Below, in pieces: positions 1 through 64,000 of a stretch of DNA of 64,000 nucleotides. The position numbers and the translations under genes were made by a program. The stretch comes from Holophagales bacterium (lineage in GTDB: Bacteria; Acidobacteriota; Thermoanaerobaculia; Multivoradales; Multivoraceae). The stretch covers positions 101,303-165,302 of the forward strand of contig VXZQ01000001.1 in the NCBI GenBank assembly GCA_009845425.1. Direction: 5' to 3'. Positions within the stretch are counted from its first letter, which is position 1, and every line of letters starts with the position of its first letter. Below the pieces are notes generated by a model. That model searched no databases, was not told the DNA's origin, and saw only the letters and a program-made list of their open reading frames with translations.

Positions 1-796
1 TCTCGTCGAGCACGACCTCGGCGTGAATCCGCTTGCCGCGACCGAGCTGGTAGTTGACCGCGGAGGGTTTCTTGTCGACGCAGTAGTTCCCCGACAGCGC
101 CACGCACTGGGCACCGGTTTCCGGCTCGATCAACTCGGACACGACGCGGTCGCAGGCGATCGTCACCATGTTCATGCCCATCGCGTCGCCGGTGGCGAAG
201 CGGAAGCGCAGAAACACCGTGCTGCCGACGACCGATGGACGGATCTCCAAGAGTTTCAGGTAGCGGCTCGTCTCCTGTGCCTTGGCGCGAATCCTCTCCT
301 CGTTGGGTTCCAGCCACTCGAGCAGTCGCCGGGTGTCCTCGATCCCCGAGGTGCGGAAGACCGGAGCCCGGGTCATGCCCACGTCCTCGACGAAGACGGT
401 CGCGCCGCCCGCCGCCGTGATCGCGCGGCAGCCGCGGTTCACGCTGGCAAGCAGCGCCCCCTCGGTGGTCGCCATCGGCACGCAGACCGTGCCGTCGATC
501 TCGCTCCCCCGTACGTGAACCGGTCCGGCGACGCCCATCGGCACCTGAGCGGCGCCGATGAAGTTCTCGCAGTTCTGGGTAGACGCCCGTTCGCCGTCCA
601 GGGCGTAGCTGCCGATCGCCGTGAGCGGACCGCTGCCAGTCGCCAGGTCCAGAGCCCGGCGCCGCACCGCGGCCTGTCCCGCCGCGTCGAGGCCGGGCGG
701 CGGCCTGTGGAAGCCGCGCTCCGAGCCGGCGATCTCTGCCGCCGCGGCCTCGAGTTCGGGCGCCAGTTCCGAGCCGGACACTGGCCGATCAGCCAT
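1..796 (-). CDS. hmgA: HMG-CoA reductase, class I (archaeal/eukaryotic type); 3' end runs off the window
   Basis: Not in the ORF track because it has no stop in the window. Manual translation from ATG at 796 gives CENFIG, PMATTEGALLAS, TGDAMGMNM and SGNYCVDKKPSAVN, all class I HMGR motifs. Start overlaps the fni stop. Confidence 0.93.
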   Translation of the reverse strand, partial: MADRPVSGSELAPELEAAAAEIAGSERGFHRPPPGLDAAGQAAVRRRALDLATGSGPLTAIGSYALDGERASTQNCENFIGAAQVPMGVAGPVHVRGSEIDGTVCVPMATTEGALLASVNRGCRAITAAGGATVFVEDVGMTRAPVFRTSGIEDTRRLLEWLEPNEERIRAKAQETSRYLKLLEIRPSVVGSTVFLRFRFATGDAMGMNMVTIACDRVVSELIEPETGAQCVALSGNYCVDKKPSAVNYQLGRGKRIHAEVVLDE

Positions 797-1832
797 CGCC
801 CGTCTCCTTCAGGAGTGGCACGCGGCGGAGCGCCGACAGGTCGGCCGCGCCGGTGCAGAACATGCAGACCCGCATCTCGAAAGCTGTGCGGGAGATCCGG
901 TCGACGACCGCTTCCGTCGACGCGTTGGCCGCCTCCAGGAACGGAAACGCCATACCGGCGATGTCCGCGCCGAGAGCCAGCGCCTTCGCCGCGTCGACGC
1001 CGGAGCGGATGCCGCCGCTGCCGATCACCTGCACGCCGGGCACCGCCGCCAACTGGCGGATCGACTCCGGCGTCGGCACTCCCCAATCGGCGAAGCGCTC
1101 GCCCAGCGCCACCTCGTCGGCTCGCGCCGCCTCGATGCGCGCCCAGCTCGTGCCTCCCACTCCGGCCGTGTCCAGGATCCGGACGCCGACGTTGGCGAGT
1201 TGCCGGCCGACCGCGGCCGAAACGCCGCAACCGATCTCCTTGACAACGACCGGCACGTCCAGCGCCTCGACCACCCGGGCGATCTTCGGCAGCAGTCCCC
1301 GGAAGTTCAGTTGGCCTTCCGGCTGCAGCGCCTCCTGCAGCGCATTCAGGTGCAGCACCAGGGCGTCCGCCTCGATCATGTCGACGGCCCGGCGGCACTC
1401 GTCGATGCCGTAGCCGTAGTTCAGTTGCACCGCACCCAGATTGGCCAGGATCGGCACGCTTGGAGCGAACTCGCGCACCCGGAACGTCGCCGCGGTCTCC
1501 GGATCGTCAATCGCCTTGCGCTGCGAACCGACGCCGAGAGCAACCCGCCTCGCCTCGGCCGCCTCGGCCAGACGGCGATTGATCTCCTCCGCGGCGCCCG
1601 TCCCCCCCGTCATGCAGGAGATGAGCAACGGCGCCTCGAGCTCCCGTCCCAGGAAGCCGGCGCCAATGCGGACGTCGTCGAAATCGATCTCCGGCAGCGC
1701 CCGATGCTCGAACCGGTAGTCGTCGAAGTAGCTGCGCTCGACCTGCATCCGCCGATCCAGCGCCAGCCGGATGTGCTCAGCCTTGCGATCCCGCTCTCCC
1801 TCCGCCGCCGCCAGCAGCGGACGGGTACTCAA
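789..1832 (-). CDS. fni: Type 2 (FMN-dependent) isopentenyl-diphosphate delta-isomerase
   Basis: RKAEHI, MTGG, GVGSQR, HLNALQE..QPEG, KEIGCG, GGTSW and SGGIRSG motifs; adjacent to HMGR. Confidence 0.95.
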   Translation of the reverse strand: MSTRPLLAAAEGERDRKAEHIRLALDRRMQVERSYFDDYRFEHRALPEIDFDDVRIGAGFLGRELEAPLLISCMTGGTGAAEEINRRLAEAAEARRVALGVGSQRKAIDDPETAATFRVREFAPSVPILANLGAVQLNYGYGIDECRRAVDMIEADALVLHLNALQEALQPEGQLNFRGLLPKIARVVEALDVPVVVKEIGCGVSAAVGRQLANVGVRILDTAGVGGTSWARIEAARADEVALGERFADWGVPTPESIRQLAAVPGVQVIGSGGIRSGVDAAKALALGADIAGMAFPFLEAANASTEAVVDRISRTAFEMRVCMFCTGAADLSALRRVPLLKETGDG

Positions 1833-1922
1833 GAAACCGCCCCAATCTTGCGGCTACACATGCGCGGCACTGTACCGGAATTCGCGTAAGTGAAGCGTTC
1901 ACGGTCGGATGCGGCTGCGGAA

Positions 1923-2035
1923 GCACCCGCCTGAAGCGGGTCCGGGGGGGAGGGTCCCAGACGGACTCTCTTCAGGCTGGACGTCGGGCATTGGCACCCG
2001 GTCAGCGGTGTAGGGGCGATCCGACCGCGCTCTGG
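1923..2035 (+). repeat. Dispersed structured repeat family A, copy 1
   Basis: GCACCCGCCTGAAGCGGGTCCGGGGGGGAGGGTCCCAG...CGACCGCGCTC, similar to the copies at 2532-2624 (-) and 28402-28502 (+). Confidence 0.75.
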
Positions 2036-2056
2036 AGGAGCGCAGTCTGGAAGTGC

Positions 2057-2323
2057 CTAGGCGAGCAGGCGATCCAGCGCGGTAACCAAGGTCGTGACTG
2101 CGCCAGCGACCAACACCATGCGCCACGTGAGACGAGCCTCCATCGCGCCCAGGTCGCCACGTAACTCGGCCAGATCGCCGCGCAACTCGGCCAAGTCGGA
2201 TCGAGTCGCGACCCCCTCCGTAGCGGCGGACCGTATCGTCGCGGTCACCGCCGCGGCTTGCGCCGGATCCATGCCGGCACCTTCGAGCGTCCGGGCCGCC
2301 GCAAGCGTGTCGAAGGTCGTCAT
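2057..2323 (-). CDS. Small DUF1640/CCDC90-like coiled-coil membrane protein (88 aa)
   Basis: N-terminus MTTFDTLAAARTLEGAGMDPAQAAA, VATRSDL plus DLAELRG heptads, C-terminal TM helix; TAGGCT 8 nt upstream of the ATG at 2323. Confidence 0.75.
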   Translation of the reverse strand: MTTFDTLAAARTLEGAGMDPAQAAAVTATIRSAATEGVATRSDLAELRGDLAELRGDLGAMEARLTWRMVLVAGAVTTLVTALDRLLA

Positions 2324-2531
2324 CCGGTTGGAGCCTAACAGTCGGTTCGGTGTGTTAGAGGCGGGGCTCGCGTAGCTACCTCCCTCTACGGACCTAGACG
2401 CAAAGCCGCCGTTTTCTCCATCAGCCGATGACGGCTGCCGCCTCGCGCGATCTTCCAGAAGCCGGCGAGGACGCCGGCGCACCCAATGTGGAGCGCCGTG
2501 AGCACGGTACAGCCTCCAGCCTGTCCCAGGG

Positions 2532-2624
2532 GTCGGACCGCAGCGAGCGCCGACCGTTCATCCACTCAGAAAGCGCGAGCGGCCGCTGGGACCCTCCCCT
2601 CCGGCCCCGCCGGCAGGCGGGTGC
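2532..2624 (-). repeat. Dispersed structured repeat family A, copy 2 (inverted relative to copy 1)
   Basis: Reverse complement reads GCACCCGCCTGCCGGCGGGGCCGGAGGGGAGGGTCCCAGCGGCCGCTC...TCGCTGCGGTCCGAC. Confidence 0.75.
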
Positions 2625-2666
2625 GTCCGACCACCCTCCGCCACCGCGCCGCAGCCGCGCGATATC

Positions 2667-3716
2667 TCAGCCGCCGATGCGGAACATCTCGACGCGCTGG
2701 GGAGCAGGCTGCAGGCCGGCGCGGAGGCGTTCGGCGCGGACTTCGGAGTAGCGGTCTTCGCGCTGGCGCCAGTGGGCGGCGAGGAAGGCGAGTAGCTCTT
2801 CGTCCGTGGCGCCGGCGCGCATACGGTCCCGGAGCGAGGGGCCGGTGTCGGCGAACAGGCAGGTGTAAAGCCGGCCGTCGGAGGAGAGGCGGGCCCTGGC
2901 GCAGTCGCCGCAGAAGGGGCGGCTGATCGAGGGGATGACGCCGAACTCCACGCCGTCGTCGAGGTAGCGGAAGCGCTCGGCGACGTCGCTGGGTTGGGCG
3001 CGGTCGACGGGTTCGAAGGGCCACCGTTCGGCGATGCGGTCCGCGATCCCGGAGGCAGTGACGACCTGGTCGAGGCTCCAGTCGTTCACTGTCCCGACAT
3101 CCATGAACTCGATGAAACGGACGATGTGGCCGCGTTCCTTGAAGTAACCGGCGATGTCGGCGACTTCGCCCTCGTTCGTGCCCTTCATGACCACCGTGTT
3201 GATCTTGATCGGACCGAGGCCGGCCTCCGCCGCCGCGTCGATGCCCTCGAGCACCTGGCCGACACCGTGGCCCAGTCCCGTCACCCGGCCGAAGACGTCG
3301 TCGTGCAGGGACTCGACGCTGACGGTCACCCGGTCGAGGCCGGCGTCCGCGAGCGCCCGCGCCTTCTGCGCCAGCAGGGCGCCGTTCGTCGTCAGCGCCA
3401 GGTCTTCGATTCCCGGCACCGCGGCCAGGATCCCGACCAGTTCCTCGATGTCACGGCGCAGCAACGGCTCGCCTCCCGTCAGCCGCAGCTTGCGGACGCC
3501 GAGCTGCACGAAGAGCCGGACCAGGCGCTCGATTTCCTCGAACGTCATCAACTGCTGCCTGGGCAGGAACCTGTACTCGCGGTCCGCCGGCATGCAGAAA
3601 GTGCAGCGGAAGTTGCAGCGGTCGATGACCGAGATGCGCAGGTCGCGCACCGGCCGGCCGAGGCGGTCGGTCACCGCGACCGAGGACGTGCCGCCATTCG
3701 TGGAGTCGAGGGTCAT
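2667..3716 (-). CDS. moaA: GTP 3',8-cyclase (molybdenum cofactor biosynthesis)
   Basis: DLRISVIDRCNFRCTFC radical-SAM motif, LTGGEPLLR, FCGDCARARL..DGRLYTCL, C-terminal GG. Confidence 0.96.
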   Translation of the reverse strand: MTLDSTNGGTSSVAVTDRLGRPVRDLRISVIDRCNFRCTFCMPADREYRFLPRQQLMTFEEIERLVRLFVQLGVRKLRLTGGEPLLRRDIEELVGILAAVPGIEDLALTTNGALLAQKARALADAGLDRVTVSVESLHDDVFGRVTGLGHGVGQVLEGIDAAAEAGLGPIKINTVVMKGTNEGEVADIAGYFKERGHIVRFIEFMDVGTVNDWSLDQVVTASGIADRIAERWPFEPVDRAQPSDVAERFRYLDDGVEFGVIPSISRPFCGDCARARLSSDGRLYTCLFADTGPSLRDRMRAGATDEELLAFLAAHWRQREDRYSEVRAERLRAGLQPAPQRVEMFRIGG

Positions 3717-3740
3717 GGACCGACAATGCTACGCGAGCGC

Positions 3741-4673
3741 TCAGCGCTCGGCGCGCAACCAGTCGTCGATCAACCGGCGGGCGATCGAGAACGGCGGCGG
3801 CAGACGGACTTCGCGGGCGCGGAGCGCGTACTCCAGTTCGGAGCGGGTCGCCCACACCGCCTGTTCCAGTTCCTCGGTGTCGACCTGCACGTCGCCGCCG
3901 GGCGAGGTCGCGTAGAAGCCGAGCATGATCGAGGTCGGGAACGGCCACGGCTGGGAGGAGTGGTAGCGGACCGTGTCGACTGCGATGCCGGTTTCCTCCC
4001 GGACCTCGCGCGCGACCGCGCTCTCCAGGCTCTCGCCGGGCTCGACGAAGCCGGCGAGCGCCGAGAACATGCCGGGCGGCCAGGAGGCCTGCCGGCCCAG
4101 CAGACAGGATCCGCCGTCGCCGGCCTCCGTGTGGACGAGCATGATGACGGCCGGATCCGTGCGCGGAAAGTGCTCGATGCCGCACGCCGTGCAGACGCGC
4201 AGGTGGCCGGCGTTGCGGCTCTCGGTCGCGGCGCCGCACTGGCCGCAGAAGCGGTGCCGGCGATGCCAGGTGGCCATGGCGCGCGCGTAGGCGAGGAGGT
4301 TGGCGCCGCGGCCGCTCATCGCCGCGCCGACCTGGCGCAGCTCGACGAAGCGGCCGGCGCCCCTGAGCGGGCCGGCGAGCGGGTCTTCCCTCTCGGAGAG
4401 GTCGACCGAGAAGTAGGCGACGCCCTCCGCTTCCCCCAGGAACACGACATCCTCCGCGCCGTCGACCAGCCCGGCCGCCTCGACGGTCGCCACCGTGCCG
4501 GGAACCGGCCCCCGGTCTCCGGTGTGAGCGTCGAGAACCAGGCTGCGCTCGCGCCAGACCACGGTCAACTGGCTGCTCGGATCCGCCAGTCTCCGGGCCA
4601 GCCACTCGGCGTCGCCGCGCCGCTCCGAGCGCCGGTCGACCGCCGGTTCGGCCAGAACGTTGTGTGCCCTCAT
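3741..4673 (-). CDS. nudC: NAD(+) diphosphatase
   Basis: FCGQCG...CTAC zinc ribbon, FPRTDPAVI, Nudix box GFVEPGESLESAVAREVREETG, SQPWPFP signature. Confidence 0.95.
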   Translation of the reverse strand: MRAHNVLAEPAVDRRSERRGDAEWLARRLADPSSQLTVVWRERSLVLDAHTGDRGPVPGTVATVEAAGLVDGAEDVVFLGEAEGVAYFSVDLSEREDPLAGPLRGAGRFVELRQVGAAMSGRGANLLAYARAMATWHRRHRFCGQCGAATESRNAGHLRVCTACGIEHFPRTDPAVIMLVHTEAGDGGSCLLGRQASWPPGMFSALAGFVEPGESLESAVAREVREETGIAVDTVRYHSSQPWPFPTSIMLGFYATSPGGDVQVDTEELEQAVWATRSELEYALRAREVRLPPPFSIARRLIDDWLRAER

Positions 4674-4695
4674 GCTCCGCAGGCTACAGCGCGGG

Positions 4696-5808
4696 TCAGT
4701 CGGCTCGGCGGTAGGCCATCGCTTCCGAGACGCGGCGCTGGGCGATGCTCATCGCCGCCTCGCGCAAGAGGCAGTCCTCGGCCCGGGCCAGCTCCAGGAT
4801 CTCCCGCATGTTCTGGCGTATCGTGTCCTCGATCCTCTCGAACGCCTGCCGCTCGGAGCCGCCCGCGTACTCGACGGCGCCGCAGATGATGCCGCCGGCG
4901 TTGGCCACGAAGTCGGGAATCGAGAGGACGCCACGGTCGTGGAGAATCCGCTCTCCCGCCGCCGTCACCGGGATGTTCGCGCCCTGGAGCACCACCTTGC
5001 AGCCGACCCGGCCGGCGTTGCCGCTGTCGATCACATCGGGGCGCGCGGCCGGCACGAAGAAGTCGACTTCCAGGTCCAGGAAGGCGTCGCCTTCGACCTT
5101 TTGGCCACGCGGGTGCGCGGTGACGCCGCCGGTCGCGTCCATCGTCGCCACGAGTTCGTCGATGTCGAGGCCGTCGGGATCGTGAATCGTGCCGTCGAGA
5201 TCGGTGACCGACACGAGGCGCGCGCCCCGCTCGGCCAGGAACCGGGCCGCCGGCCGCCCGACGTTGCCGAAGCCCTGGATGGAAACGGTGGCGCCTTCGA
5301 GCGCCACCACGCCCGCCTCCTCTGCCACCTCGGCGGCGATGGCGAGACCGAAACCGGTCGATCCGCTCTCGTCGAGCGGAATCCCGCCCAGAGACCTGGA
5401 CAGGCCGACGGAGCGGCCCCCCTCGTCGCGGATCCAGGCCATCGCGGTCTCGTTCGTCCCCATGTCGGGGGCCGGGATGTAGTCCGTCAACTGCCGGATC
5501 GCGCGGCCGAACTGCCGAATCAGGGCCTCGCGGTTCGCCGTCCGCGGATTCGCCCGGATGCCCGCCTTGCCGCCGCCGTGGCGCAGGCGCGCCATGGCGT
5601 TCTTCCAGGTCATGGCCCGCGCCAGCCGGCACACCTCCTCCACGGTGACGTCCGGCGCCATGCGGATTCCGCCCATCGTGGGGCCGGCGGCGCTGTTGTC
5701 GATGACGACGATCCCCTCCAGGCCGCAACGGGGCTCGTAGACGGTGACGACCTTCTCGGGACCGTAGCCGTCCGTGAATTCGAAGTGGTCGAAAGCAAGT
5801 TCTGACAT
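4696..5808 (-). CDS. Glu/Leu/Phe/Val dehydrogenase (370 aa)
   Basis: GGIRM, MTWK, GGGKAGI, APDMGT, QGFGNVG, GAN, PDFVANAGG. Start moved to ATG 5808, which follows a GGAGG SD. Confidence 0.92.
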   Translation of the reverse strand: MSELAFDHFEFTDGYGPEKVVTVYEPRCGLEGIVVIDNSAAGPTMGGIRMAPDVTVEEVCRLARAMTWKNAMARLRHGGGKAGIRANPRTANREALIRQFGRAIRQLTDYIPAPDMGTNETAMAWIRDEGGRSVGLSRSLGGIPLDESGSTGFGLAIAAEVAEEAGVVALEGATVSIQGFGNVGRPAARFLAERGARLVSVTDLDGTIHDPDGLDIDELVATMDATGGVTAHPRGQKVEGDAFLDLEVDFFVPAARPDVIDSGNAGRVGCKVVLQGANIPVTAAGERILHDRGVLSIPDFVANAGGIICGAVEYAGGSERQAFERIEDTIRQNMREILELARAEDCLLREAAMSIAQRRVSEAMAYRRAD

Positions 5809-5914
5809 CGGTGTTCCTCCCGCTACCGCCAAACACCGATCGGATGCGACTACTTCCCGATTCCCGCCCCGCGCTCTCGGCAGGGCCAGCCTTCCACGCG
5901 CCTGGCTTGCGCGA

Positions 5915-6475
5915 TCAGGCGCCCTCCCCGAGCAACACGAGCACCGCCTCCTCGAACTCCGAGTACAGCATCCGCCCCAGGTGGATGTTGTCGAGCGTTC
6001 CGGCTCGGTCGAAGAACATCGTGGTCGGCAACGCTCCAGGCCACTCCGGATCGAGTGCCATGACGAAGGCGACCGAGTCGTCGCCTGCCGACGCAAGGTA
6101 GGAGACGAGGCCCGGCGCCCGCTTGGCGAAGAAGGGACGCACCCGGTCCTCGAGCTTTTCCGAATCGTCCATCGATACGGCCAGCACTACGAGGCCGCGG
6201 TCGGCGTAGCGTTCCTGCAGGAGGTCGAGTTCCGGCAACTCCTGCAGACACGGAATGCACCAGGTGGCCCAGAAGTTGACGACGACCACTTTGCCGCGAT
6301 GGTGCTCCAGAACCGCCTTGAACTGCTCGGCGGTTGCCGGGTGGATCGTGTCCGGTTCGAGCAGATGTTCCACCGACGCCGCCTCCTCGGCGAGCGCCGG
6401 CGGTGCTACGGCAGGCAGCGCAGCAAGCAGCGCCGCCGCCGAGACGACAATCGCGACTGGTGTCTTGACGGACAA
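5915..6475 (-). CDS. TlpA/ResA-like thioredoxin-fold disulfide reductase, exported
   Basis: Signal peptide, GKVVVVNFWATWCIPCLQELP, LPTTMFFD cis-Pro loop. Confidence 0.9.
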   Translation of the reverse strand: MSVKTPVAIVVSAAALLAALPAVAPPALAEEAASVEHLLEPDTIHPATAEQFKAVLEHHRGKVVVVNFWATWCIPCLQELPELDLLQERYADRGLVVLAVSMDDSEKLEDRVRPFFAKRAPGLVSYLASAGDDSVAFVMALDPEWPGALPTTMFFDRAGTLDNIHLGRMLYSEFEEAVLVLLGEGA

Positions 6476-6574
6476 TGCGAACCTCCTGTTCCCGCGGCGG
6501 CCGACTCCGTGGGAGCAGGCTCTACCCGGCCCGCAGTATAGACCCGTCGCCGCCGCAACTGTGCTTCGGCCGGT

Positions 6575-6770
6575 CTAGGGCTCGGTTTCGAGCGCCCCTT
6601 CGAACAGCCTCGCGAACTGGAGGTAGGTGCGCGTGCCGATCACGGTCTCCACGAGCCGACCCTCCGCATCGTAGATCAGGGTCGTCGGGAACTTGGACGG
6701 CCAGTTCTCGTAGAACGCGCGGATGAACTCCCTTCCCTCCTCCCACCGCTCCCTTTTCTTCTTTCGGCCT
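6575..6770 (-). pseudogene. Truncated TlpA-like paralog (C-terminal part only, no CxxC, no usable start)
   Basis: EFIRAFYENWPSKFPTTLIYDAEGRLVETVIGTRTYLQF aligns by eye with AFVMALDPEWPGALPTTMFFDRAGTLDNIHLGRMLYSEF in the adjacent TlpA. Confidence 0.55.
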
Positions 6771-6773
6771 TGC

Positions 6774-7673
6774 TCAAGCCGCGCGGTACTTCGACCCCTC
6801 CCGTTCGACGCGGCCGTCGCGTTCGAGACGGTCGAGGTGCAACTGCATGCTGTTCCGTTCGGCCTTCGCGATACCGGCTCCCTCGTCGTGAGGCCGGTAG
6901 ACGAAGCGGTGCGCGACGATCTCGTCCATCGTCCGCGGCTCCGCCAGGTACTCGAGCAGGCGGCGTTCACGGTCGGCTATGCGGGCCACGTAGTGGTCAA
7001 GCCGACCAAGAAAGGCGTCGCGGTCGTCGAGCAGGCCGATGTGATGGCCGGTGACGTAGTGCCTTGCCTCGATGCCGCGCACCAGTTCGAGCGAACGTTC
7101 GAACGCTTCCAGGTCCGACCAGGCGTCGCCGTAGTACGGGCCGAACCCGGTCAGGTCGATGTCGCCCAGGAACAGGACGCCGTCGGGCTCGACCAGGAGG
7201 ACACAGTGGCCGCGGGTATGGCCGGGGGTGTGGTTGACTCGTACCGAGACGCCGCCGCCGAGGTCAAACAGGTCGCCGTCCCGGAAGGGCACGGCGTCCG
7301 GCCGCGGCTCGTAGAAGAACGTCGTCTTCAGAAAGTGGCCGTACTCCTCGCGGCGCTCCGGCTCGACACCGAAGATGCTCAGGAAGCCGTCGAAGTCGAC
7401 CAGCCCCGGCAGATCTTCCTCGTGGACGTACACCGGAGCGTCCCGAAACAGGGGCAACGCGGCGGTGTGGTCCTCGTGGCAGTGGCTGAGCAGAACGAGG
7501 TCGACCGGCGGGAGAGCGTTCCGGCCACGGACCCGAACGCCGAGCGACGGGTCGACGAGCATCGTCGACTCGGCGCCCTCGATCAGCAGGGCGTTGTTGT
7601 CCGGGTACTTGCCGCCACCGGCGCCGAACAGGATGGTCGCGGCGCCGAGCCGGCGGTCTTCCAGTTCGGTCAC
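6774..7673 (-). CDS. MBL-fold metallo-hydrolase
   Basis: SHCHEDH, TPGHTRGH, FLGD and TGH motifs. Confidence 0.88.
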   Translation of the reverse strand: MTELEDRRLGAATILFGAGGGKYPDNNALLIEGAESTMLVDPSLGVRVRGRNALPPVDLVLLSHCHEDHTAALPLFRDAPVYVHEEDLPGLVDFDGFLSIFGVEPERREEYGHFLKTTFFYEPRPDAVPFRDGDLFDLGGGVSVRVNHTPGHTRGHCVLLVEPDGVLFLGDIDLTGFGPYYGDAWSDLEAFERSLELVRGIEARHYVTGHHIGLLDDRDAFLGRLDHYVARIADRERRLLEYLAEPRTMDEIVAHRFVYRPHDEGAGIAKAERNSMQLHLDRLERDGRVEREGSKYRAA

Positions 7674-7674
7674 C

Positions 7675-9045
7675 TCAGCCGGCCGACGCCTCGGCGCCCG
7701 TCACCTGGGGAAGCCGCCAGCCGTTGTGGTACTCGGCCCGGAGCAGCGCGTTCGCCTCGTCGTCACCGGTGAAGCGTCCCGCCTCGTGGTCCCAGTAGAC
7801 CCGCCGGCCGGTGCGGAAGGCGATGTTGCCCAGGTGTGCGTTCACGGCGACCAGAGCACCGACGTCCGCGTTGCAGCGCGGCTGCTCCCGGGTCTTCATG
7901 CACTCGATGAAATCCTCGGTGTGCTGGGCCAGACCCCGTTGACTCCGGGAGGCTTCCCGATCGGGGATGGCGGGCGTCTTGTAGAACCTCTTGCCGTCCT
8001 CGCGGCCGACCTCGGGAAGCACCTCCCAGCCGCCGCGGTCGATCACCAGGGTGCCCCTGTTGCCGACGAAGGACACGCCGTGTCCGCGCTGGTGCGGACC
8101 CAGGCCGATTCCCAGACCGTGCTCCCAGACCATCGTGAAGTCGTCGTACTCGTAGATCGCCTGTTGCGTGTCCGGCGTCTCCATCGCGCTGTCCGGATAG
8201 CCGAACGCCCCACCCAGGGACATCACGGACTTGGGCGCGGTCGCCTTCATGCCCATCAGCACCATGTCGATCAGGTGGACGCCCCAGTCCGTCATCAGGC
8301 CGCCCGCGTAGTCCCAGTACCAGCGGAAGTCCCAGTGGAACCGGCGCTCGTTGAAGGGACGCTTCGGCGCGGGGCCAAGCCACATGTCGTAGTCGACGCC
8401 CTTGGGCGGCTTCGAGTCCGGCACCGGCATCGGCGCGTCCCAGCTCATGTAGGCCCAGGCCCTGGCGGTACGGATCTGGCCCAGCTCGCCGGACCAGAGG
8501 TACTCCATCGCGTCCTGCCAGTGCTTGCCCGAACGCTGCCACTGACCGACCTGGACCACCCGACCGTAGGCCCTGGCCGCCTGCTGCATGATGCGGACCT
8601 CCTCGATCGAGTTCGCCATCGGCTTCTCGACGTAGACGTCCTTCCCCGCCTCGCAGGCGTCCACCATGATCTTGCAGTGCCAGTGGTCCGGTGTGGCGAT
8701 GATCACCGCGTCGATGTCTTTGTCCTCGAGCAGCTTGCGGTAGTCGGTGTAGGCGTCCGGCTTGCTGTCGGTCAGTTTCTTGAAGTCCTCGATCCGTTCA
8801 TCGAGGACGTTTCGGTCGACGTCGCAGAGAGCCGCGCACTCCACCCCGTCGATGTCGAGCATCGAGCGCATGTTGCTCGAGCCCATGCCTCTCACGCCGA
8901 TCGCGCCGACGCGGATCCGGTCGCTCGCGGGCACCGCCTTGCCGCGCGCCGGTCGCGCGAACGCCGCGCCCGCCGCGCCGAGCCCGGTAGCGGCTGCTCC
9001 GAGACCGCCCACGCCATGAAGAAAAGAACGCCTGGTGGTCGTCAT
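7675..9045 (-). CDS. Gfo/Idh/MocA family oxidoreductase with Tat signal
   Basis: MTTTRRSFL twin-arginine signal, GVRGMG, ATPDHWH, YVEKPM, DWGVHLID; start moved to ATG 9045. Confidence 0.92.
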   Translation of the reverse strand: MTTTRRSFLHGVGGLGAAATGLGAAGAAFARPARGKAVPASDRIRVGAIGVRGMGSSNMRSMLDIDGVECAALCDVDRNVLDERIEDFKKLTDSKPDAYTDYRKLLEDKDIDAVIIATPDHWHCKIMVDACEAGKDVYVEKPMANSIEEVRIMQQAARAYGRVVQVGQWQRSGKHWQDAMEYLWSGELGQIRTARAWAYMSWDAPMPVPDSKPPKGVDYDMWLGPAPKRPFNERRFHWDFRWYWDYAGGLMTDWGVHLIDMVLMGMKATAPKSVMSLGGAFGYPDSAMETPDTQQAIYEYDDFTMVWEHGLGIGLGPHQRGHGVSFVGNRGTLVIDRGGWEVLPEVGREDGKRFYKTPAIPDREASRSQRGLAQHTEDFIECMKTREQPRCNADVGALVAVNAHLGNIAFRTGRRVYWDHEAGRFTGDDEANALLRAEYHNGWRLPQVTGAEASAG

Positions 9046-9099
9046 CGTCTCACTCCCCGCCTGAATCCGCTGTGTTCCGGGTCCGCTGTACACTGCGCC

Positions 9100-10356
9100 A
9101 TGCAGACCGCGCATGTTACCGACTTGAACGCACCGCTCTCCCGGGCCGATCTCATCGGCAAGCTGCCGAAGACCGACCTTCACGTTCACCTCGACGGTTC
9201 GCTCCGGCTCGACACCCTGATCGAGCTTTCGCGCGACGCCCGCCTGGAACTCCCGTCCCGAACGCCGGAGGGTCTCCTCGACCTCGTCTTCAAGGAGCGC
9301 TACGACGACCTCGAGGACTATCTGCGCGCCTTTTCCTACACCTCGCCCGCGCTATGCACCGCTGAAGCTCTGGAACGGGCCGCCTACGAACTCGGCGCCG
9401 ACAACCTGGCCGAGAACGTCTGCTACCTGGAGGTGCGGCTGGCGCCGCAGCTCCACACCGGACCCGATCTCGACATCGCCGGCGTGCTGGCCGCGGTCGA
9501 CCGGGGGCTCGCCCGCGTTCAGCGCGAACACGAAGCGACCGACAGCGTCCGGAACGGCGCCGAACCGCCCTTCCGCTACGGGATCATCGCCTGCGCCCTG
9601 CGCATGTTCGGCGCCGGCCACAGCCCCTACTACCGGGGGCTGTTCACCGCGCTCCACGGCTGGACCAGACCGGAGATCTACGCCGCCGCCTCGCTGTCGC
9701 TGGCCCGTTCCGTCGTCGAGGCGCGCGACCGCCTCGGGCTGCCCGTCGTCGCCTTCGACCTCGCCGGCGCCGAGGCGGGCAATCCCGCCGCGGTGCACCG
9801 CGACGCCTTCCTGTACGCGCAGCAGCACTTCCTGATGAAGACGATCCACGCCGGAGAGGCCTACGGGCCGGAGAGCATCTTCCAGGCCATCACGCTGCTT
9901 CAGGCCGACCGCATCGGCCACGGCACCCACCTCTACGCCGCCGACCGGCTCCGCCGCGACAACCCGGACTCGGCGGCAGCCAGGGATCCCGAGCGCTACA
10001 TCAGCAGCCTCGCCCAGTACATCAGCGACCGGCGGATCACCCTCGAGGTCTGCATCACCTCGAATCTGCAGAGCATCCAGCGCCTCGAGAGGTTCTCGGA
10101 CCACCCCTTCGGCCGGATGATGAAGGACCGGCTCTCGGTCACCCTGTGCACCGACAACCGCCTCATGTCCCGCACCACCGTAACCAAGGAGATCGCCTCC
10201 GCCTGCGAGGCCTTCGACCTGTCGCTCGAGGACCTGCGCAACGTGATCATCTACGGCTTCAAGCGCAGCTTTTACCCGGGCAGCTACATCGAGAAGCGGG
10301 CCTACGTGCGGCGGGTCATCGACTACTACGACGAGGTGGTGGCGGCGGAGGGCTAG
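9100..10356 (+). CDS. Adenosine deaminase family protein
   Basis: LPKTDLHVHLDGS, DLAGAE, TIHAGE, RIGHGT, LEVCITSN, CTDN. The upstream part of the 993-aa track ORF is antisense shadow of the Gfo gene. Confidence 0.9.
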   Translation: MQTAHVTDLNAPLSRADLIGKLPKTDLHVHLDGSLRLDTLIELSRDARLELPSRTPEGLLDLVFKERYDDLEDYLRAFSYTSPALCTAEALERAAYELGADNLAENVCYLEVRLAPQLHTGPDLDIAGVLAAVDRGLARVQREHEATDSVRNGAEPPFRYGIIACALRMFGAGHSPYYRGLFTALHGWTRPEIYAAASLSLARSVVEARDRLGLPVVAFDLAGAEAGNPAAVHRDAFLYAQQHFLMKTIHAGEAYGPESIFQAITLLQADRIGHGTHLYAADRLRRDNPDSAAARDPERYISSLAQYISDRRITLEVCITSNLQSIQRLERFSDHPFGRMMKDRLSVTLCTDNRLMSRTTVTKEIASACEAFDLSLEDLRNVIIYGFKRSFYPGSYIEKRAYVRRVIDYYDEVVAAEG

Positions 10357-10631
10357 CCCGCCATCCGCTGCTGGCGCCGTCGCCAGCGCTCACGCGCCTT
10401 CTCCGCTTCGGCCTCGCGGTTGCGAGGCGGCGCCGTCGTCGTGAGTTCCCGGAGCAACCGGGCAGTCACCTCGGCGACGGCCTCGACCGCCCGTTCGAAG
10501 GCGGCCTCGTTGGCGCGCGACGGCTTCGTCGAACCGCTGACCTTGCGAACGTACTGCAGCGCCGCGGCGCGCACTTCCTCTTCGTTGGCAGGCGGTTCGA
10601 AGTTGTAAAGGACGCGGATGTTCCTGCACAT
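10353..10631 (-). CDS. DUF2277 family protein (92 aa)
   Basis: MCRNIRVLYNFEPPA..EEVRAAALQYVRKVSG..KPS..NEAAF family signature; GAAGGAG SD. Confidence 0.88.
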   Translation of the reverse strand: MCRNIRVLYNFEPPANEEEVRAAALQYVRKVSGSTKPSRANEAAFERAVEAVAEVTARLLRELTTTAPPRNREAEAEKARERWRRRQQRMAG

Positions 10632-10642
10632 GATCGTCTCCT

Positions 10643-11269
10643 TCAGCGGGCGGCGCGGCTCGTGTTCGCGTAGGTGGGCCAGTCCGGCTCGTAGTCCGCG
10701 CTCTGATCGCCCCAGGCGGTCCAGCGTTCCGAATGGCGGCCACGAGCGAACAGTTCGAGGTAGGGGCCCGGACTGCAGGCTTCGATGATGTCGTAGAGCT
10801 CGTCCGGCTTGCGGGAGTGCTCCCGCTTGCGCGAGCGGATGATGTTGACCTGGCGGCGGCCGGGGGAAAGGGTACGGAGCCTGCCGCGCACGCCGAACAG
10901 GACGAGTTCCGTCGTGTTGCGGAAGTAGAAGCCGACTCCCCGGCCGTCGGGACCGCCGTCCTTGCGCACCTTGTGCCAGACCAGGTTCGTCTTGTAGGTG
11001 AAGCCCCAGCGCTTCATCACGTCGAGGCCCTCCTGAAGGAGGGCGTTGGGTACCCAAAGGTAGAGGTGGGCGGCTTCGGCACAGGCGGCGGCGACCGGGA
11101 TCGCTTCAATCTCCACCTGGGCCAGCGTCGGATAGCGGCTCAGACGCCGGTGCTCGGGCGCCACCTTGCCGGTGCGGTTCGTGAACTGCCAGGGGGGATC
11201 CGCGAGGACGGTGCCGAAGGCGCTACCGGCGTGGGTCTGCTCGAAGTCGGTAGCTGCCGTGGCAGGCAT
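10643..11269 (-). CDS. MT-A70 family N6-adenine methyltransferase
   Basis: LADPPW catalytic motif, HLYLWVPN, WGF.YKTN.VW.K, HSRKPDE, YLELFARG, WGDQ; start at 11269 or 11305. Confidence 0.9.
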   Translation of the reverse strand: MPATAATDFEQTHAGSAFGTVLADPPWQFTNRTGKVAPEHRRLSRYPTLAQVEIEAIPVAAACAEAAHLYLWVPNALLQEGLDVMKRWGFTYKTNLVWHKVRKDGGPDGRGVGFYFRNTTELVLFGVRGRLRTLSPGRRQVNIIRSRKREHSRKPDELYDIIEACSPGPYLELFARGRHSERWTAWGDQSADYEPDWPTYANTSRAAR

Positions 11270-11317
11270 CGCGAATCGATGGTAGCGCCGGAGGGCTCGC
11301 TCCATTCCGGCGGGCCT

Positions 11318-13021
11318 CTATTCCTCCGCCACGATGTACCGCATCAGCAGCCAGCGATCCGGGTCGATCCGCAGCTCCTGAGCCCGCGCCGGCACGGGCA
11401 GCGACGCCGCCGTTCGTTCGCCCTTGACGTCGACCCGGCCGCGCACGACGCCGCCGTCGCCGAGCACCGCCTCGACGTCGAGCGGCAGCCGGTAGGTCGT
11501 CGGTCCCGTCTGCCGCACCGTCAACTCCACCGCCGACCTCGCCTCATCGAACCGCCAGGCGACCTCGAGCTGCGGCACGCCGGGCCGTCGCAGCCACTGA
11601 TCGAAGAACCAGTCGAGCTTCCGGCCCGAAACCTCCTCTATGATCGCCGCGAAATCGGCGGTCGAGGCATTGCCGTCGCGGAAGCGTTCGTAGTACGTCC
11701 GCATCCCCTTCCAGAAGGTGCCGTCGCCCACCTCCCCGCGCAGCATGTGCAGCACCCAGGCCGCCTTCTGGTAGACGTTCGGGCTGAGCAGGCGCCTCGG
11801 ATCGGGCACGGTCTCCGGAACGATGACCGAGTCCGGGGCTTCCTCCGCGTAGCTCAGGACCCTCGTCCGGGCCCGGTCCATCTGCTCCAGGAAGCGCTCG
11901 CGGCCGTAGGTCCACTCGAGGTAGCAGGCGGTCAGGTAGGTCGCGAAGCCCTCGCTGAGCCAGACGTGCGGCCAGTCGCTCTCGGTGACCGCGTCGCCGA
12001 ACCACTGGTGGGCGACCTCGTGCGCGATCAGGGTCTCAACGCCGCCTTCCCGGTCGACCGCGTCCTCGTCGTAGAACACGTTGCCGGCGTTCTCCAGACC
12101 GCCCCAGCGGGTCGTCGTCTGCACGTTGGCGAGCTTGGCGTACGGGTAGTCCCCGAGCCGCCGCTCGAAGGTTCCCAGCACCCGCGGTCCCGGGGCGAAG
12201 GCCCGCAGGCCGGCTTCCCGATCCTGCGGGTAGACCCAGGTCTCGACCGGCACGCCGTCGACGAGCGCCTGACGCTGCCGGACGAAGCGCGCGACGCCGA
12301 CCGCCATTACCTTGGTTGCGATCGGCGCCCGGCTCCGCCACTCGGTGCGCCGCATGCCGGCTCCCAGATCGATCGCCTCGACGAAGGCGCCGGTGGCGAC
12401 GACCTGGTAGTGCGCCGGCGCCGTGATCACGAAGGCCACGGTCGCCTTGTCCGACGGGTGATCGACGACGGGCAGCCAGTGGTGCGCCCGGTCCGGCCAA
12501 TTGTCGGCGAAGAACGTGCGCTCGCCGTGCCGGTTGGTGCCGATCGTGAAGCCGTCGGCCGGCACGCCGCGATAGCTGATCTCGATGCGGCGTCGTTCAC
12601 CGGCCGCCGCCTCGCGGTCCAGGCTCACGACGAGCCGGTCGTCCTGCTGCCGGAACCGGAGAGTGCGGCCGGGCTGCGCCGCTACCGCCGCCGCGCCGGC
12701 AAGCGTCGTCGAGGAGACGACCATGCCTCCCGCCGGCCGGCCCTCGCCCGCCTTGCCGCCGACTTCCAGACCGCTGCTCGGCGCCGGGTCATCAAGATCG
12801 AACTCGACCTCGGCGACCGGCCGCAGGGTGCGAAAGGCGATCGTGGCGAGGCCCTCGATCTCGTCGCTCTGGTCCGAGAGGTCGAGTTCGAAGCGGTAGT
12901 CGAGTACGTCGATCGCCGCCCCGGCCCGTTGCGCCTGTGCCGGAGCGCCGAGAGCCGTGGCCAGAAGGAGTGGCAACGCCAGACGCACCGCGACGCGCCC
13001 CGGCCGGCTGGCCGGGGTCAC
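11318..13021 (-). CDS. M1 family aminopeptidase, secreted
   Basis: WGGLEN (GxMEN-like), AHEVAHQWFGD...LSEGFATY (HEXXH-18-E), YQKAA; signal peptide; start approximate (GTG 13021). Confidence 0.9.
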   Translation of the reverse strand: MTPASRPGRVAVRLALPLLLATALGAPAQAQRAGAAIDVLDYRFELDLSDQSDEIEGLATIAFRTLRPVAEVEFDLDDPAPSSGLEVGGKAGEGRPAGGMVVSSTTLAGAAAVAAQPGRTLRFRQQDDRLVVSLDREAAAGERRRIEISYRGVPADGFTIGTNRHGERTFFADNWPDRAHHWLPVVDHPSDKATVAFVITAPAHYQVVATGAFVEAIDLGAGMRRTEWRSRAPIATKVMAVGVARFVRQRQALVDGVPVETWVYPQDREAGLRAFAPGPRVLGTFERRLGDYPYAKLANVQTTTRWGGLENAGNVFYDEDAVDREGGVETLIAHEVAHQWFGDAVTESDWPHVWLSEGFATYLTACYLEWTYGRERFLEQMDRARTRVLSYAEEAPDSVIVPETVPDPRRLLSPNVYQKAAWVLHMLRGEVGDGTFWKGMRTYYERFRDGNASTADFAAIIEEVSGRKLDWFFDQWLRRPGVPQLEVAWRFDEARSAVELTVRQTGPTTYRLPLDVEAVLGDGGVVRGRVDVKGERTAASLPVPARAQELRIDPDRWLLMRYIVAEE

Positions 13022-13061
13022 GTCCGGTTTCAGACGCCGGTGTGCGCCGGCGTCAGGAGTC

Positions 13062-13673
13062 TCAGTCGTTGAGGAACTTGTAGACGAGCGCCGCCACCGC
13101 GCCGCCGACCAGTGGGCCGACGCCGTAGAGCGCCAGGGTGTTGGCGTCGAAGCCGCCGCCCGTGACCGCCTCCATGACCTGAGGACCGATTCCAACTGCC
13201 GGATTGAACGCACCACCGGAAACACCCGCGCCCGTGTACAGGGCAGCCGAGAGTGTAAAGCCGATGGCCAGACCGCCGACAGGATTGCCGGCCGACCGGG
13301 AGGACATCATGTTCAGCACGACGGTGACGAGCGCGAACGCGAGCAACGCCTCGGCCACCACGCCGTGCATGACCGGATGCTCGGTCGGCATCGGCGCCGT
13401 GCTGCCGCCCACGAGGTAGCTGTGGACGAGCCAACCAAGGCAGGCACCGACGAGTTGGGCCACCATGTACTGGACCATGTCGGCGACACCAAGCTTGCCC
13501 CGCATCCATGCGGCCAGGCTCACTGCCGGGTTGAAGTGGGCGCCGGACAAGTGTCCGCCGCTGTAGACCATCACCGCCAGCATCAGACCGACGGCAATGG
13601 GGTTGTTCCCGCTGTGGGCCACAGCCATCATCAGGAACAGCGTGCCGATGCACTCCATGAGCAGCTTGCGCAT
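13062..13673 (-). CDS. Aquaporin (MIP family)
   Basis: SGAHFNPAVS and SGGAFNPAV (two NPA motifs), six hydrophobic helices; GGAGG SD before ATG 13673. Confidence 0.92.
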   Translation of the reverse strand: MRKLLMECIGTLFLMMAVAHSGNNPIAVGLMLAVMVYSGGHLSGAHFNPAVSLAAWMRGKLGVADMVQYMVAQLVGACLGWLVHSYLVGGSTAPMPTEHPVMHGVVAEALLAFALVTVVLNMMSSRSAGNPVGGLAIGFTLSAALYTGAGVSGGAFNPAVGIGPQVMEAVTGGGFDANTLALYGVGPLVGGAVAALVYKFLND

Positions 13674-13814
13674 GTGCCTTTCCTCCCTTGGTTCTACTTC
13701 TGCCTCTTCCTCCTTGTTTACGCCCGCCCGGAGACCAGTCGGCGGCGCTTTCCGCACCGATGGTAGCGTCCGGCTATCGCCACCGGACCATTGAACTTTC
13801 CTGATTTTTCCTAA

Positions 13815-15068
<1,254 letters not shown>

Positions 15069-16550
15069 CTACATGTCCATGACCGCGGCGATGTCGCGGT
15101 CCAGCTTCGGCGGTCTGGAGAGCAACGAGATGCCAAAGAAGAGGGTCAGCGAGACCAGGAGGGAAAGCGCCCCGCCGTCGATGCCGAAGGGAACGGGCAC
15201 GGAGAACGCCCGGATCGAGAAGTTGATGACGAGGCTGGAGCCGATGGCCACGCAGGCGGCGGTAGCGGTGGCGCGCTTCCAGTTGAAGCCGATGGCGACC
15301 GCGGGGACGAGGGCGGCGGCGAAGGTGCCCCAGCCGAAGGCGCCGAGCAGGGCCACAAGGTTCTGCCCGCTGTAGAGGGCGAACAGGGCGGCCGCGACCG
15401 CGATGATGACGGTCACGATCCGGGCCCACAGCAGCTCGTTCCGAAGCGAACGACCGAGGATGGCGCGCGGGATGTCGTGAATCACGGCGGCGGCGCCGAT
15501 GTTCAGGAAGCCGTCCGCCGTCGACATGATCGCTGCGAACAGGCCGGCGAACACAACGCCGGCGAGCAGCGGATGGGTAAACGCCTGGAGGAACTGCGGC
15601 GCCGCGGCATCGGCGCCGGGAAGTTCCGGATGGCCGCCCTGCAGCACCAGGGCGCGCATGACCAGACCGATGCTGATCCAGAGCAGCGCCGAGACGGCGT
15701 AGGCGACGATCGAGATCGGCAGGATGCTGCGCGCGTCCCGCACCCGGCGGCACATCATCATCTTCGTGATGATGTGAGGCTGCCCGGCAAGCCCCAGCGC
15801 GAAGACGAAGTACCAGGACAGGGAGTTCATCATTCCCGCGGCGCCCCAGGGCCCCATCGACTCCGCGTCGTCGGCCATGATCGTCTCGCTCATGCCGGCG
15901 AAGCCGCCGTCGATGGCCGCGATCGCCGCGAGCAGAACGAGCACCGCCGCGAACATCATGACGAAGCCCTGGATCAGGTCCGTGTAGACCGAGGCGATGA
16001 TGCCGCCGGTGACGCAGTAGAAGACGAGCACCGCGCAGGAAAAGGCGACGCAGGCCTCGATGCTGATCGGCCCCAGGGTGGTCTGGAGGATGTCCTGGAG
16101 GACGGTCGCCATCGCCAGGATCTGGGTTCCCAGGTAGCCCATGACGCCGAGCAGGATGGCCAGGGCGGTCAGCAGGCGGGCCGCGTTGCTCCGGTAGCGC
16201 GCGGCGACCGCGTCGGGCAGCGAGATCGAGTCCCGCAGCTCGGCGAAGAGCCGGAGCCGCTTGCCCAGCAGGTAGAACGCGATGACGTAGCCGATCGAGG
16301 CGCAGACGACCATCCACAGCGAACTCATGCCCATGCGGTAGACGAGGCCTGGACCGCCGACGAAGCCGAAGCCCGACAGCGTGCTCGAGAAGACGGCCAG
16401 GGCGGTGACGATGATCCCCAGATCCCGCCCCGCCATGAAGAAGTCCTGGGTCGACTTCGTGCGCCGCAGAGCCCACAGCCCGACGCCGATGCACACGGCC
16501 AGGTAGATGCCGATGCAGGTCAGGATGACGGTGTTGCCGCCGCCCTCCAT
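15069..16550 (-). CDS. Sodium:solute symporter (PutP/PanF-like SSF)
   Basis: DFFMAGR, SGFGFVGGPG, GG..ASVYTDLIQG, GQPHI, AAIMSTADG; about 13 TM helices. Confidence 0.92.
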   Translation of the reverse strand: MEGGGNTVILTCIGIYLAVCIGVGLWALRRTKSTQDFFMAGRDLGIIVTALAVFSSTLSGFGFVGGPGLVYRMGMSSLWMVVCASIGYVIAFYLLGKRLRLFAELRDSISLPDAVAARYRSNAARLLTALAILLGVMGYLGTQILAMATVLQDILQTTLGPISIEACVAFSCAVLVFYCVTGGIIASVYTDLIQGFVMMFAAVLVLLAAIAAIDGGFAGMSETIMADDAESMGPWGAAGMMNSLSWYFVFALGLAGQPHIITKMMMCRRVRDARSILPISIVAYAVSALLWISIGLVMRALVLQGGHPELPGADAAAPQFLQAFTHPLLAGVVFAGLFAAIMSTADGFLNIGAAAVIHDIPRAILGRSLRNELLWARIVTVIIAVAAALFALYSGQNLVALLGAFGWGTFAAALVPAVAIGFNWKRATATAACVAIGSSLVINFSIRAFSVPVPFGIDGGALSLLVSLTLFFGISLLSRPPKLDRDIAAVMDM

Positions 16551-17107
16551 CAGCCCTCTCCGCCTGTATCGTCACGGCCGCGCTCGCGCTTCGACTCCGC
16601 CGCCAGCCGCTCGAACTCCGCGACCTCGTCCTCGCTGATCACCCAGCGGTCGAAGTTCCACATGTAGAACAGGGCGAAGAGAAGCGGAACCGGCCAGACG
16701 CCGTAGAGCATCCAGGCGGAAGGCCGCGGGAAGGAGCCGAACAACCCCCGATCGGCGCCAGGCTCGATGTAGCCGCGGTAGCTCAGGACGAGCAGCGTGA
16801 AGACCAGGGCGTAGAGCCCCAGGCCCAGCCAGAGGGCGCGGCCGCTACCTGCCGGCAACCTGCCACGGCGCCGGAGCCCCAGCGCCATCACCGCCAGGAA
16901 GAGGACGATGGACAGGAGGCCGTACAGAAAGCCCCACGGCAGGACGGCATCGTGGCGCCCGGTGCTCCCGCCCTGCCGCATCGTCTCGTGGACGGGGTGA
17001 TCCACGCCGAGGCTGTCGGGCCGCTCGTCGAGCGTCCAGAGAACGAGCACCACGGCGCAGAGCGCGACCAGGATCGCGAAGATGGCTACCGGGATCCGCA
17101 TGGTCAA
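16550..17107 (-). CDS. Hypothetical 4-TM membrane protein, translationally coupled to the SSF transporter
   Basis: Four hydrophobic segments; TGATG stop/start overlap at 16550. Confidence 0.7.
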   Translation of the reverse strand: MTMRIPVAIFAILVALCAVVLVLWTLDERPDSLGVDHPVHETMRQGGSTGRHDAVLPWGFLYGLLSIVLFLAVMALGLRRRGRLPAGSGRALWLGLGLYALVFTLLVLSYRGYIEPGADRGLFGSFPRPSAWMLYGVWPVPLLFALFYMWNFDRWVISEDEVAEFERLAAESKRERGRDDTGGEG

Positions 17108-17142
17108 GCCCGCCGCTCATGCGGCGGCCCCTGGGTTCGGCG

Positions 17143-17670
17143 TCAGTCTCCCTGCGCGATCGGGTTCAGGACCATCGTCATCTGACGGCCCTCGAGGCCG
17201 GACCGGGTCTCCACCTCGCCCACTCCCTCGATCGCGTCGCTCACCTTGTCCAGGATGGCGATGCCGAGTTCGGGCCTGCGGAGCTGCCGGTAGCGGAAGA
17301 AGATCGTCACCTTGACCTTCTTGCCCTCGCGGAGGAAACGGAGCGCCCGGTCGGTCTTGATCTGGTAGTCGTGCGGGTCGATCGTCGGCCGGTACTTGAC
17401 CTCCTTCAAATCGATCGTCGCCGCCTTCTTCCGGGACTCCCGTTTCTTCTTCTCGCGCTCGAACTTGACCTTGCCCCAGTCCATGACCCGGACCACGGGC
17501 GGGTCCGCGTTGGGACCCACCTCGACGAGATCGAGTCGGGCGTCCTGGGCGCGCGTCTTTGCGTCTTCCAGGGGAACGACGCCTACCTGGGTGCCGTTCT
17601 GATCGATGAGCCGTACCGGACTCTTCCGGATCCGGTGATTGATGCGCGGCTCGTTTGATGGGGGTGCGAT
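17143..17670 (-). CDS. infC: Translation initiation factor IF-3 (non-canonical ATC start)
   Basis: The frame continues upstream of the track ORF as (I)APPSNEPRINHRIRKSPVRLIDQNG...LDLVEVGPNADPPVVRVMDWGK..., KEVKYRPTIDPHDY, GKKVKVT. AGGAGG SD lies 7 nt before ATC at 17670. Confidence 0.93.
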   Translation of the reverse strand: MAPPSNEPRINHRIRKSPVRLIDQNGTQVGVVPLEDAKTRAQDARLDLVEVGPNADPPVVRVMDWGKVKFEREKKKRESRKKAATIDLKEVKYRPTIDPHDYQIKTDRALRFLREGKKVKVTIFFRYRQLRRPELGIAILDKVSDAIEGVGEVETRSGLEGRQMTMVLNPIAQGD

Positions 17671-17831
17671 CTCGAGGCCTCCTGTGCTGCCGACTACTGG
17701 CGCGGGCCGGAATGGAGGGCTACCTTAGCCGCTTCCCGCCCGCGAGTGTGCGCAGATCCAGTCTGTTGAACCGACGCGGCCGCGGCCGCAGGGCGGCCCT
17801 CGCGACCCGCCCTCACGAACGGTAACTCACG

Positions 17832-18740
17832 TCAACCGGCCACAGCCCGCGTCGCCGGGGTGCTCGCAGCCCGTCGGACCCGCTTCTTCTTCGTCGCCTT
17901 GCGCTGTGCCGCCGCCTTCTTGGCAGGCTTGGACCCGGCGGGTGCCCCGTCCGCCTCCGCCTCGCCGTTCTTCGACAGGCTCGCCTTCAGCGCCTCCATC
18001 AGGTCGATGATCTGCGCCTGGGGCGCCTCCGTCTCGTCGTCCGCCAGCTCGCGACCGTCGATCTTGCTCTGGATCGCGTCCCAGAGCCGCTTGCGCACCT
18101 CGTCCGTGTACTGGTCCGGCTTGAAGTCGTCCGAAGCGATCTGCTCGATCAACTGCACGGCGAGTTCGAGCTCGCCCGGCTTGAGCTCCGTCTCCTCGCC
18201 CAGCGGGACCTCGTCGAAGGACTTCAGTTCGTCCTCGTACTTCAGTTGCTGCATCAGCAGGCCCGAAGCGAAGGGGCGCAGCATGACCAGGTACTGCTTG
18301 CCCCGCGCGGCGTGCTTGGCCAGCGCCGAGCGGCCGGTCTTGCGCATCGCCTCGCTGAGGAGCCGGTAGGCCCGCTCGCCGCCCTTCTCCGGGCCGAGGT
18401 AGTACGACTTCTCGAAGTAGATCGGCTCGACCTCGGCGAGCGGCACGAACTCCGTGATCTCGATCGCCGGCGACGCCTTCTCCTGGAGTTCCTTGATCTC
18501 CTCGTCGCTGAAGGTGACGTACTGGCCCTTGCCGAACTCGTAGCCCTTGATCGTCTCCTTCCGCTCGACGACCACGCCGGTGCGGGGGTTGACCAATTGC
18601 TGCTTGACCCGGGTGTTGTCGCTCGGATCGAGCATGTTGAAGCGGACCCCGCCGGAGGTTTCCGAGGTCGAGTAGAGCCGGACCGGGATGGAAACCAGGC
18701 CAAAGGAAACCGTGCCGGTGCCGACGGAACGAGCGGGCAT
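17832..18740 (-). CDS. ku: Non-homologous end-joining protein Ku
   Basis: GTVSFGLVSIPVRLY, IKGYE, YFEKSYYLGP, AY.LL.EAM, IIDLMEALKASL, basic C-terminal tail. Confidence 0.95.
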   Translation of the reverse strand: MPARSVGTGTVSFGLVSIPVRLYSTSETSGGVRFNMLDPSDNTRVKQQLVNPRTGVVVERKETIKGYEFGKGQYVTFSDEEIKELQEKASPAIEITEFVPLAEVEPIYFEKSYYLGPEKGGERAYRLLSEAMRKTGRSALAKHAARGKQYLVMLRPFASGLLMQQLKYEDELKSFDEVPLGEETELKPGELELAVQLIEQIASDDFKPDQYTDEVRKRLWDAIQSKIDGRELADDETEAPQAQIIDLMEALKASLSKNGEAEADGAPAGSKPAKKAAAQRKATKKKRVRRAASTPATRAVAG

Positions 18741-18814
18741 AGACGGCGGATTCTAGCACCGGAAGCGGTTCCGCGGGGCACTGAGCCGGGCAAAGCGGAG
18801 CCGGCCTGGCGGCC

Positions 18815-18869
18815 GGCGCGTTTCGAAGCCGCCTGCGGCGGCAGCGGGTCAGAAGACCCGCGCACCCAG
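18815..18869 (+). repeat. REP-like element family B, copy 2
   Basis: GGCGCGTTTCGAAGCCGCCTGCGGCGGCAGCGGGTCAGAAGACCCGCGCACCCAG, near-identical to 44725-44779. Confidence 0.85.
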
Positions 18870-18898
18870 TTGTCGGCTTCTGGGAGAATGCACGCCTG

Positions 18899-21478
18899 AT
18901 GCCGCACGGCAATCTGGACGCCTACCGCCGCAAGCGCTCGAGCGAGGCGACGCCCGAGCCGATGGGTTCCCGAACCACGGCCGTCGGCGGGCGCTTCGTG
19001 GTCCAGAAGCACGCCGCCCGGCGGGTCCACTTCGACCTGCGCCTGGAACTCGAGGGCACGCTCAAGTCCTGGGCGGTGCCGCGCGGCCCCAGCCTCGATC
19101 CCGACGTCAAGCGGCTCGCGGTCGCCACCGAGGACCACCCGCTGGAGTACGCCGACTTCGAGGGGTCCATCCCCGCCGGCAACTACGGCGCCGGCGCGAT
19201 GATCGTGTGGGACAGCGGCCGCTGGCTCCCGCTCGAGGACCCGGTTGCCGGGATGGAGAGCGGCAAGCTCCTGTTCGAACTCCACGGCTACAAGCTGCGC
19301 GGCGTCTGGACCCTGTTCCGCACCGGCGGCCGGCGCCGTTCCTCTGACGGCAGCCAGTGGCTGCTGATGAAGAAACCCGACGCGGCCGCACGCCCTCTGG
19401 AAGAAGGCCGCGACGGCGAGGACGAGCTGCCGCCCGAGTCCGTGCTGTCGGGCCTGACCGTCGAGGAGCTCCGGGACGGCTGCGACCGGATCGAAGAGGT
19501 GCGCGCAGGGATCGAAGCGTCGGATGCGCCGCGCCGGTCGGTGGACCCGCGGTCGCTGCCACTGATGCTCGCGACCGCCTCCGACCGGCCCTTCTCGCGC
19601 GCCGGCTGGATCTACGAACTGAAGTACGACGGCTACCGTCTGCTCGCCGCCAAGGAAGGCGGCAGCGTCTTCCTCCGCTACCGGCGCGGCGGCGACGTCA
19701 CCGCGCTCTACCCGGAATTGGCCCGCGCCTTGCGCCGGCTGCCGGTGGAATCGATCGTGCTCGACGGCGAGGTCACCGTGCTCGACGGCGGCGGCCGGCC
19801 CAGCTTCGCCAAGCTGCAGACACGGGCCCTGCTCAGCCGTCCCGTCGACATCGAACAGGCCTCGGTACGCCGGCCAGCGACGCTGTTCGCCTTCGACCTG
19901 GTCTCGTTCGAGGGCCACGACCTGCGGCCGCTGCCCCTGCTCGAGCGCAAGGGATGGCTGGCCCAGGTTCTGCCCCCAGCCGGGCCGCTCCGCTACTCGG
20001 ACCACATCGAGGAACGGGGCGAGGAGTTCTTCGAGCAGGCAGTTGCGATGGGACTCGAGGGGACCATGGCGAAGGACGGTGCGTCGCGGTACACGGGCCG
20101 CCGGTCGTCCTCCTGGGTCAAGCTGCGCGCCGAACGGACGGGGGACTTCGCCATCGTCGGCATGTCGTCGCCCAAGGGCAGCCGGGTGGGCCTGGGCTCG
20201 CTCCACCTCGCAGTATGGGAAGCGGCAGTCGGCGGGCTGGTCTACGCCGGACGCGTCGGCACGGGATTCGACGACGCCACCCTGGCGGAGCTGGCGGAGC
20301 GTCTGTCGGCGAGGCGGCGTGAGGATCCTCCATGCTGGGCGCCCGCGCCTGAGAGCCCCGCCGTGGAGACGGCGCTCACCGACGCCCACCTCCTCGACGG
20401 CCGCGTCGCCGACCAGACCTGGGTCGAGCCGAACGACGAGCTGGTCTGCGAGGTCCGCTTCAAGGAGTGGACTCCCCACGGCCTGCTCCGGCATCCCGTC
20501 TTCCTGCGCCTGCGGGACGACAAGCCGTTGGAGGACTGCGTCCGCCGTGACGAACCCCGCGGCCGCGAAGCCACCCTCCCGGCGCCGCCGGAGCGGCGCG
20601 TCGAGATCACGAACAAATCCAAGGTGTTCTGGCCGGACGAGGGTTACACCAAGGGCGATCTGATCGACTTCTACGCCACCGTTTCAGAGGCGATGCAGCC
20701 CTACCTCACCGACCGCCCGCTGGTGATGACCCGCTACCCCGACGGGATCGAGGGCAAGTCCTTCTTCCAGAAGAACGCGCCCGACTTCGCGCCGGACTGG
20801 CTGCACACGGTCAGGCTGACCAGCCCGCGGACCGGCAAGGATGTCGAGTACTTCGTCTGCCAGAACCGGGAGAGCCTGGTCTACGTGGCCAACCTGGCCG
20901 CGATTGTCCTCCACGTCTGGTCAAGCCGGCTGCACCAACTCGGCCAGCCGGACTGGTGCATCCTCGACCTCGACCCGAAGGACGCCCCCTTCGAGGACGT
21001 GATCGAGATCGCCCTCGCCATCCGGCGTCTGTGCCGGCAAATCGAGCTGCCCGGTTTCGTCAAGACCAGCGGCTCGAGCGGCCTGCACGTGCTGCTGCCG
21101 CTAGGCGGCGCCTGCACTTACGAGCAGTCGCGCAGCCTCGGTCAACTGATCGCCCAGATCATCTGCCGGCAACTGCCCGAGATCGCCACCGTCACCCGCA
21201 ATCCCGAACGCCGCGGCGGCAAGGTCTACATCGACTTCGTCCAGAACGGCCGCGGCCGGCTGCTCGTCGCCCCCTTCAGCGTCCGACCGCTGCCCGCGGC
21301 TCCGGTCTCGACGCCGCTGCGCTGGTCCGAGGTCAAGCCCGGCCTCGACCTGCGCGACCACAACATCCGCACCGTGCCGGAGCGGCTGAAGAAGCTGAAG
21401 ACCGACCCGCTTCGCGGCGTGCTGACGGAGCAGCCGGACCTGCTGGCGGCGCTGCGCCGGCTGAGCGAACTCGTGTAG
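18899..21478 (+). CDS. ligD: DNA ligase D (phosphoesterase-ligase-polymerase)
   Basis: PE domain FVVQKHAARRVHFDLRLE..HPLEY; ligase ELKYDGYR; polymerase RYPDG, FFQKN, DLDP, KTSGSSGLH. Confidence 0.95.
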   Translation: MPHGNLDAYRRKRSSEATPEPMGSRTTAVGGRFVVQKHAARRVHFDLRLELEGTLKSWAVPRGPSLDPDVKRLAVATEDHPLEYADFEGSIPAGNYGAGAMIVWDSGRWLPLEDPVAGMESGKLLFELHGYKLRGVWTLFRTGGRRRSSDGSQWLLMKKPDAAARPLEEGRDGEDELPPESVLSGLTVEELRDGCDRIEEVRAGIEASDAPRRSVDPRSLPLMLATASDRPFSRAGWIYELKYDGYRLLAAKEGGSVFLRYRRGGDVTALYPELARALRRLPVESIVLDGEVTVLDGGGRPSFAKLQTRALLSRPVDIEQASVRRPATLFAFDLVSFEGHDLRPLPLLERKGWLAQVLPPAGPLRYSDHIEERGEEFFEQAVAMGLEGTMAKDGASRYTGRRSSSWVKLRAERTGDFAIVGMSSPKGSRVGLGSLHLAVWEAAVGGLVYAGRVGTGFDDATLAELAERLSARRREDPPCWAPAPESPAVETALTDAHLLDGRVADQTWVEPNDELVCEVRFKEWTPHGLLRHPVFLRLRDDKPLEDCVRRDEPRGREATLPAPPERRVEITNKSKVFWPDEGYTKGDLIDFYATVSEAMQPYLTDRPLVMTRYPDGIEGKSFFQKNAPDFAPDWLHTVRLTSPRTGKDVEYFVCQNRESLVYVANLAAIVLHVWSSRLHQLGQPDWCILDLDPKDAPFEDVIEIALAIRRLCRQIELPGFVKTSGSSGLHVLLPLGGACTYEQSRSLGQLIAQIICRQLPEIATVTRNPERRGGKVYIDFVQNGRGRLLVAPFSVRPLPAAPVSTPLRWSEVKPGLDLRDHNIRTVPERLKKLKTDPLRGVLTEQPDLLAALRRLSELV

Positions 21479-21482
21479 AACG

Positions 21483-24400
21483 TCAGAACTGGAGCCGAAG
21501 ACCCGCGCGCACGCGGCGGCTGGTCTGGAAGGCGGCGGGAAGCGACTCGCGCGGATCCGGCCTTGCCCCCTGCGCTGCCGCGGCGGCGAGCAGGTCGGTG
21601 CGGCCCGGACCGACGAAGACCGGGTCGAGGTAGGCAAGCGGCCAGAGCTGGTTCGCGGCGTCCTGGTCGAAGACGTTGAGGGCCTCGGCGAAGAGGGACA
21701 ACCGCCGGTCCTCCGAGCGAAGCGGGACGCGGTACGTGAGAGACAGGTCGGCGCGCTTGAGATCGGCGCTCTTGACCAGGCCGTCCGGGCCAGACGGAAG
21801 GGGGGTCAGGCCGGTGCTGAGGATGCGGCTTGCCTCGTCGACCCGGACCGTCAGGGCTCGCGGTACGTAGGCGGCGCCCGTGCGGAAGCGGTAGACAAGC
21901 GCCATCAGCCAGCGTTCGCCCGGCGAGAGGACAAGCCAGCCGGAGAGCTGGTGCTCACGGTCGAGGCTCAGGCGGCGGCTGCCACTCGTGACATCGAACA
22001 CGTCGCAGGGGACGGGCGAGGAGCACAAGTCGAGCGCGGCGAGGACCGGATGGGCGCCGGGCAAGGTACCCGCCTCCATTCCGAGCCCGCCGGCCTCGTG
22101 GTTGCCGGTCAACCGGCTCAGGACGTATGAGAAGTGGATCCTCCAGGAGGGGCTGAAGCCGACGTGCGCGTTGAGCTCGGCGCCCCACCAGTCCTGCTCT
22201 AGCTGAGGCAGCTCGCCGCCGGCGCCCCGGCCGGGGGTCAGCAGCGTCGGAACTACCTCGCCGGCGTCCAGCAGCGGCATGAGACGAATGCCGTTCCGCA
22301 ACTGGCGTCGGGAGACGCGCGCCGAGATCACGACGTCGGGCAGGAACTGGTAGCCCGTCCCCAACTGGATCTCTCGCACGCGGGCTGGACGGAGGTCTGG
22401 ATCAACCGCCGCCCTCGCGAAGTCGAGGGGCGCGCCGCTGTAGCCGCCGGTGGCCTCCAGCGCCGCGACCGCGTCGAGATCGGAACGCCCCGCCCGCGGC
22501 CGGAAGACGTCGACGTGCCACCAGGCGGCGCCGCCGTAAGCCTTCCACCTGCCGCGGCCCGCGACGTCCCAGACGAACGCGAGCCGCGGTTCCGTGCGGT
22601 CTGCGAACTCGAGGTCGAGGGGACCCGCCTTTTCTTCTTCGGCGCGTAGTCCAACGTGCAGGGTCAGGTGCCTCTTGAAGGCTCCGCCCACGCGCCAGGC
22701 GTCCTGCGCGTAGAGCGCGCGCTTCTCCTGCCGGAGGCCGGCGGCGCCGAGCGCTCCTCCGCTCCAGGCCTCGGGCGTTCCGCCCGCAAACCGCAGCAAC
22801 CGTCCGGAACCCTGCGATCGGAGGAGTTCGAGGCTGCTCCTGGAGTCCTGAATGCCGATCTCCAGCGTGTGGTCGAACAGGAAGAACGACGGCTCCACCG
22901 CCCAGTTCCGGCGCTCCGCAGCGCGACGGACCCGGCCCGCCGGCGCGGCCTCGTACCAACCCGCCAGCCGCCCGGAGGCGGGCGCCGCGAAGTACAGGCC
23001 CGCGTCTTGCCATGGCTCGCCGTCCTCGATGAGGTCGGATCGACCGCCGAACACGCGCAACCACAGGCGGTCGGTGACTCCCCACTCGACGTTGAGGCTG
23101 GTCGTCTGCCGTCGCGACCGGTCGTTCTCGGTTCCATCCACCGACGGAAGGACTTCCAGCGCCGGTCGCCGACCGTCGAGGTCGCCGGACCCGGCATGGT
23201 GCTTGAGAGTCAGGTTGCTGGCCGAGCCGGCCCACCAGTCGAGCTTGCCGATCGATTGCTCGATCGTCTCGTCCCAGGTCATCGGCGCGACCGCGCCGAA
23301 CAGGCTCTCCGTGCCGCGGGCGCGGCTTCTCGAGTACCCGCCGAACGCACGGGCCCGCTTGTCCCGTAGCGGGCCGCCGGCAAAGACGGTCGCCTCGTCG
23401 CCCTCGATGCGTCGCCGGTCCCTGCCGCCGGCCGGCGATTCTCCGGCACCGAACAGGCGCAGGGCGAGCCGCTCGCCGTTGTCGAGCGGCTCGACCGTCG
23501 ACCAGCCGCCGTTCACCTGCCAGTCGGTCCCCCCCGAACGCGTGATCAGGTCGATGTGGGGCCCGGCCATCGTCGCCGCCAGTTCCATCGTCCAGACGCG
23601 CACCTGATCCACCCAGCGGGGATCGATGGCGGTCGACCCTGGTTCGCGAAGCGCGCTCTCCTGACCGTCGACGCGGTAGTTGGCGAAGCCGGGCGGCCAG
23701 CCGTTGACCGCGACATCCGGGCCCAGCGCGTCGAGGCCGGACGCCAGGTCCAGGTTGAGCGCCGCGACGGCGCCCGGTAGCTGCCGCAGGTCGTCGCCCG
23801 CGAGGACGTTACCGTCGCTGCCGGTGACCACGTCGAGCAACGGCGAGGAAACAAGGTCGAGCGCGGAGGCGCTGCCGGCCCTCATGTGGAAGTCGACCCG
23901 CAGCACGCCGCCCGCAACCAGGATCAGGTTCTCCACGACGGAGGTCGCGTAGCCGTCCACGGTCGCCTCGACGTAGTAGTCGCCCGGTGGTAGACCCGGC
24001 GCCCGAAAACTGCCGCCGCGACCGGCGCGAACGGTCTGGGCGCTGTGCAACTGATCGCCGGTGATCCTGATCTCGGCTCCCGGCAACGGGACGTCCGTCG
24101 CCGCGTCGCGCACCTGGCCGTTGATCTCGCCGTTCAGGCCCGCCGAGGCGGGGCTCGGAGACAACACGGTCAGGCCAACGACTGACGCGACCAGCACCGC
24201 CGTTACCGCAGGCGCGGCCGCCAGACGGGTCGGCTCCTGCTTCGGCAGGAGTAGTGAAGCGAAGGCCGACACCAGGCCGACCACCGCGCCGGCCTGCAAC
24301 ACTGCCGCGAGTTCGAAGCGATCAGCGAGTTCTCCGATACACCAGGTCGCGATCCCGCCCGTCGCGAACAGGAATCCGAGCGCCGTCCCCGAAGCCAGAC

Positions 24401-25403
24401 CCCGACGCCATGGCAGCAACTCCTGAGCCATGACGATCAGGATGGAGTGCGATGCTCCCAGCAGCGCTCCGCAGGGCAGTACGACGGCGAAGATCCAGCC
24501 CCCGGATCCGGGCAGCACGCCCAGCAGGAGGGCACCGAGCAGCGTGGTCAGGAAGACGATCGGCCGTCGACCCCAACGCTCGGCCCAGGCGCCCGCCAGG
24601 ACCGCGGTCAGCGCGCCGCCCAGCAGGAACAGCGCGCTGGCGGAGCCCTGAGCCACGGAGCTGTATCCCCGCTGACTCAGCAGGAGGGGCAGGAACGCCA
24701 TCGTTCCGAACATTGCCCAGGAGCGGCTGGCGAACACCAGGCCAAGGAGAGCGATGACGCCGCCGCGCACCTGGCGGCCGGCGGACACGGTGGCGTCACC
24801 CGCCTGATTCTCGTTCGGTTGCGACGCCGCGGGCGCCGGGTGAACCCGTCGCGGTCCCATCGCGAAGGCCATGAACAGCGGCACGGGCGCCGCGAAGAGC
24901 AGGAGCCAGTAGATCCCGTTCAGCCCCGCCCGATCGAGGGCCAGTCCCGCCAGGACCGGCCCGGTCGTCAGCCCGAGCTGACCGCAGAAGAAGAAGATGG
25001 CCGTGAAGGTGGCGGAGCGGGCCAGGTTCACCGTGCTGGAGTGCATCACGCCCAGCGGATGAAAGGCGCCCGAAGCAACCGCGGCGAGCGCGAACGGAAT
25101 GAGAAACAGGACGAATCTCCCCGTCGCGGCGGCTGCTGCGACCGCCAGGCCCATGCAGGCGAAGTTGAAAGCGACGCTGAACGGACCCAGGAAACGGCTG
25201 CCGACCCGGTCGACCAACCAGCCGAAGGCCGGCTGCGTGGTGCCGGCGAGAACCTGGAACAGTCCCACCGCGAGGCCGATCTGGGCGGCGCTGAGGCCGA
25301 GCGGCGCCTGGAGGAAGGCCAGCAGGACCGGCCCCATGCTGTTGAAGATGTCGATGCCGAGGTGACCGACCGTCACCGCGGCGAAGATTCGCCGGCCGTT
25401 CAT
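21483..25403 (-). CDS. Fusion of an Fsr-like MFS transporter (aa 1-~390), an internal signal peptide and an Oar-like TonB-dependent receptor (aa ~422-1306)
   Basis: MFS motifs QPAFGWLVDRVGSR, FHPLG, GAWAERWGRR. Then SPSPASA|GLNGEINGQVRDA...LPPGDY (carboxypeptidase-regulatory-like domain), YAQDAW..LTLHVGLR, PRLAFVWDVAGRG, and terminal RAGLRLQF. No internal stop. Confidence 0.8.
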   Translation of the reverse strand: MNGRRIFAAVTVGHLGIDIFNSMGPVLLAFLQAPLGLSAAQIGLAVGLFQVLAGTTQPAFGWLVDRVGSRFLGPFSVAFNFACMGLAVAAAAATGRFVLFLIPFALAAVASGAFHPLGVMHSSTVNLARSATFTAIFFFCGQLGLTTGPVLAGLALDRAGLNGIYWLLLFAAPVPLFMAFAMGPRRVHPAPAASQPNENQAGDATVSAGRQVRGGVIALLGLVFASRSWAMFGTMAFLPLLLSQRGYSSVAQGSASALFLLGGALTAVLAGAWAERWGRRPIVFLTTLLGALLLGVLPGSGGWIFAVVLPCGALLGASHSILIVMAQELLPWRRGLASGTALGFLFATGGIATWCIGELADRFELAAVLQAGAVVGLVSAFASLLLPKQEPTRLAAAPAVTAVLVASVVGLTVLSPSPASAGLNGEINGQVRDAATDVPLPGAEIRITGDQLHSAQTVRAGRGGSFRAPGLPPGDYYVEATVDGYATSVVENLILVAGGVLRVDFHMRAGSASALDLVSSPLLDVVTGSDGNVLAGDDLRQLPGAVAALNLDLASGLDALGPDVAVNGWPPGFANYRVDGQESALREPGSTAIDPRWVDQVRVWTMELAATMAGPHIDLITRSGGTDWQVNGGWSTVEPLDNGERLALRLFGAGESPAGGRDRRRIEGDEATVFAGGPLRDKRARAFGGYSRSRARGTESLFGAVAPMTWDETIEQSIGKLDWWAGSASNLTLKHHAGSGDLDGRRPALEVLPSVDGTENDRSRRQTTSLNVEWGVTDRLWLRVFGGRSDLIEDGEPWQDAGLYFAAPASGRLAGWYEAAPAGRVRRAAERRNWAVEPSFFLFDHTLEIGIQDSRSSLELLRSQGSGRLLRFAGGTPEAWSGGALGAAGLRQEKRALYAQDAWRVGGAFKRHLTLHVGLRAEEEKAGPLDLEFADRTEPRLAFVWDVAGRGRWKAYGGAAWWHVDVFRPRAGRSDLDAVAALEATGGYSGAPLDFARAAVDPDLRPARVREIQLGTGYQFLPDVVISARVSRRQLRNGIRLMPLLDAGEVVPTLLTPGRGAGGELPQLEQDWWGAELNAHVGFSPSWRIHFSYVLSRLTGNHEAGGLGMEAGTLPGAHPVLAALDLCSSPVPCDVFDVTSGSRRLSLDREHQLSGWLVLSPGERWLMALVYRFRTGAAYVPRALTVRVDEASRILSTGLTPLPSGPDGLVKSADLKRADLSLTYRVPLRSEDRRLSLFAEALNVFDQDAANQLWPLAYLDPVFVGPGRTDLLAAAAAQGARPDPRESLPAAFQTSRRVRAGLRLQF

Positions 25404-25413
25404 CCGCGGCCCG

Positions 25414-27198
25414 CTACCCGCCCGCGGGCGCGTCTCCTCTCGGCGCGCTGACGTCGCCGCCCCGGCGTGGATCCGCCACGCCGAGCAGGCTCGACCCCTC
25501 TATCAGGATCGCGGACACGTCCCCGCTCAGGCCGCGCTCGACCAGCTCGTGACCCCTCGCCGCCAGATCCTCGAGCGTCGCGCCGCCGAGACCGCCTTCC
25601 TCGTAGAACACCTGGTCCGGCCACGCCTGGTGATGCACCCGCGGGCTCTCGACCGCCTGCCGCAGCCCCATTCCGTGGTCGATGACGTTCGAGATCACGT
25701 GGTAGACGGTGGTGATGATCGTCGGGCCGCCGGGCGTGCCGACGACCATCATCAGTTCGCCCTCCGGGTCGAGCACGATGCTCGGGGTCATGGACGACAA
25801 CATCCGCTTGCCCGGAACGATGGCGTTGTTCTCGCCCTCGACCAGCCCGAACTGATTCGGCTGACCCGGCGAGGCGGCGAAGTCGTCCATCTCGTTGTTG
25901 AGCAGGAAACCGGCCCCGGTGACGGTGACGGCGTTCCCGAAACCGCTGTTGATCGTCGTCGTGACCGACGCCGCGTTGCCCCAGCGGTCGACCACGGAGT
26001 AATGGGTCGTCTCGGTGCTCTCCGCAGGCGGCGCGACCTCGATCGGCGGCAGCGGCCGCGCCCTCTCGGGATCGATCCGGGCACGCAGCCCGTCGGCGTA
26101 GTCCTGCGACTCGAACTGCCCGCGCGGTACGTCGACGAAGTCCGGGTCGCCGAGCAGAGTGTTCCGGTCCCGAAATGCGAGCCGCATGGCCTCGGCCTCC
26201 AGGTGGATCAGATCGGGACTGCCGAACGGGGGCAGGGAATCCCAGCCCTCGAGGATATTGAGGATCAGGCCCAGGGTCAGGCCGCCGGAAGAAACCGGCG
26301 GCATCGATTGGATCGTGTGTCCGCGATAGGCGACTTCGACCGGCTCGCGCCACACCGGCGCGTAGTCCTCGAGGTCCTGGTGCGAGATGAGTCCCCCGCC
26401 CCGCCCCATCTCGGCCACGATCAGGTCGGCCACTCGGCCGCGATAGAAGCCGTCCGGACCCTGCTCCGCGATCGCCTGAAGCGTGGCCGCAAGGTCCGGC
26501 TGTTCCAGTATCGCGCCCGGCGGCGGCGCCTCGCCATCGATCAGGAACTGCCTGGCACTCGCCGGGAACCGCTTGAGCCGTGGCGCCGCCGATTCGAGAC
26601 TCCGCGATCGCGGCTCGTCGACTTCGTGGCCCCGGGCCAACTCCATAGCCGGCGCGATCAGGTCGCTCCAGGGGAGGGATCCGTATGTCAGGTGCATCTC
26701 CCAGAGACCGGCCACCGAACCCGGCACGCCGGCCGCGAGGTGACCGACAACCGCGCTCTCCGCGACCTTGCCTTCATCGTCCAGAAACATGTCGCGCGTT
26801 GCCGCGCCGGGCGCCTTCTCGCGGTAGTCCAGCGCACGGACTTCGCCGTCGTTCGACCGGTAGACCAGGAACCCGCCGCCGCCAATGTTGCCGGCGGCCG
26901 GCAGGACCGCGGCAAGCGCGAAGCCGACGGCCACCGCGGCGTCGATCGCGTTTCCGCCCTGCTCCAGGACCGCCGCGCCGACGTCGGAGGCGAGGCCATG
27001 ACCGCTGACGACCATGCCGTGCGCGCCTTGAGCCGCCGGCGCCGTACCGGCGAGACCCCAGGACGACGGGCCTAAACCAGCTTCTCTTGCCGCCTCGGGC
27101 CCCGCGCAGGAAACTCCGAGCAGGAACGCGCCGACCAGAGCGCCGGCAACCGGGCGGCGAGCGAGCGGACGCGAGGCAATGGTCGCGAGCCGGCTCAT
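25414..27198 (-). CDS. ggt: Gamma-glutamyltransferase, exported (possible lipoprotein)
   Basis: GGNAIDAAVA, GNIGGGGF, DYREKAP, autocleavage motif ETTHYSVVD, NNEMDDF, KRMLSSMTP, GTPGG; LLGVSC lipobox-like; start 27198 or 27210. Confidence 0.95.
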   Translation of the reverse strand: MSRLATIASRPLARRPVAGALVGAFLLGVSCAGPEAAREAGLGPSSWGLAGTAPAAQGAHGMVVSGHGLASDVGAAVLEQGGNAIDAAVAVGFALAAVLPAAGNIGGGGFLVYRSNDGEVRALDYREKAPGAATRDMFLDDEGKVAESAVVGHLAAGVPGSVAGLWEMHLTYGSLPWSDLIAPAMELARGHEVDEPRSRSLESAAPRLKRFPASARQFLIDGEAPPPGAILEQPDLAATLQAIAEQGPDGFYRGRVADLIVAEMGRGGGLISHQDLEDYAPVWREPVEVAYRGHTIQSMPPVSSGGLTLGLILNILEGWDSLPPFGSPDLIHLEAEAMRLAFRDRNTLLGDPDFVDVPRGQFESQDYADGLRARIDPERARPLPPIEVAPPAESTETTHYSVVDRWGNAASVTTTINSGFGNAVTVTGAGFLLNNEMDDFAASPGQPNQFGLVEGENNAIVPGKRMLSSMTPSIVLDPEGELMMVVGTPGGPTIITTVYHVISNVIDHGMGLRQAVESPRVHHQAWPDQVFYEEGGLGGATLEDLAARGHELVERGLSGDVSAILIEGSSLLGVADPRRGGDVSAPRGDAPAGG

Positions 27199-27281
27199 CG
27201 CGGAAGGCACGGTATCAAAGCAGCCGGATACGCTTGTTCCATCCCCGCCCGGAGACGACCTCCCTACACCGGAGAAGAACC

Positions 27282-28391
27282 ATGCAGACCAAGCTCCCCG
27301 AGCTGACCATCGGCATCGAGGAGGAGTACCAGATCATCGACCCCGAAACCCGGGAATTGAAGCCCTTCATCCAGGAATTCCTGGAGCAGGGACAGATCGT
27401 GCTCCAGGAGCAGATCAAGGCGGAGCAGTTGCAGTGCCAGGTCGAAGTGGGCAGCGAGGTCTGCCGCTCGATCGACGAGGCACGCCAGGAGCTCATCCGG
27501 CTGCGGCGCTCGATCGGGCACCTGGCGTCGCGGAACGGCCTTCGCATCGCGGCCGCCAGCACCCATCCCTTCTCCTCCTGGCAGGAACAGGACGTCACGG
27601 AGGCGCAGCGCTACATCACGATGCAGGAAACGTTCGGCGACGTCGCGCGGCGACTGCTGATCTTCGGCATGCACGTTCACATAGGCATTCCCGACCGCAA
27701 CCTGCGAATGGACATCATGGACCAGTCGCTCTACTTCCTGCCCCACCTGCTCGCACTGTCGACCAGCTCGCCCTTCTGGCAGGGCCGCAACACGGGGCTC
27801 AAGTCCTACCGCTCGGTCGTCTTCGAGAGCCTGCCCCGGTCGGGGCTGCCACCGTCCCTGCGGTCGTACGCGGAGTACGAGCGCCTGGTGAACGTCCTGG
27901 TCGAAACGAAGTGCATCGTGGAGCCGACACAGATCTGGTGGGACGTCAGGCCACACCCCAAGTTCCCGACCATCGAGTTCCGCGTCTGCGACGTCTGCAC
28001 GAAGATCGAGGAGGCGCTGTGCCTTACCGCGCTCCTGATGGCGATCGTCGGCAAGCTGATCCGCCTGCGGCACAACAACCAGGGCTGGCGGCGTTACCCC
28101 CGGCACCTCATCTACGAGAACAAGTGGCGCGCGATCCGCTACGGCATCGACGGCAAGCTGATCGACTTCGGCAAGGGCGAGGAAGTGCCGCTGCGCTTCC
28201 TGACGCTGGAGCTCCTCGATTTCGTCGATGACGTGCTGGACGACCTGAAGATCCGTAAGGAAGTCGAGTACGTCCACACGATTCTCGCCGAAGGCACCAG
28301 CGCCGACCGCCAGATCGCCCGCGCGGAAGAGGGCGACCTCCATGCCGTCGTCGACGGCCTCATCGAAGAGACCCGCGAAGGCTGCGAGTAA
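27282..28391 (+). CDS. Carboxylate-amine ligase, YbdK/GCS2 (glutamate--cysteine ligase 2) family
   Basis: TIGIEEEYQ, ASTHPF, IFGMHVHIG, SSPFWQG..TGLKSYR, WWDVRPHP..PTIEFRVCD, ENKWRA.RYG. Confidence 0.92.
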   Translation: MQTKLPELTIGIEEEYQIIDPETRELKPFIQEFLEQGQIVLQEQIKAEQLQCQVEVGSEVCRSIDEARQELIRLRRSIGHLASRNGLRIAAASTHPFSSWQEQDVTEAQRYITMQETFGDVARRLLIFGMHVHIGIPDRNLRMDIMDQSLYFLPHLLALSTSSPFWQGRNTGLKSYRSVVFESLPRSGLPPSLRSYAEYERLVNVLVETKCIVEPTQIWWDVRPHPKFPTIEFRVCDVCTKIEEALCLTALLMAIVGKLIRLRHNNQGWRRYPRHLIYENKWRAIRYGIDGKLIDFGKGEEVPLRFLTLELLDFVDDVLDDLKIRKEVEYVHTILAEGTSADRQIARAEEGDLHAVVDGLIEETREGCE

Positions 28392-28401
28392 CGAAGCGAG
28401 T

Positions 28402-28502
28402 CACCCGTCGGCTCCGGGTCCGAAGGGGAGGGTCCCAGCGGACGCTCACCCCCGCTTGGTGATTGGACGGGTGGGGGTTCGCTTCGGTCGACTGCGCTCC
28501 GG
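28402..28502 (+). repeat. Dispersed structured repeat family A, copy 3 (between convergent genes)
   Basis: CACCCGTCGGCTCCGGGTCCGAAGGGGAGGGTCCCAGCGGACGCTC...TCGCTTCGGTCGACTGCGCTC. Confidence 0.75.
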
Positions 28503-28518
28503 TCGCGCCGAGAACACG

Positions 28519-29649
28519 TCAGACGTTGGGCCGGGTCTGTCCTGGTTTGAGGCGGCCGGCGAAGATGACCAAGGGAACGAGTAGGGCCGCCAGAACCAGG
28601 CCGGGCGCGACGAAGGGAGGAAGGACCCAGATGCGGTTGCCGCCGGCGGAGCTTTCGTAGCTGGCGACGGGAGCAGCGCCCTCCTCCTGGAGGCGCTGGA
28701 CTCTCTCCATCGGGAAGGCGTGGCGCAGGCTGCCGTCGGGATTCCGAACTTCCTCCAGTACGGACGGGTAGTAGCGGTCGAGGATCGCCTGCTCGGCGGC
28801 GGCTGTGGCCCAGTCTTCGGCGTCGAAGGCTTCGTTGCGGGCCTGGACGTGCCAGGTGGCCTCGTTCAGGAAGTGATCCTGGATCTGCCAGGGCTGGAAG
28901 GGCGGCACCGGCGGCTGCTTCGCAGGCCAGCGGGTACGGCGGTCATCGTTCAGGTGCTCGAGCAGGCCGGCGGTGTAGTAGCTGCGGAAACTGCCGAGTT
29001 CCGGGTCCACGATGAGGCGGCCGAGGTTCGTGCGGTCAGCGAGGAGGAAAGAAGCGGTGACGAACCATAGCCACAGAACCGCGATCATCTTGCGTTCGGC
29101 GGTCGCGGGCGTCCGGAAGTCGAACCCGAAGAGGCCCGCCCCGAAGACGACCCCGCAACCTGCGGCCGAAGCGTTCAGCACGCAGTCGTAGAAGTCGCCG
29201 ACGCGGGTCCAGACCAGCCACTGGACAAACTCGTCGGCGAGCCCGACGAGCGAGGTCAGAACGACGGCAGAGAACGCCGCCGCGATGGCCGACCGACCGC
29301 CCCGGAGGAAGGCCCGGTACAGGAGCAGCGCGACGACGCCGTAGAGCACCAGGTGCATCCGCTCCAGGGCGGACTCTTCGGGACGGCCGCGTGCCAGGGC
29401 GGTCGCCTGCACGATGGCCCAGAGCGCGCCGGCGCCGAGCGCGGCGTAGTTGCGCCACCGGAGCCGCCGCGACACGCGCACGATCCAGACCACGAACGCC
29501 GCCGCCGCGCCCCAGAACAGGATCGTCGGCACGATCACGAGGAGCGAACGGTCCACCTCCTCCTGAATCCACCGGGTCAGCCGACCCAGGAAGGGCGCCG
29601 AGCCCACGATCCAAAGAGCGATCAGGGCAGGTGCCGAAAACCGACGCAT
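28519..29649 (-). CDS. VanZ-like domain membrane protein
   Basis: ERMHLVLYG...GLADEFVQWLVWTRVGDFYDCVLN VanZ-like motif; multiple TM helices; start moved to ATG 29649. Confidence 0.7.
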   Translation of the reverse strand: MRRFSAPALIALWIVGSAPFLGRLTRWIQEEVDRSLLVIVPTILFWGAAAAFVVWIVRVSRRLRWRNYAALGAGALWAIVQATALARGRPEESALERMHLVLYGVVALLLYRAFLRGGRSAIAAAFSAVVLTSLVGLADEFVQWLVWTRVGDFYDCVLNASAAGCGVVFGAGLFGFDFRTPATAERKMIAVLWLWFVTASFLLADRTNLGRLIVDPELGSFRSYYTAGLLEHLNDDRRTRWPAKQPPVPPFQPWQIQDHFLNEATWHVQARNEAFDAEDWATAAAEQAILDRYYPSVLEEVRNPDGSLRHAFPMERVQRLQEEGAAPVASYESSAGGNRIWVLPPFVAPGLVLAALLVPLVIFAGRLKPGQTRPNV

Positions 29650-29718
29650 TGACGAAAGGACGCTAGCAGCCCAGTGTCGACCGGGGTGTAGGCTCTTGGC
29701 AGGAGGTAGCGGGAGCAC

Positions 29719-30792
29719 ATGGCAGAGCCAGCGCGAATCGACGTTCACGGTACGGAAGGAGCCCCCCATCGTCGTCCCGTCTCGGCGAACAGCGGCGGCG
29801 ACCTGAGAGAGGCGCTCGACGACTTCCTCGAGCTGAAGGAGATGGTCGCGGCCCGGGAGGGTGATCGAGCCCTTCACGACCAGCCGCAGATGGTGAGTCG
29901 CTTCTACGATGTCGTCACCAAGTTCTATGAGTACGGCTGGGGCCAGTCGTTCCACTTCTCCCCACGACGGTCCGGCGAGAGCCTCCGGGACGCCGTCCGC
30001 CGTCACGAGATCAGCATCGGCGAACTCCTGTCCCTCGGGCCGGGAACGAAGGTCGCCGACATCGGATGCGGTGTCGCCGGGCCGCTGGTCACCATCGCGA
30101 GTTCCACCGGGGCCAGCATCACGGGGATCAACCTCAACGCGTACCAGATCGCGAGAGGCCAGCGATCGCTGCACCGCGCCGGCCTTCAGGAAACATGCGG
30201 TTTCCTGCTCGCCAGCTTCATGGACGTGCCCCTCGACGACGGCCATTTCGATGCCGCGTACTCGTTCGAATCGACCTGCCACGCGCCCGACAAGACCCTC
30301 TGCTTCAAGGAGCTCTACCGGCTGCTCAGGCCGGGAGGTGAACTCGCTCTGATCGACTGGTGCCTGACCGAGGACTTCGACGAGCACGACCCGGTCCATC
30401 GCGACATTCGGGACCGACTCGAGTTTGGAAACGCGACGCCCAACCTGCTCACGACCTCCAGCCAACTCGACCTCGTTCGGACCGTCGGATTCGAGATTCT
30501 CTCGAGCCGCGACCAGGCGCTTGAGTGCGACCCGGACGCTCCCTGGTACCGGTCGCTCCAGGGCCGTGACCTTTCGCTCGCGTCACTCGGGCGGATTCCC
30601 GCCGGCCGATGGTTTACTGCCAAGGCCACCAGCCTGCTGGAGCTGCTGCGCATCGCGCCCGCCGGCACCGGCGAGGCCGCCCGCATCCTGAACGTCGCGG
30701 CCGACTCCCTCGTCGAGGCCGGCGTGGCGGGAATCTTCACGCCGTCCTTCCTGATCCACGCGCGCAAACCGGACGGTTCGGTCTCCTCGTAG
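29719..30792 (+). CDS. Sterol 24-C-methyltransferase (ERG6/SMT)-like SAM-dependent methyltransferase
   Basis: SMT region I FYEYGWGQSFHFS, SAM motif ADIGCGVAGP, TGINLNAYQI, region III YSFESTCHAP, LRPGG, C-terminal GIFTP.....ARKP. Confidence 0.88.
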   Translation: MAEPARIDVHGTEGAPHRRPVSANSGGDLREALDDFLELKEMVAAREGDRALHDQPQMVSRFYDVVTKFYEYGWGQSFHFSPRRSGESLRDAVRRHEISIGELLSLGPGTKVADIGCGVAGPLVTIASSTGASITGINLNAYQIARGQRSLHRAGLQETCGFLLASFMDVPLDDGHFDAAYSFESTCHAPDKTLCFKELYRLLRPGGELALIDWCLTEDFDEHDPVHRDIRDRLEFGNATPNLLTTSSQLDLVRTVGFEILSSRDQALECDPDAPWYRSLQGRDLSLASLGRIPAGRWFTAKATSLLELLRIAPAGTGEAARILNVAADSLVEAGVAGIFTPSFLIHARKPDGSVSS

Positions 30793-30808
30793 CGGCTGAG
30801 AGTCCGTC

Positions 30809-31963
30809 ATGGGCTTGAGGACTCGCCGTTCAGGGCGCCGGGAACCCACCACATCCGACGACCTGCGTCTCGCCGGCTATCCCCATCCCTATCCGGACGG
30901 CTGGTACCGGCTCACGACTTCGAGGTCGCTACGGCGCGGGCAGATCCGCTACGTGGAGTGCCTCGGCCGCGCCGTGGTCGTGTGGCGGAGCAAAGACGGC
31001 GACGACGTGCACGCCATGCAGGCGTTCTGCCCCCACCTGGGCGCCAATCTCCGGCATGGCCGCGTCCGCGAGGACCGCATCGAGTGCCCGTTCCACAACT
31101 GGCAGTTCACCGGCGACGGCCGGGCGGCCCGCGTGCCCTACAGCGACAGCGTGCCGTCCCGCGTCGCGGCCGAGAGCTTCCCCGTCCAGGACGTGAACGG
31201 GCAGGTCTTCCTCTATCACCGGGCCGCCGGACCAAACCAGCGAGCCGGCGACGACGTCCCCTACCCGGTTCCCCGCATCCATGAGGTCGACGACGGCAGT
31301 TTCGTCTACCGCGGGCACCACGACGCTGGCCGCGTTCGCATGCACATCGTCGAGTTCCTCGAGAACACGGCCGACTTCGCCCACTTCAAGTACATCCACA
31401 GCCAGATGACGGTCCCATGGACGCAGATTCCCGTTCCCGGCGTCCAGCTCGAACACAGGCCGGGCTGGGAACTGGACGACGAGCGGCCCTGGAGGTTGTA
31501 CTTCCTGGACGAAACCGTGCTCAAGCTTCGCGGCCGCCGTCTCGAACGAACCCGGGCAAGCGCCCGGGTCACGTGCACCGGACCTGCCAGCATCATCAAC
31601 TTCCGGATCACGATCCCCGGCGCCGGCGACGTCGAGATCGTGCAGACCCACCTTCCGGTCGCGCCGCTCGAGCAGCAGGTCGACTTCCACTGGTTCGCCG
31701 ACCGCCGGATGCCGCGCCTGCTCGTGTGGTACGTCGTCGGCAACTGGATCTCCCAATGGCGGCACGACATCCAGATCTGGGAGAACAAGACCTACACGAC
31801 CCACCCGACCCTCTGCCGCGACGACGGGCCCGTCGTCCGGCTGCGGCGCTGGTACCGGCAGTTCTTTCCGGAGTGGCAGACGCCAGCCGTGCCGCCCGAG
31901 GCGCCGCCGAGCTCCCCGCGCGAGCGGGCCGAACGCCCGCTAGCCGGCGTCGCCTCGAACTGA
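30809..31963 (+). CDS. Rieske non-heme iron sterol oxygenase/desaturase (Neverland/DAF-36/KshA-like)
   Basis: PYPDGWY, Rieske CPHLG...CPFHNW, mononuclear Fe motif HIVEFLENTADFAHFKYIH, C-terminal DIQIWENK.Y...P.L...DGP...LRRWY.QF. Confidence 0.85.
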   Translation: MGLRTRRSGRREPTTSDDLRLAGYPHPYPDGWYRLTTSRSLRRGQIRYVECLGRAVVVWRSKDGDDVHAMQAFCPHLGANLRHGRVREDRIECPFHNWQFTGDGRAARVPYSDSVPSRVAAESFPVQDVNGQVFLYHRAAGPNQRAGDDVPYPVPRIHEVDDGSFVYRGHHDAGRVRMHIVEFLENTADFAHFKYIHSQMTVPWTQIPVPGVQLEHRPGWELDDERPWRLYFLDETVLKLRGRRLERTRASARVTCTGPASIINFRITIPGAGDVEIVQTHLPVAPLEQQVDFHWFADRRMPRLLVWYVVGNWISQWRHDIQIWENKTYTTHPTLCRDDGPVVRLRRWYRQFFPEWQTPAVPPEAPPSSPRERAERPLAGVASN

Positions 31964-31996
31964 CCGGACGCACCACCCGCTGCTAGCCTTTCGGCG

Positions 31997-33115
31997 ATGG
32001 TCGGCTACCGCTTGATCTGCATCCTGCTGGCCGGCATGGCGGCACCGGCGCCGGCCGCCGACCCGGAGTCGAGCCCGGTGGTCCGCATCGAACGCTGGAT
32101 CGAGGGCGGCGCCCGGGTCGACTGGTCCCGCCAGGGCGACTGGCTGGCCTACGACAAGGCCGGAGAGGACGGCCGCTACGACGTCTACATCACCTCCACC
32201 GACCTCCTGGCCGAGCGCTGCCTGACGTGCGACATGTACGCGCTGCGCAAGGACAACGCGATGAACCCCGCGTGGCACCCCTCGGGCGAGCGGCTCGTCG
32301 TGCAGGTCCAGAGCCACCCGAAGCGGCTCAGGTTCGTGGCCGATCCGCTGAGGCTCCTGACTCCCGACCGCGGCGTTCACAGCGAGTTCTACGACATCGA
32401 CCGCAGGGGCAAGCACTTCACCCTGCTCACCCGGTTCGCGGCCAGCGGCTCGGCGGTGCTCGACCCCCACTTCGCCTTCGACAGCGACCGACTGCTCTGG
32501 AGCGAGCGGATCAAGGCGCGCAAGGGACGCTACGGCGCCTGGCAACTGCGCAGCGCCCAGTTCCGGGTCAACCGCAGCGGCATCCCCAAGCTGCGCAGGG
32601 TGCGGACGCACGCCGCGCCGGTCGACGCGCTGATCGTCCCCCAGGGCTACACGCCCGACGATCGCGGCGCCCTGGTCGCGGCGAACCTGGAGCCTGGACA
32701 GTCGCCCGACACGCTCGACCTCTACCGGCTGCGCTTCGACGGCGGCGAGCCCGAACGCCTTACCCACTCCCGGAGCGGCGCCGACGAGTACGCCCGGCTG
32801 TCGCCCACCGGCCGGCACCTCGCCTTCACTTCGAACGCCGGGATCCGCGGCACCGAGCCCGATCAGATCGTGCCTTCCTCAGCTCGTCGCGAGCTGTGGC
32901 TGATGGACGCGGACGGCTCGAACAAGCGCCGGCTCACGTTCTTCAACGACCCGACCTCCGAGGACAGCCTCGGCCACACCTACGTCGGCGATCTGACCTG
33001 GAGTCCAACCGGCGACCAAATCGCCGTCCACGTCCTCTGGGGCGGCAGCCGCAACGGCGACCGCCCGCGCGAAGCGCTGTACCGTATCCACCTCGACCCG
33101 TCGTTCCGGCGCTAA
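31997..33115 (+). CDS. TolB-like (PD40) beta-propeller protein, secreted
   Basis: Signal peptide; repeats WSRQGDWLAY, PAWHPSGE, LSPTGRHLAF, LWLMDADGSNKRRLT, WSPTGDQIA. Confidence 0.8.
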   Translation: MVGYRLICILLAGMAAPAPAADPESSPVVRIERWIEGGARVDWSRQGDWLAYDKAGEDGRYDVYITSTDLLAERCLTCDMYALRKDNAMNPAWHPSGERLVVQVQSHPKRLRFVADPLRLLTPDRGVHSEFYDIDRRGKHFTLLTRFAASGSAVLDPHFAFDSDRLLWSERIKARKGRYGAWQLRSAQFRVNRSGIPKLRRVRTHAAPVDALIVPQGYTPDDRGALVAANLEPGQSPDTLDLYRLRFDGGEPERLTHSRSGADEYARLSPTGRHLAFTSNAGIRGTEPDQIVPSSARRELWLMDADGSNKRRLTFFNDPTSEDSLGHTYVGDLTWSPTGDQIAVHVLWGGSRNGDRPREALYRIHLDPSFRR

Positions 33116-33125
33116 GGAAACGCAT

Positions 33126-34475
33126 ATGAGAAAACGTCCCGCCTCGTTCCTGTTGGCCGTCGCGCCGGCGGCACTCCTTGCCGCCATGCCCGCCGCCGCG
33201 CAGGACGACCCCCACGTCTTCCGCGGCGCGCGGCTGCTGCCGATCAGTGGAGAGCCGATCGACAACGGCGTCCTCATCGTCCAGGGCGGCAGGATCACCG
33301 AGGTCGGCGGTGCCGACGCGCGCACGCCCCGCGGCGCCGTCGAGCACGACGTCAGCGGCAAGGTGCTGATGCCCGGGCTCGTCGACACCCACTCGCACAT
33401 CGGCTCGGTCTCCGGCGGCGACCGCTCCTCACCGCTGCATCCCGACGTGCGCAATCTGGACTCGATCGACATCGCCTCCGACAGCATCTGGCGCGCCCGC
33501 GCCGGCGGCATCACGACGGTCAACATGATGTCGGGGTCGGGCCACCTCATGTCCGGGCAGACCGTCTACGTCAAGCTCCGCGACGGCGCCCGAACGATCG
33601 AGGACTGGCTCTTCTGCGACGATCCGCTGACGGGTATCTGTGGCGGCCTCAAGATGGCGAACGGCACGAACTCCATCGGCCAGCCGCCCTTCCCCGGCAC
33701 CCGCGCCAAGTCCGCGGCCCTGGTCCGCAACCTCTACCACGAGGCCGTGGAGTACCGCGAGAAGATGGCCGCCGCCGAGGCCGAGGGGAACGCCGAAGGC
33801 GGCGACGGGCCGGCGAAGCGCGACCTGCGGATGGAGGCCCTGGTCGAGGTGCTCGACGGCAGGAGGATCGTCCAGCACCACACCCACCGCCACAACGACA
33901 TCGCCACCGTCCTGCGGCTCAAGGAGGAGTTCGGATTCCGGGTCGTCGCCCAGCACGGGACCGAGTCCTGGAAGGTCGCCGAGGAACTCGCAGCCGCGGA
34001 CGTGCCGGTGTCCATCACCTGGATCGACACGCCGGGCGGCAAGGAAGAGACGATGGGCTGGAACATGGAGATGGGAGCGATCCTGGAGCGGGCAGGCGTC
34101 GACGTCAGCTTCAACACGGACGACTCAGTCACCGATTCGCGCCTCCTCGCCCGGGGCGCCGCGATCGCGGTGCGCTACGGCATGTCGCGCGAGAAGGCGA
34201 TCGAGGGGCTGACCCTCGCCCCGGCGCGGGCGCTCGGGCTCGAGGATCGCGTCGGTTCGCTGGAGGTGGGCAAGGACGCCGACTTCGTCATCCTCTCCGG
34301 CGACCCGCTCAGCGTCTACACGAAGGTCGAACAGACCTGGGTCGAGGGGACGATGATCTACGACCGGGCGAACCCGGACCACCGCAAGTACGCCGTCGGC
34401 GGCTACAAGGTCTACACGACGACCGCCCACGAAGACGAGATGATGCGCCAGTTGCTGGAGAGGGAGTCGCATTGA
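33126..34475 (+). CDS. Amidohydrolase family protein, secreted
   Basis: MPGLVDTHSH, LKMANG, HTHR, QHG, NTDD, GSLEVGKDAD. Confidence 0.88.
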   Translation: MRKRPASFLLAVAPAALLAAMPAAAQDDPHVFRGARLLPISGEPIDNGVLIVQGGRITEVGGADARTPRGAVEHDVSGKVLMPGLVDTHSHIGSVSGGDRSSPLHPDVRNLDSIDIASDSIWRARAGGITTVNMMSGSGHLMSGQTVYVKLRDGARTIEDWLFCDDPLTGICGGLKMANGTNSIGQPPFPGTRAKSAALVRNLYHEAVEYREKMAAAEAEGNAEGGDGPAKRDLRMEALVEVLDGRRIVQHHTHRHNDIATVLRLKEEFGFRVVAQHGTESWKVAEELAAADVPVSITWIDTPGGKEETMGWNMEMGAILERAGVDVSFNTDDSVTDSRLLARGAAIAVRYGMSREKAIEGLTLAPARALGLEDRVGSLEVGKDADFVILSGDPLSVYTKVEQTWVEGTMIYDRANPDHRKYAVGGYKVYTTTAHEDEMMRQLLERESH

Positions 34476-35740
34476 AGAACGAAACAGCCCTCGCCGCCCT
34501 GCTCGTCGCCGCGACGACGGGCTCCGCAGTCGCCCAGGTCGCGGTCCGTGCCGGCACCCTCCACACCGTGTCCGGCGCGCCGATCGAGAACGCCGTCGTC
34601 ATCGCCGGCGCCGACGGCAAGATCGAATGGGTCGGCCCAGCGGCCGAGGCGGACATTCCGGACGGCGTTGACGTCCTCGAAGCCGCCGTCGTCACGCCCG
34701 GACTCGTCGACGCCCGCTCGGTCGTCGGCCTCTCCGGCGCCCTGAACAGCAACGTCGGCCCGGTGCGCGACCAGGACCAGCTCGAACGGTCGTCGCCGCT
34801 CCAGCCCGACCTGCGGGCGATCGACGCCTACGACGCGAACGAGACCCTGGTCGAGTGGGTCCGCTCGTACGGCGTCACGACACTCCACACGGGCCACGGC
34901 CCGGGGGCCCTGGTCAGCGGCCAGACGATGATCGCGAAGACCAGGGGCCGCAACGTCGAACAGGCCACCCTGATGCCGGTGCGGATGCTGGCGGCGACGC
35001 TCGGCAACGCGGTGTCCTCGAACTTCCAGTCGCCGGGGACGTCGGCCAAGGGCATCGCGATGCTCCGGTCCGCTCTTCACGGTGCCCAGTCCTACCTCGA
35101 CCAGGTGCGCAAGGCGGAGGAGGCCAGCGGCGACGAGAACGGAGACGGTGACGAGGACGGCGACGCCAAGCCCGCACCCCAGCCGCCGCCCAGGGACCTC
35201 TCCAAGGAAGCGCTCGGCCAGGTGCTCGACGGCGAACTCTCCCTGCTGGTCACCGCGAACACGGTGGCCGAGATGGCCTCGGCGCTCCGCCTGCAGCAGG
35301 AGTTCGGGTTCGACCTCGTGCTCGACAGCGCCGCCGAGTCCTACCTGCTGCTCGAGGAGATCCGCGAGGCCGGCGTGCCGGTCCTGCTCCACCCGACGAT
35401 GAGCCGGGTCCGCAACGGCTCCTACGAGACCGCCGCTACCCTCGCCGACGCCGGCATACCGTTCGCCATCCAGACCGGTTTCGAGGGCTACGTGCCCAAG
35501 ACGCGCGTCCTGCTCTGGGAGGCGGCCATCGCCGCCGCCAACGGCCTCGGCATGGAACGGGCGCTGGAGGCAATCACGCTGAGCCCGGCCCGCATTCTCG
35601 GCATCGACGACCGCGTCGGCTCGATCGAGGTCGGCAAGGACGCCGACCTCGCCCTCTTCGACGGCGACCCGTTCGAGTACACGAGCCACATCTGTGGCGT
35701 GATCATCGAGTCGGAGGTGATGTCGGCGGAGTGCCGGTAG
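34472..35740 (+). CDS. Amidohydrolase-family paralog lacking the HxH metal motif
   Basis: TPGLVDARS in place of DxHxH; GVTT; GSIEVGKDADL; overlaps the stop of the previous gene. Confidence 0.85.
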   Translation: MKNETALAALLVAATTGSAVAQVAVRAGTLHTVSGAPIENAVVIAGADGKIEWVGPAAEADIPDGVDVLEAAVVTPGLVDARSVVGLSGALNSNVGPVRDQDQLERSSPLQPDLRAIDAYDANETLVEWVRSYGVTTLHTGHGPGALVSGQTMIAKTRGRNVEQATLMPVRMLAATLGNAVSSNFQSPGTSAKGIAMLRSALHGAQSYLDQVRKAEEASGDENGDGDEDGDAKPAPQPPPRDLSKEALGQVLDGELSLLVTANTVAEMASALRLQQEFGFDLVLDSAAESYLLLEEIREAGVPVLLHPTMSRVRNGSYETAATLADAGIPFAIQTGFEGYVPKTRVLLWEAAIAAANGLGMERALEAITLSPARILGIDDRVGSIEVGKDADLALFDGDPFEYTSHICGVIIESEVMSAECR

Positions 35741-35757
35741 GCACTCGAGGAGGCACC

Positions 35758-36462
35758 ATGACGCGTTGGACGGAAGCGAGAATCGGCGGCTGGTCGCTGC
35801 TGTCCGGAACCGTGGCCGTGGCTGTCGGCTACGCGTTCTCACCCGGCCGGGGCATGGTGGATACCGTCCCCAGCACCAGCCTCGCGGACCTGACGCTGGC
35901 AATGGCGCGCAATGCCACGCTGTCCTACACCGTGGCGGTCGTCCTCGTCCTGGGCGCCCTGCTCATGCTGAACGGCATCCTGACGTTGCGGAGGTACACC
36001 GCCCCGGTGCCGCGGCTCGGCCTGCTCGGGATGGCCGCCGGCGCGGCCCTGCAGATGGTGATGCGCGGCTTCGACTACATGCTGATCGGCATGGGTGAGG
36101 CGGCGCTGGGGCCCGATCCGGAGCAGTCGGCGCAGTGGCTGGAGTCGGCGCTGGGTATGCAGCGCACGGTATGGGGTCTGCACTTCACGGGCAGCGTCGC
36201 CGGCTATGCCGGGATGGCGATTCTGGCCTTCGGCCTCATCTCCCGACCGGAGCCGCTGCGCCTGCCGCGGGTGCTCAATGGCATCGTCGCGGCGCTGGCA
36301 CTAGGCTCGCTGGTGCTGTTCATCGCCGCATGGCATTCGAACACGCTGGAACTGAGACTCGCTCCGGTGTTCGGGTTGATGTCCGCCAGCGGCATCGTCT
36401 ACATGGGCCTCCTGGGGTGGCGGTTGGCGCGATCTGAAGCGGGCGACCCGCCCACCGACTGA
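35758..36462 (+). CDS. Hypothetical multi-pass membrane protein
   Basis: GGAGG SD before ATG 35758; about six hydrophobic segments. Confidence 0.7.
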   Translation: MTRWTEARIGGWSLLSGTVAVAVGYAFSPGRGMVDTVPSTSLADLTLAMARNATLSYTVAVVLVLGALLMLNGILTLRRYTAPVPRLGLLGMAAGAALQMVMRGFDYMLIGMGEAALGPDPEQSAQWLESALGMQRTVWGLHFTGSVAGYAGMAILAFGLISRPEPLRLPRVLNGIVAALALGSLVLFIAAWHSNTLELRLAPVFGLMSASGIVYMGLLGWRLARSEAGDPPTD

Positions 36463-36471
36463 GCCACGGGC

Positions 36472-37812
36472 TTACTGGTTGTCACCCGCCGCCGGCTGCG
36501 GGAACTCCGGCAACCCGCGTTCGAACCACACGCCCGCCTGCATCACGCGGTCGATCTGCCTCGTGTTGCGGATGTCCGCCAGGGGGTCGGCCGAGAGCAG
36601 AACCAGGTCCGCGGCCATGCCTTCGGCGACCGAGCCGAAGTCCGGGTCGTCGGTGAGTTCAGCGGCCGCGGCGGCGCCGGCGGCCGCCAGGGCCTCGAGC
36701 GGCGTCAAGCCCGCATCCTCGACGAGGGTTTCCAGTTCATGGTGCGTGCCCCAGCCGTACGCGATGTTGCCGGCTCCGCTGTCCGAGCCGACTGTGATCG
36801 GGACTCCGGCTTCGTTCATCCGGCGGACGAATTTCGTCACGTAGTCGTAGGCGACGCGGCGCCTGGCGGTCGACTCGCTCTCCAGCATGGCGGCCCGGCT
36901 GTCGGAATCGAGCAGCCGCTCGAGCAGGGCTGGTTGAAGGCCGGCCCGGAACTCCTCGTCGTCGAGCAACTCCGGGTGCTCGGCAACCCACCAGAAGGTC
37001 TTGGCCTGGCCGAGAGCGGGCGCGAAGGTGAGCCCGTTCTCCTGCGCCATCGTCACGAACTCGTCGTCGACCTCCTGGTCGCGCACGCCGTGGACGAAGG
37101 AGCGCACACCGGCGTCGACGAGTTGCCAGACGTCGTCCTCGAAGAAGATGTGGGCCGAGACGGGGATGCCGTGCTCCGCGGCCTCGCCCGCGATGGCGGA
37201 GCGGATCTCCGGCTCGATCTTCGGCCGCGTGTCGAGGAAGGTGTCGACCCACATCTTGATCAGGTCGACTTCCCGGGCGGCAAGCTCGCGCACCATCTCG
37301 CGAGCTTCCTCTTCGCTGGCCGGACCCAGCTTGCCCGGCGGGAAGCCCTCGGGGTGCGTGAATCCCACTCCCGCAGTGAAGATGCGAGGGGCCGGCACGG
37401 TGCCGGCACGCGCCTCTCCGATCGTGGCGGGCGTCTGCCCGTGGTCGGAACCGAGGCTGCGGACGGTCAGCACGCCGGCGTGGAGCTGCAACGCCCAGGA
37501 CCACTCCTCCAGGCCGTCGCGGTAGTGGTTGTGGAGGTCGACGAGACCGGGGATCAGGAACTTGCCCGTGGCGTTGACGACTTCTCCGCCATCGGGCACC
37601 GGCACGTCGTCGCGCGAGCCGACATGTTCGATCCGGTCGCCGCGGACGATGACGACAGCGTCCTCGATCGGCTCGGCACCGGTGCCGTCGATCAGCGTGG
37701 CGCCGGCGATCGTGATCGTGCCGGTGCCGTCGATGGAGGGCTGGTCGCCGGCGCAGCCGACGAGAGCGGCTGACAGAACGATGGCGGCCGCGAAGATGGA
37801 CGCCCTCCTCAC
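36472..37812 (-). CDS. Amidohydrolase family lipoprotein
   Basis: GTG start overlapping the upstream TGA; lipobox LVGC; IPGLVDLHNH, IKMW, SAH, VHG, GSDS, ADLVLL..DPL.DI. Confidence 0.85.
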   Translation of the reverse strand: MRRASIFAAAIVLSAALVGCAGDQPSIDGTGTITIAGATLIDGTGAEPIEDAVVIVRGDRIEHVGSRDDVPVPDGGEVVNATGKFLIPGLVDLHNHYRDGLEEWSWALQLHAGVLTVRSLGSDHGQTPATIGEARAGTVPAPRIFTAGVGFTHPEGFPPGKLGPASEEEAREMVRELAAREVDLIKMWVDTFLDTRPKIEPEIRSAIAGEAAEHGIPVSAHIFFEDDVWQLVDAGVRSFVHGVRDQEVDDEFVTMAQENGLTFAPALGQAKTFWWVAEHPELLDDEEFRAGLQPALLERLLDSDSRAAMLESESTARRRVAYDYVTKFVRRMNEAGVPITVGSDSGAGNIAYGWGTHHELETLVEDAGLTPLEALAAAGAAAAAELTDDPDFGSVAEGMAADLVLLSADPLADIRNTRQIDRVMQAGVWFERGLPEFPQPAAGDNQ

Positions 37813-38882
37813 TCGAAGAAGACCTCGGCGAGCGCGATGCCGCTCTCGCCGGCGACGGCATAGAGGAGGAAGACGCGGCCGTCCTCCTCGTAGATCGCGG
37901 GATCGCGCAACTGGTTCACCTTGCCGTAGGCGGTGCTGCGGACGGACGGTTCGAGCGGCGCGTCGGCACCCTCCCAGTCGCGTTCCGGCCGCAGGACCTC
38001 GACCGGTTCGGACTCGGTCCAGTCCATCCAGTCGCCGGACAGGTCGATGCTGCTCAGCAGGATCCGCTCCGGAGCCTCGCCGACCTGGGTCCAGAACACC
38101 CACAGGGTGTCGCCTTGAAGCAGCACGGCCGAGTGGCGCATGTCCGGGTTGAACAGCAGCGGCCCCTCCTCGAAGTTCGTGAAGCCGTCCGCCGAGCGGT
38201 AGAACTGGCCGGGCATGGCGAGCGAGTAGGTCAACCCGCCGTAGTGGAAGATCCGCATGTAGGTGCGCCCAAGCGACTGGGGCTGGGCTTCGAAGTCGAT
38301 GCCATCGGTCGAAGCGGCGACCCGCGAGATCTGCCTGCCCACGTCTTCCAGACCGTGGAAGTACATGACGATCCGCTGGCCTTCCTCGTCGACGTGGACG
38401 TCCGGCGACGCGATGTGGGTCGCCGTGATCTCCTTCTGAACGTCGTGAGAGAGCTTCAGGCCCCGGCGCTCCTCCCACTCGGCAACCATCTCGGGCGTCA
38501 CCTCCGGCGGTTCGACCAGGAAGTGGGAGTGCTCGATCTGCAGGCTGCCGGGCACGTGGATCGACCACGGCCCGAGCAGGTCGTCGGCGTAGGCGAGCCG
38601 GATGTAGTGACCCTTGTGGTCGGCGAAGTAGAGGTAGTACCTGCCGAGCGGGTCGGCGATCCAGTCCGGCACGCGGATCAGCGACGGTCCCTGGATGTTC
38701 TCGCCGATGCTTGGGTCGAGCTCCGGCCCGATGATCGGGGCGTCGAGGAGCCGTTCGACGCGGACGGTGCGCGTGGTTGCGGCGTCGGATGGCGGTTCCG
38801 CCTCAGCGGCCGACTCGGCATCCGGCGTCGCGCAGGCCAGAACGGTGAGTGAAAGGGCCACGAGAGACTGCACCGCTCTCAT
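37809..38882 (-). CDS. Five-bladed beta-propeller glycosyl-hydrolase-like lipoprotein
   Basis: Lipobox VLAC; GPSLI, YYLYFADHKG..IRLAYAD, HIASPDV, QLRDPAIY, LLYAVAGE.GIA. Confidence 0.7.
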   Translation of the reverse strand: MRAVQSLVALSLTVLACATPDAESAAEAEPPSDAATTRTVRVERLLDAPIIGPELDPSIGENIQGPSLIRVPDWIADPLGRYYLYFADHKGHYIRLAYADDLLGPWSIHVPGSLQIEHSHFLVEPPEVTPEMVAEWEERRGLKLSHDVQKEITATHIASPDVHVDEEGQRIVMYFHGLEDVGRQISRVAASTDGIDFEAQPQSLGRTYMRIFHYGGLTYSLAMPGQFYRSADGFTNFEEGPLLFNPDMRHSAVLLQGDTLWVFWTQVGEAPERILLSSIDLSGDWMDWTESEPVEVLRPERDWEGADAPLEPSVRSTAYGKVNQLRDPAIYEEDGRVFLLYAVAGESGIALAEVFFE

Positions 38883-38930
38883 CGGCTGATCCGAGTGTCT
38901 GTGGGTTTCATTGCCTCTATGCTAGCCATC

Positions 38931-40901
38931 GTGTTCCACCAACTCCGTTGGGGCCTCGGAACACTCCAGGGCCTCCTCCTCTTTACCGCCGCCGCCGCTC
39001 AATACGGCGCCGAGGACGGCGAGTGGCGCCATCACGGTGGCGACGACGGCTTCACACGCTACACGGCGCTCGACCAGGTCGACGGCTCGAACTTCGACCG
39101 GCTCGAACCGGCGTGGAAGTGGGCGTCCGCCGACTCGCGCATCGAGGCGAACTCGCCCTACCGGCGCCAGGTGTTCCGCTCGTCGCCCCTGATCGTCGAC
39201 GGACGCCTCTACATCCCCACCGAGCTGAGCCAGGTCGCGGCGCTCGACGCCGCCACCGGCGAGGAACTCTGGGTCTACGACCCGAAGAGCTACGAGCGCG
39301 GCAAGCCGGCACAGAGCAACTACTACACCCGCGGTCTCGAGTACTGGACCGACGGCGAACAGGAACGCCTGTTCATCGCCACGATCGGCAAGCAGCTCAT
39401 CTCGGTCGACCCCGCCACCGGGCTGCCCGACCGCGGCTTTGGCGAGGACGGAGTGGTCGAGCTGTCCCGCAACCTCGGCCGCGAGAACATCGTGCTCCGC
39501 AACATCAGCCACGGCCAGCCGGTGATCGTCGTCGGGGACACGATCGTCGTCGGCTCGCGCATCTACGACTTCCCGCTCCGGAACAACAACCCGCCCGGCC
39601 ACGTGCGCGGCTACGACGTGCGGACCGGCGAGTTCAAGTGGCGCTTCCACACGATCCCCCAGGAGGGCGAGGAGTTCGTCGAGACCTGGGAGAACGACTC
39701 GTGGAGGATCACGGGCAACGCAAACGTATGGGCGCCGATGACCGCCGACCAGGAGCTGGGCTACGTCTACCTGGCGACGAGCACGCCGACCAGCGACTAC
39801 TACGGCGGGCTCCGGCACGGCGACAACGTGTACTCGGAGAGCCTGATCTGCGTCGACGCCGCGACCGGTGAGCGCGTGTGGCACTTCCAGACCGTCCACC
39901 ACGGCGTCTGGGACTACGACATCGCCTCGGCGCCGAACCTGATCGACATCGTCGTCGAGGGCCGGCTGATCAAGGCCGTCGCCCAGGTATCGAAGACCGC
40001 GTTCACCTACGTCTTCGACCGCGAAACGGGCGAGCCCGTGTGGCCGATCGAGGAGCGGCCCGTTCCCTGGGAGAGCACGGTCCCGGGCGAGAAGCTGGCG
40101 AAGACGCAACCGTTCCCGACGAAGCCGCCGGCGTTCGACCGCCAGGGCGTCAGCGAGGACGACCTGATCGACTTCACCCCGGAACTGCGGGCCGAGGCGC
40201 TCGAACTCGCCGAGAAGTTCATCCTCGGGCCGATGTTCATGCCCCTGATCCGCCGCGGCGAGGGCGGCAAGGAGGCGATCCTGGCCGTGCCCGGCGCCGG
40301 CGGCGGCGCCAACCATCCGGGAGCGGCGGCCGACCCCGAGACCGGGATGCTCTACGTGCAGTCGTCGACCCGGCCTTCGGGGATGGCACTGGTCAAGCCG
40401 GACGGAGCGCGGAGCTTCTGGCCCTTCATCCTCGACCGCGTGTCGACCGCCGGGCCGCGCGGTCTGCCCCTGCTCAAGCCGCCGTACCGGCGCATCACGG
40501 CCATCGATTTGAACCGGGGTGACATCGCCTGGCAGGCGCCGCTCGGCGACGGACCGCGCAACCATCCCGCGATTCGCCACCTGAACCTGGGGCCGTTGGG
40601 TGGCCGCTCGTCCAGCGCAGTGACGGAGGGCGGCATCCTGGTCACGAAGACGCTGGTCGTCACGCATGCCGCGCGCTTCGAGGTCTACAACGACCGCTCG
40701 ACGGTGCTCGGCAGCTCGCTCCAGGCCTACGACAAGTTCACCGGCGAGCTGCTGTCCGAAGTGCTCACCGAGCGCGCGCTGCACGGCGCTCCGGTCAGCT
40801 ACATGCAGGACGGGCGGCAGTACATCGCCGTCACCGGCGGCGGCATGACCGAGCCGGCGGAGCTGATCGCTTTCGCCCTTCCGGACAGCGAAGAGCCGTA
40901 A
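38931..40901 (+). CDS. PQQ-dependent dehydrogenase (quinoprotein glucose dehydrogenase-like)
   Basis: W..HGGD..F.RY.ALDQ, Trp-docking repeats, FQTVHHGVWDYD, TQPFP, KPPY..ITAIDL..G...WQ. Start chosen at GTG 38931 (TATGCT 7 nt upstream); 38895 and 38919 are alternatives. Confidence 0.9.
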   Translation: MFHQLRWGLGTLQGLLLFTAAAAQYGAEDGEWRHHGGDDGFTRYTALDQVDGSNFDRLEPAWKWASADSRIEANSPYRRQVFRSSPLIVDGRLYIPTELSQVAALDAATGEELWVYDPKSYERGKPAQSNYYTRGLEYWTDGEQERLFIATIGKQLISVDPATGLPDRGFGEDGVVELSRNLGRENIVLRNISHGQPVIVVGDTIVVGSRIYDFPLRNNNPPGHVRGYDVRTGEFKWRFHTIPQEGEEFVETWENDSWRITGNANVWAPMTADQELGYVYLATSTPTSDYYGGLRHGDNVYSESLICVDAATGERVWHFQTVHHGVWDYDIASAPNLIDIVVEGRLIKAVAQVSKTAFTYVFDRETGEPVWPIEERPVPWESTVPGEKLAKTQPFPTKPPAFDRQGVSEDDLIDFTPELRAEALELAEKFILGPMFMPLIRRGEGGKEAILAVPGAGGGANHPGAAADPETGMLYVQSSTRPSGMALVKPDGARSFWPFILDRVSTAGPRGLPLLKPPYRRITAIDLNRGDIAWQAPLGDGPRNHPAIRHLNLGPLGGRSSSAVTEGGILVTKTLVVTHAARFEVYNDRSTVLGSSLQAYDKFTGELLSEVLTERALHGAPVSYMQDGRQYIAVTGGGMTEPAELIAFALPDSEEP

Positions 40902-40914
40902 GGAGGAACAGTCG

Positions 40915-41934
40915 ATGCGAACCCATCTGCCCGTCGCTGCGCTCATCCTCGGTCTGTCCGCCCCGGCAACGGCACAGGACGACATTCCGCGAACCCCGAG
41001 CGGCCGTCCGGACCTCTCGGGCACCTACGACATCGCCACCCGCACGCCGATGATGCGCGATCCGAAGTACGGCGACGGTCCCTACATGAGCGCGGAGGAC
41101 GCGCACGGGATCGCAGCCTCGACCGAGGCCGCCAAGGTCCAGGCCGACATCCCCAGCGACCCGGACCGCGAGGCGCCGCCGGTCGGCGGCGACGGACATC
41201 GCAGCAACATCGGCGGCCACAACCCGTTCTGGTTCGACTTCGGCACGATCCCCTTCCAGGTCGACGGCAAGTACCGCAACTCGATCATCACGGACCCGCC
41301 GGACGGCCGGCTGCCGCCCAAGACGGACCGCGGACGGGCGCTCACACCGCGCGGCCTCGGCGCCTACAACCGGAACCCGGGCGGGGCGTGGTGGATCGAG
41401 ACCGGCGAGGACCTCTACGACGAGCCGGAGGTCCAGACCCTGGGCACGCGCTGCCTCTACGCCGGCGGCCCCACGGTGCCGGTCCGGCCTTCCGCCTACA
41501 ACAACCTGAAGACGATCACGCAGACCGACACCCACGTCGCGATCCACGTGGAGTGGATGCACTGGACCCGGATCGTCCGCCTCGACTCCGAGCACGCGCC
41601 GCAGGAGTACCGCTCGTTCGGCGGTGATTCGGTCGGCTGGTGGGAGGACGACACCCTGGTCGTCGAGACGACGAACTTCCTGCGCGCCCCGCATGTTCCC
41701 CACGACGGCCTGCGCGTCGTCGAACGTTTCAAGCGGCTCGACGCGGACACGCTGTTCTACGAGTTCACCGTGGAGGACTCCGACTACACCGCCCCATACA
41801 CGGGCTCCCTGCCCTGGCCCCGGACCGGCAAACGTCTCTACGAGTACGCCTGCCACGAGGGGAACTACTCGATGGGCAACATGCTTCGCGGCGCCCGGCT
41901 GCTCGAAGAGGAGGCCAGCGAGAAGCGGCCCTGA
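40915..41934 (+). CDS. Conserved secreted hypothetical protein often found beside PQQ enzymes
   Basis: AAGGAGG SD; signal peptide; IPRTPSGRPDLSG, GDSVGWWE.DTLVVET.NF, YEYACHEGN. Confidence 0.75.
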   Translation: MRTHLPVAALILGLSAPATAQDDIPRTPSGRPDLSGTYDIATRTPMMRDPKYGDGPYMSAEDAHGIAASTEAAKVQADIPSDPDREAPPVGGDGHRSNIGGHNPFWFDFGTIPFQVDGKYRNSIITDPPDGRLPPKTDRGRALTPRGLGAYNRNPGGAWWIETGEDLYDEPEVQTLGTRCLYAGGPTVPVRPSAYNNLKTITQTDTHVAIHVEWMHWTRIVRLDSEHAPQEYRSFGGDSVGWWEDDTLVVETTNFLRAPHVPHDGLRVVERFKRLDADTLFYEFTVEDSDYTAPYTGSLPWPRTGKRLYEYACHEGNYSMGNMLRGARLLEEEASEKRP

Positions 41935-42066
41935 CCCCGGCATCGCTGATACCCTCCCTCCGGCCCAGCCAACAGACCGGCGCTTCCGAAGCGCCTCCTG
42001 ACGCTCCGGAAGTCCCTTCTGGCCAACCAAGTACTCGATCCGTACACCGTCCGCCACGGCGAGGCC

Positions 42067-43437
42067 GTGGCTCCGCCGGCGACCTTCCGGGAGCGGCTGA
42101 AGTACCTCGGACCGAGCCTGATCGTCACCGGCGCCGTGATCGGTTCCGGCGAACTGGTGTTGACGACCAGCCTGGGCGCGGTCGCCGGCTTCACGCTGCT
42201 CTGGTGGATGCTCCTCTCCTGCTGGTGCAAGTCGCTGATCCAGGCGGAGATGGCCCGCTACACGATCGAGTCGGGCGACACCTACCTGCGGGCGATGAAC
42301 CGGCTGCCGGGACGCATCTGGAGGATCTCCTGGCCGATCTGGCTCGGGCTGATCGCCTACGTACCGGGGACGATGGGCCTCGGCGGCATCATCGGCGGTG
42401 CCGGCCAGTCGATGTCCTTCCTCGCCTCGCTCGGGAACATCGAACTCGACGGGGTTCTCTGCACCGGTCTCATCGCCATCGCCGGTTCGATCATCCTCGG
42501 CACCGGCTCCTACAAGTGGCTCGAACGCGTGATGCTGCCCCTGGTCATCGCATTCACGTTCTGCACGCTGATCTGCCTGATCGCGATGCAGTTCACGGAG
42601 TTCCGCACGTCGCCCGGCGAGATCCTCGGCGGCATGAAGCCGGACATGACCCTGTTCGTCGCCGTCGCGGCCCTCGCGCTTTCGGCCTACGGCTACACCG
42701 GCACGACCTCGGGCGACATCTCGTCCTACACCTACTGGTGCGTCGAAAAGGGCTACCCGAGCTTCCTCGGCGCCGACCGCAGCGACCCGAACTGGGAGTC
42801 CCACGCCCGCGGCTGGATGCGGGTGCTCCACACCGACGTCTGGCTGGCCCTGCTCATCGTCACCTGCGCCACGATCCCCTACTACATCCTCGGCGCCGGG
42901 GTGCTGAACAAGATGGGGCTGACGCCGGAGGGGAACGACGAGACGATCGGGGCCCTCTCCAACATCTTCACCCAGACCCTCGGCCTCTGGGCGGTGTGGA
43001 TCTTCGCGATCGGCGCCTTCTGCATCCTGTTCTCCACCGTGCTTTCGGGAGCCGGCGGCGGCGGCCGCTCGATCCCGGACTACCTGATGGAGATGGGCCT
43101 GATCGAGCGCTCCAACCTGGCGCTGCGCAAGAAGATCATCCGCGGCTACCTGGTCTGCCTGCCGCTGGCCGCCTTCGGGATCTACTACTTCGTCACCGAC
43201 TTCGTCATCCTGATCATGGTCGGTGGCCTGACCTCGGCGATCTTCCTGCCCATTCAGGCCGGCGCCACGCTGTGGCTGCAGCGCACGCGGATGGACCCAC
43301 GGATCCGGCCGCGCCGGCTGACCTACGTCGGCATCTGGGTCGTGTTCGTGTTCGAGGCCGCGATGGCGCTCCTGGTCATCCGCTACGTCGTGCTCGCCGA
43401 CCAGTTCGACTGGCTGTTCGGCTACCTCTTCGGCTGA
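42067..43437 (+). CDS. Nramp-like (APC superfamily) transporter
   Basis: [31 protein letters not shown]; about 11 TM helices. Confidence 0.8.
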
Positions 43438-43522
43438 AGAACCAAAGCGTCGGTGCGCCGGCCCTCTGGCCGGCATCCGGCGCAAAGCGCCGGCTCCGTC
43501 AGGCGCTACGATGCGAAGCACC

Positions 43523-44707
43523 ATGACTCGCCATTTCCTCACAATCACCCTCGCCCTGCTGACAGCTTCCGCCGCCCTCGCCCAACGCCCGGGCGACCGC
43601 AGCGACCGTATGCGAGAGAGGAGCCGGCAGATCGACGCCCGGCTCGCCGACGACCCCTACGTCGGTATCCACGCCAGCTCAGGCCTCCAGCGCGGCCTCT
43701 ACAGGATCGAGTCGACAGGCGTGTCGACCGAACCGGTCCGGCTGGCCGCCGAGAAGTTCCTGGCAGCCCTCTCGGCCGAACAGCGCGCGAAGACGACATT
43801 CGCGGTCGACGACGACGAGTGGCGCAAGTGGATGAACCAGCACTTCTACGTGCGCCAGGGCGTCGGCTTCGACGAGATGGACGAAGCTCAACGCGAAGCA
43901 GCCTTCGGCCTGATGCGCGCCTCGCTCAGCGCGGACGGACTCAAGCTGAGCCGCGACATCATGAACCTCAACCGGACGCTGGGCGAACTGAACGACAACA
44001 ACTTCGCCGAGTACAACGAGTGGCTGTACTGGATCACCGTGATGGGCAAGCCCTCCGCCGATCAGCCCTGGGGCTGGCAGGTCGACGGCCATCACCTGAT
44101 CATCAACTACTTCGTGCTCGGCGATCAGGTCGTGATGACACCCCTGTTCGTCGGTTCGGAACCGGTCATCGCCGAGTCCGGAAAGTACAAGGGCACGGTG
44201 ATCATGCAGCGGGAGCAGAACCAGGGTCTGGCCCTGATCCGCTCCCTCACGCCGGAGCAGCGCACCAGGGCCGTCATCAAGACCTCGAAGGACGGCAACA
44301 ACAACCTCGGCGAGGCCTTCAGCGACAACATCGTGCTCGACTACGCCGGCATCCCCGCCGCTGAGCTGTCAGCCGAGGCCAGGAAGCGACTGCTCGACCT
44401 GATCGGCCTCTACGTCCACAACATGCGCGAGAGCCACGCGAGGGTACGAATGGTGGAGGTGGAAGCCCACCTGAATGAAACCCACTTCGCCTGGATAGGC
44501 GCCACGGACGAAGACGCCATCTTCTACTACCGCATCCACAGCCCGGTCATCCTGATCGAGTTCGACCACCAGCGGCCCGTCGGCATCCGTCACCTGGTCG
44601 AAGGCCGCGCTCCCATCCGCCAGCACATCCACGCCGTGGTGCGGACGCCGAACGGTAACGACTACGGCAAGGACCTGCTCCGGCAGCACTACGAGCGAGA
44701 CCACTAA
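43523..44707 (+). CDS. DUF3500 family protein, secreted
   Basis: Signal peptide; [50 protein letters not shown]. Confidence 0.85.
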
Positions 44708-44724
44708 GAAGGTCGCCGCTTCGC

Positions 44725-44779
44725 GGCGCGTTTCATGGCCGCCTATGGCGGCAGCGGGTCAGAGGACCCGCGCACCCAG
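44725..44779 (+). repeat. REP-like element family B, copy 3
   Basis: GGCGCGTTTCATGGCCGCCTATGGCGGCAGCGGGTCAGAGGACCCGCGCACCCAG. Confidence 0.85.
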
Positions 44780-44823
44780 CGTTCGCCACGGCGCTGCGGC
44801 AATGTGCTACCGTGTGCGTCATC

Positions 44824-45117
44824 ATGGCTGGAACCGATGTCGGGACGTCGCAAGTGGGTATCCGGGCGCTACGTCAGAACCTCAGCGTCTACCTTCGGCG
44901 CATCCATCGCGGCGAACGGTTCGAGGTGACCGACCGTGGTCGGCCCGTCGCCCTGCTCATACCGCTCGGGGGAGACCTGTCTCCCGTGGAGCGACTCGTA
45001 GCTCAGGGGCGGGCGACCATGCCGGCAGGGAACGTGCTCGATCTTCCGCCGCCCACCGGCAAGCCGTCGACGGCGGCGAGCGACGCCATCATCGCCGAGC
45101 GCGAAGACCGACTCTGA
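44824..45117 (+). CDS. Phd/YefM family antitoxin
   Basis: VGIRALRQNLS.YLRR...GE.FEVTDRGRPVALLIP. Confidence 0.88.
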   Translation: MAGTDVGTSQVGIRALRQNLSVYLRRIHRGERFEVTDRGRPVALLIPLGGDLSPVERLVAQGRATMPAGNVLDLPPPTGKPSTAASDAIIAEREDRL

Positions 45118-45123
45118 GCGTCG

Positions 45124-45513
45124 GTGATCTACCTCGATTCCTCAGCCATCATCAAGCTCGTCGTCGCGGAGCCGGAGTCGAACGCACTCCGCGCCTACCT
45201 GGCCGAGCACGAGGGCCATGTGTCGAGCGGCCTCGCGCGGGTCGAGGTCTCTCGAGCGCTGCGCCGGACGAACGACAGACCAGCCGTGCTGCGCTATGCC
45301 GACCAGGTACTCGAGAGGATCGTGCTGGTCGCCGTGGACGGAGCAGTCATCGCCAGCGCGGCATCCCTGGACCCACCGCTACTGCGAAGCCTGGACGCCA
45401 TTCACCTCGCCACGGCACTTTCGCTGGAAGAACTCAACGCACTGGTGACCTACGACCGGCGGCTCAGCGCCGCCGCCAAAGAGGCGGGGCTGCTCGTCGC
45501 GTCTCCAGGCTGA
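45124..45513 (+). CDS. vapC: VapC family PIN-domain toxin
   Basis: MIYLDSSAIIKL, E, LRSLDAIHLATA, LVTYDRRL. Confidence 0.9.
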   Translation: MIYLDSSAIIKLVVAEPESNALRAYLAEHEGHVSSGLARVEVSRALRRTNDRPAVLRYADQVLERIVLVAVDGAVIASAASLDPPLLRSLDAIHLATALSLEELNALVTYDRRLSAAAKEAGLLVASPG

Positions 45514-45514
45514 G

Positions 45515-48340
45515 CTACTCGACGGTCACCCAGATCGGCGAGGACCAGGCCATGTTGCCGTCGACCTGGATCACCCGCACGTAGTACAGGTGCTCGCCAG
45601 GTTCGACGTCGGCGTCGGCGAACTCGAGGCTGACGTCGGCCTCCAGATTCTGGCGGTTGTAGAGGAAGGTCTGGTCGCGGATGATGTCGATCTGGCGGAT
45701 CGGCGTCGTACCGATCACACGGACGCTGAGCCGGAAGTCACCGTCGGCGGTCAGGATGTCGCCCTGGAGGTACTCCCTGCCTCCGGTCCGCAGCCGGTAG
45801 TCGAGGATGATGTTGTCCGTCGCGCCGTAGCTGTGGCGCTTCTTCATCGCCTCGAGCATCCCCTCCCGCGTGAACTCCTCGGCGATCGTGGCGGCGTAGG
45901 AGATGTGGGTCGAGAGGTGGTCCGACGCGGCCTGGACGCCCAGCTTGTAGCCCTTGGCCCAGGCGTTCCAGACGTAGCCCTCCGGTCGAAAGCCTCCCGG
46001 GGCTGAGCGCAGGTTGCCGGTGCGGGCGGCGCGCGGCGCCCCCTCGTACTCGTTCGAGACCCGATCGCCCTGGTAGATCTCGACCAGCGGTTCGACCTCC
46101 GGGTCGTTGTCGCGCCAGTCCGTTCCCATGCTTGAAGCCGACGTGTGGGAGATGGCGATGCCATCGTGCTCCTTCAGGTACTCGTAGAGCCTCGCCGCGC
46201 CCTCCTCGTGGGTCCGCTCGGCCTCGGTGACCGGCAGCGTCGGCTTGCCGCGCTCCGCGAACAGGATGTTCCGGTGCCCGTCGGGGAAGGAGATGCTCCG
46301 CTCATAGCCGTAGAAGGGCTGGAAGCGGCCGGAGACCGAGAAGACGTCGACCGTCTGGTGCAGGAGCCAGTTGATGTACTCGATGTCCGGGCCGCCCAGG
46401 AAGTTGTGCTCGCTGGCCAGCAGGAAGTCGAGCGAGGCGACATCCATCGCGTAGCGGTAGGTCTGGATCAGCGAGCCATCGTTGTTGCCGTCCATCGAGA
46501 TCTCGGTGTGGCGGTGGGTGTCGCCGCGGTAGATCCGGTACGTCTTCCCCTCGGACTCGATCTCGTAACTGCGGATTCGCTCCAGGTCCTCCGCCTCGTT
46601 CTCGTGGATCACGTATCCCGGCACCTCGTCGACGACCAGGGCCACCAGTTTCGGCGGCACGACCTTTGTCATCAAGCGCGGCAGCTTCGCGGCGTAGACG
46701 TCGGCGTGCTCGAACAGGAAGCCCGAGTAGTCCCGGTTGTCCGTCGGCCAGCTCGCCCAGACGTCGCCGTTGCCGTCGGCGGCCAGCCCCCAGCGGGCGT
46801 CCTGCCGGAAGCGCGTCATCGGGATGTGCTGCGGCCGGAGCCAGCGGTCTCCCTGGAGCGTCGTGCTCCAGACCTCCCAGGCGGCCCGGTGGGCAGGGGA
46901 CTCGCTGAGGATGTCGGCCTGGCGGGTGGTCCGGTGCCGGAAGTGGAGCCAGACCCTGCCGTCCGCGTCCGGGAAGAGCACGGGGAAGTCGTTGTAGCCC
47001 TGGAGCTCTTCGGGCAGCGCCTCGTTGATGTCCGCGGCCGGCGACCGCCACTCCCAGCCGTCGTGGACCGCGACATTCAGCGTGCGCCACTCATAGAGCC
47101 GCGTGCCCTCCCGATTGAGCACCCAGCCCGTGTCCTTGCCCCAGTTGACACCGCTCTCGTTCCAGGCCGCCCAGACCCGGTCCTGCCCGTCGACGGCGAG
47201 GCTGATGTGCGCCTCGTACTTGGCCGTCGAGGCAACCGCCATCTCCTCGCCCCACGCGCCGCCGGCCCAGCGTCGGACCAGCACGTCGTAGTTGCCGGCG
47301 CCGTAGCTGTCCCAGCCGACGTACACGCCGCCCTTCGAGTCAGCGACGATCACCGGCTCCCAGTCGTTCGCCGGCGACGACGAGACCTGCTCCGCCTCGG
47401 ACCAGCGTTCGCCGTCGTAGCGGCGGGCGAAGACGTCGGCGGCGCCGTCGCGAAAGCCCTGCCAGACCACCCAGAGATTCCCCTCGGCGTCCGTCGCCAG
47501 GTTGTGGAAGACGTCCGGCTGCGGCGCCTCCGTCAGCCGTTCCGCCGGCGACCAGGACTCGCCGTCGAGGACGCGCGCGTAGAGATCCCAGTTCCCGTCG
47601 ACCTGAGCCGAGTAGACGACCCAGGGGCGGCCCTCCCCGTCGCGGCCCATCTTCACCAGATAGTGATCGCCGGGCTGCTCCGTCAGGGTCTGGACCTCTC
47701 CCCAGCCCTTCCCGTCGAACCGCCGCGCCAGCACCTCGTTCGCGTTGTCGCGGTAACCGAGCCAGGCGGCCCAGACCTCGTCGCCGTCGCTGCCGAGGAT
47801 CGTGGCGAAGTCGTTCTGGTAGTCGTCGGAGGTCAGCCGCTCGACCCCGGGCACGCGTTCGACCGTCACGTCGCCGCCCAGGAACCGCAGCCGCCGGCCG
47901 ACCGAGACATCCGCGAGCCGGACCTCGAACTCGCCGTTGGCGGTGGCGAACATCAGGCGCGTGCCGCCGTTGCCCCGCACGTCGACGACCAGTCCGGGCG
48001 ATCGGTGGTACTCGACCGGACCGACCGTCTGCGTATCGTGCATGGCGCGGGGGGTGAAGTTCGGACCCTGATAGCTGGCGACCTTCCAGGTGTTGCCCTC
48101 GACCTCGCTTGCGGGGCGTGGCCGCCAGTCGCGGAGGCCCAGCAGTTCGCCGCCCGCCACTTCGAGCGAGCCGTCCCAGTCGCGGGCCGCGGCGTCGTTC
48201 ACGCCGAGGCGGACGAGGAGCGAGACGACATCGTCGGCGGCGAGGGTGCCGGCTTCCTGCGCCGCGGCCGGCGGACACAGGACGAACAGGGCGGCTGCCG
48301 CGACGGCAGCCGCAGCGAAGGCGACCTTGTTGTGTGACAT
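45515..48340 (-). CDS. Large secreted protein: beta-propeller repeats plus C-terminal PHP/DUF3604-like metallohydrolase domain
   Basis: Signal peptide; repeated D..G..WV.W..Y/F blades; GDTHRHT, EHN, GHRN, SHT, VEIYQG, ASDH, YYVRV.Q.DG..AWSSPIW. Confidence 0.75.
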   Translation of the reverse strand: MSHNKVAFAAAAVAAAALFVLCPPAAAQEAGTLAADDVVSLLVRLGVNDAAARDWDGSLEVAGGELLGLRDWRPRPASEVEGNTWKVASYQGPNFTPRAMHDTQTVGPVEYHRSPGLVVDVRGNGGTRLMFATANGEFEVRLADVSVGRRLRFLGGDVTVERVPGVERLTSDDYQNDFATILGSDGDEVWAAWLGYRDNANEVLARRFDGKGWGEVQTLTEQPGDHYLVKMGRDGEGRPWVVYSAQVDGNWDLYARVLDGESWSPAERLTEAPQPDVFHNLATDAEGNLWVVWQGFRDGAADVFARRYDGERWSEAEQVSSSPANDWEPVIVADSKGGVYVGWDSYGAGNYDVLVRRWAGGAWGEEMAVASTAKYEAHISLAVDGQDRVWAAWNESGVNWGKDTGWVLNREGTRLYEWRTLNVAVHDGWEWRSPAADINEALPEELQGYNDFPVLFPDADGRVWLHFRHRTTRQADILSESPAHRAAWEVWSTTLQGDRWLRPQHIPMTRFRQDARWGLAADGNGDVWASWPTDNRDYSGFLFEHADVYAAKLPRLMTKVVPPKLVALVVDEVPGYVIHENEAEDLERIRSYEIESEGKTYRIYRGDTHRHTEISMDGNNDGSLIQTYRYAMDVASLDFLLASEHNFLGGPDIEYINWLLHQTVDVFSVSGRFQPFYGYERSISFPDGHRNILFAERGKPTLPVTEAERTHEEGAARLYEYLKEHDGIAISHTSASSMGTDWRDNDPEVEPLVEIYQGDRVSNEYEGAPRAARTGNLRSAPGGFRPEGYVWNAWAKGYKLGVQAASDHLSTHISYAATIAEEFTREGMLEAMKKRHSYGATDNIILDYRLRTGGREYLQGDILTADGDFRLSVRVIGTTPIRQIDIIRDQTFLYNRQNLEADVSLEFADADVEPGEHLYYVRVIQVDGNMAWSSPIWVTVE

Positions 48341-48408
48341 TGCCGGCTAGCTTAGCCGGCGCTGGGCAGTACTCTACGGCTCCACCCAGACAGTAAGAGG
48401 TGTTCTCG

Positions 48409-50181
48409 ATGCCGAAGCGGTCTCACTACCTGTTCGCCGCCGCGGTCGCAGCCGCGGCCCTCGGCGGCCCGGCCGCGCACGCCCAGTCCGGCGACGCGTT
48501 CGTCCCGGTCACCGACGAGATGCTCGAGAATCCGGCGCCCGGGGACTGGCTCATGTGGCGGCGCACCGCGAACGGCTGGGGCTACAGCCCGCTGGACCAG
48601 ATCACGCCGGAGAACGTCGGCGACCTGCGGATGGTGTGGACCCGCTCGCTCAACGACGGCAGCCAGACCGGCACGCCACTGGCCTACCGCGGCGTCATGT
48701 ACATGCCGAATCCGAACGACGTGATCCAGGCGCTCGACGCCGCGACCGGCGATCTGATCTGGGAGCACCGGCGCAAGATCCCCGAGGACGCGAAGGACTA
48801 CGTCGGCGGCTTCCTGTCCCAGAACAACCGGAACATCGCCATCTACGCGAACCTGATCATCGACACCAGCGTCGACGACCACCTCTTCGCGCTCGACGCT
48901 GAGACCGGCAAGATGGTCTGGGAGACGATGGTCCTCGACTACAAGGTCCATCCCGCGCTCCAGGGCGCCGGCCCGATCATCGGCAACGCCAAGGCGTTCT
49001 CGGGGCGCAGCTGCTCGCCGCGCGCCGGGCCCGAGGCCTGCGTGATCACGGCCCACGACGCGTTGACCGGCGAGGAGCTGTGGCGGCGCCTCACGATTCC
49101 CGCCCCCGGCGAACCGGGCGACGAGACCTGGGGCGACGTGCCGTTCGAGAAGCGGGTCCACGTCGGCTCCTGGATGCCGCCGAGCTACGACCCGGAACTC
49201 AACCTGGTCTTCGCCGGCACCTCGGTCACGGCGCCGGCGCCCAAGTTCATGCTGGGCGGAACGGACAGGACGCACCTGTACCACAACTCGACGCTCGCTC
49301 TCGACGGCGACACCGGCGAGATCGTCTGGCACTACCAGCACATGAACGACCACTGGGATCTCGACCATCCCTTCGAGCGTCTGATCGTCGACACCGCGGT
49401 GGCGCCGGATCCCGACGAGGTGGCCTGGATCAATCCGAACATCGAGCCCGGCGAAGTGCGCAAGGTGATCACCGGGATCCCCGGCAAGACGGCCCTCGTC
49501 TACTCCATCGATCGGGAGACCGGCGAGTTCCTGTGGGCGCGGCCGACCGTCTACCAGAACGTGATCCAGAGCATCGACGGCGAGACCGGCAAGGCGACCG
49601 AGAACCCGGAGGTCATCTTCCACGCCCTGGAGGAGGAGCGGCTCATCTGCCCGAACATGCACGGCGGCAAGGACTGGGAGGCCGGCGCCTACAGCCCGGA
49701 GACGAACACCCTGTACTACCCGCTGCGCAACATGTGCATGCCGACGCTCACGACGACCGACCCGAGCGCGTCCCACCCCTACTACGCCCTGAGCGTCCGC
49801 CACGAACTGGCGCCCGGCACGGAGAACCTCGGCACCGTCTACGCGATCTCCGCCGAAACCGGCAAGACAGTCTGGCTGCACGAACAGCGCGCCTCGACGA
49901 CCTCGCTGGTCGCCACCGGCGGCGGATTGCTCTTCGGCGGCGACGTGAACGGCCGCTTCAAGGCCTACAGCCAGGAGACGGGCGAGGTGCTGTGGGAGGT
50001 GAACCTCGGCGCGCCGGTTACCGGCTACCCGATCACCTACGCCGTCGACGGCACCCAGTACGTGGCGGTCAGCACCGGCATCTCGGCCACCACGTCGAGC
50101 TTCCTGCGGCTGACGCCCGAGCTCAAGCCCGGGTTCGCGAACAACCTGTTCGTCTTCGCGCTGGAGTACGCCAGTCCCTGA
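48409..50181 (+). CDS. PQQ-binding beta-propeller dehydrogenase (alcohol-dehydrogenase-like)
   Basis: VTDEML.NP..GDWLMWRRT..GWGYSPLDQI, TPL..GVMY, DHWDLD, GG.DW..AYSP, TGYPITYAVDG.QYVAV. Confidence 0.88.
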   Translation: MPKRSHYLFAAAVAAAALGGPAAHAQSGDAFVPVTDEMLENPAPGDWLMWRRTANGWGYSPLDQITPENVGDLRMVWTRSLNDGSQTGTPLAYRGVMYMPNPNDVIQALDAATGDLIWEHRRKIPEDAKDYVGGFLSQNNRNIAIYANLIIDTSVDDHLFALDAETGKMVWETMVLDYKVHPALQGAGPIIGNAKAFSGRSCSPRAGPEACVITAHDALTGEELWRRLTIPAPGEPGDETWGDVPFEKRVHVGSWMPPSYDPELNLVFAGTSVTAPAPKFMLGGTDRTHLYHNSTLALDGDTGEIVWHYQHMNDHWDLDHPFERLIVDTAVAPDPDEVAWINPNIEPGEVRKVITGIPGKTALVYSIDRETGEFLWARPTVYQNVIQSIDGETGKATENPEVIFHALEEERLICPNMHGGKDWEAGAYSPETNTLYYPLRNMCMPTLTTTDPSASHPYYALSVRHELAPGTENLGTVYAISAETGKTVWLHEQRASTTSLVATGGGLLFGGDVNGRFKAYSQETGEVLWEVNLGAPVTGYPITYAVDGTQYVAVSTGISATTSSFLRLTPELKPGFANNLFVFALEYASP

Positions 50182-50190
50182 GCCGCCGCC

Positions 50191-50457
50191 TCACCGGTAC
50201 ACCTCCCGGCGATGCCCGATGCGGACGACCAGAATCGTCAGCTCGTCGTGGAACGCTTCGTAGATGATCCGGTATCGCCCCACTCGAAGTCGACGCAGGC
50301 CCCCGAACTCGCCCTTGAGCGCGGCACCTGCGGAGGGTTCCTGAGCGAGACGGTCGATCGCCGCGACGAGCCGCGTTCGCTCCCGGGCCTCGATTCTCCT
50401 CAGAGTTCTGGCGGCGCTACCCTTGATCTTGATCGAGTAGCTCACGCTTGACGTCAT
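50191..50457 (-). CDS. RelE/ParE family toxin
   Basis: YSIKIK.SA.R.L, LKG...LRRLRVGRYRIIY, V.RIGHRREVYR. Confidence 0.9.
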   Translation of the reverse strand: MTSSVSYSIKIKGSAARTLRRIEARERTRLVAAIDRLAQEPSAGAALKGEFGGLRRLRVGRYRIIYEAFHDELTILVVRIGHRREVYR

Positions 50458-50644
50458 CCCAATCAAGGACCGGGTCGGCGGGATCGTTGAGTCGATCCAG
50501 CGCCAGACGCAGATCCTCGAAATCGTCGAGGTAGTACTCGAGCGCCTGCCTGACCAACTGCGCTCTCGAGCGATTCAACTGGCTCGCGGCGCGGTCGGCC
50601 TTCTCGACCAGGTCCTCGGGAAGTCTTGCGGTCACTTGCACCAT
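50417..50644 (-). CDS. Ribbon-helix-helix (CopG/RelB-like) antitoxin
   Basis: VTARLPEDLVEKAD......NRSRAQLVRQALEYYLDDFEDL; upstream of and overlapping the toxin. Confidence 0.85.
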   Translation of the reverse strand: MVQVTARLPEDLVEKADRAASQLNRSRAQLVRQALEYYLDDFEDLRLALDRLNDPADPVLDWDDVKRELLDQDQG

Positions 50645-50674
50645 TGTCGTCCTCTCTGACCCCACATGATGTCT

Positions 50675-50694
50675 TTGACTTCGCATGAAGTCAA
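50675..50694. promoter_or_regulatory. Palindromic operator / promoter of the RHH-RelE module
   Basis: TTGACTTC-GCAT-GAAGTCAA. On the minus strand TTGACT-17 nt-CATCAT overlaps it, about 30 bp upstream of the antitoxin ATG. Confidence 0.65.
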
Positions 50695-50736
50695 CAGCGT
50701 CGCTCAGCGTGGCGTCTCGACGACGCGGCCCACCGT

Positions 50737-51243
50737 TTACGGCAGCATTCGCTCGACCGCGATTCCCTCCAACAGGCTGGAGTTCGCTAGCAACTCCCAG
50801 TCACCGGCCGGGTACCCGTTGGCGCTCAGCAGGAACGCGACGATGTCGATGTACGCCTGGTCGCCAAGTGTCCCGGGTTCTTCCGGCGGCATGGTCGACT
50901 GGACGCTGGTGTAGATGTCCGCCACCTTGAGCCCGCGCCAGCGGAACCTGAACGCCACGCCGGTGAGACCCGGCGCCATTTCGCCGCCGCCCAGGCCCTC
51001 GCCGTGGCATTCGGCGCATTGCGCGTCGTAGGCGGCCCGACCTCGCTTCGCCTGTGCTTCGGTGAAGATGCCGTCGAGAACGGAGGCCGGCGGTGCGGCC
51101 GGTTCAGACTCCGCTGCCGCTGGCGGTGCCTGGGCCGGAGCGGACGGCGGCGTCGTCACGATCGCCGTCGAGCAGGCCAAGGTGGACGCCAAGACCGGTA
51201 CTGTGACCCCGACCGCAGTGAGGAAGGCCCTTCGGGTTGCCAT
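50737..51243 (-). CDS. Monoheme c-type cytochrome
   Basis: QAKRG..Y.AQCAECHG, axial MPP, DIVAFLL..NG; N-terminal RRAFL and possible LAC lipobox. Confidence 0.88.
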   Translation of the reverse strand: MATRRAFLTAVGVTVPVLASTLACSTAIVTTPPSAPAQAPPAAAESEPAAPPASVLDGIFTEAQAKRGRAAYDAQCAECHGEGLGGGEMAPGLTGVAFRFRWRGLKVADIYTSVQSTMPPEEPGTLGDQAYIDIVAFLLSANGYPAGDWELLANSSLLEGIAVERMLP

Positions 51244-51300
51244 CGTCGCCAACGTACTACGCGGTCGCCTCGCAGGTACAGAGACCTCCGGGCCCGCTCC

Positions 51301-51843
51301 TCAGAACGACGACCCGGGCTCCCGAAGGAACGCGATCTCCTCTGGCGTCGAAGAGCGGCCGAGGACGCGGTTGCGATGTGGGTAGCGCCCAAAGCGATCG
51401 ATGATCGCCTTGTGCCGCCGCTCGAAGTCCAGGCTCTCCGGGTCGTCGAGGCTCTCGAACAACTGGACCGCGATCTCGTGGATCCGCGGCGACTCGCTGT
51501 GCTGGTAGGGCATGTAGAAGAACTGCCGCTGGACCGGCGGAACAGCTTGATCGGCGCCAATCCGCACCGCCTCCTGGGCCAGCGCCAATGCCATCGCGTC
51601 GGCCGCGAAGGCGCGCGGGTCCTCGCGGTAGAGGTTGCGCGAGAACTGGTCGAGCACGATGATCTCGGCGAGGCGCCCTTCCGGCGTATCCCGCCAGCCG
51701 TGCAGCTCTCCCCGAACCGCCTGGTCGTGCAGTGCTCCGAACCGAGAGCGGATTGCCGCGTCGAACTGCGGATCGCTGGTCCACCATTGCTTGGGGCCGT
51801 TCTCTTCAAACCAGAAAGTCAGGACTTCTTCGATCATGTTCAC
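51301..51843 (-). CDS. DUF924 family protein
   Basis: VLTFWF, FD..I..RF, LA.IIVLDQFSRNLYR, FFYMPYQHSE, H..II.RFGRYPHRN..LGR.STPEE. Confidence 0.92.
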   Translation of the reverse strand: MNMIEEVLTFWFEENGPKQWWTSDPQFDAAIRSRFGALHDQAVRGELHGWRDTPEGRLAEIIVLDQFSRNLYREDPRAFAADAMALALAQEAVRIGADQAVPPVQRQFFYMPYQHSESPRIHEIAVQLFESLDDPESLDFERRHKAIIDRFGRYPHRNRVLGRSSTPEEIAFLREPGSSF

Positions 51844-51866
51844 GTGTTCTATCCTCTACTACCTCC

Positions 51867-54800
51867 ATGCTTCAGAGATCGTCCCGCCTGTTCCTGACGG
51901 CGCTGGCAATCGCGGCCTGCGGCTCTACGGCCTCGCTGTGGGCCGCCGCCGCCGAGCCGGCGCCCGCCGTCGACTTCCAGCGCGATGTCCGGCCGATCCT
52001 CTCCGACAACTGCTTCGCCTGCCACGGTCCCGACGAGGCGACTCGCGAAGCCGATCTGAGGCTCGATACGCGGGACGGCGCTTTCAGTGCGCGGCCTCCG
52101 GCGGGCCGGAGCAACCGACCGCGCGGTCCTGCGGTCGTCGCCGGCGACATCGACGCCAGTCTGCTGGTGGAGCGCATCAACCACGCGGACCCGCTGCGGC
52201 GGATGCCGCCCGAGGTGTCGCAGAAGTCACTCTCCGACGAGCAGATCGGGACCCTTACCCGCTGGATCGAGCAGGGCGCGCCCTGGGACGAGCACTGGTC
52301 CTTCGCCGCCATCGAGCGGCCGGCGCCGCCGACGGTCGACGACGAGGCCTGGGCCCGCGATCCGCTCGACCGCTTCATCCTGGCGCGTCTCGAAGCGGAG
52401 GAACTCACACCCGCCGAGGAGGCCGACCGCCCCACCCTGGCCCGGCGCGCCGCCCTCGACCTGACCGGACTTCCGCCCGATCCGGGAACGCTCGCGACCT
52501 TCCTCGACGACACGGAAGAAGGCGCCTACGAGCGCCTCGTCGACCGCCTCCTCGCCTCGCCGCACTGGGGCGAGCACCGCGCCCGCTACTGGCTGGACGC
52601 GGCCCGCTACGGCGACACCCACGGCATCCACATCGACAACTACCGCGAGATGTATGCCTACCGGGACTGGGTGATCAAGGCGTTCAACCGGAACCAGCCG
52701 TTCGACGAGTTCACGGTCGATCAGATCGCCGGCGACCTGCTGCCGGAACCGACTCTCGACCAGTTGATCGCCACCGGCCTTCAGCGCAACAACATCACGA
52801 CGAACGAGGGCGGGGTCGTGATCGAGGAGTACGAGGCGATCTACGCCAAGGACCGGGCCGAGACGATCGGCAGCGTCTTCATGGGCCTGACCGTCGGCTG
52901 CGCGACCTGCCATGACCACAAGTTCGACCCGATCAGCCAGCGCGAGTTCTACGCGCTGACCGCGTTCTTCAGGAACACGACGCAGTACGTGATGGACGGC
53001 AACATTTCCGATCCGCCGCCGACGCTCGTGGTGCCCCGGGACGAGGACCGCGACACCTGGTACCGGTTGCGCGAGGAGATCGGCGAGATCGAGGACGCGC
53101 TGGCGGAACGCCCGGACGCGATGGAAGCTGCGTTCGAGGAGTGGCTCGGCGCCGGCGCCCATCAGTCCATCGAAGCGCCGCTGGGAACGGCCTCCGAGCT
53201 GCTGCGGCTCGATCTCGACGGCGAGGAACCGACCGCGATCCTGAAGGGCGAACGGCAGCCCCTCGCCTCGTCACAAGGGATCCGCATCGAGCCCGGCCCG
53301 AAAGATCTGCCCGCGGTGCTCTTCGACGGAGAATCCTGGGTCGAGCTGCCGAACCTCGAACTCGACACGGACTCGCCGTTCTCGCTGGCCCTCTGGGTCC
53401 GCATGCCGGAAGCCGAGGGCACCTACACGATCGCGAGCCAGTACGACCCGACCGACGGCAACCGCGGCTGGGCGATGACCCTGGCTGCACGGGAGCTTTA
53501 CTTCGGCCTCTACGGCGATCGAGCGGGACCCGGCCGGGGCGTCACCAGCATCCTGATCAACCCGAACAACACGCAGCGGCTCACTCCCGGCGAGTGGACC
53601 CACATCGTCGCCACCTACGACGGCTCCGGCGAACGCGGCGGCATGCACATCTACCGCGACGGTGGTCGCGTTCCCGAGCAGGGCAGCGAGTACTTCAGGA
53701 AGGTCGAGGGCCGCATCCGCACCGACCGGCCGTTCTACCTCGGGCGGGGCGACGTGAGGGACGACGGCAAGCCGCGGACGCTGGCCGGCGGCGCCGTCGC
53801 CGACGTGCGCGTCTTCGACCGCGTGCTGTCAGTAGAGGAAGCGAAGGTCGTCTCGGAGTGGAGTGCGCTCCGGACGGCTGCCGCCAAGGCGCCGGTGGCA
53901 CTCGACGCCCTCGAGCGCGAGGCGCTGCGACGCTCCTACCTCAAGACACACGACGACGAGTGGCGCCGGCTCGCCTCCCGCCGGCTCGAGATCGAAGCGG
54001 AGTGGCGCGAACTCCGCCGCCGCGGCACGATCACTCACGTCATGCAGGAACTCCCGGACAGCGAGCCGGCGGCCCACGTCCTCTACCGCGGCAACTACGA
54101 CCAGCCGCGCGAGCGGGTGACTGCGAGAACGCCGGCCGCGCTGCCCCCGATGCCGGAGGACCTGCCCCGCAACCGGCTGGGCCTCGCCCAGTGGCTGGTG
54201 GACGAGACGAACCCGCTGACGGCGCGGGTCACCGTCAACCGCTTCTGGCAGCAGGTCTTCGGCACCGGGCTCGTCGTCACTGCCGAGGACTTCGGCGCCC
54301 AGGGCGACGTGCCGTCGCACCCCGCGCTCCTCGACTTTCTTTCGACCGAGTTCCGGGAATCGGGCTGGGACGTCAAGGGCTTCTTCCGGCGGCTGGTGAC
54401 CTCGTCGACCTACCGGCAGGCGGCCACGCTCACGCCAGAGAAGCTGGAGCAGGACCCGGATAACCGGCTGCTCTCGCGCGGCCCGCGTTTCCGCATGGAC
54501 GCCGAGATGGTCCGCGACACGGCGCTCGCCGCCAGCGGCCTCCTGGTGCGCACGATCGGCGGTCCGAGCGTCAAGCCGTACCAGCCGGAAGGGCACTGGG
54601 AGCGGGTGGCGATGAACGCCAGTAACACGTCCCGTTACCAGCAGGACTCGGGGAACAAGCTCTACCGGCGGAGCCTCTACACCTTCTGGAAGCGCGCCGC
54701 GCCGCCGCCGTCGATGACGATCTTCGACGCCGGGAACCGCGAGCACTCGATGGTCCGCCGCGAACGAACGAACACGCCGCTTCAGGCACTGGTCACGATG

Positions 54801-55118
54801 AACGACACGCAGTTCGTCGAGGCGTCGCGCTTCCTCGCCCAGCGGGCGATGCGCGAGGCCGGCGACGACTTCGACCGCCGGCTCGACTACCTCACGACTC
54901 GACTCCTGGCCAGGGACTTCAACGACTCGGAGCGGGCGGTAGCGCGACGGACGTACGACGGCCTGATCGACCTCTACGGCGCCGACGAAGCAGCGGCGAA
55001 GAAGCTCGTCGACGTTGGCGAATCGGCCCACGACGCCGGCCTGCCCATGGCCGAGTCCGCGGCCTGGACGATGATGGCGAGCCAGTTGATGAACCTGGAC
55101 GAGACCCTGAACAAGTAG
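51867..55118 (+). CDS. PSD1/planctomycete cytochrome c protein (DUF1549 + LamG-like + DUF1553)
   Basis: [42 protein letters not shown], LamG-like [40 protein letters not shown]; start moved to ATG 51867. Confidence 0.9.
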
Positions 55119-55134
55119 CCGGAGGCCTTAGGGA

Positions 55135-56601
55135 ATGGACCCATTCAAGGAAACCGTTCGAGCCGAGACCAGGCGCCAGTTCTTCGGTACGGCCGCGCGA
55201 GGCATCGGCGGACTGGCGCTGGCCAGCCTGTTCGCCGAGGACGCTTTCGCTCTCCCCGCAGCCAGGGACCGGTTCGGCGGCCTGCCCGACCTGCCGCACT
55301 TCGCGCCGAAGGCGAAGCAGTGCATCTATCTCCACATGATGGGCGCGCCGCCGCAGATGGACCTGCTCGACTACAAACCGAAAATGAAGGAGTACTTCGA
55401 CCAGGACCTGCCCGACTCGATCCGGCAGGGGCAGCGGCTGACGACGATGACCTCCGGCCAATCCCGCTTCCCGATCGCGCCGTCCGTCTTCGAGTTCTCA
55501 CAACACGGCGGGAACGGCGCCTGGTTCTCCGAACTCCTGCCCCACACGGCGAGCATGGCGGACGACATCGCGATCATCCGCTCGATGCACACCGACGCGA
55601 TCAACCACGAGCCGGGCATCACCTTCATCCAGACCGGCCAGCAGATTCCCGGGCGGCCGTGCATCGGCTCCTGGTTCGCCTACGGCCTCGGCAGCCTGAA
55701 CGAGGACCTGCCGACCTTCGTCGTAATGAACGCGGAGCGCAGCCACCCGGCGGCGGGCCTCCAGGCGATCTCGGCGAAGCTCTGGAGCGCCGGTTTCCTT
55801 TCCCCCGAGTACGCAGGCGTGGGGCTCCAGACCGGCGACGAGCCGGTGCTCTACCTCAAGGATCCACACGGCGTCTCGCCGGATGTCCGGCGACGGGTGC
55901 TCGACGGCATGAGCGAGCTGAACCGGCTGCGCCACGCCCAGGTCGGCGACCCGGAGACCCTGGCCCGCATCGAGCAGTACGAGATGGCGTTCCGCATGCA
56001 GTCCTCGGTGCCGGAGATGGCGGACCTCTCGAGTGAGCCGGAGAGCACCTGGGAACGCTGGGGCGAGGAAGCCCGGGAGCCCGGCAAGTTCCAGAACGCG
56101 GCCTTGATGGCCCGGCGTCTGGTCGAGCGCGGCGTGCGCTTCGTGCAGATCTACCACCGCGGCTGGGACGTCCACTCCCTCCTGCCCACGGTGCTGCCTG
56201 CCCAGGCCCGCGACGTCGACCGGGCCGCCTGGGCGCTGATCCAGGACCTGAAGGAGCGCGGTCTCTTCGACGAGACCCTGGTCATCTGGGGCGGCGAGTT
56301 CGGACGGACGATCTACTCCCAGGGGGCCCTCACCGCTGAGAACTACGGCCGCGACCATCATCCGCGCTGCTTCAGCATCTGGATGGCCGGCGGCGGGGTC
56401 AGGGGCGGCGTCGTCCACGGCGAGACGGACGACTTCTCGTACAACATCGTCAAGGACCCGGTGCACATCCACGACTTCCAGGCCACGGTGCTGCACCTGT
56501 TCGGCATCGACCACGAACGGTTCACGTACCGGCACCAGGGCCTCGACGCCCGGTTGACCGGCGTCGAGAAGGCGCGGGTGGTCAGGGAAGTCCTCGCCTA
56601 G
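55135..56601 (+). CDS. DUF1501 family protein (Tat substrate)
   Basis: TRRQFF, AKQCIYLHM.G.P.QMDL.DYKP, ARRLVERGVRFVQ, WD.H, GEFGRT, GRDHH. Confidence 0.92.
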   Translation: MDPFKETVRAETRRQFFGTAARGIGGLALASLFAEDAFALPAARDRFGGLPDLPHFAPKAKQCIYLHMMGAPPQMDLLDYKPKMKEYFDQDLPDSIRQGQRLTTMTSGQSRFPIAPSVFEFSQHGGNGAWFSELLPHTASMADDIAIIRSMHTDAINHEPGITFIQTGQQIPGRPCIGSWFAYGLGSLNEDLPTFVVMNAERSHPAAGLQAISAKLWSAGFLSPEYAGVGLQTGDEPVLYLKDPHGVSPDVRRRVLDGMSELNRLRHAQVGDPETLARIEQYEMAFRMQSSVPEMADLSSEPESTWERWGEEAREPGKFQNAALMARRLVERGVRFVQIYHRGWDVHSLLPTVLPAQARDVDRAAWALIQDLKERGLFDETLVIWGGEFGRTIYSQGALTAENYGRDHHPRCFSIWMAGGGVRGGVVHGETDDFSYNIVKDPVHIHDFQATVLHLFGIDHERFTYRHQGLDARLTGVEKARVVREVLA

Positions 56602-57884
56602 GAACCACCGGCGTAGCGCCGGCTGATCGCGGCCTGCCGTGCCGCCACGATCCGCGCGCGTTCCGCGGGAGAGACCCTCACCGTTTCGGGCGGCAGGTAC
56701 CGGTCGAGTTCGTCCAGCTTGACGACGCGGGCGTTGATGCCGGTCGGGTACTCGCTGCAGTACGTCCACCGGGCACAGAGCGAACCCTCGGCCCAGCCGG
56801 CGGTGTCCAGCCAGTTCTGCACGCCGGGGTCCCGGCCGCTGATGACGTAGCGCACCCGGCCGTCGGCGTCCGCGTGGGCGGTGCGGTGATTCAGGCTCGA
56901 CTGGTGGCTGGCGTAGTCGAGCGACTCCATCCACGGATTGGCGAGCTGGATGTTCGTGTACCGGCAGTCGGCGATCGGCACGTCCACCAGCAGGGCTTCA
57001 TCTTCCTCCAGCCGGAAGTAACCCCGGGCGCCCGCCTGGAAGGCGTCGGCCATCGCCAGATTCGGGTCGGACTCGGCGGGTTCTTCCACCGTGTTGGGCC
57101 GCAGCCTGAGCTGAAACGTGATCCGATGCGCGAGCGTCAGGAGCTCTCGCAGGGAACGGGTCTGCGTCACGGCGTCATCGAGCGCCCGTGCCACCGATTC
57201 CGGCGTCGGGCGGGGCGCGCCAGTTCCCAGCGTGGTCAGATTGAGAATCTCCCACAGACCTTCGTCGGTCCTCTCCCAATCGGAGACCAGGCGCCTTACC
57301 ACGACGATGTGCGCGTCCGGTTCCAGCTTCAGCCAGTCGCCTTCGGCCCGTGCGGCGCTGAGCGTCAGGACGAAATCGCCGTTCTCGTCGATGTCGAGAT
57401 CGTCCGAGGCGATGCTCGAAACGGTGCGGATCTGGCTGACCGGCGTATGGCCGAGCATGCCGCTGTAGACATTGATCGTGACGAGGTCGAAGCTGGTCGT
57501 GTTGCCACGCAACCGGTAGACGTGATCGCCCCGCACGGCAAACACGAGATAGGGATTGTCCGGATTGTCCCAACCGACGCGGGCGACGCCGTTGGGGAAG
57601 CGCGAGAACTGCGGGTAGTCCGGGTCCCGCAGGTCGGTGTACTCGGCCAGGAAGGTCGAGAGATAGCGGGCGATGTGGCGGTACCCCGCAGCCGCGGTCT
57701 GCTCGTCCCGATTGAACGGCGCGCTCTCGATGGCACGGCCGAGGTCCGCGACCTCCTCGGCGAACCGGCTCCAGGCCGCGTTCACCTCCTCCTGCTCCTC
57801 CGTTTGGGGATTGAAGAAGAACGCGAAGTACAGCGCCAGCACGATGACGACGAGGGCCGCCAGGCAGTAGAGGAGGATCTTCAT
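56598..57884 (-). CDS. DUF1214-like domain protein with N-terminal anchor
   Basis: DPDYPQF, GWDNPDN.Y, Y...G, D..G.F.L.LS, QL.N.WMESLDY, DG..R.VIS..DPGV.NWLDT.G. Confidence 0.75.
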   Translation of the reverse strand: MKILLYCLAALVVIVLALYFAFFFNPQTEEQEEVNAAWSRFAEEVADLGRAIESAPFNRDEQTAAAGYRHIARYLSTFLAEYTDLRDPDYPQFSRFPNGVARVGWDNPDNPYLVFAVRGDHVYRLRGNTTSFDLVTINVYSGMLGHTPVSQIRTVSSIASDDLDIDENGDFVLTLSAARAEGDWLKLEPDAHIVVVRRLVSDWERTDEGLWEILNLTTLGTGAPRPTPESVARALDDAVTQTRSLRELLTLAHRITFQLRLRPNTVEEPAESDPNLAMADAFQAGARGYFRLEEDEALLVDVPIADCRYTNIQLANPWMESLDYASHQSSLNHRTAHADADGRVRYVISGRDPGVQNWLDTAGWAEGSLCARWTYCSEYPTGINARVVKLDELDRYLPPETVRVSPAERARIVAARQAAISRRYAGGS

Positions 57885-57979
57885 GGCTGGTTCTCACGGT
57901 TGAGGCACATGCGGCCATGTTGCTGGATGGCGCGGTCGGACGCAATCGAGGAACGACTGGGTACGCCCCCGGCGCTACC

Positions 57980-59098
57980 ATGACAACCGTGGAGGCCCCC
58001 AGGACCGCCGGGCAGCACCCGTTCACGATGGCGCCGCTCGGGGTCTGGCTGCGGCTGATCGCGGACAACGGCGGCGTGCCGCCGCGATACTGGGGCAAGC
58101 TGGCGAAGGTGCTCGCGGTCAGTGCCCTGATGACTCCGTTGCGGGTCGCCGAGCGCCTCCGCTACGGCCCGTCCAGGATGGCGCGAATCGCCATCGACGA
58201 GGCGCCGCTGTACGTCCACGGCTTCGGTCGCTCGGGCACGACGCATCTGCACAACCTGCTCGCCCAGGACCCGGGTTTCGGCATCGTCTCTACATTCCAG
58301 GCCATCGCGGCGCCCATGTTCCTGGTCGCGCGCGGTCGGCTGGAGCGGTTCGTCGCCAACGGAATGCCCGCGACACGTCCGATGGACAACATGGCCGTGT
58401 CCGTCGAGCTGCCCCAGGAGGAAGAGATCGCCCTCGCGAACACGTCGCACCTGTCGTTCGTACACCACCTCTCCTTCCCCAACCGGGCGAGGGAGTACCA
58501 GGAGAAGTACGCCACCATGCGGCTGACCAGGTCCGAGATGGCGCGGTGGGAACGCGCCTATCTGAACGTGCTGCGCAAGGCCACGCTCGCCTCCGGTGGG
58601 CGCCGGCTCGTGCTCAAGAGCCCAACGAATCTCGGCCGCACCGCCGAACTGCTGCGCCTGTTTCCCGACGCGAAGTTCGTCCACATCGTGCGCAATCCCT
58701 ACATCGTCTACGAGTCGATGACGAACCTGTACCGGCACGTTCTGCGTATCTGTCAACTGGACGATGCGGAACCGGAAGAGGTGGTCGCCGGCATGCTCGA
58801 CTCCTACGCCGCGATGATGAAGCAGTACATGAAGGACCGGGAATCGATCCCGGAAGGACACCTGGCCGAAGTGCGCTTCGAGAGTCTCGAACGAGCGCCC
58901 ATGGCGGAACTCGAGCGTCTCTACGACGAGCTGGCGCTGCCGGGCTGGGAGCGGGCCCGCAAGCCGATCAGCGACTACCTGGCGACCTTGTCGGGCTATC
59001 GGAAGAATGCCTATGGGATCGACCCCGAGACGATCGACGTCGTCGACCGGAACTGGGGCTTCGCCGTGGAGGCCTGGGGCTACCGGCCGCCGAAGTAA
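57980..59098 (+). CDS. Sulfotransferase (Sulfotransfer_3 / mycobacterial Stf3-like)
   Basis: PAPS loop GFGRSGTTHLHNLL, RPMDN...PQEEE, LVLKSP, FPDAKFVHIVRNPY...S, RFE.L. Confidence 0.9.
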   Translation: MTTVEAPRTAGQHPFTMAPLGVWLRLIADNGGVPPRYWGKLAKVLAVSALMTPLRVAERLRYGPSRMARIAIDEAPLYVHGFGRSGTTHLHNLLAQDPGFGIVSTFQAIAAPMFLVARGRLERFVANGMPATRPMDNMAVSVELPQEEEIALANTSHLSFVHHLSFPNRAREYQEKYATMRLTRSEMARWERAYLNVLRKATLASGGRRLVLKSPTNLGRTAELLRLFPDAKFVHIVRNPYIVYESMTNLYRHVLRICQLDDAEPEEVVAGMLDSYAAMMKQYMKDRESIPEGHLAEVRFESLERAPMAELERLYDELALPGWERARKPISDYLATLSGYRKNAYGIDPETIDVVDRNWGFAVEAWGYRPPK

Positions 59099-59124
59099 CG
59101 ACCAGGAGGAGAGGAGACGAACTC

Positions 59125-59301
59125 ATGATTCGAGCTGAAGAACGCAACGACATCACGCCGCTGTGCCCGCACTGCGAGCATCCCGTGAGTGTCTACTTCC
59201 GGGAGATCTCGGGAATCCTGGGCAAGCGCTACCTCTACTTCTGCGCCCTGTGCAAGAAGGTGCTCGGCGTCTCGCACCGCAAGGGCTTCTTCATGGGGTA
59301 G
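59125..59301 (+). CDS. Small zinc-ribbon protein (58 aa)
   Basis: Strong GGAGGAGAGGAG SD; CPHC...YFCALCKKVLGVSHRKG (two CxxC). Confidence 0.75.
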   Translation: MIRAEERNDITPLCPHCEHPVSVYFREISGILGKRYLYFCALCKKVLGVSHRKGFFMG

Positions 59302-59312
59302 AACCGCCCGCC

Positions 59313-60565
59313 TCAGTCGATACGGAGGCGGTCGAACTCATCCCAGGCGGACATGTCCGACAGGACGACCTGATCGCCCGGAACCAATCCGTCCAGCACC
59401 TCGATCGTGTTGGCGGAGCTTCTGCCCAGGAGCACACGTGTGCGCGTAGCGCCGTTCCCCTCGCCGTCCAGACGGAAGAGACCGACCTCGCTCTCTTCCT
59501 GGCCGACGACGGGCCGACCGATGAAGACCACATCCTCCAGCCGGTCGAGTTCGATCGTGCCGGCCACGGTCAGGTCCGGCCGGGCGCCGCGCGGCAGGTC
59601 GCCTTCCAGTGCAACGTCGACCGTCACCGTCCCCTCTTCGACCGCCGGATCGATCCTGACCACGCTGCCGGGGACGACGCCGTTCCGCGTGTCGACCGCC
59701 GCGACCTGCCCGATCTGAACGTCCTTCGCCTGGGTTTCGGCGATTCGCAGTTCGGCCTTCAGCGCCGTCGGGTCTCCGACGCGGGCCAGACTCGTGCCCG
59801 CCGAAACGCGCTGCCCCTCCTCGACCGGCACCTGCTGGAGAACGCCTCGCATGCCGGCCCGGACCTGCAGGGCCGCGACCTGATCGAGCCGCAGTTGCCA
59901 GATCGCGCGTAGACGATCCACTTCCGCCCGCTCCACGGCGAGCTTGGCCGCCTTCGTCGTTTCCGCGATGCCGAGACGCTCCTCCTCCAGGGCGAAGCGC
60001 GTTTCATGTTCCCGCTTCGACGCCTGCGCTCGCTGGAGTTCGATCGCCGAAGCCAGACCGTCCTTCGCCAGCTCGGCGTCGGCGTCCGCCTCGAGCCGGG
60101 CAACGACGAGAGCAGCCTCCACGCTCGCGAGCCCCGCCTTCTGCATGAGCAGTTCGCTCTCCAGTTCGACCTTCCGGTTCTCGTAGCGGGCCTCGGCGGC
60201 GCGGAGGTTGAGTTCCGCTTCCCTGGCCTGGTGCTCGAGCTCCGGGTTGCTCAGTTCGACGATCACCGATTCCAGCGTCACCTTTGCGCCGGGATCGATG
60301 ACGATCCTCTCGACGGTGCCTTCCGTCGTCGCCGGAATCCACCGGATGTTCTCCGGCACCAGGGTTCCTCGCCCCCGCACTTCCCGCACCATCGGCCCGC
60401 GCCGCACCGTGTCGATGTAAAGCGCGTCGCGGTCGACCCGCGGCGCCGACGGCTGTACCTGCTGCAACCCGAGCGTGACCAGTACGAGCAGGAAGCCGCC
60501 GAGGGAGTAGTACGTCACCCGGCGGACCTTCTTCTTCCGCGCCAGGTCCGGTCTCGCGACGTCCA

Positions 60566-60566
<1 letters not shown>
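59313..60566 (-). CDS. Efflux/ABC periplasmic adaptor subunit (HlyD/MacA-like)
   Basis: MDVARP N-terminus, TM anchor, V.RG.M.REVRG.GTLVP, long coiled coil, beta-barrel domain, GL.PGD.V..SD. Confidence 0.88.
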
Positions 60567-61234
<668 letters not shown>

Positions 61235-61237
<3 letters not shown>

Positions 61238-61282
61238 GGTGTAGACAATCTACGTCATATGGAGTAGCTTGTCTACACCATG
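61235..61282. promoter_or_regulatory. Near-perfect 48-bp palindrome with two putative PadR boxes; bidirectional promoter
   Basis: CATGGTGTAGACAATCTAC-GTCATATGGA-GTAGCTTGTCTACACCATG spans both divergent start codons; each arm contains GTAG-N4-TCTAC. Confidence 0.75.
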
Positions 61283-61621
61283 ACGCCAGCAAGTCCCCGC
61301 AACCAGCTTCTCTACGGCACGCTGGACCTGCTCATCCTGCGCACACTGGTCTACGGCCCGGCGCATGGTCATGCGATCGCCGGGCACATCCAGCGCGTAT
61401 CGGAAGACGCGCTCCGCATCGAGACCGGCTCGCTGTATCCGGCCCTGCACCGGCTGGAGGCGCGCGGCTGGATCGCGGCGAAGTGGAAGACGTCCGACAA
61501 GGGCAAGCGCGCCAGGTACTACCGGCTCACCCGGACCGGCCGCCGGCAACTCGTCGTCGAGCAGTCGCGGTGGCAGCAACTCTCGGTCGCCGTGACCAGG
61601 GTGCTGCGTCCGGCGGACTGA
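61280..61621 (+). CDS. PadR family transcriptional regulator (acidobacterial type)
   Basis: GTLDLLIL..L..GPAHG..I, GSLYPALHRLE..GWI.A.W, RARYY.LT..GR.QL. Confidence 0.93.
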   Translation: MTPASPRNQLLYGTLDLLILRTLVYGPAHGHAIAGHIQRVSEDALRIETGSLYPALHRLEARGWIAAKWKTSDKGKRARYYRLTRTGRRQLVVEQSRWQQLSVAVTRVLRPAD

Positions 61622-61637
61622 GCCGGGAGACCAGGTG

Positions 61638-64000
61638 ATGCTGCGGCTCCTCTACAACCGTCTAGGCTCCATCTGGTCCCGGCGACACCAGGACGCCGAG
61701 CTCGACGAGGAGATCCGCTTCCACCTCGCCGCGGAAGCGGAAGAACGGATCGACGCCGGCCTGGATCCCGAACAGGCGCGCGCCGAAGCACAGCGCGACT
61801 TCGGCAACGTCCTGCTGACTCGCGAACTGACCCGCGAGGCCTGGGGGTGGGCACCGGCGGAGCGCTTTCTCAGGGACGTCGGCTCCGCGTTCCGGATGAT
61901 GCGACGCAATACCGGCTACACCTGCGCCGTGGTCCTCACGATGGCACTGGGCATCGGACTCAACGCTCCGATGTACGAGATGCTGTCAAGGCTCTTCCTT
62001 CTGCCGCCACCCCATATCGAGGACCCGAAGGGCGTTCATCGCGTCTGGCTGAGCCAGCGCGACGACTCGGAGAATCGCGGATCTTTCACGGGTCCCGCCT
62101 TTGCTCGCGACCGGATGCAGTGGCACGAGTTCAGCGCGCTGAGCGCCGACAACGGGCCCATCGGCGCGGTCGCGGGTTACACGGCTCCCAGATCCACGCC
62201 GAACGGACGCGGTCAAACCGCCGAGAACCTCAGGGTCTCCTGGGTCACTGGCGAGTTCCTGGATCTCCTGGGAGTAGAGCCCGCCATCGGCCGGTTGATC
62301 GGCCCGGACGACGACGACGCGGCGGCGACACCCGTCGCCGTAGTCAGCGACGGCTACCACCGAGAGAGGTTCGCCAATCCGCAGGAAGCACTCGACGCGA
62401 CGCTCGAGTTCGACGAACTCACGTACGTCGTCGTCGGCGTCCTACCGCCAGGCTTCTCCGGACCGGACCCAGGCCGAACGGATGTATGGCTACCACTCGA
62501 GCCCGCAGTAACGGCCGTCCGCGGCGACCAGTGGCGGGACTTCGGAAGTGGCTTCGACCTAACGCCCTTGGCCCGACTGCCGCCCGGTCAGACCGTGCAA
62601 GCCGCCAACGCCGCGGCGACCGCCGCAGTGCGGGCGGCACGCGCCGACTCACCGCGCGGGCTCCCTTGGGATCCCGAACCGACTGTGGCGCTGGGTCCCA
62701 TCCTGAGGACCCGAGGTCCCTCCTCGTTGCCCGGCCAGATGCGCCTGACTCTTGTCATAGGCGGCGTCACGCTGCTGGTCCTCCTCATTGCGACCGTCAA
62801 CATGTCCAACCTCCTGACGGTGAGGGTGGCGGCCCGCCGTCGCGAACTGGCCGTCCGCTACGCGCTCGGTGCCGGCAGATGGGGCGTAGGGCGCCTCCTC
62901 GCGATCGAGAGTCTGGTGCTCGCCACGGCCTCCGGCGCCGTGGCGTTGATCGTGGCCACGGTTGTCGGTCGCCTCCTGCGCCTGACGCTGCTGCCAGGAC
63001 ATCAGGGAACCGTGGACGCGCTGAACGTCACGGCTATCGGCTTCACGGGGATCGCCGTGCTTGCGGTCGGCCTCTGCGCGGCCATTGCGCCCGCCATGTA
63101 CGCGGCGAAGAGCCGGCAGATAGAGAGACTCGACAGTTCGCGAGGTGCCCGCGCACTCGGTACGCCGGTCCGCACCGGCCTGATCGTCGTTCAGACCGCA
63201 TTGTCGCTGGTCCTCCTCTGCGGGACTGCCGTCTTCTACCGCTCGTTCGAAGCGGCACGCCAGGTGGACATCGGTTACGCAAAGGAGTACCTGCTGACGG
63301 TTGAACTGGGGGAGTTCGGCGGTAGCCCGCTCGACGAGAGCACACTCAGCGCCATGGAAGCCCGGGTTCGGAATCTGCCAGGGGTGAGGGAGGTGGCCCA
63401 GGGCACGAACACGCCCATGGGCCGCATCGCGATGTTAGGGGGCCTCCGCGTGGAAGGACACGACAGCCCGCCGTTCCGCTACGGCCCCTACGTCAATCTC
63501 ACGTCAACCAACTTCTTCGACGTGGCGGGCCTGGAGGTTCTCGCGGGCCGCGGCTTCAACGAGTGGGACCGCGCGAACACCCAGGAGGTCGCGGTCGTCA
63601 ACGAGACGTTCGCCAAGCAGGCCTGGCCGAGCCGGAACCCGGTCGGCCGGTGCCTTTTCGTCGGCAGCGAGGCGACCGACTGCACGACGGTAGTAGGCGT
63701 CGTGGAGTCCGCGCTCGAGTTTGGTCTGCTGGCCACCGACGGCCATCCGGTCTACTTCCTGCCCATCTCCCAAACAACCTCAAGTACGTCGCTGTCCGGA
63801 TTCGCCGCCAGCCGGCGCGTGCTGATCGTCCGCACCCGCGACAACCCCGGAGAGGTCGCAACGCCGCTGCTCGGCGTACAGGCCGATCTGTTCCCGGATC
63901 TTCCGCGCCACACCGTGCAGAGCCTTCCTGCCATCTTCGCGTCACAGATCGAAACGTGGAGGATCGGAACGCGCCTGTTCGGCGCTTCCGCCGCTCTAGC
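61638..64000 (+). CDS. ADOP-type duplicated ABC permease (MacB-like), 3' end off the window
   Basis: Manual translation gives DAELDEEIRFHL...G.DPEQAR.EA.RDFGN, RD...AFR...R..G...VVLTMALGIG.N, VLLIATVN.SNLL..R...R.RELAVR.ALGA, LIVVQTALSLVLL; frame at the window end is consistent. Confidence 0.88.
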   Translation, partial: MLRLLYNRLGSIWSRRHQDAELDEEIRFHLAAEAEERIDAGLDPEQARAEAQRDFGNVLLTRELTREAWGWAPAERFLRDVGSAFRMMRRNTGYTCAVVLTMALGIGLNAPMYEMLSRLFLLPPPHIEDPKGVHRVWLSQRDDSENRGSFTGPAFARDRMQWHEFSALSADNGPIGAVAGYTAPRSTPNGRGQTAENLRVSWVTGEFLDLLGVEPAIGRLIGPDDDDAAATPVAVVSDGYHRERFANPQEALDATLEFDELTYVVVGVLPPGFSGPDPGRTDVWLPLEPAVTAVRGDQWRDFGSGFDLTPLARLPPGQTVQAANAAATAAVRAARADSPRGLPWDPEPTVALGPILRTRGPSSLPGQMRLTLVIGGVTLLVLLIATVNMSNLLTVRVAARRRELAVRYALGAGRWGVGRLLAIESLVLATASGAVALIVATVVGRLLRLTLLPGHQGTVDALNVTAIGFTGIAVLAVGLCAAIAPAMYAAKSRQIERLDSSRGARALGTPVRTGLIVVQTALSLVLLCGTAVFYRSFEAARQVDIGYAKEYLLTVELGEFGGSPLDESTLSAMEARVRNLPGVREVAQGTNTPMGRIAMLGGLRVEGHDSPPFRYGPYVNLTSTNFFDVAGLEVLAGRGFNEWDRANTQEVAVVNETFAKQAWPSRNPVGRCLFVGSEATDCTTVVGVVESALEFGLLATDGHPVYFLPISQTTSSTSLSGFAASRRVLIVRTRDNPGEVATPLLGVQADLFPDLPRHTVQSLPAIFASQIETWRIGTRLFGASAAL

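Follow-up and report, generated by a model that had tools for sequence, protein, structure and literature searches.

The open reading frame (ORF) at positions 21483..25403 on the minus strand of the window, i.e., the whole 64,000-nucleotide stretch of DNA analyzed, is a real fusion between an inner-membrane MFS permease and an outer-membrane TonB-type transporter, which are joined by a retained signal peptide. It begins with an ATG, comprises 1306 codons plus a stop, and is read through without any internal stop; both the ORF list and the translation bear out the single uninterrupted frame announced in a preliminary description of this DNA. A frame that encodes both an alpha-helical transporter of the inner membrane and a beta-barrel transporter of the outer membrane is a topological oddity, since the chain must be either split or stretched across the envelope. 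The fusion also provides strong "Rosetta stone" evidence that the MFS and the TonB-type transporter belong to one pathway.

Domain Content of the Fused Protein

The N-terminal half (residues 1–386; 24246..25403, minus strand) is an MFS permease with 12 transmembrane helices. PF07690 (MFS_1) matches residues 21–248 with 90.7 bits, above the curated cut-off of 33.4. The AlphaFold2 model of residues 1–530, which is of moderate confidence (mean pLDDT 70.4), contains 12 helices in two halves of six, the last of which ends at residue 383, with a central loop at residues 183–209; it was used to count the helices instead of a 19-residue hydropathy scan, which fused and divided them. The best Foldseek matches of this half are all MFS structures (TMt 0.69–0.79), including FLVCR1 (E 2.8e-11). 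No NCBIfam model scored above its cut-off for the fused protein, and when PDB was searched by sequence, the MFS half had no match and the small domain described below matched carboxypeptidase D only. The basic loops GWLVDRVGSRF and GAWAERWGRRP are of the cytoplasmic type. Since there are 12 helices and basic loops of this type, the C-terminus of the MFS half is expected to lie inside, and the linker would therefore insert with its N-terminus in and its C-terminus out: the argument previously made for a 13th helix in signal-peptide orientation holds.

The linker (residues 387–421; 24141..24245, minus strand), as judged from the alignments, the AlphaFold2 model, and the orthologues and paralogues, once served as the N-terminal signal peptide encoded by the barrel gene. 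It consists of a basic n-region (K/R..R), a hydrophobic core, and a Pro-rich c-region ending in A-x-A before Gly422; residues 390–424 are modeled with low confidence (pLDDT < 50 in the model of residues 1–530). Sites for signal peptidase I have small residues at positions -1 and -3 and no Pro at +1. In the alignment of 37 fused genes, the residue at -1 is invariably Ala, that at -3 is Ala in 35 cases and Val in two, position -2 is free (10 different residues), Pro is found at -4 to -6, and +1 is occupied by G, S, Q, or R and never by Pro, so that all 37 combine the basic n-region, the hydrophobic core, and an acceptable site. In unfused orthologues and in paralogues, the true N-terminal signal peptides occupy the same position as the linker, and the predicted mature protein begins where it does in the stand-alone paralogues (AAA before QTTGDIRGQVRD and similar). 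It differs from usual signal peptides in being internal and in its longer core: the uncharged stretch before the cut amounts to 28–32 residues in the fusions vs. 17–22 in nine orthologues and paralogues with true N-terminal signal peptides. Long hydrophobic cores can serve as uncleaved anchors. The dN/dS ratio of the linker ranged from 0.21 to 0.79 over 13 pairs.

Directly after the predicted cut comes a CarboxypepD_reg N-terminal extension (residues 422–510; 23874..24140, minus strand), placed as in three stand-alone paralogues. PF13620 was detected at residues 427–507 (59.8 bits; cut-off 32.3), residues 422–510 form a beta sandwich in both AlphaFold2 models, and the segment L423–R432 is invariant.

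The remainder (residues 511–1306; 21486..23873, minus strand) is modeled as a plug and a 22-strand barrel of the TonB-dependent-transporter type, and ends in RAGLRLQF with a terminal Phe. The AlphaFold2 model of residues 422–1306, again of moderate confidence (mean pLDDT 62.6), was aligned by VIA-align with full-length BtuB (residues 6–594, plug and barrel) over 514 residues (Z 26.0, rmsd 3.2 A), and a strand-like conserved stretch (L515..S520-P-L-L-D524) lies where the N-terminus of BtuB aligns. Foldseek retrieved YddB (E 6.7e-25) as well as Cir, PqqU, and FptA, and the Atlas neighbors of this half are clusters with the composition CarboxypepD_reg+OMP_b-brl_4+TonB_dep_Rec. These models and matches support a TonB-dependent-transporter fold with a plug. 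At the sequence level, the barrel half is very diverged: in the window protein, Pfam Plug (PF07715) was not matched, TonB_dep_Rec (PF00593) did not reach its cut-off, and OMP_b-brl_4 remained sub-threshold (16.5 bits vs. a cut-off of 30). Many of the fused homologues carry a precomputed PF00593 match, and the distant relatives P0149 and P0161 carry both Plug and PF00593; 17 columns are invariant even across distant barrel relatives. The genome contains seven TonB_C matches. The architecture initially proposed (MFS, internal signal peptide, CarboxypepD_reg, and Oar-like TonB-type barrel) is thus confirmed by Pfam, AlphaFold2, Foldseek, and the structure alignment, and its landmarks were correctly located: Gly422 of GLNGEING starts at nucleotide 24140, and the in-frame CTG (Leu394) at 24224 is preceded by AGGAG 9 nt upstream.

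Distribution and Origin of the Fusion

The same open frame was identified in 38 of the 42 genomes of the genus, with 68–100% identity. The genus consists of uncultured, sponge-associated Acidobacteriota. The host genome has a GC content of about 70%, at which long open frames are likelier to occur by chance; the frame is beyond chance at this GC content because it is open in so many genomes of the genus at these identities. Thirty-two of the 37 matches in public protein data are full-length fused clusters. Contigs from two other studies (X5 record 12 and X7 record 19) span the junction with 0 gaps, as do contigs from RNA libraries (X22, records 5 and 6), the latter not being proof of transcription. 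Over the 13 pairs, dN/dS was 0.10–0.22 in the MFS half and 0.12–0.29 in the barrel half. The preliminary description had considered an assembly error, which does not account for the same frame in 37 other genomes and the gap-free independent contigs, and a recent accident or decay, which is at odds with these dN/dS values; nor did the receptor half show the relaxed selection that was to have spoken against a functional fusion. The homologues keeping the fusion that it proposed to look for in related genomes were found throughout most of the genus.

No other such fusion was detected when 1.84 billion representative proteins were searched exhaustively. A word-limited search for longer proteins that contain this MFS returned only the same family (34 fused-family matches and one fragment), and no report of an MFS–TonB-receptor fusion was found in a literature search conducted mostly outside subscription journals.

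Twelve sister genera within the family, represented by 15 genomes, have the MFS only in unfused form. At six of the 12 outgroup loci, it is followed on its 3' side by a separate gene of 711–853 aa encoding a CarboxypepD_reg domain and a barrel with a signal peptide of its own; in four of these six, the barrel start and the MFS stop share nucleotides (GTGA, ATGA, or TTGA). At the other six loci, no barrel gene follows the MFS. No MFS orthologue (E <= 1e-50) was found in 105 genomes from 11 other families of the order. As far as the genomes compared indicate, the fusion is a one-off merger of the frames of two operon neighbors at the base of the genus, since the sister genera keep two genes and the NTGA overlap between start and stop is present at four of the 12 loci. 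The ancestor would have had a barrel start codon overlapping the MFS stop (NTGA), and, at the base of the genus, an indel merging the two frames would have abolished this stop and turned the signal peptide of the barrel into an internal one. The CTG of Leu394 (24222..24224, minus strand), at -28 from the predicted cut, is probably what remains of the NTG start codon which, in the ancestor, overlapped the stop of the MFS gene, as suggested by the outgroup junctions, by the genome G010 described below, and by the conservation of NTG: this codon is NTG in 32 of the 37 fused genes (CTG in 27, TTG in four, and GTG in one).

In one member of the genus, G010, the gene has been split again by a frameshift exactly in the linker. 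The junction there reads CTGA, and the CTG at -28, which overlaps the MFS stop, is the only start-like codon of the barrel frame. Both halves still have dN/dS values of 0.24–0.32, and a split with both halves under constraint would fit with their working as separate polypeptides. The possibility that G010 might be a keeper of the ancestral split was considered and rejected: in the MFS tree, it falls among the fused forms, beside L014, in a clade of 31 rows with an SH-aLRT support of 98, and the AU test rejects an all-fused clade excluding G010 (p 0.0166), the group having been named after the tree was seen and the branch of G010 being long (0.6). On this tree, the split is a secondary frameshift and not the ancestral state. 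Separate ORFs in relatives, which had been put forward as evidence against the fusion, therefore do occur outside the genus, where they are the ancestral state, and in one member of the genus, but not in the rest of it.

Predicted Fate of the Precursor

We infer, with good support from the conserved cleavage-site residues, that signal peptidase I probably cuts the precursor to give one inner-membrane and one outer-membrane transporter, cleavage, localization, and TonB dependence all being predicted. The 12-helix MFS would be inserted co-translationally with its C-terminus in the cytoplasm, and the kept signal peptide would insert as a 13th helix (N-in/C-out), leading to the Sec-dependent export of the 885-residue C-terminal part. 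Signal peptidase I would cut between Ala421 and Gly422, just behind the conserved A-x-A, and the C-terminal Phe signal would direct the released barrel precursor to the outer membrane. Each translation event would yield a single TonB-type transporter together with a single MFS, the latter bearing an extra helix. A precursor cut in this way would be a natural bacterial polyprotein giving a 1:1 pair of transporters for two membranes, and would mean that a signal peptide located internally, behind 12 helices, can support the export of an outer-membrane barrel.

The -28 codon raises the question of internal initiation. Ribosomes might start at this NTG (the CTG at 24224, a relic of the old start), the barrel being made separately and the long fusion being minor or silent; a GGAG, AGGA, or GGGG motif is located 4–14 nt 5' of the codon in 20 of the 32 genes with NTG, and the start-like CTG of G010 likewise speaks for this reading. 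However, five of the 37 genes have no NTG at -28 (L037 and L045, for example, have Phe), and CTG is the commonest Leu codon expected at 70% GC, which makes its presence weak evidence. The product starting at Leu394 would be deprived of the basic n-region, as Arg393 and Lys389 are located upstream. In addition, the stop is still lost in 38 of the 42 genomes, although a harmful or useless long form should regain stops or frameshifts more often. Internal initiation is consequently unlikely.

It is improbable, for other reasons, that the protein remains uncut, either as one chain in both membranes (a covalent trans-envelope transporter) or with the barrel tethered at the inner membrane. The hydrophobic stretch of 28–32 residues, longer than in true signal peptides, is certainly sufficient for a stable 13th helix, and cleavage is itself a reading of the sequence. 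But the strict Ala at -1, the Ala or Val at -3, and the free -2 in all 37 genes form the pattern of a used peptidase site and not that of a plain anchor. Helix 13 is separated from the plug by only about 7 residues, the 85-residue beta sandwich, and about 18 residues, a span estimated at no more than about 12 nm, which is below the typical width of the periplasm; and G010 appears to survive with its halves split. An envelope-spanning uncleaved form is therefore a weaker option than cleavage. There is a similarly slim chance that the precursor is uncut or cut late, so as to serve as a conduit through both membranes or to deliver the barrel by obligatory co-translational targeting to SRP/Sec, borrowed from the MFS; in either case, the biogenesis of an outer-membrane protein would follow a so far undescribed route. 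The idea that the fusion is an artefact (a misassembly or a sequencing indel) or a dying pseudogene, to which the broken frames in four genomes of the genus (G008, G010, G011, and G016) and the chance long open frames favored by high GC might lend themselves, is extremely improbable and already refuted as far as sequence data allow, given the shared frame, the independent contigs, the dN/dS values well below 1 in both halves, the columns invariant across distant barrel relatives, and the fact that the break in G008 sits at contig ends.

Genetic Neighborhood and Comparison with Known Systems

A gamma-glutamyltranspeptidase (GGT) gene (25414..27210; Pfam G_glu_transpept, 546.8 bits) is located on the same (minus) strand and ends 10 nt before the ATG of the fusion. 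Its product carries an N-terminal signal peptide. The GGT gene lies upstream of the fusion at all 38 loci of the genus; in the sister genera, a GAF-GGDEF gene is located between the GGT and MFS genes. The transporter pair and the exported GGT might conceivably work together to take up a gamma-glutamyl compound, or products derived from it, across both membranes, the substrate being a weak guess. This idea about the substrate comes from gene order alone.

The clear ancestry of the fusion, from stop/start overlap to fusion and one secondary re-split, provides a natural experiment on the extent to which translational coupling and fusion can replace each other. Few functional handles of this kind exist for uncultured sponge-associated Acidobacteriota.

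The N-terminal half resembles the Fsr-type MFS permeases in that its modeled fold is a 12-helix MFS fold and the fused homologue P0034 is named [quoted passage not shown] by one source; it differs in that its closest unfused relatives are 46–58% identical. The mode of processing proposed here has a counterpart in FbcH of Bradyrhizobium japonicum, a cytochrome b-c1 precursor which is cut at an internal signal peptide to give two proteins. The same logic would apply, since in FbcH, too, an internal segment resembling a signal peptide links a polytopic inner-membrane protein to an exported one; the exported part of FbcH, however, stays at the inner membrane, whereas here it would become a beta-barrel in the outer membrane.

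In the C-terminal half, the parts follow one another as in the Oar-like CarboxypepD_reg TonB-dependent transporters (Myxococcus xanthus Oar; PF13620 with PF25183/PF00593), namely a signal peptide, CarboxypepD_reg 2–4 residues past the cut, a plug, a 22-strand barrel, and a terminal Phe. Oar is described as a typical TonB-dependent transporter, which needs TonB and the proton-motive force (PMC6434023, PMC11658791). Here, in contrast, an MFS protein carries the transporter as its C-terminal part, and the similarity is low, the best outside relatives being about 31% identical (111–115 bits). Oar exports a protease. In the sucrose CUT locus of Xanthomonas campestris (suxA/suxC), a TBDR, an inner-membrane secondary transporter, and a substrate-processing enzyme are co-encoded, and uptake needs both transporters (PMC1790865). 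The set formed here by GGT, MFS, and TonB-type barrel is comparable at the level of the genes, but the enzyme is a gamma-glutamyltranspeptidase and is not glycoside-active, and the two transporters, which are encoded by separate genes in CUT loci, are encoded here in one reading frame.

The fused frame and its conservation in the genus

The gene located at 21483..25403 (-) starts with ATG and consists of 1306 codons in a single frame. The Pfam analysis of its product yielded MFS_1 (residues 21-248, 90.7 bits) and CarboxypepD_reg (residues 427-507, 59.8 bits), the outer-membrane barrel being matched only below threshold, and the NCBIfam scan added nothing specific; the protein ends in ...LRLQF. 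The coordinates proposed in the preliminary description are correct: nt 24140 is the first base of Gly422, and the Leu394 codon is the CTG at 24224, which AGGAG precedes by 9 nt.

In a large protein collection, 32 of the 37 matches are fused proteins of 1300-1336 aa showing 67-100% full-length identity, the other five comprising fragmentary and frameshifted forms plus one unrelated MFS. The frame is free of stops over residues 1-1306 in 38 of the 42 genomes of the genus, that of the window included. The exceptions are G008, in which contig ends interrupt the fusion, G011 and G016, in which the frame breaks within the barrel part, and G010, in which the MFS and the barrel occupy separate frames. 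Thirty-eight loci of the genus were fetched, from which 37 intact fused genes were extracted (the intact genome G057 was left out). Contigs from two other studies span 23700-24700 without gaps, differing at 23 and 52 bases; the sole indels are a +1/-1 pair (24515/24520) that offset each other in one minor contig. The dN/dS ratios (Nei-Gojobori, 13 pairs) amount to 0.10-0.22 in the MFS half, 0.12-0.29 in the barrel half and 0.21-0.79 in the linker, and the synonymous divergence across the fusions of the genus reaches about 1 per site. Judging from these sequences, the fusion is real and conserved in the genus.

The sequencing runs containing this DNA are labelled as sponge, coral or marine metagenomes, and one homologue is named by its source as coming from Acidobacteriota. 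In run X22, from the metatranscriptome of a sponge sample, two contigs of a related strain (window 23962..24383) cross the junction, differing at 41-42 positions and having no gaps; this hints at the presence of the fused region in RNA-derived data and is no proof of transcription. Divergence is faster in the fusion protein (72-73% identity) than in the neighbouring gamma-glutamyltranspeptidase (GGT) and LigD (82-83%) at loci L015-L017, and the barrel half has no close relative beyond the genus.

Separate genes in the sister genera

The sister genera (15 genomes representing 12 further genera of the family) carry an orthologue of the MFS half only, unfused and showing 52-58% identity. Twelve of their loci were fetched, and at six of these a separate gene encoding 711-853 aa lies downstream of the MFS gene on the same strand. 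The six products all have an N-terminal signal peptide and are colinear with the barrel half of the window protein, the identity being just 22-26%; CarboxypepD_reg was detected in all five of those scanned with Pfam, and the C-terminal residue is Phe or Trp in four, Leu in one and Arg in one (near a contig end). At four of the six loci, the MFS stop and the start codon of this gene overlap (GTGA, ATGA, GTGA, TTGA), the frame being offset by one base. The neighbouring genes, GGT upstream and LigD downstream, are retained. Since the genes are separate in the sister genera, with overlapping stop and start codons, the fusion appears to have arisen by an indel merging both frames of a translationally coupled pair, and the Leu394 codon to lie at about the position of the former start codon.

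No MFS orthologue was found at E <= 1e-50 in 105 genomes from 11 other families of the order. When 1.84 billion representatives were searched exhaustively with residues 1-1200 (HMMER), one fused representative (P0024) was followed by the barrel piece of G010 (P0037) and by P0041, a 427-aa MFS of the same length as the MFS ORF of G010. Unfused MFS of about 400 aa (<=51% identity) make up the other matches together with Oar-like proteins (about 31% identity), and none of the matches listed apart from P0024 covers both halves. Two proteins are possible further candidate MFS fusions: P0058 (785 aa), with MFS at 13-311 and then about 470 residues without any Pfam domain, and P0038 (867 aa), with about 300 such residues ahead of MFS.

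Folds, linker and maturation

In the AlphaFold2 model of residues 1-530 (23 aligned sequences, mean pLDDT 70.4), the MFS half has 12 helices, the last ending at residue 383, the linker stretch 390-424 has a pLDDT <50, and residues 425-517 form a beta sandwich. Among PDB structures, the best matches are MFS transporters without exception (e.g., FLVCR1, E 2.8e-11, TMt 0.72). Two basic loops, GWLVDRVGSRF following helix 2 and GAWAERWGRRP following helix 8, correspond to the cytoplasmic MFS signature. They place both ends of the MFS inside, so the linker has to cross in an N-in, C-out orientation. Residues 422-1306 were modelled as a large barrel (25 sequences, pLDDT 62.6, pTM 0.69), for which the best 50 Foldseek matches are TonB-dependent transporters throughout, including YddB (6.7e-25), Cir, PqqU and FptA. 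BtuB residues 6-594 (plug and barrel) align on residues 73-885 of this model (VIA-align, Z 26.0, rmsd 3.2 Å, 514 residues). The ESM Atlas neighbours of the barrel half belong to CarboxypepD_reg+OMP_b-brl_4+TonB_dep_Rec clusters (826-968 aa, mostly Acidobacteriota), and the window genome contains seven TonB_C matches.

In the 37 fused genes, the linker has a basic n-region (K/R-x-x-x-x-R) and a hydrophobic core with an invariant Pro398, followed by a Pro-rich turn. Relative to the predicted signal peptidase I cut, Ala occupies position -1 in all 37, whereas at -3 35 genes encode Ala and 2 encode Val; +1 is taken by G, S, Q or R, and ten residue types occur at -2 (S, A, W, M, V, Y, F, H, R, T); the ten residues beyond +1, LNGEINGQVR, are invariant. 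In three stand-alone paralogues from the same genome, CarboxypepD_reg starts 2-4 residues past the A-x-A cut, as it does in the fusion. By this pattern, the linker behaves like a signal peptide in use. The uncharged stretch ahead of the cut is 28-32 residues long in the fusions versus 17-22 in nine true N-terminal signal peptides, which may reflect a new role as a full membrane-spanning helix and could lower the efficiency of cleavage.

These analyses establish the architecture of the fusion, the topology of its parts, its conservation and ancestry, and the cleavage-site pattern; beyond this, a maturation pathway can be proposed. The MFS would be inserted co-translationally and the linker as helix 13, the C-terminal 885 residues would be exported via Sec, signal peptidase I would cut between Ala421 and Gly422, and the barrel would assemble in the outer membrane. 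An uncut chain reaching across the periplasm is unlikely, given the small number of residues between helix 13 and the plug (by our own estimate, for a typical periplasm width). It is quite improbable that the barrel is made by internal initiation at the relic NTG, which is missing at that site in 5 of the 37 fused genes and would give a product devoid of the basic n-region.

In G010, the MFS frame ends with TGA after ...LPEPEREP, and the barrel resumes in another frame (LKAGPPLSAVVVALTIVPGLFRAQPACA|GLNGEING), no ATG, GTG or TTG being present near the junction. The codon overlapping the MFS stop is CTG (CTGA, -28 from the cut; about 4770-4780 in L013, the G010 locus), and the barrel may start there or by termination-reinitiation; the deposited 868-aa protein begins within the small domain, without a signal peptide. 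On the MFS tree (rooted with 12 outgroup sequences), G010 falls within the fused clade with a branch length of 0.6 versus a median of 0.05, and the AU test rejects an all-fused clade excluding G010 (p 0.0166, the group having been defined after the tree was seen). The dN/dS of both its halves against fused relatives is 0.24-0.32, that of fused-to-fused pairs being 0.15-0.29. We read G010 as a probable secondary re-split that is tolerated, which fits the idea that the halves of the fusion normally act as separate polypeptides.

Neighbouring genes and known systems

The GGT gene (546.8 bits), which is present at all 38 loci of the genus, lies on the same strand and ends 10 nt upstream of the fusion, and its product has a signal peptide ending in ...LLGVSC|A. 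Where the genus has this 10-nt gap only, the GGT and MFS genes of L019, the locus of sister-genus genome G050, are separated by a gene for a GAF-GGDEF diguanylate cyclase (1565..2797 (+)), and an ORF of similar size occupies that position in L023. Uptake loci that group a TonB-dependent receptor, a permease and an enzyme have been described (PMC1790865). By analogy with these loci, and based on gene order only, GGT and the fusion may import a gamma-glutamyl compound, which would cross the outer membrane via the barrel and be hydrolysed in the periplasm, the product entering via the MFS. Export instead of import is also a possible reading, efflux being the role usually ascribed to Fsr-type MFS. 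Oar, too, is needed to export a protein (PMC6434023; PMC11658791).

On the other side, the full LigD gene (phosphoesterase, ligase and primase-polymerase; 18899..21478 (+)) is convergent with the fusion, ending 5 nt from its stop, and is a conserved neighbour at most loci of the genus as well as in the sister genera; it forms a divergent NHEJ pair with Ku (17832..18740 (-)). A methyltransferase with a sterol-methyltransferase C-terminal domain (29719..30792 (+), 67.8 bits) and the adjoining Rieske/KshA_C oxygenase (30809..31963 (+)) are a possible sterol-modifying pair in an acidobacterium.

Word searches of a paper library returned no earlier report of an MFS-TonB-receptor fusion. The two halves are members of known superfamilies, there are precedents for polyproteins being cut at internal signal peptides, e.g., FbcH, and the pairing of a TonB-dependent receptor with an inner-membrane permease is likewise known. 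What is new is that transporters of two membranes are encoded in one frame, and that this join has lasted through the whole genus.

Follow-up and report, generated by a model that had tools for sequence, protein, structure and literature searches.

A putative sterol-tailoring gene pair in a bacterium without oxidosqualene cyclase: a sterol methyltransferase beside a Neverland-family Rieske oxygenase

What would a bacterium that has no oxidosqualene cyclase (OSC) do with a sterol methyltransferase (SMT), and what is the meaning of a neighboring gene for a relative of Neverland, the animal cholesterol 7-desaturase? The question is raised by two adjoining genes, here termed SMT1 and RO1, in a 64,000-nucleotide stretch of the genome of a sponge-associated Holophagales bacterium (Acidobacteriota; contig VXZQ01000001.1; hereafter the window). 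We place at roughly even chances the reading that SMT1 and RO1 form a co-transcribed pair tailoring host-derived sterols, through C-24 methylation and C7(8) desaturation. The broader proposition, that the pair tailors exogenous sterols, appears probable.

Two adjoining genes and their products

The two co-directional reading frames (Table 1) have third-position GC contents (GC3) of 0.83 for SMT1 and 0.89 for RO1, typical of real genes in this genome of 68% GC. Consensus scans returned no terminator-like and no promoter-like site in 29300-32300, the intergenic spacer included, in an organism that may not use the sigma-70 consensus. Judging from the spacing, the absence of a terminator and the conserved adjacency described below, SMT1 and RO1 would constitute a two-gene operon and be transcribed together. 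They are flanked by genes for GCS2, a VanZ-like protein, a PD40 protein and amidohydrolases. The window holds no cyclase gene, cyclase-family matches being confined genome-wide to contigs C11 and C6, and all eight Fer2 matches of the genome likewise fall outside it, leaving no reductase of the Fer2 type, the type that was searched for, in the window or next to the pair. A preliminary description of the window had set out the two closely spaced genes, the motifs of their products and the lack of a cyclase or reductase gene, and on each of these points, within the Fer2 scope just given, it is borne out; all the motifs that it quoted are present in the two translations.

Table 1. Features of the SMT1-RO1 locus, in positions of the window
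Feature	Position	Strand	Remarks and basis
SMT1 ORF, sterol C-24 methyltransferase family	29719-30792	+	357 aa; ORF, Pfam, motifs, homolog names
RO1 ORF, Neverland/DAF-36-family Rieske non-heme-iron oxygenase	30809-31963	+	384 aa; ORF, Pfam, ligands, tree, AU test
SMT1/RO1 spacer, 16 bp	30793-30808	+	no terminator-like site inside
Shine-Dalgarno-like AGGAGG, 12 nt 5′ of the SMT1 ATG	29701-29706	+	read directly in the sequence

Sequencing runs from several studies of sponge metagenomes contain the window. A sponge metatranscriptome (run X20) yields 21 contigs, 85-95% alike, from a relative (about 90% alike); a single contig of 189 nt bridges SMT and RO (30669-30857), and further contigs lie over RO1 and the RO1/PD40 junction. 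Coming from a relative, with DNA carry-over possible and at a depth that cannot rank genes, these contigs are no proof of a joint transcript.

By its domains and motifs, SMT1 is a true member of the SMT family and not a generic SAM methyltransferase, as had been supposed from its motifs. A class I SAM domain (Methyltransf_11, PF08241; 67 bits, residues 114-210) is followed by Sterol_MT_C (PF08498; 67.8 bits against a cut-off of 21.7, residues 295-351), and many of the hundreds of bacterial homologs are labelled "sterol 24-C-methyltransferase" by JGI. The characteristic motifs are YEYGWGQSFHF (70-80), DIGCGVAGP (114-122), YSFESTCH (181) and GIFTP (338). The accessible part of a recent preprint (Brown & Welander, 2025) lists Region I (GWGxxFHF), Region II (DxGxGxxGP), the Glu of Region III and the Gly of Region IV as shared by every functional SMT; SMT1 retains these residues as GWGQSFHF (73-80), DIGCGVAGP, E184 and G206, at a constant offset of -11 from the numbering of the preprint, and keeps the C-terminal G.FTP as well. 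Positions 81 and 83 in Region I are both Tyr, not Phe, a weak hint at one or two methylations as opposed to propylation. The bacterial SMTs already published share the Methyltransf_11 and Sterol_MT_C domains and the conserved residues with SMT1 (Brown et al., 2023, Nat Commun; Brown & Welander, 2025), and sponge metagenomes are a habitat common to SMT1 and those of the earlier study. In the accessible text of that study, eight of ten metagenome-derived SMTs of sponge symbionts, and 12 of 14 of other environmental origin, methylated desmosterol and 24-methylenecholesterol in vitro (Brown et al., 2023).

RO1 matches the Rieske (77.4 bits) and KshA_C (83.9 bits) domains of Pfam and carries the motifs PYPDGWY, CPH...CPFH, HIVEFLENTADFAHF, DIQIWENKTY and DGPVVRLRRWY. 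Its Rieske ligands are C74, H76, C93 and H96 (CxH...CxxH) and its iron site comprises D189, H192, H197 and D320 (Dx2Hx4H...D); the ligand columns are invariant in ten bacterial family members and align with the ligand motifs of KshA. Homologs are labelled "cholesterol 7-dehydrogenase/desaturase" by JGI. The YPxPYPDGWY block starts at residue 24, and RO1 is without the long N-terminal extension (a presumed membrane anchor) that precedes the Rieske domain in its eukaryote-type relatives and that may be a defining trait of the family or a eukaryotic adaptation only. In those relatives, 41-370 residues come before the part that matches RO1, and by eye this extension looks hydrophobic in the nine that were read. 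Long relatives of 518-745 aa were considered as SMT-Rieske fusions and rejected, as ten of the ten tested have only Rieske and KshA_C domains, with no Pfam domain in their N-terminal parts.

Where does RO1 belong within this superfamily? In a careful tree of 52 rows, the side with the Neverland proteins and RO1 is split at 98/95 from a KshA-like side, which includes three true KshA proteins (627 bits to PDB 4qdf); for the rows prefixed "unk_", eukaryotic origin is read from N-terminal extensions and tree neighbors. An approximately unbiased (AU) test rejects joining the RO1 family and true KshA into one clade (p 1.6e-5). By blastp RO1 is 39-45% identical to protist homologs, 29-33% to named animal Neverland/DAF-36 proteins and 25-27% to true KshA. 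It shares with Neverland and the protist proteins the blocks YPxGW(Y/F) and E(F/I)xENxxDxxH(F/L), and other residues stand where KshA has RGWHCLG and DMAHFFYIH. RO1 is therefore rejected as a KshA, and the preliminary suggestion that the second gene is closer to Neverland/DAF-36 than to KshA is strengthened, together with its remark that the DGP..LRRWY tail is common to RO1 and KshA. The bacterial clade is nested among protist sequences at 88/98 support; a tree that places it outside the eukaryotes has a p-AU of 0.244 and is not rejected.

[quoted passage not shown] Neverland/DAF-36/DES7 of animals and ciliates and the homolog from Capsaspora have, like RO1, a Rieske and a KshA_C domain and stand on the same side of the tree. 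Unlike these, RO1 is bacterial and extension-free, and its gene adjoins that of an SMT in an operon-like pair. Other sterol-acting Rieske proteins with a KshA_C-type domain, namely SdmA, the 4-methylsterol oxidase of bacterial C-4 demethylation, and the product of msbB in the sterol cluster of the Melophlus symbiont, are also encoded near SMT genes in clusters of sponge symbionts, according to the accessible part of PMC7074536. RO1 was rejected as an SdmA: it scores 55.6 bits on NF052579, whose cut-off is 600, over profile positions 18-182, which cover the Rieske domain only; no match to this model exceeds 55.8 bits across the genome, and RO1 has no SdmB-type reductase beside it. By comparison, the SdmA-like proteins of two relatives (G005 and G006) reach 392-398 bits over their full length and share 24-25% identity with RO1 across some 190 residues.

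Recurrence of the pair and sterol synthesis in its carriers

The adjacency is not peculiar to this genome. An SMT gene is found directly upstream of an RO homolog at 26 of 40 genome loci and at 36 of the 55 metagenome loci whose upstream sequence runs to 1150 bp or more (25 of 43 clusters at 95% amino acid identity). On the RO tree, this distribution needs at least four changes; one clade of 21 rows is wholly adjacent, and the pairing occurs on several branches. Of the 23 genomes with an RO homolog, 18 also encode Sterol_MT_C, which none of 14 control genomes does. The adjacency is missing at the other 14 genome loci and at 11 of the 12 metagenome loci whose RO is at least 50% identical to RO1. 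At 18 metagenome loci, the RO gene is followed on its 3′ side by that of a 548-aa FAD_binding_4 protein, which we take to resemble the sterol delta-24 reductase DHCR24.

The preliminary description knew of no operon joining an SMT to a Neverland-like gene, and none was found in the literature that could be searched. In their main texts, neither Brown et al. (2023) nor Brown & Welander (2025) uses the word "Rieske" or the word "desaturase", the homology of the cluster genes being given in supplements. Within the searchable literature, then, bacterial SMTs are already published and the Neverland-type partner is apparently undescribed. In its accessible text, Brown et al. (2023) places the emphasis on OSC/sdmA/sdmB clusters and de novo synthesis, in contrast to the present locus, where there is no OSC and the partner is a Neverland-type Rieske protein.

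Can this bacterium make sterols itself? In the genome, which is 98% complete, no oxidosqualene cyclase was found, and squalene epoxidase (PF08491) has no match. The sole intact cyclase is a squalene-hopene cyclase (SHC), with 602.6 bits on TIGR01507 and 221 bits on the OSC model, whose cut-off is 851. Pieces at G000:C6:176587-177919 in this genome were considered as a decayed OSC and rejected; about 70% identical to the genome's own SHC and 27-40% to the OSC of relatives, they are by sequence an SHC pseudogene. Since both OSC and squalene epoxidase are absent, which fits scavenged substrates as the preliminary description had anticipated, exogenous sterols are the likely substrates. Among the 18 genomes with both SMT and RO, 13 are likewise without an OSC-like cyclase (threshold at least 600 bits), and these include the chromosome-level genomes G004, G009, G011, G015 and G016, which represent four phyla.

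A second sterol module, on another contig, encodes an SMT (SMT2), a GPP34-P450 fusion, an FAD oxidase, a KshA-like Rieske protein and an RND pump. Its P450 was rejected as a true CYP51, its best PDB matches being CYP51 at 85 bits only, and the best match of the FAD protein is the amine oxidase LkcE (103 bits); in neither case does the match give the function. Elsewhere, a single Fer2-FAD-NAD reductase (G000:C9:112758-113975) is a candidate for the reductase of RO1.

A possible route and its alternatives

From the family membership, gene order, conserved pairing and cyclase absence observed here, we infer the substrates, their source and uptake, the position of attack, the order of the steps and the products, which would be 24-alkyl-delta5,7 sterols. 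SMTs require a delta-24 sterol. SMT1 would transfer the methyl group of SAM onto the delta-24 double bond of the side chain, converting, for instance, desmosterol into a 24-methylene or 24-methyl sterol. A separate reductase would feed electrons to the [2Fe-2S] cluster of RO1 and on to its mononuclear iron (H192, H197, D320), where activated O2 would oxidize the sterol ring system. The likeliest reaction is C7(8) desaturation, which the characterized members of the family carry out. The most likely substrates are sterols acquired from the sponge or its diet, and 24-alkylated and/or delta-5,7 sterols would result. A eukaryotic parallel is offered by Capsaspora, which, in the accessible part of PMC4967820, turns scavenged cholesterol into ergosterol by means of an SMT and two desaturases, a Rieske enzyme for C7 and a P450 for C22, much as SMT1 and RO1 are accompanied by a P450-bearing second module.

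That RO1 is specifically a C7(8)-desaturase seems to us slightly short of an even chance. To our knowledge, there is no Rieske side-chain sterol desaturase, which counts against the leading alternative, namely that the pair does tailor sterols and RO1 acts elsewhere, either on the side chain (C-22, C-24(25), C-25) or at another ring position; we regard this as the less likely outcome, albeit one to be taken seriously. An attractive version has RO1 making the delta-24 bond needed by the SMT from a saturated host sterol. The tight, recurrent coupling of the RO to a side-chain enzyme would then make sense, as would the FAD_binding_4 protein at the 18 metagenome loci, and identity to the characterized Neverland proteins is low. 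The position of attack is not readable from sequence, in that the KshA_C fold also serves hydroxylation at C-9 in KshA and oxidation of the C-4 methyl in SdmA, as given by NCBIfam names and the accessible part of PMC10202945. Pulling the other way, the only characterized proteins on RO1's side of the tree, the named Neverland/DAF-36 rows and the Capsaspora enzyme (PMC4967820, in its accessible part), are C7(8)-desaturases, and the iron-site blocks of RO1 resemble those of Neverland and the protist proteins. A quite different enzyme, a catabolic KshA opening ring B for growth on steroids, with a coincidental SMT neighbor, we consider very improbable. KshA is the best solved-structure match of RO1 (131 bits; no Neverland structure is among the PDB matches), and KshA (PDB 2zyl, 4qdc, 4qdf) has the same fold, iron and Rieske ligands and C-terminal DGPxxxLRRWY. 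This match is not discriminating, because a named animal Neverland also finds its best PDB match in KshA (141 bits). The identities, AU test and replaced motifs given above speak against a KshA, and so does a conserved neighbor that is a biosynthetic methyltransferase. Beside RO1 there is no kshB and, judging from the adjoining genes named above, no evident catabolic context.

Might the pair instead come from de novo bacterial sterol synthesis, as a leftover after loss of a cyclase cluster or as a supplier acting on intermediates of other community members? Relatives make this thinkable: G005 and G006, whose RO is 75-76% identical to RO1, hold a cluster in which the sdmA-like gene is joined by those of a P450 and of an OSC that scores 750-772 bits on the OSC model, and the flanks of the G005 cluster are syntenic with G000:C7:241-253 kb in this genome, where two unrelated genes stand in its place. 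Five of the 18 SMT+RO genomes have an OSC-like cyclase, and there SMT and RO may take part in de novo synthesis; published bacterial SMT clusters also hold OSC, sdmA and sdmB (Brown et al., 2023, and the msb cluster of PMC7074536, both in their accessible parts). Yet SMT1 and RO1 are intact with invariant catalytic residues, both genes persist in five or more OSC-less genomes, closed or near-complete and from four phyla, a second intact sterol module is also retained, and no remnants of sdmA, P450 or OSC were detected at the syntenic site (G000:C7:246.7-250.4 kb), even at E = 10. This has the look of a maintained function rather than decay, and we rate a de novo role of either kind as improbable. 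More improbable still is that the substrates are endogenous triterpenoids, SMT1 acting on squalene or a hopanoid-type olefin and RO1 oxidizing the product. SMT-family enzymes with non-sterol substrates do exist, such as the SMT-like triterpene methyltransferases of Botryococcus, and this genome makes hopanoids, its squalene-hopene cyclase gene adjoining that of a radical-SAM protein with DUF3463 that we regard as HpnH-like. Against this, G009 and G015 combine SMT and RO with neither a cyclase nor a SQS_PSY match, and G012-G014 and G016-G018 show no cyclase-model match; cholesterol is the substrate of RO1's nearest characterized kin, and sterols are methylated in vitro by close bacterial relatives of SMT1 that come from sponge metagenomes (Brown et al., 2023, in its accessible text).

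Possible sterol editing by symbionts

Steranes with alkylated side chains serve as fossil evidence for sponges and algae, a reading weakened by the working SMTs known since 2023 from uncultured bacteria. Discussion to date has centered on de novo sterol producers. This locus points to a different mode, in which OSC-less bacteria keep one or two intact sterol-tailoring modules, the SMT being repeatedly coupled to a relative of the animal cholesterol 7-desaturase. In a wider and more doubtful extension, which we hold as tentative, the SMT and the Neverland-type RO would be a mobile sterol-remodelling cassette spread over at least four symbiont phyla without sterol synthesis of their own, taking in host sterols and giving back 24-alkylated delta-5,7 (provitamin-D-type) sterols, with Neverland genes having passed between eukaryotes and bacteria. 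Some lineages would add a DHCR24-like reductase, or the second module with its SMT2, GPP34-P450, FAD oxidase and Rieske protein. Bacteria would then have made, from eukaryotic sterols, some of the unusual "sponge" sterols and some of the sponge/algal sterane record.

The two genes are small, their products are predicted to be soluble and easy to express, and the question is thus directly testable. Should the two enzymes have the activities proposed here, symbionts would edit the sterols of their hosts, beyond making or eating sterols, the Neverland family would not be limited to eukaryotes, and the delta-5,7 and 24-alkyl sterols of sponges may be mixed in origin.

The gene pair and its methyltransferase

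SMT1 (sterol methyltransferase, SMT) and RO1 (Rieske oxygenase, RO) lie 16 bp apart in the same direction, and both show the third-position GC bias of genuine genes of this Holophagales genome (G000), in a window of ~68% GC (G000:C7:101303-165302). Sequence inspection places AGGAGG ahead of SMT1, and consensus scans returned no terminator-like sites in 29300-32300. The neighbours encode a GCS2 ligase, a gamma-glutamyltranspeptidase, a VanZ-like membrane protein (opposite strand), a PD40 beta-propeller protein and two amidohydrolases; Pfam annotation of these neighbours revealed no nameable link to sterols. Every Acidobacteriota relative of the locus with enough flanking sequence to cover them keeps the tandem amidohydrolases. 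Elsewhere in the window, a 1306-aa ORF is unusual in its architecture, and its long C-terminal part lacks a Pfam match.

All motifs quoted in the preliminary description recur in the two translations, and its assignment of the first gene to the SMT family stands, given a Sterol_MT_C domain and residues conserved in functional SMTs. SMT1 matches Methyltransf_11 and Sterol_MT_C, the latter at 67.8 bits (cut-off 21.7). A search of 5.8 billion proteins yielded at least 692 relatives among 8000 candidates scored; the best 120 of the 692 are 59-93% identical and all carry Sterol_MT_C, many being JGI-named 'sterol 24-C-methyltransferase' or derived from Acidobacteriota/Acidimicrobiaceae MAGs. With reference to the residues reported as kept in all functional SMTs (Brown & Welander 2025 preprint), SMT1 retains GWGQSFHF, DIGCGVAGP, Glu in Region III, Gly in Region IV and G.FTP at the C terminus, at a constant offset of -11 from the published numbering. 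Tyr occupies both of the Region I positions at which Phe is reported to favour propylation (Brown & Welander 2025 preprint). In vitro assays of metagenomic SMTs showed alkylation of desmosterol and/or 24-methylenecholesterol for 8/10 sponge-symbiont enzymes and for 12/14 that came from other environments (Brown et al. 2023).

Coordinates of the gene pair and related features
Feature	Location	Strand	Description
SMT1	window 29719-30792	+	ORF, 357 aa
RO1	window 30809-31963	+	ORF, 384 aa
Tandem amidohydrolases	window 33126-35740	+	two paralogs after the PD40 gene, mutual identity ~33%
1306-aa ORF	window 21483-25403	-	N-terminal MFS transporter domain, CarboxypepD_reg, long C-terminal part
Candidate reductase	C9:112758-113975		Fer2-FAD-NAD
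Second module	L009 (G000:C2:378000-397509) 10855-19435		contig end, C2
RO2	L009 module	+	KshA_C Rieske, 366 aa
FAD protein	L009 module	-	amine-oxidase-like
P450	L009 module	-	GPP34-P450 fusion, 674 aa
SMT2	L009 module	-	Sterol_MT_C 57 bits, Region I GWGESLHF
RND transporter	L009 module	-	
Ankyrin-repeat protein	L009 2501-4102		533 aa
Sulfatase	L009 8139-9569		
SHC pseudogene	L063 (G000:C6:170000-185000) ~6587-7919		frameshifted, internally deleted
sdmA-like/P450/OSC cluster	L062 4155-10006; L061 3912-10615		relatives G005, G006
OSC-like fusion	L065 5061-8405		G019, 1114 aa
FAD_binding_4 protein	L165 6065-7708		548 aa, metagenome example
Acidobacteriota pair loci	L021-L041, L054, L055, L057 (~4900-7150)		

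Placement of the Rieske oxygenase

RO1 comprises Pfam Rieske and KshA_C domains, and its top solved-structure match is KshA, the 3-ketosteroid 9-alpha-hydroxylase oxygenase (131 bits). This match is uninformative, because a named shark Nvd (Neverland/DAF-36, the animal cholesterol 7-desaturase) also matches KshA best (141 bits). RO1's near relatives, at 53-94% identity, come from bacteria, and JGI names several of them 'cholesterol 7-dehydrogenase'. Past this family, a full HMMER scan of 1.84 billion representatives gave next-best matches of 35-46% identity (250-340 bits) with N-terminal extensions of 41-370 residues; in the long proteins among them Pfam detected no SMT or other additional domain. 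One extended relative, a EukProt transcript, was used as a new query and recovered proteins named 'cholesterol 7-desaturase nvd' or 'daf-36' from fish, a bird, echinoderms, a hemichordate, a scallop and insects, as well as Corallochytrium and Ectocarpus proteins and JGI-named KshA.

A careful tree of 52 rows and 380 columns, to which we added three true KshA from one actinobacterial genome (627 bits to PDB 4qdf) and the SdmA-like proteins of two relatives (392-398 bits on NF052579), divides, with support of 98/95, into 16 rows on the KshA-like side and 36 on the Nvd side. The bacterial RO1 family forms a single clade (17 rows, 98/97) within a 27-row group that includes protist sequences (88/98), and animal Nvd stands beside this bacterial/protist group (7 rows, 98/100). 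A quick tree built beforehand agreed. Outside the bacterial family, pairwise identity to RO1 falls from 39-45% (protist group) through 29-33% (animal Nvd) and 25-27% (true KshA) to 24-25% (SdmA-like proteins, over ~190 residues). The RO1 blocks YPxPYPDGWY and EFLENTADFAHF are Nvd/protist-like, and the KshA equivalents differ (RGWHCLG, DNxVDMAHFFYIH). The Rieske/iron ligands C74, H76, C93, H96, D189, H192, H197 and D320 are invariant in 10/10 bacterial members compared.

The DGPxxxLRRWY tail is, as originally described, common to RO1 and KshA; uniting the RO1 family with the true-KshA clade, a grouping defined post hoc from the tree, is rejected by the AU test (p 1.6e-5, delta lnL 71). Nor is RO1 the 4-methylsterol oxidase SdmA, since it scores 55.6 bits on the NCBIfam equivalog model, through the Rieske domain only, against a cut-off of 600. 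Uniting the bacterial family with the whole KshA-like side, which sets the bacteria outside the eukaryotes, is not rejected (AU p 0.244), so the nesting among protists, and with it any direction of transfer, is tentative. The proposed likeness of gene 2 to Nvd/DAF-36 is supported: the split, the AU rejection, the identities and the motif blocks set it with Nvd rather than with true KshA. The main rival to the proposed C7(8) desaturation is that RO1 attacks another position.

Conservation of the adjacency

The SMT-RO adjacency is not unique to G000: among 40 loci in species-representative genomes, an SMT lies directly upstream of the RO homolog in 26. All but two of these are Acidobacteriota-type (24 loci titled Holophagales, Thermoanaerobaculia, 'Candidatus Multivorans', Vicinamibacteraceae or Acidobacteria) and count as one lineage, because the whole neighbourhood is common to them; the others are L049 (Pseudomonadales) and L053 (Acidimicrobiales), the latter with ORFs overlapping by 4 bp. 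The 14 loci without an upstream SMT include Gemmatimonadota, other Acidimicrobiia, other Gammaproteobacteria and Nannocystis. Sterol_MT_C occurs in 18/23 RO-homolog genomes versus 0/14 control genomes, and SMT and RO co-occur even where they are not adjacent.

Among metagenome loci, counted only if they had at least 1150 bp upstream, a co-directional SMT directly precedes RO in 36/55 (25/43 clusters once near-copies are collapsed at 95% aa), mostly with 29-57 nt between alignments. The linked cases mostly involve RO distant from RO1: an SMT lies upstream in 33/37 loci at <45% identity to RO1, 2/6 at 45-49% and 1/12 at >=50%. Mapped on a quick 65-row tree (LG+G4), adjacency changes at least four times, and one 21-row clade is entirely adjacent. 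The sole widely shared neighbour beyond SMT and RO is a FAD_binding_4 protein, directly after RO in 18 metagenome loci and forming an SMT/RO/FAD-protein triad in one metagenome clade; it may resemble the sterol delta-24 reductase DHCR24, and G000 has no homolog.

Across the tabulated Acidobacteriota pair loci, identities to SMT1 (70-99%) and RO1 (73-99%) assort independently (L022, SMT 75%, RO 97%; L039, SMT 95%, RO 79%), with flanking genes mostly ~80-99% identical, a pattern that suggests recombination or allele exchange within the pair.

Sterol supply and proposed role

G000 is 98% complete in 17 contigs, and a genome-wide check found neither an oxidosqualene cyclase (OSC) nor a squalene epoxidase (no PF08491 match), which fits the scavenged sterols envisaged in the preliminary description; a profile search likewise found no SdmA. 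Its sole intact cyclase, on contig C11, is a squalene-hopene cyclase (SHC; TIGR01507 602.6 bits, cut-off 431; OSC model 221 bits, cut-off 851) adjoining a radical-SAM protein with DUF3463 that we read as HpnH-like. The SHC pseudogene on C6 lies in four pieces and three reading frames, ~70% identical to the intact gene.

OSC-model scores across the 23 RO-homolog genomes are bimodal (619-772 bits or <=255 bits), with eight in the high class and none reaching the strict curated cut-off. An OSC-like cyclase is absent in 13/18 genomes with SMT and RO, including the four nearest relatives and the chromosome-level G004, G009, G011, G015 and G016 (four phyla as titled); G009 and G015 also lack a match to the squalene/phytoene synthase family. 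An sdmA-like/P450/OSC cluster is present in G005 and G006, whose RO is 75-76% identical to RO1. In G005 its flanks match G000:C7:241-253 kb at 88-94% identity, ~80 kb downstream of the window, and the syntenic G000:C7:246700-250400 contains two unrelated genes and no remnants of the cluster. The pair is thus found in genomes that have a de novo pathway and in genomes, such as G000, that lack one.

The G019 protein joins an OSC-like domain to a UbiH-type FAD monooxygenase domain at its N terminus. G008, G022 and G010 may carry a similar fusion, given the length of the open frames that cover their OSC matches (1130, 1130 and 1056 aa, respectively). The G019 arrangement recalls MsbE, the bifunctional epoxidase/cyclase of a Melophlus symbiont (PMC7074536).

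The nearest relatives keep the second sterol-type module. Two Acidimicrobiia genomes have it in rearranged form, with copies 51-53% (RO2), 55-60% (SMT2) and 58-59% (P450, fused length) identical; the FAD protein, 79% identical, was found in one of the two. RO2 falls on the KshA-like side of the careful tree, apart from true KshA. Near the module lie an ankyrin-repeat gene and a sulfatase gene, types often enriched in sponge symbionts. The window stretch itself is present in sponge-metagenome runs of several studies; this DNA may have come from four runs of one of them, and contigs of three further studies span SMT1 and RO1 at 95-99% identity. One sponge metatranscriptome contains ~90%-alike contigs covering RO1 and its junctions with the SMT and PD40 genes, a weak hint that the pair is expressed.

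Bacterial SMTs and their clusters with OSC, sdmA and sdmB have been described (Brown 2023). The msb cluster of a Melophlus symbiont combines an SMT with an OSC fusion and a Rieske pair of the SdmAB type (PMC7074536), and the reported range of Neverland orthologues takes in animals, some ciliates, Capsaspora and a choanoflagellate (PMC4967820). Our literature searches yielded no account of a bacterial SMT and Neverland-type pair, in agreement with the earlier statement that no such operon was known; the words 'Rieske' and 'desaturase' appear in neither main text (Brown et al. 2023; Brown & Welander 2025), and Supplementary Data 1 of Brown et al. 2023 may include such genes. Automatic JGI names already label RO1 relatives cholesterol 7-desaturase.

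We propose that SMT1 would methylate C-24 of a delta-24 sterol, and that RO1, supplied with electrons by an unlinked reductase (a candidate lies on contig C9), would oxidise the sterol, most likely adding a C7(8) double bond, the substrates being host or dietary sterols. Capsaspora, which is reported to convert scavenged cholesterol to ergosterol via a Rieske C7-desaturase, a P450 C22-desaturase and an SMT, offers a eukaryotic precedent for such SMT and Rieske remodelling of scavenged sterol (PMC4967820).
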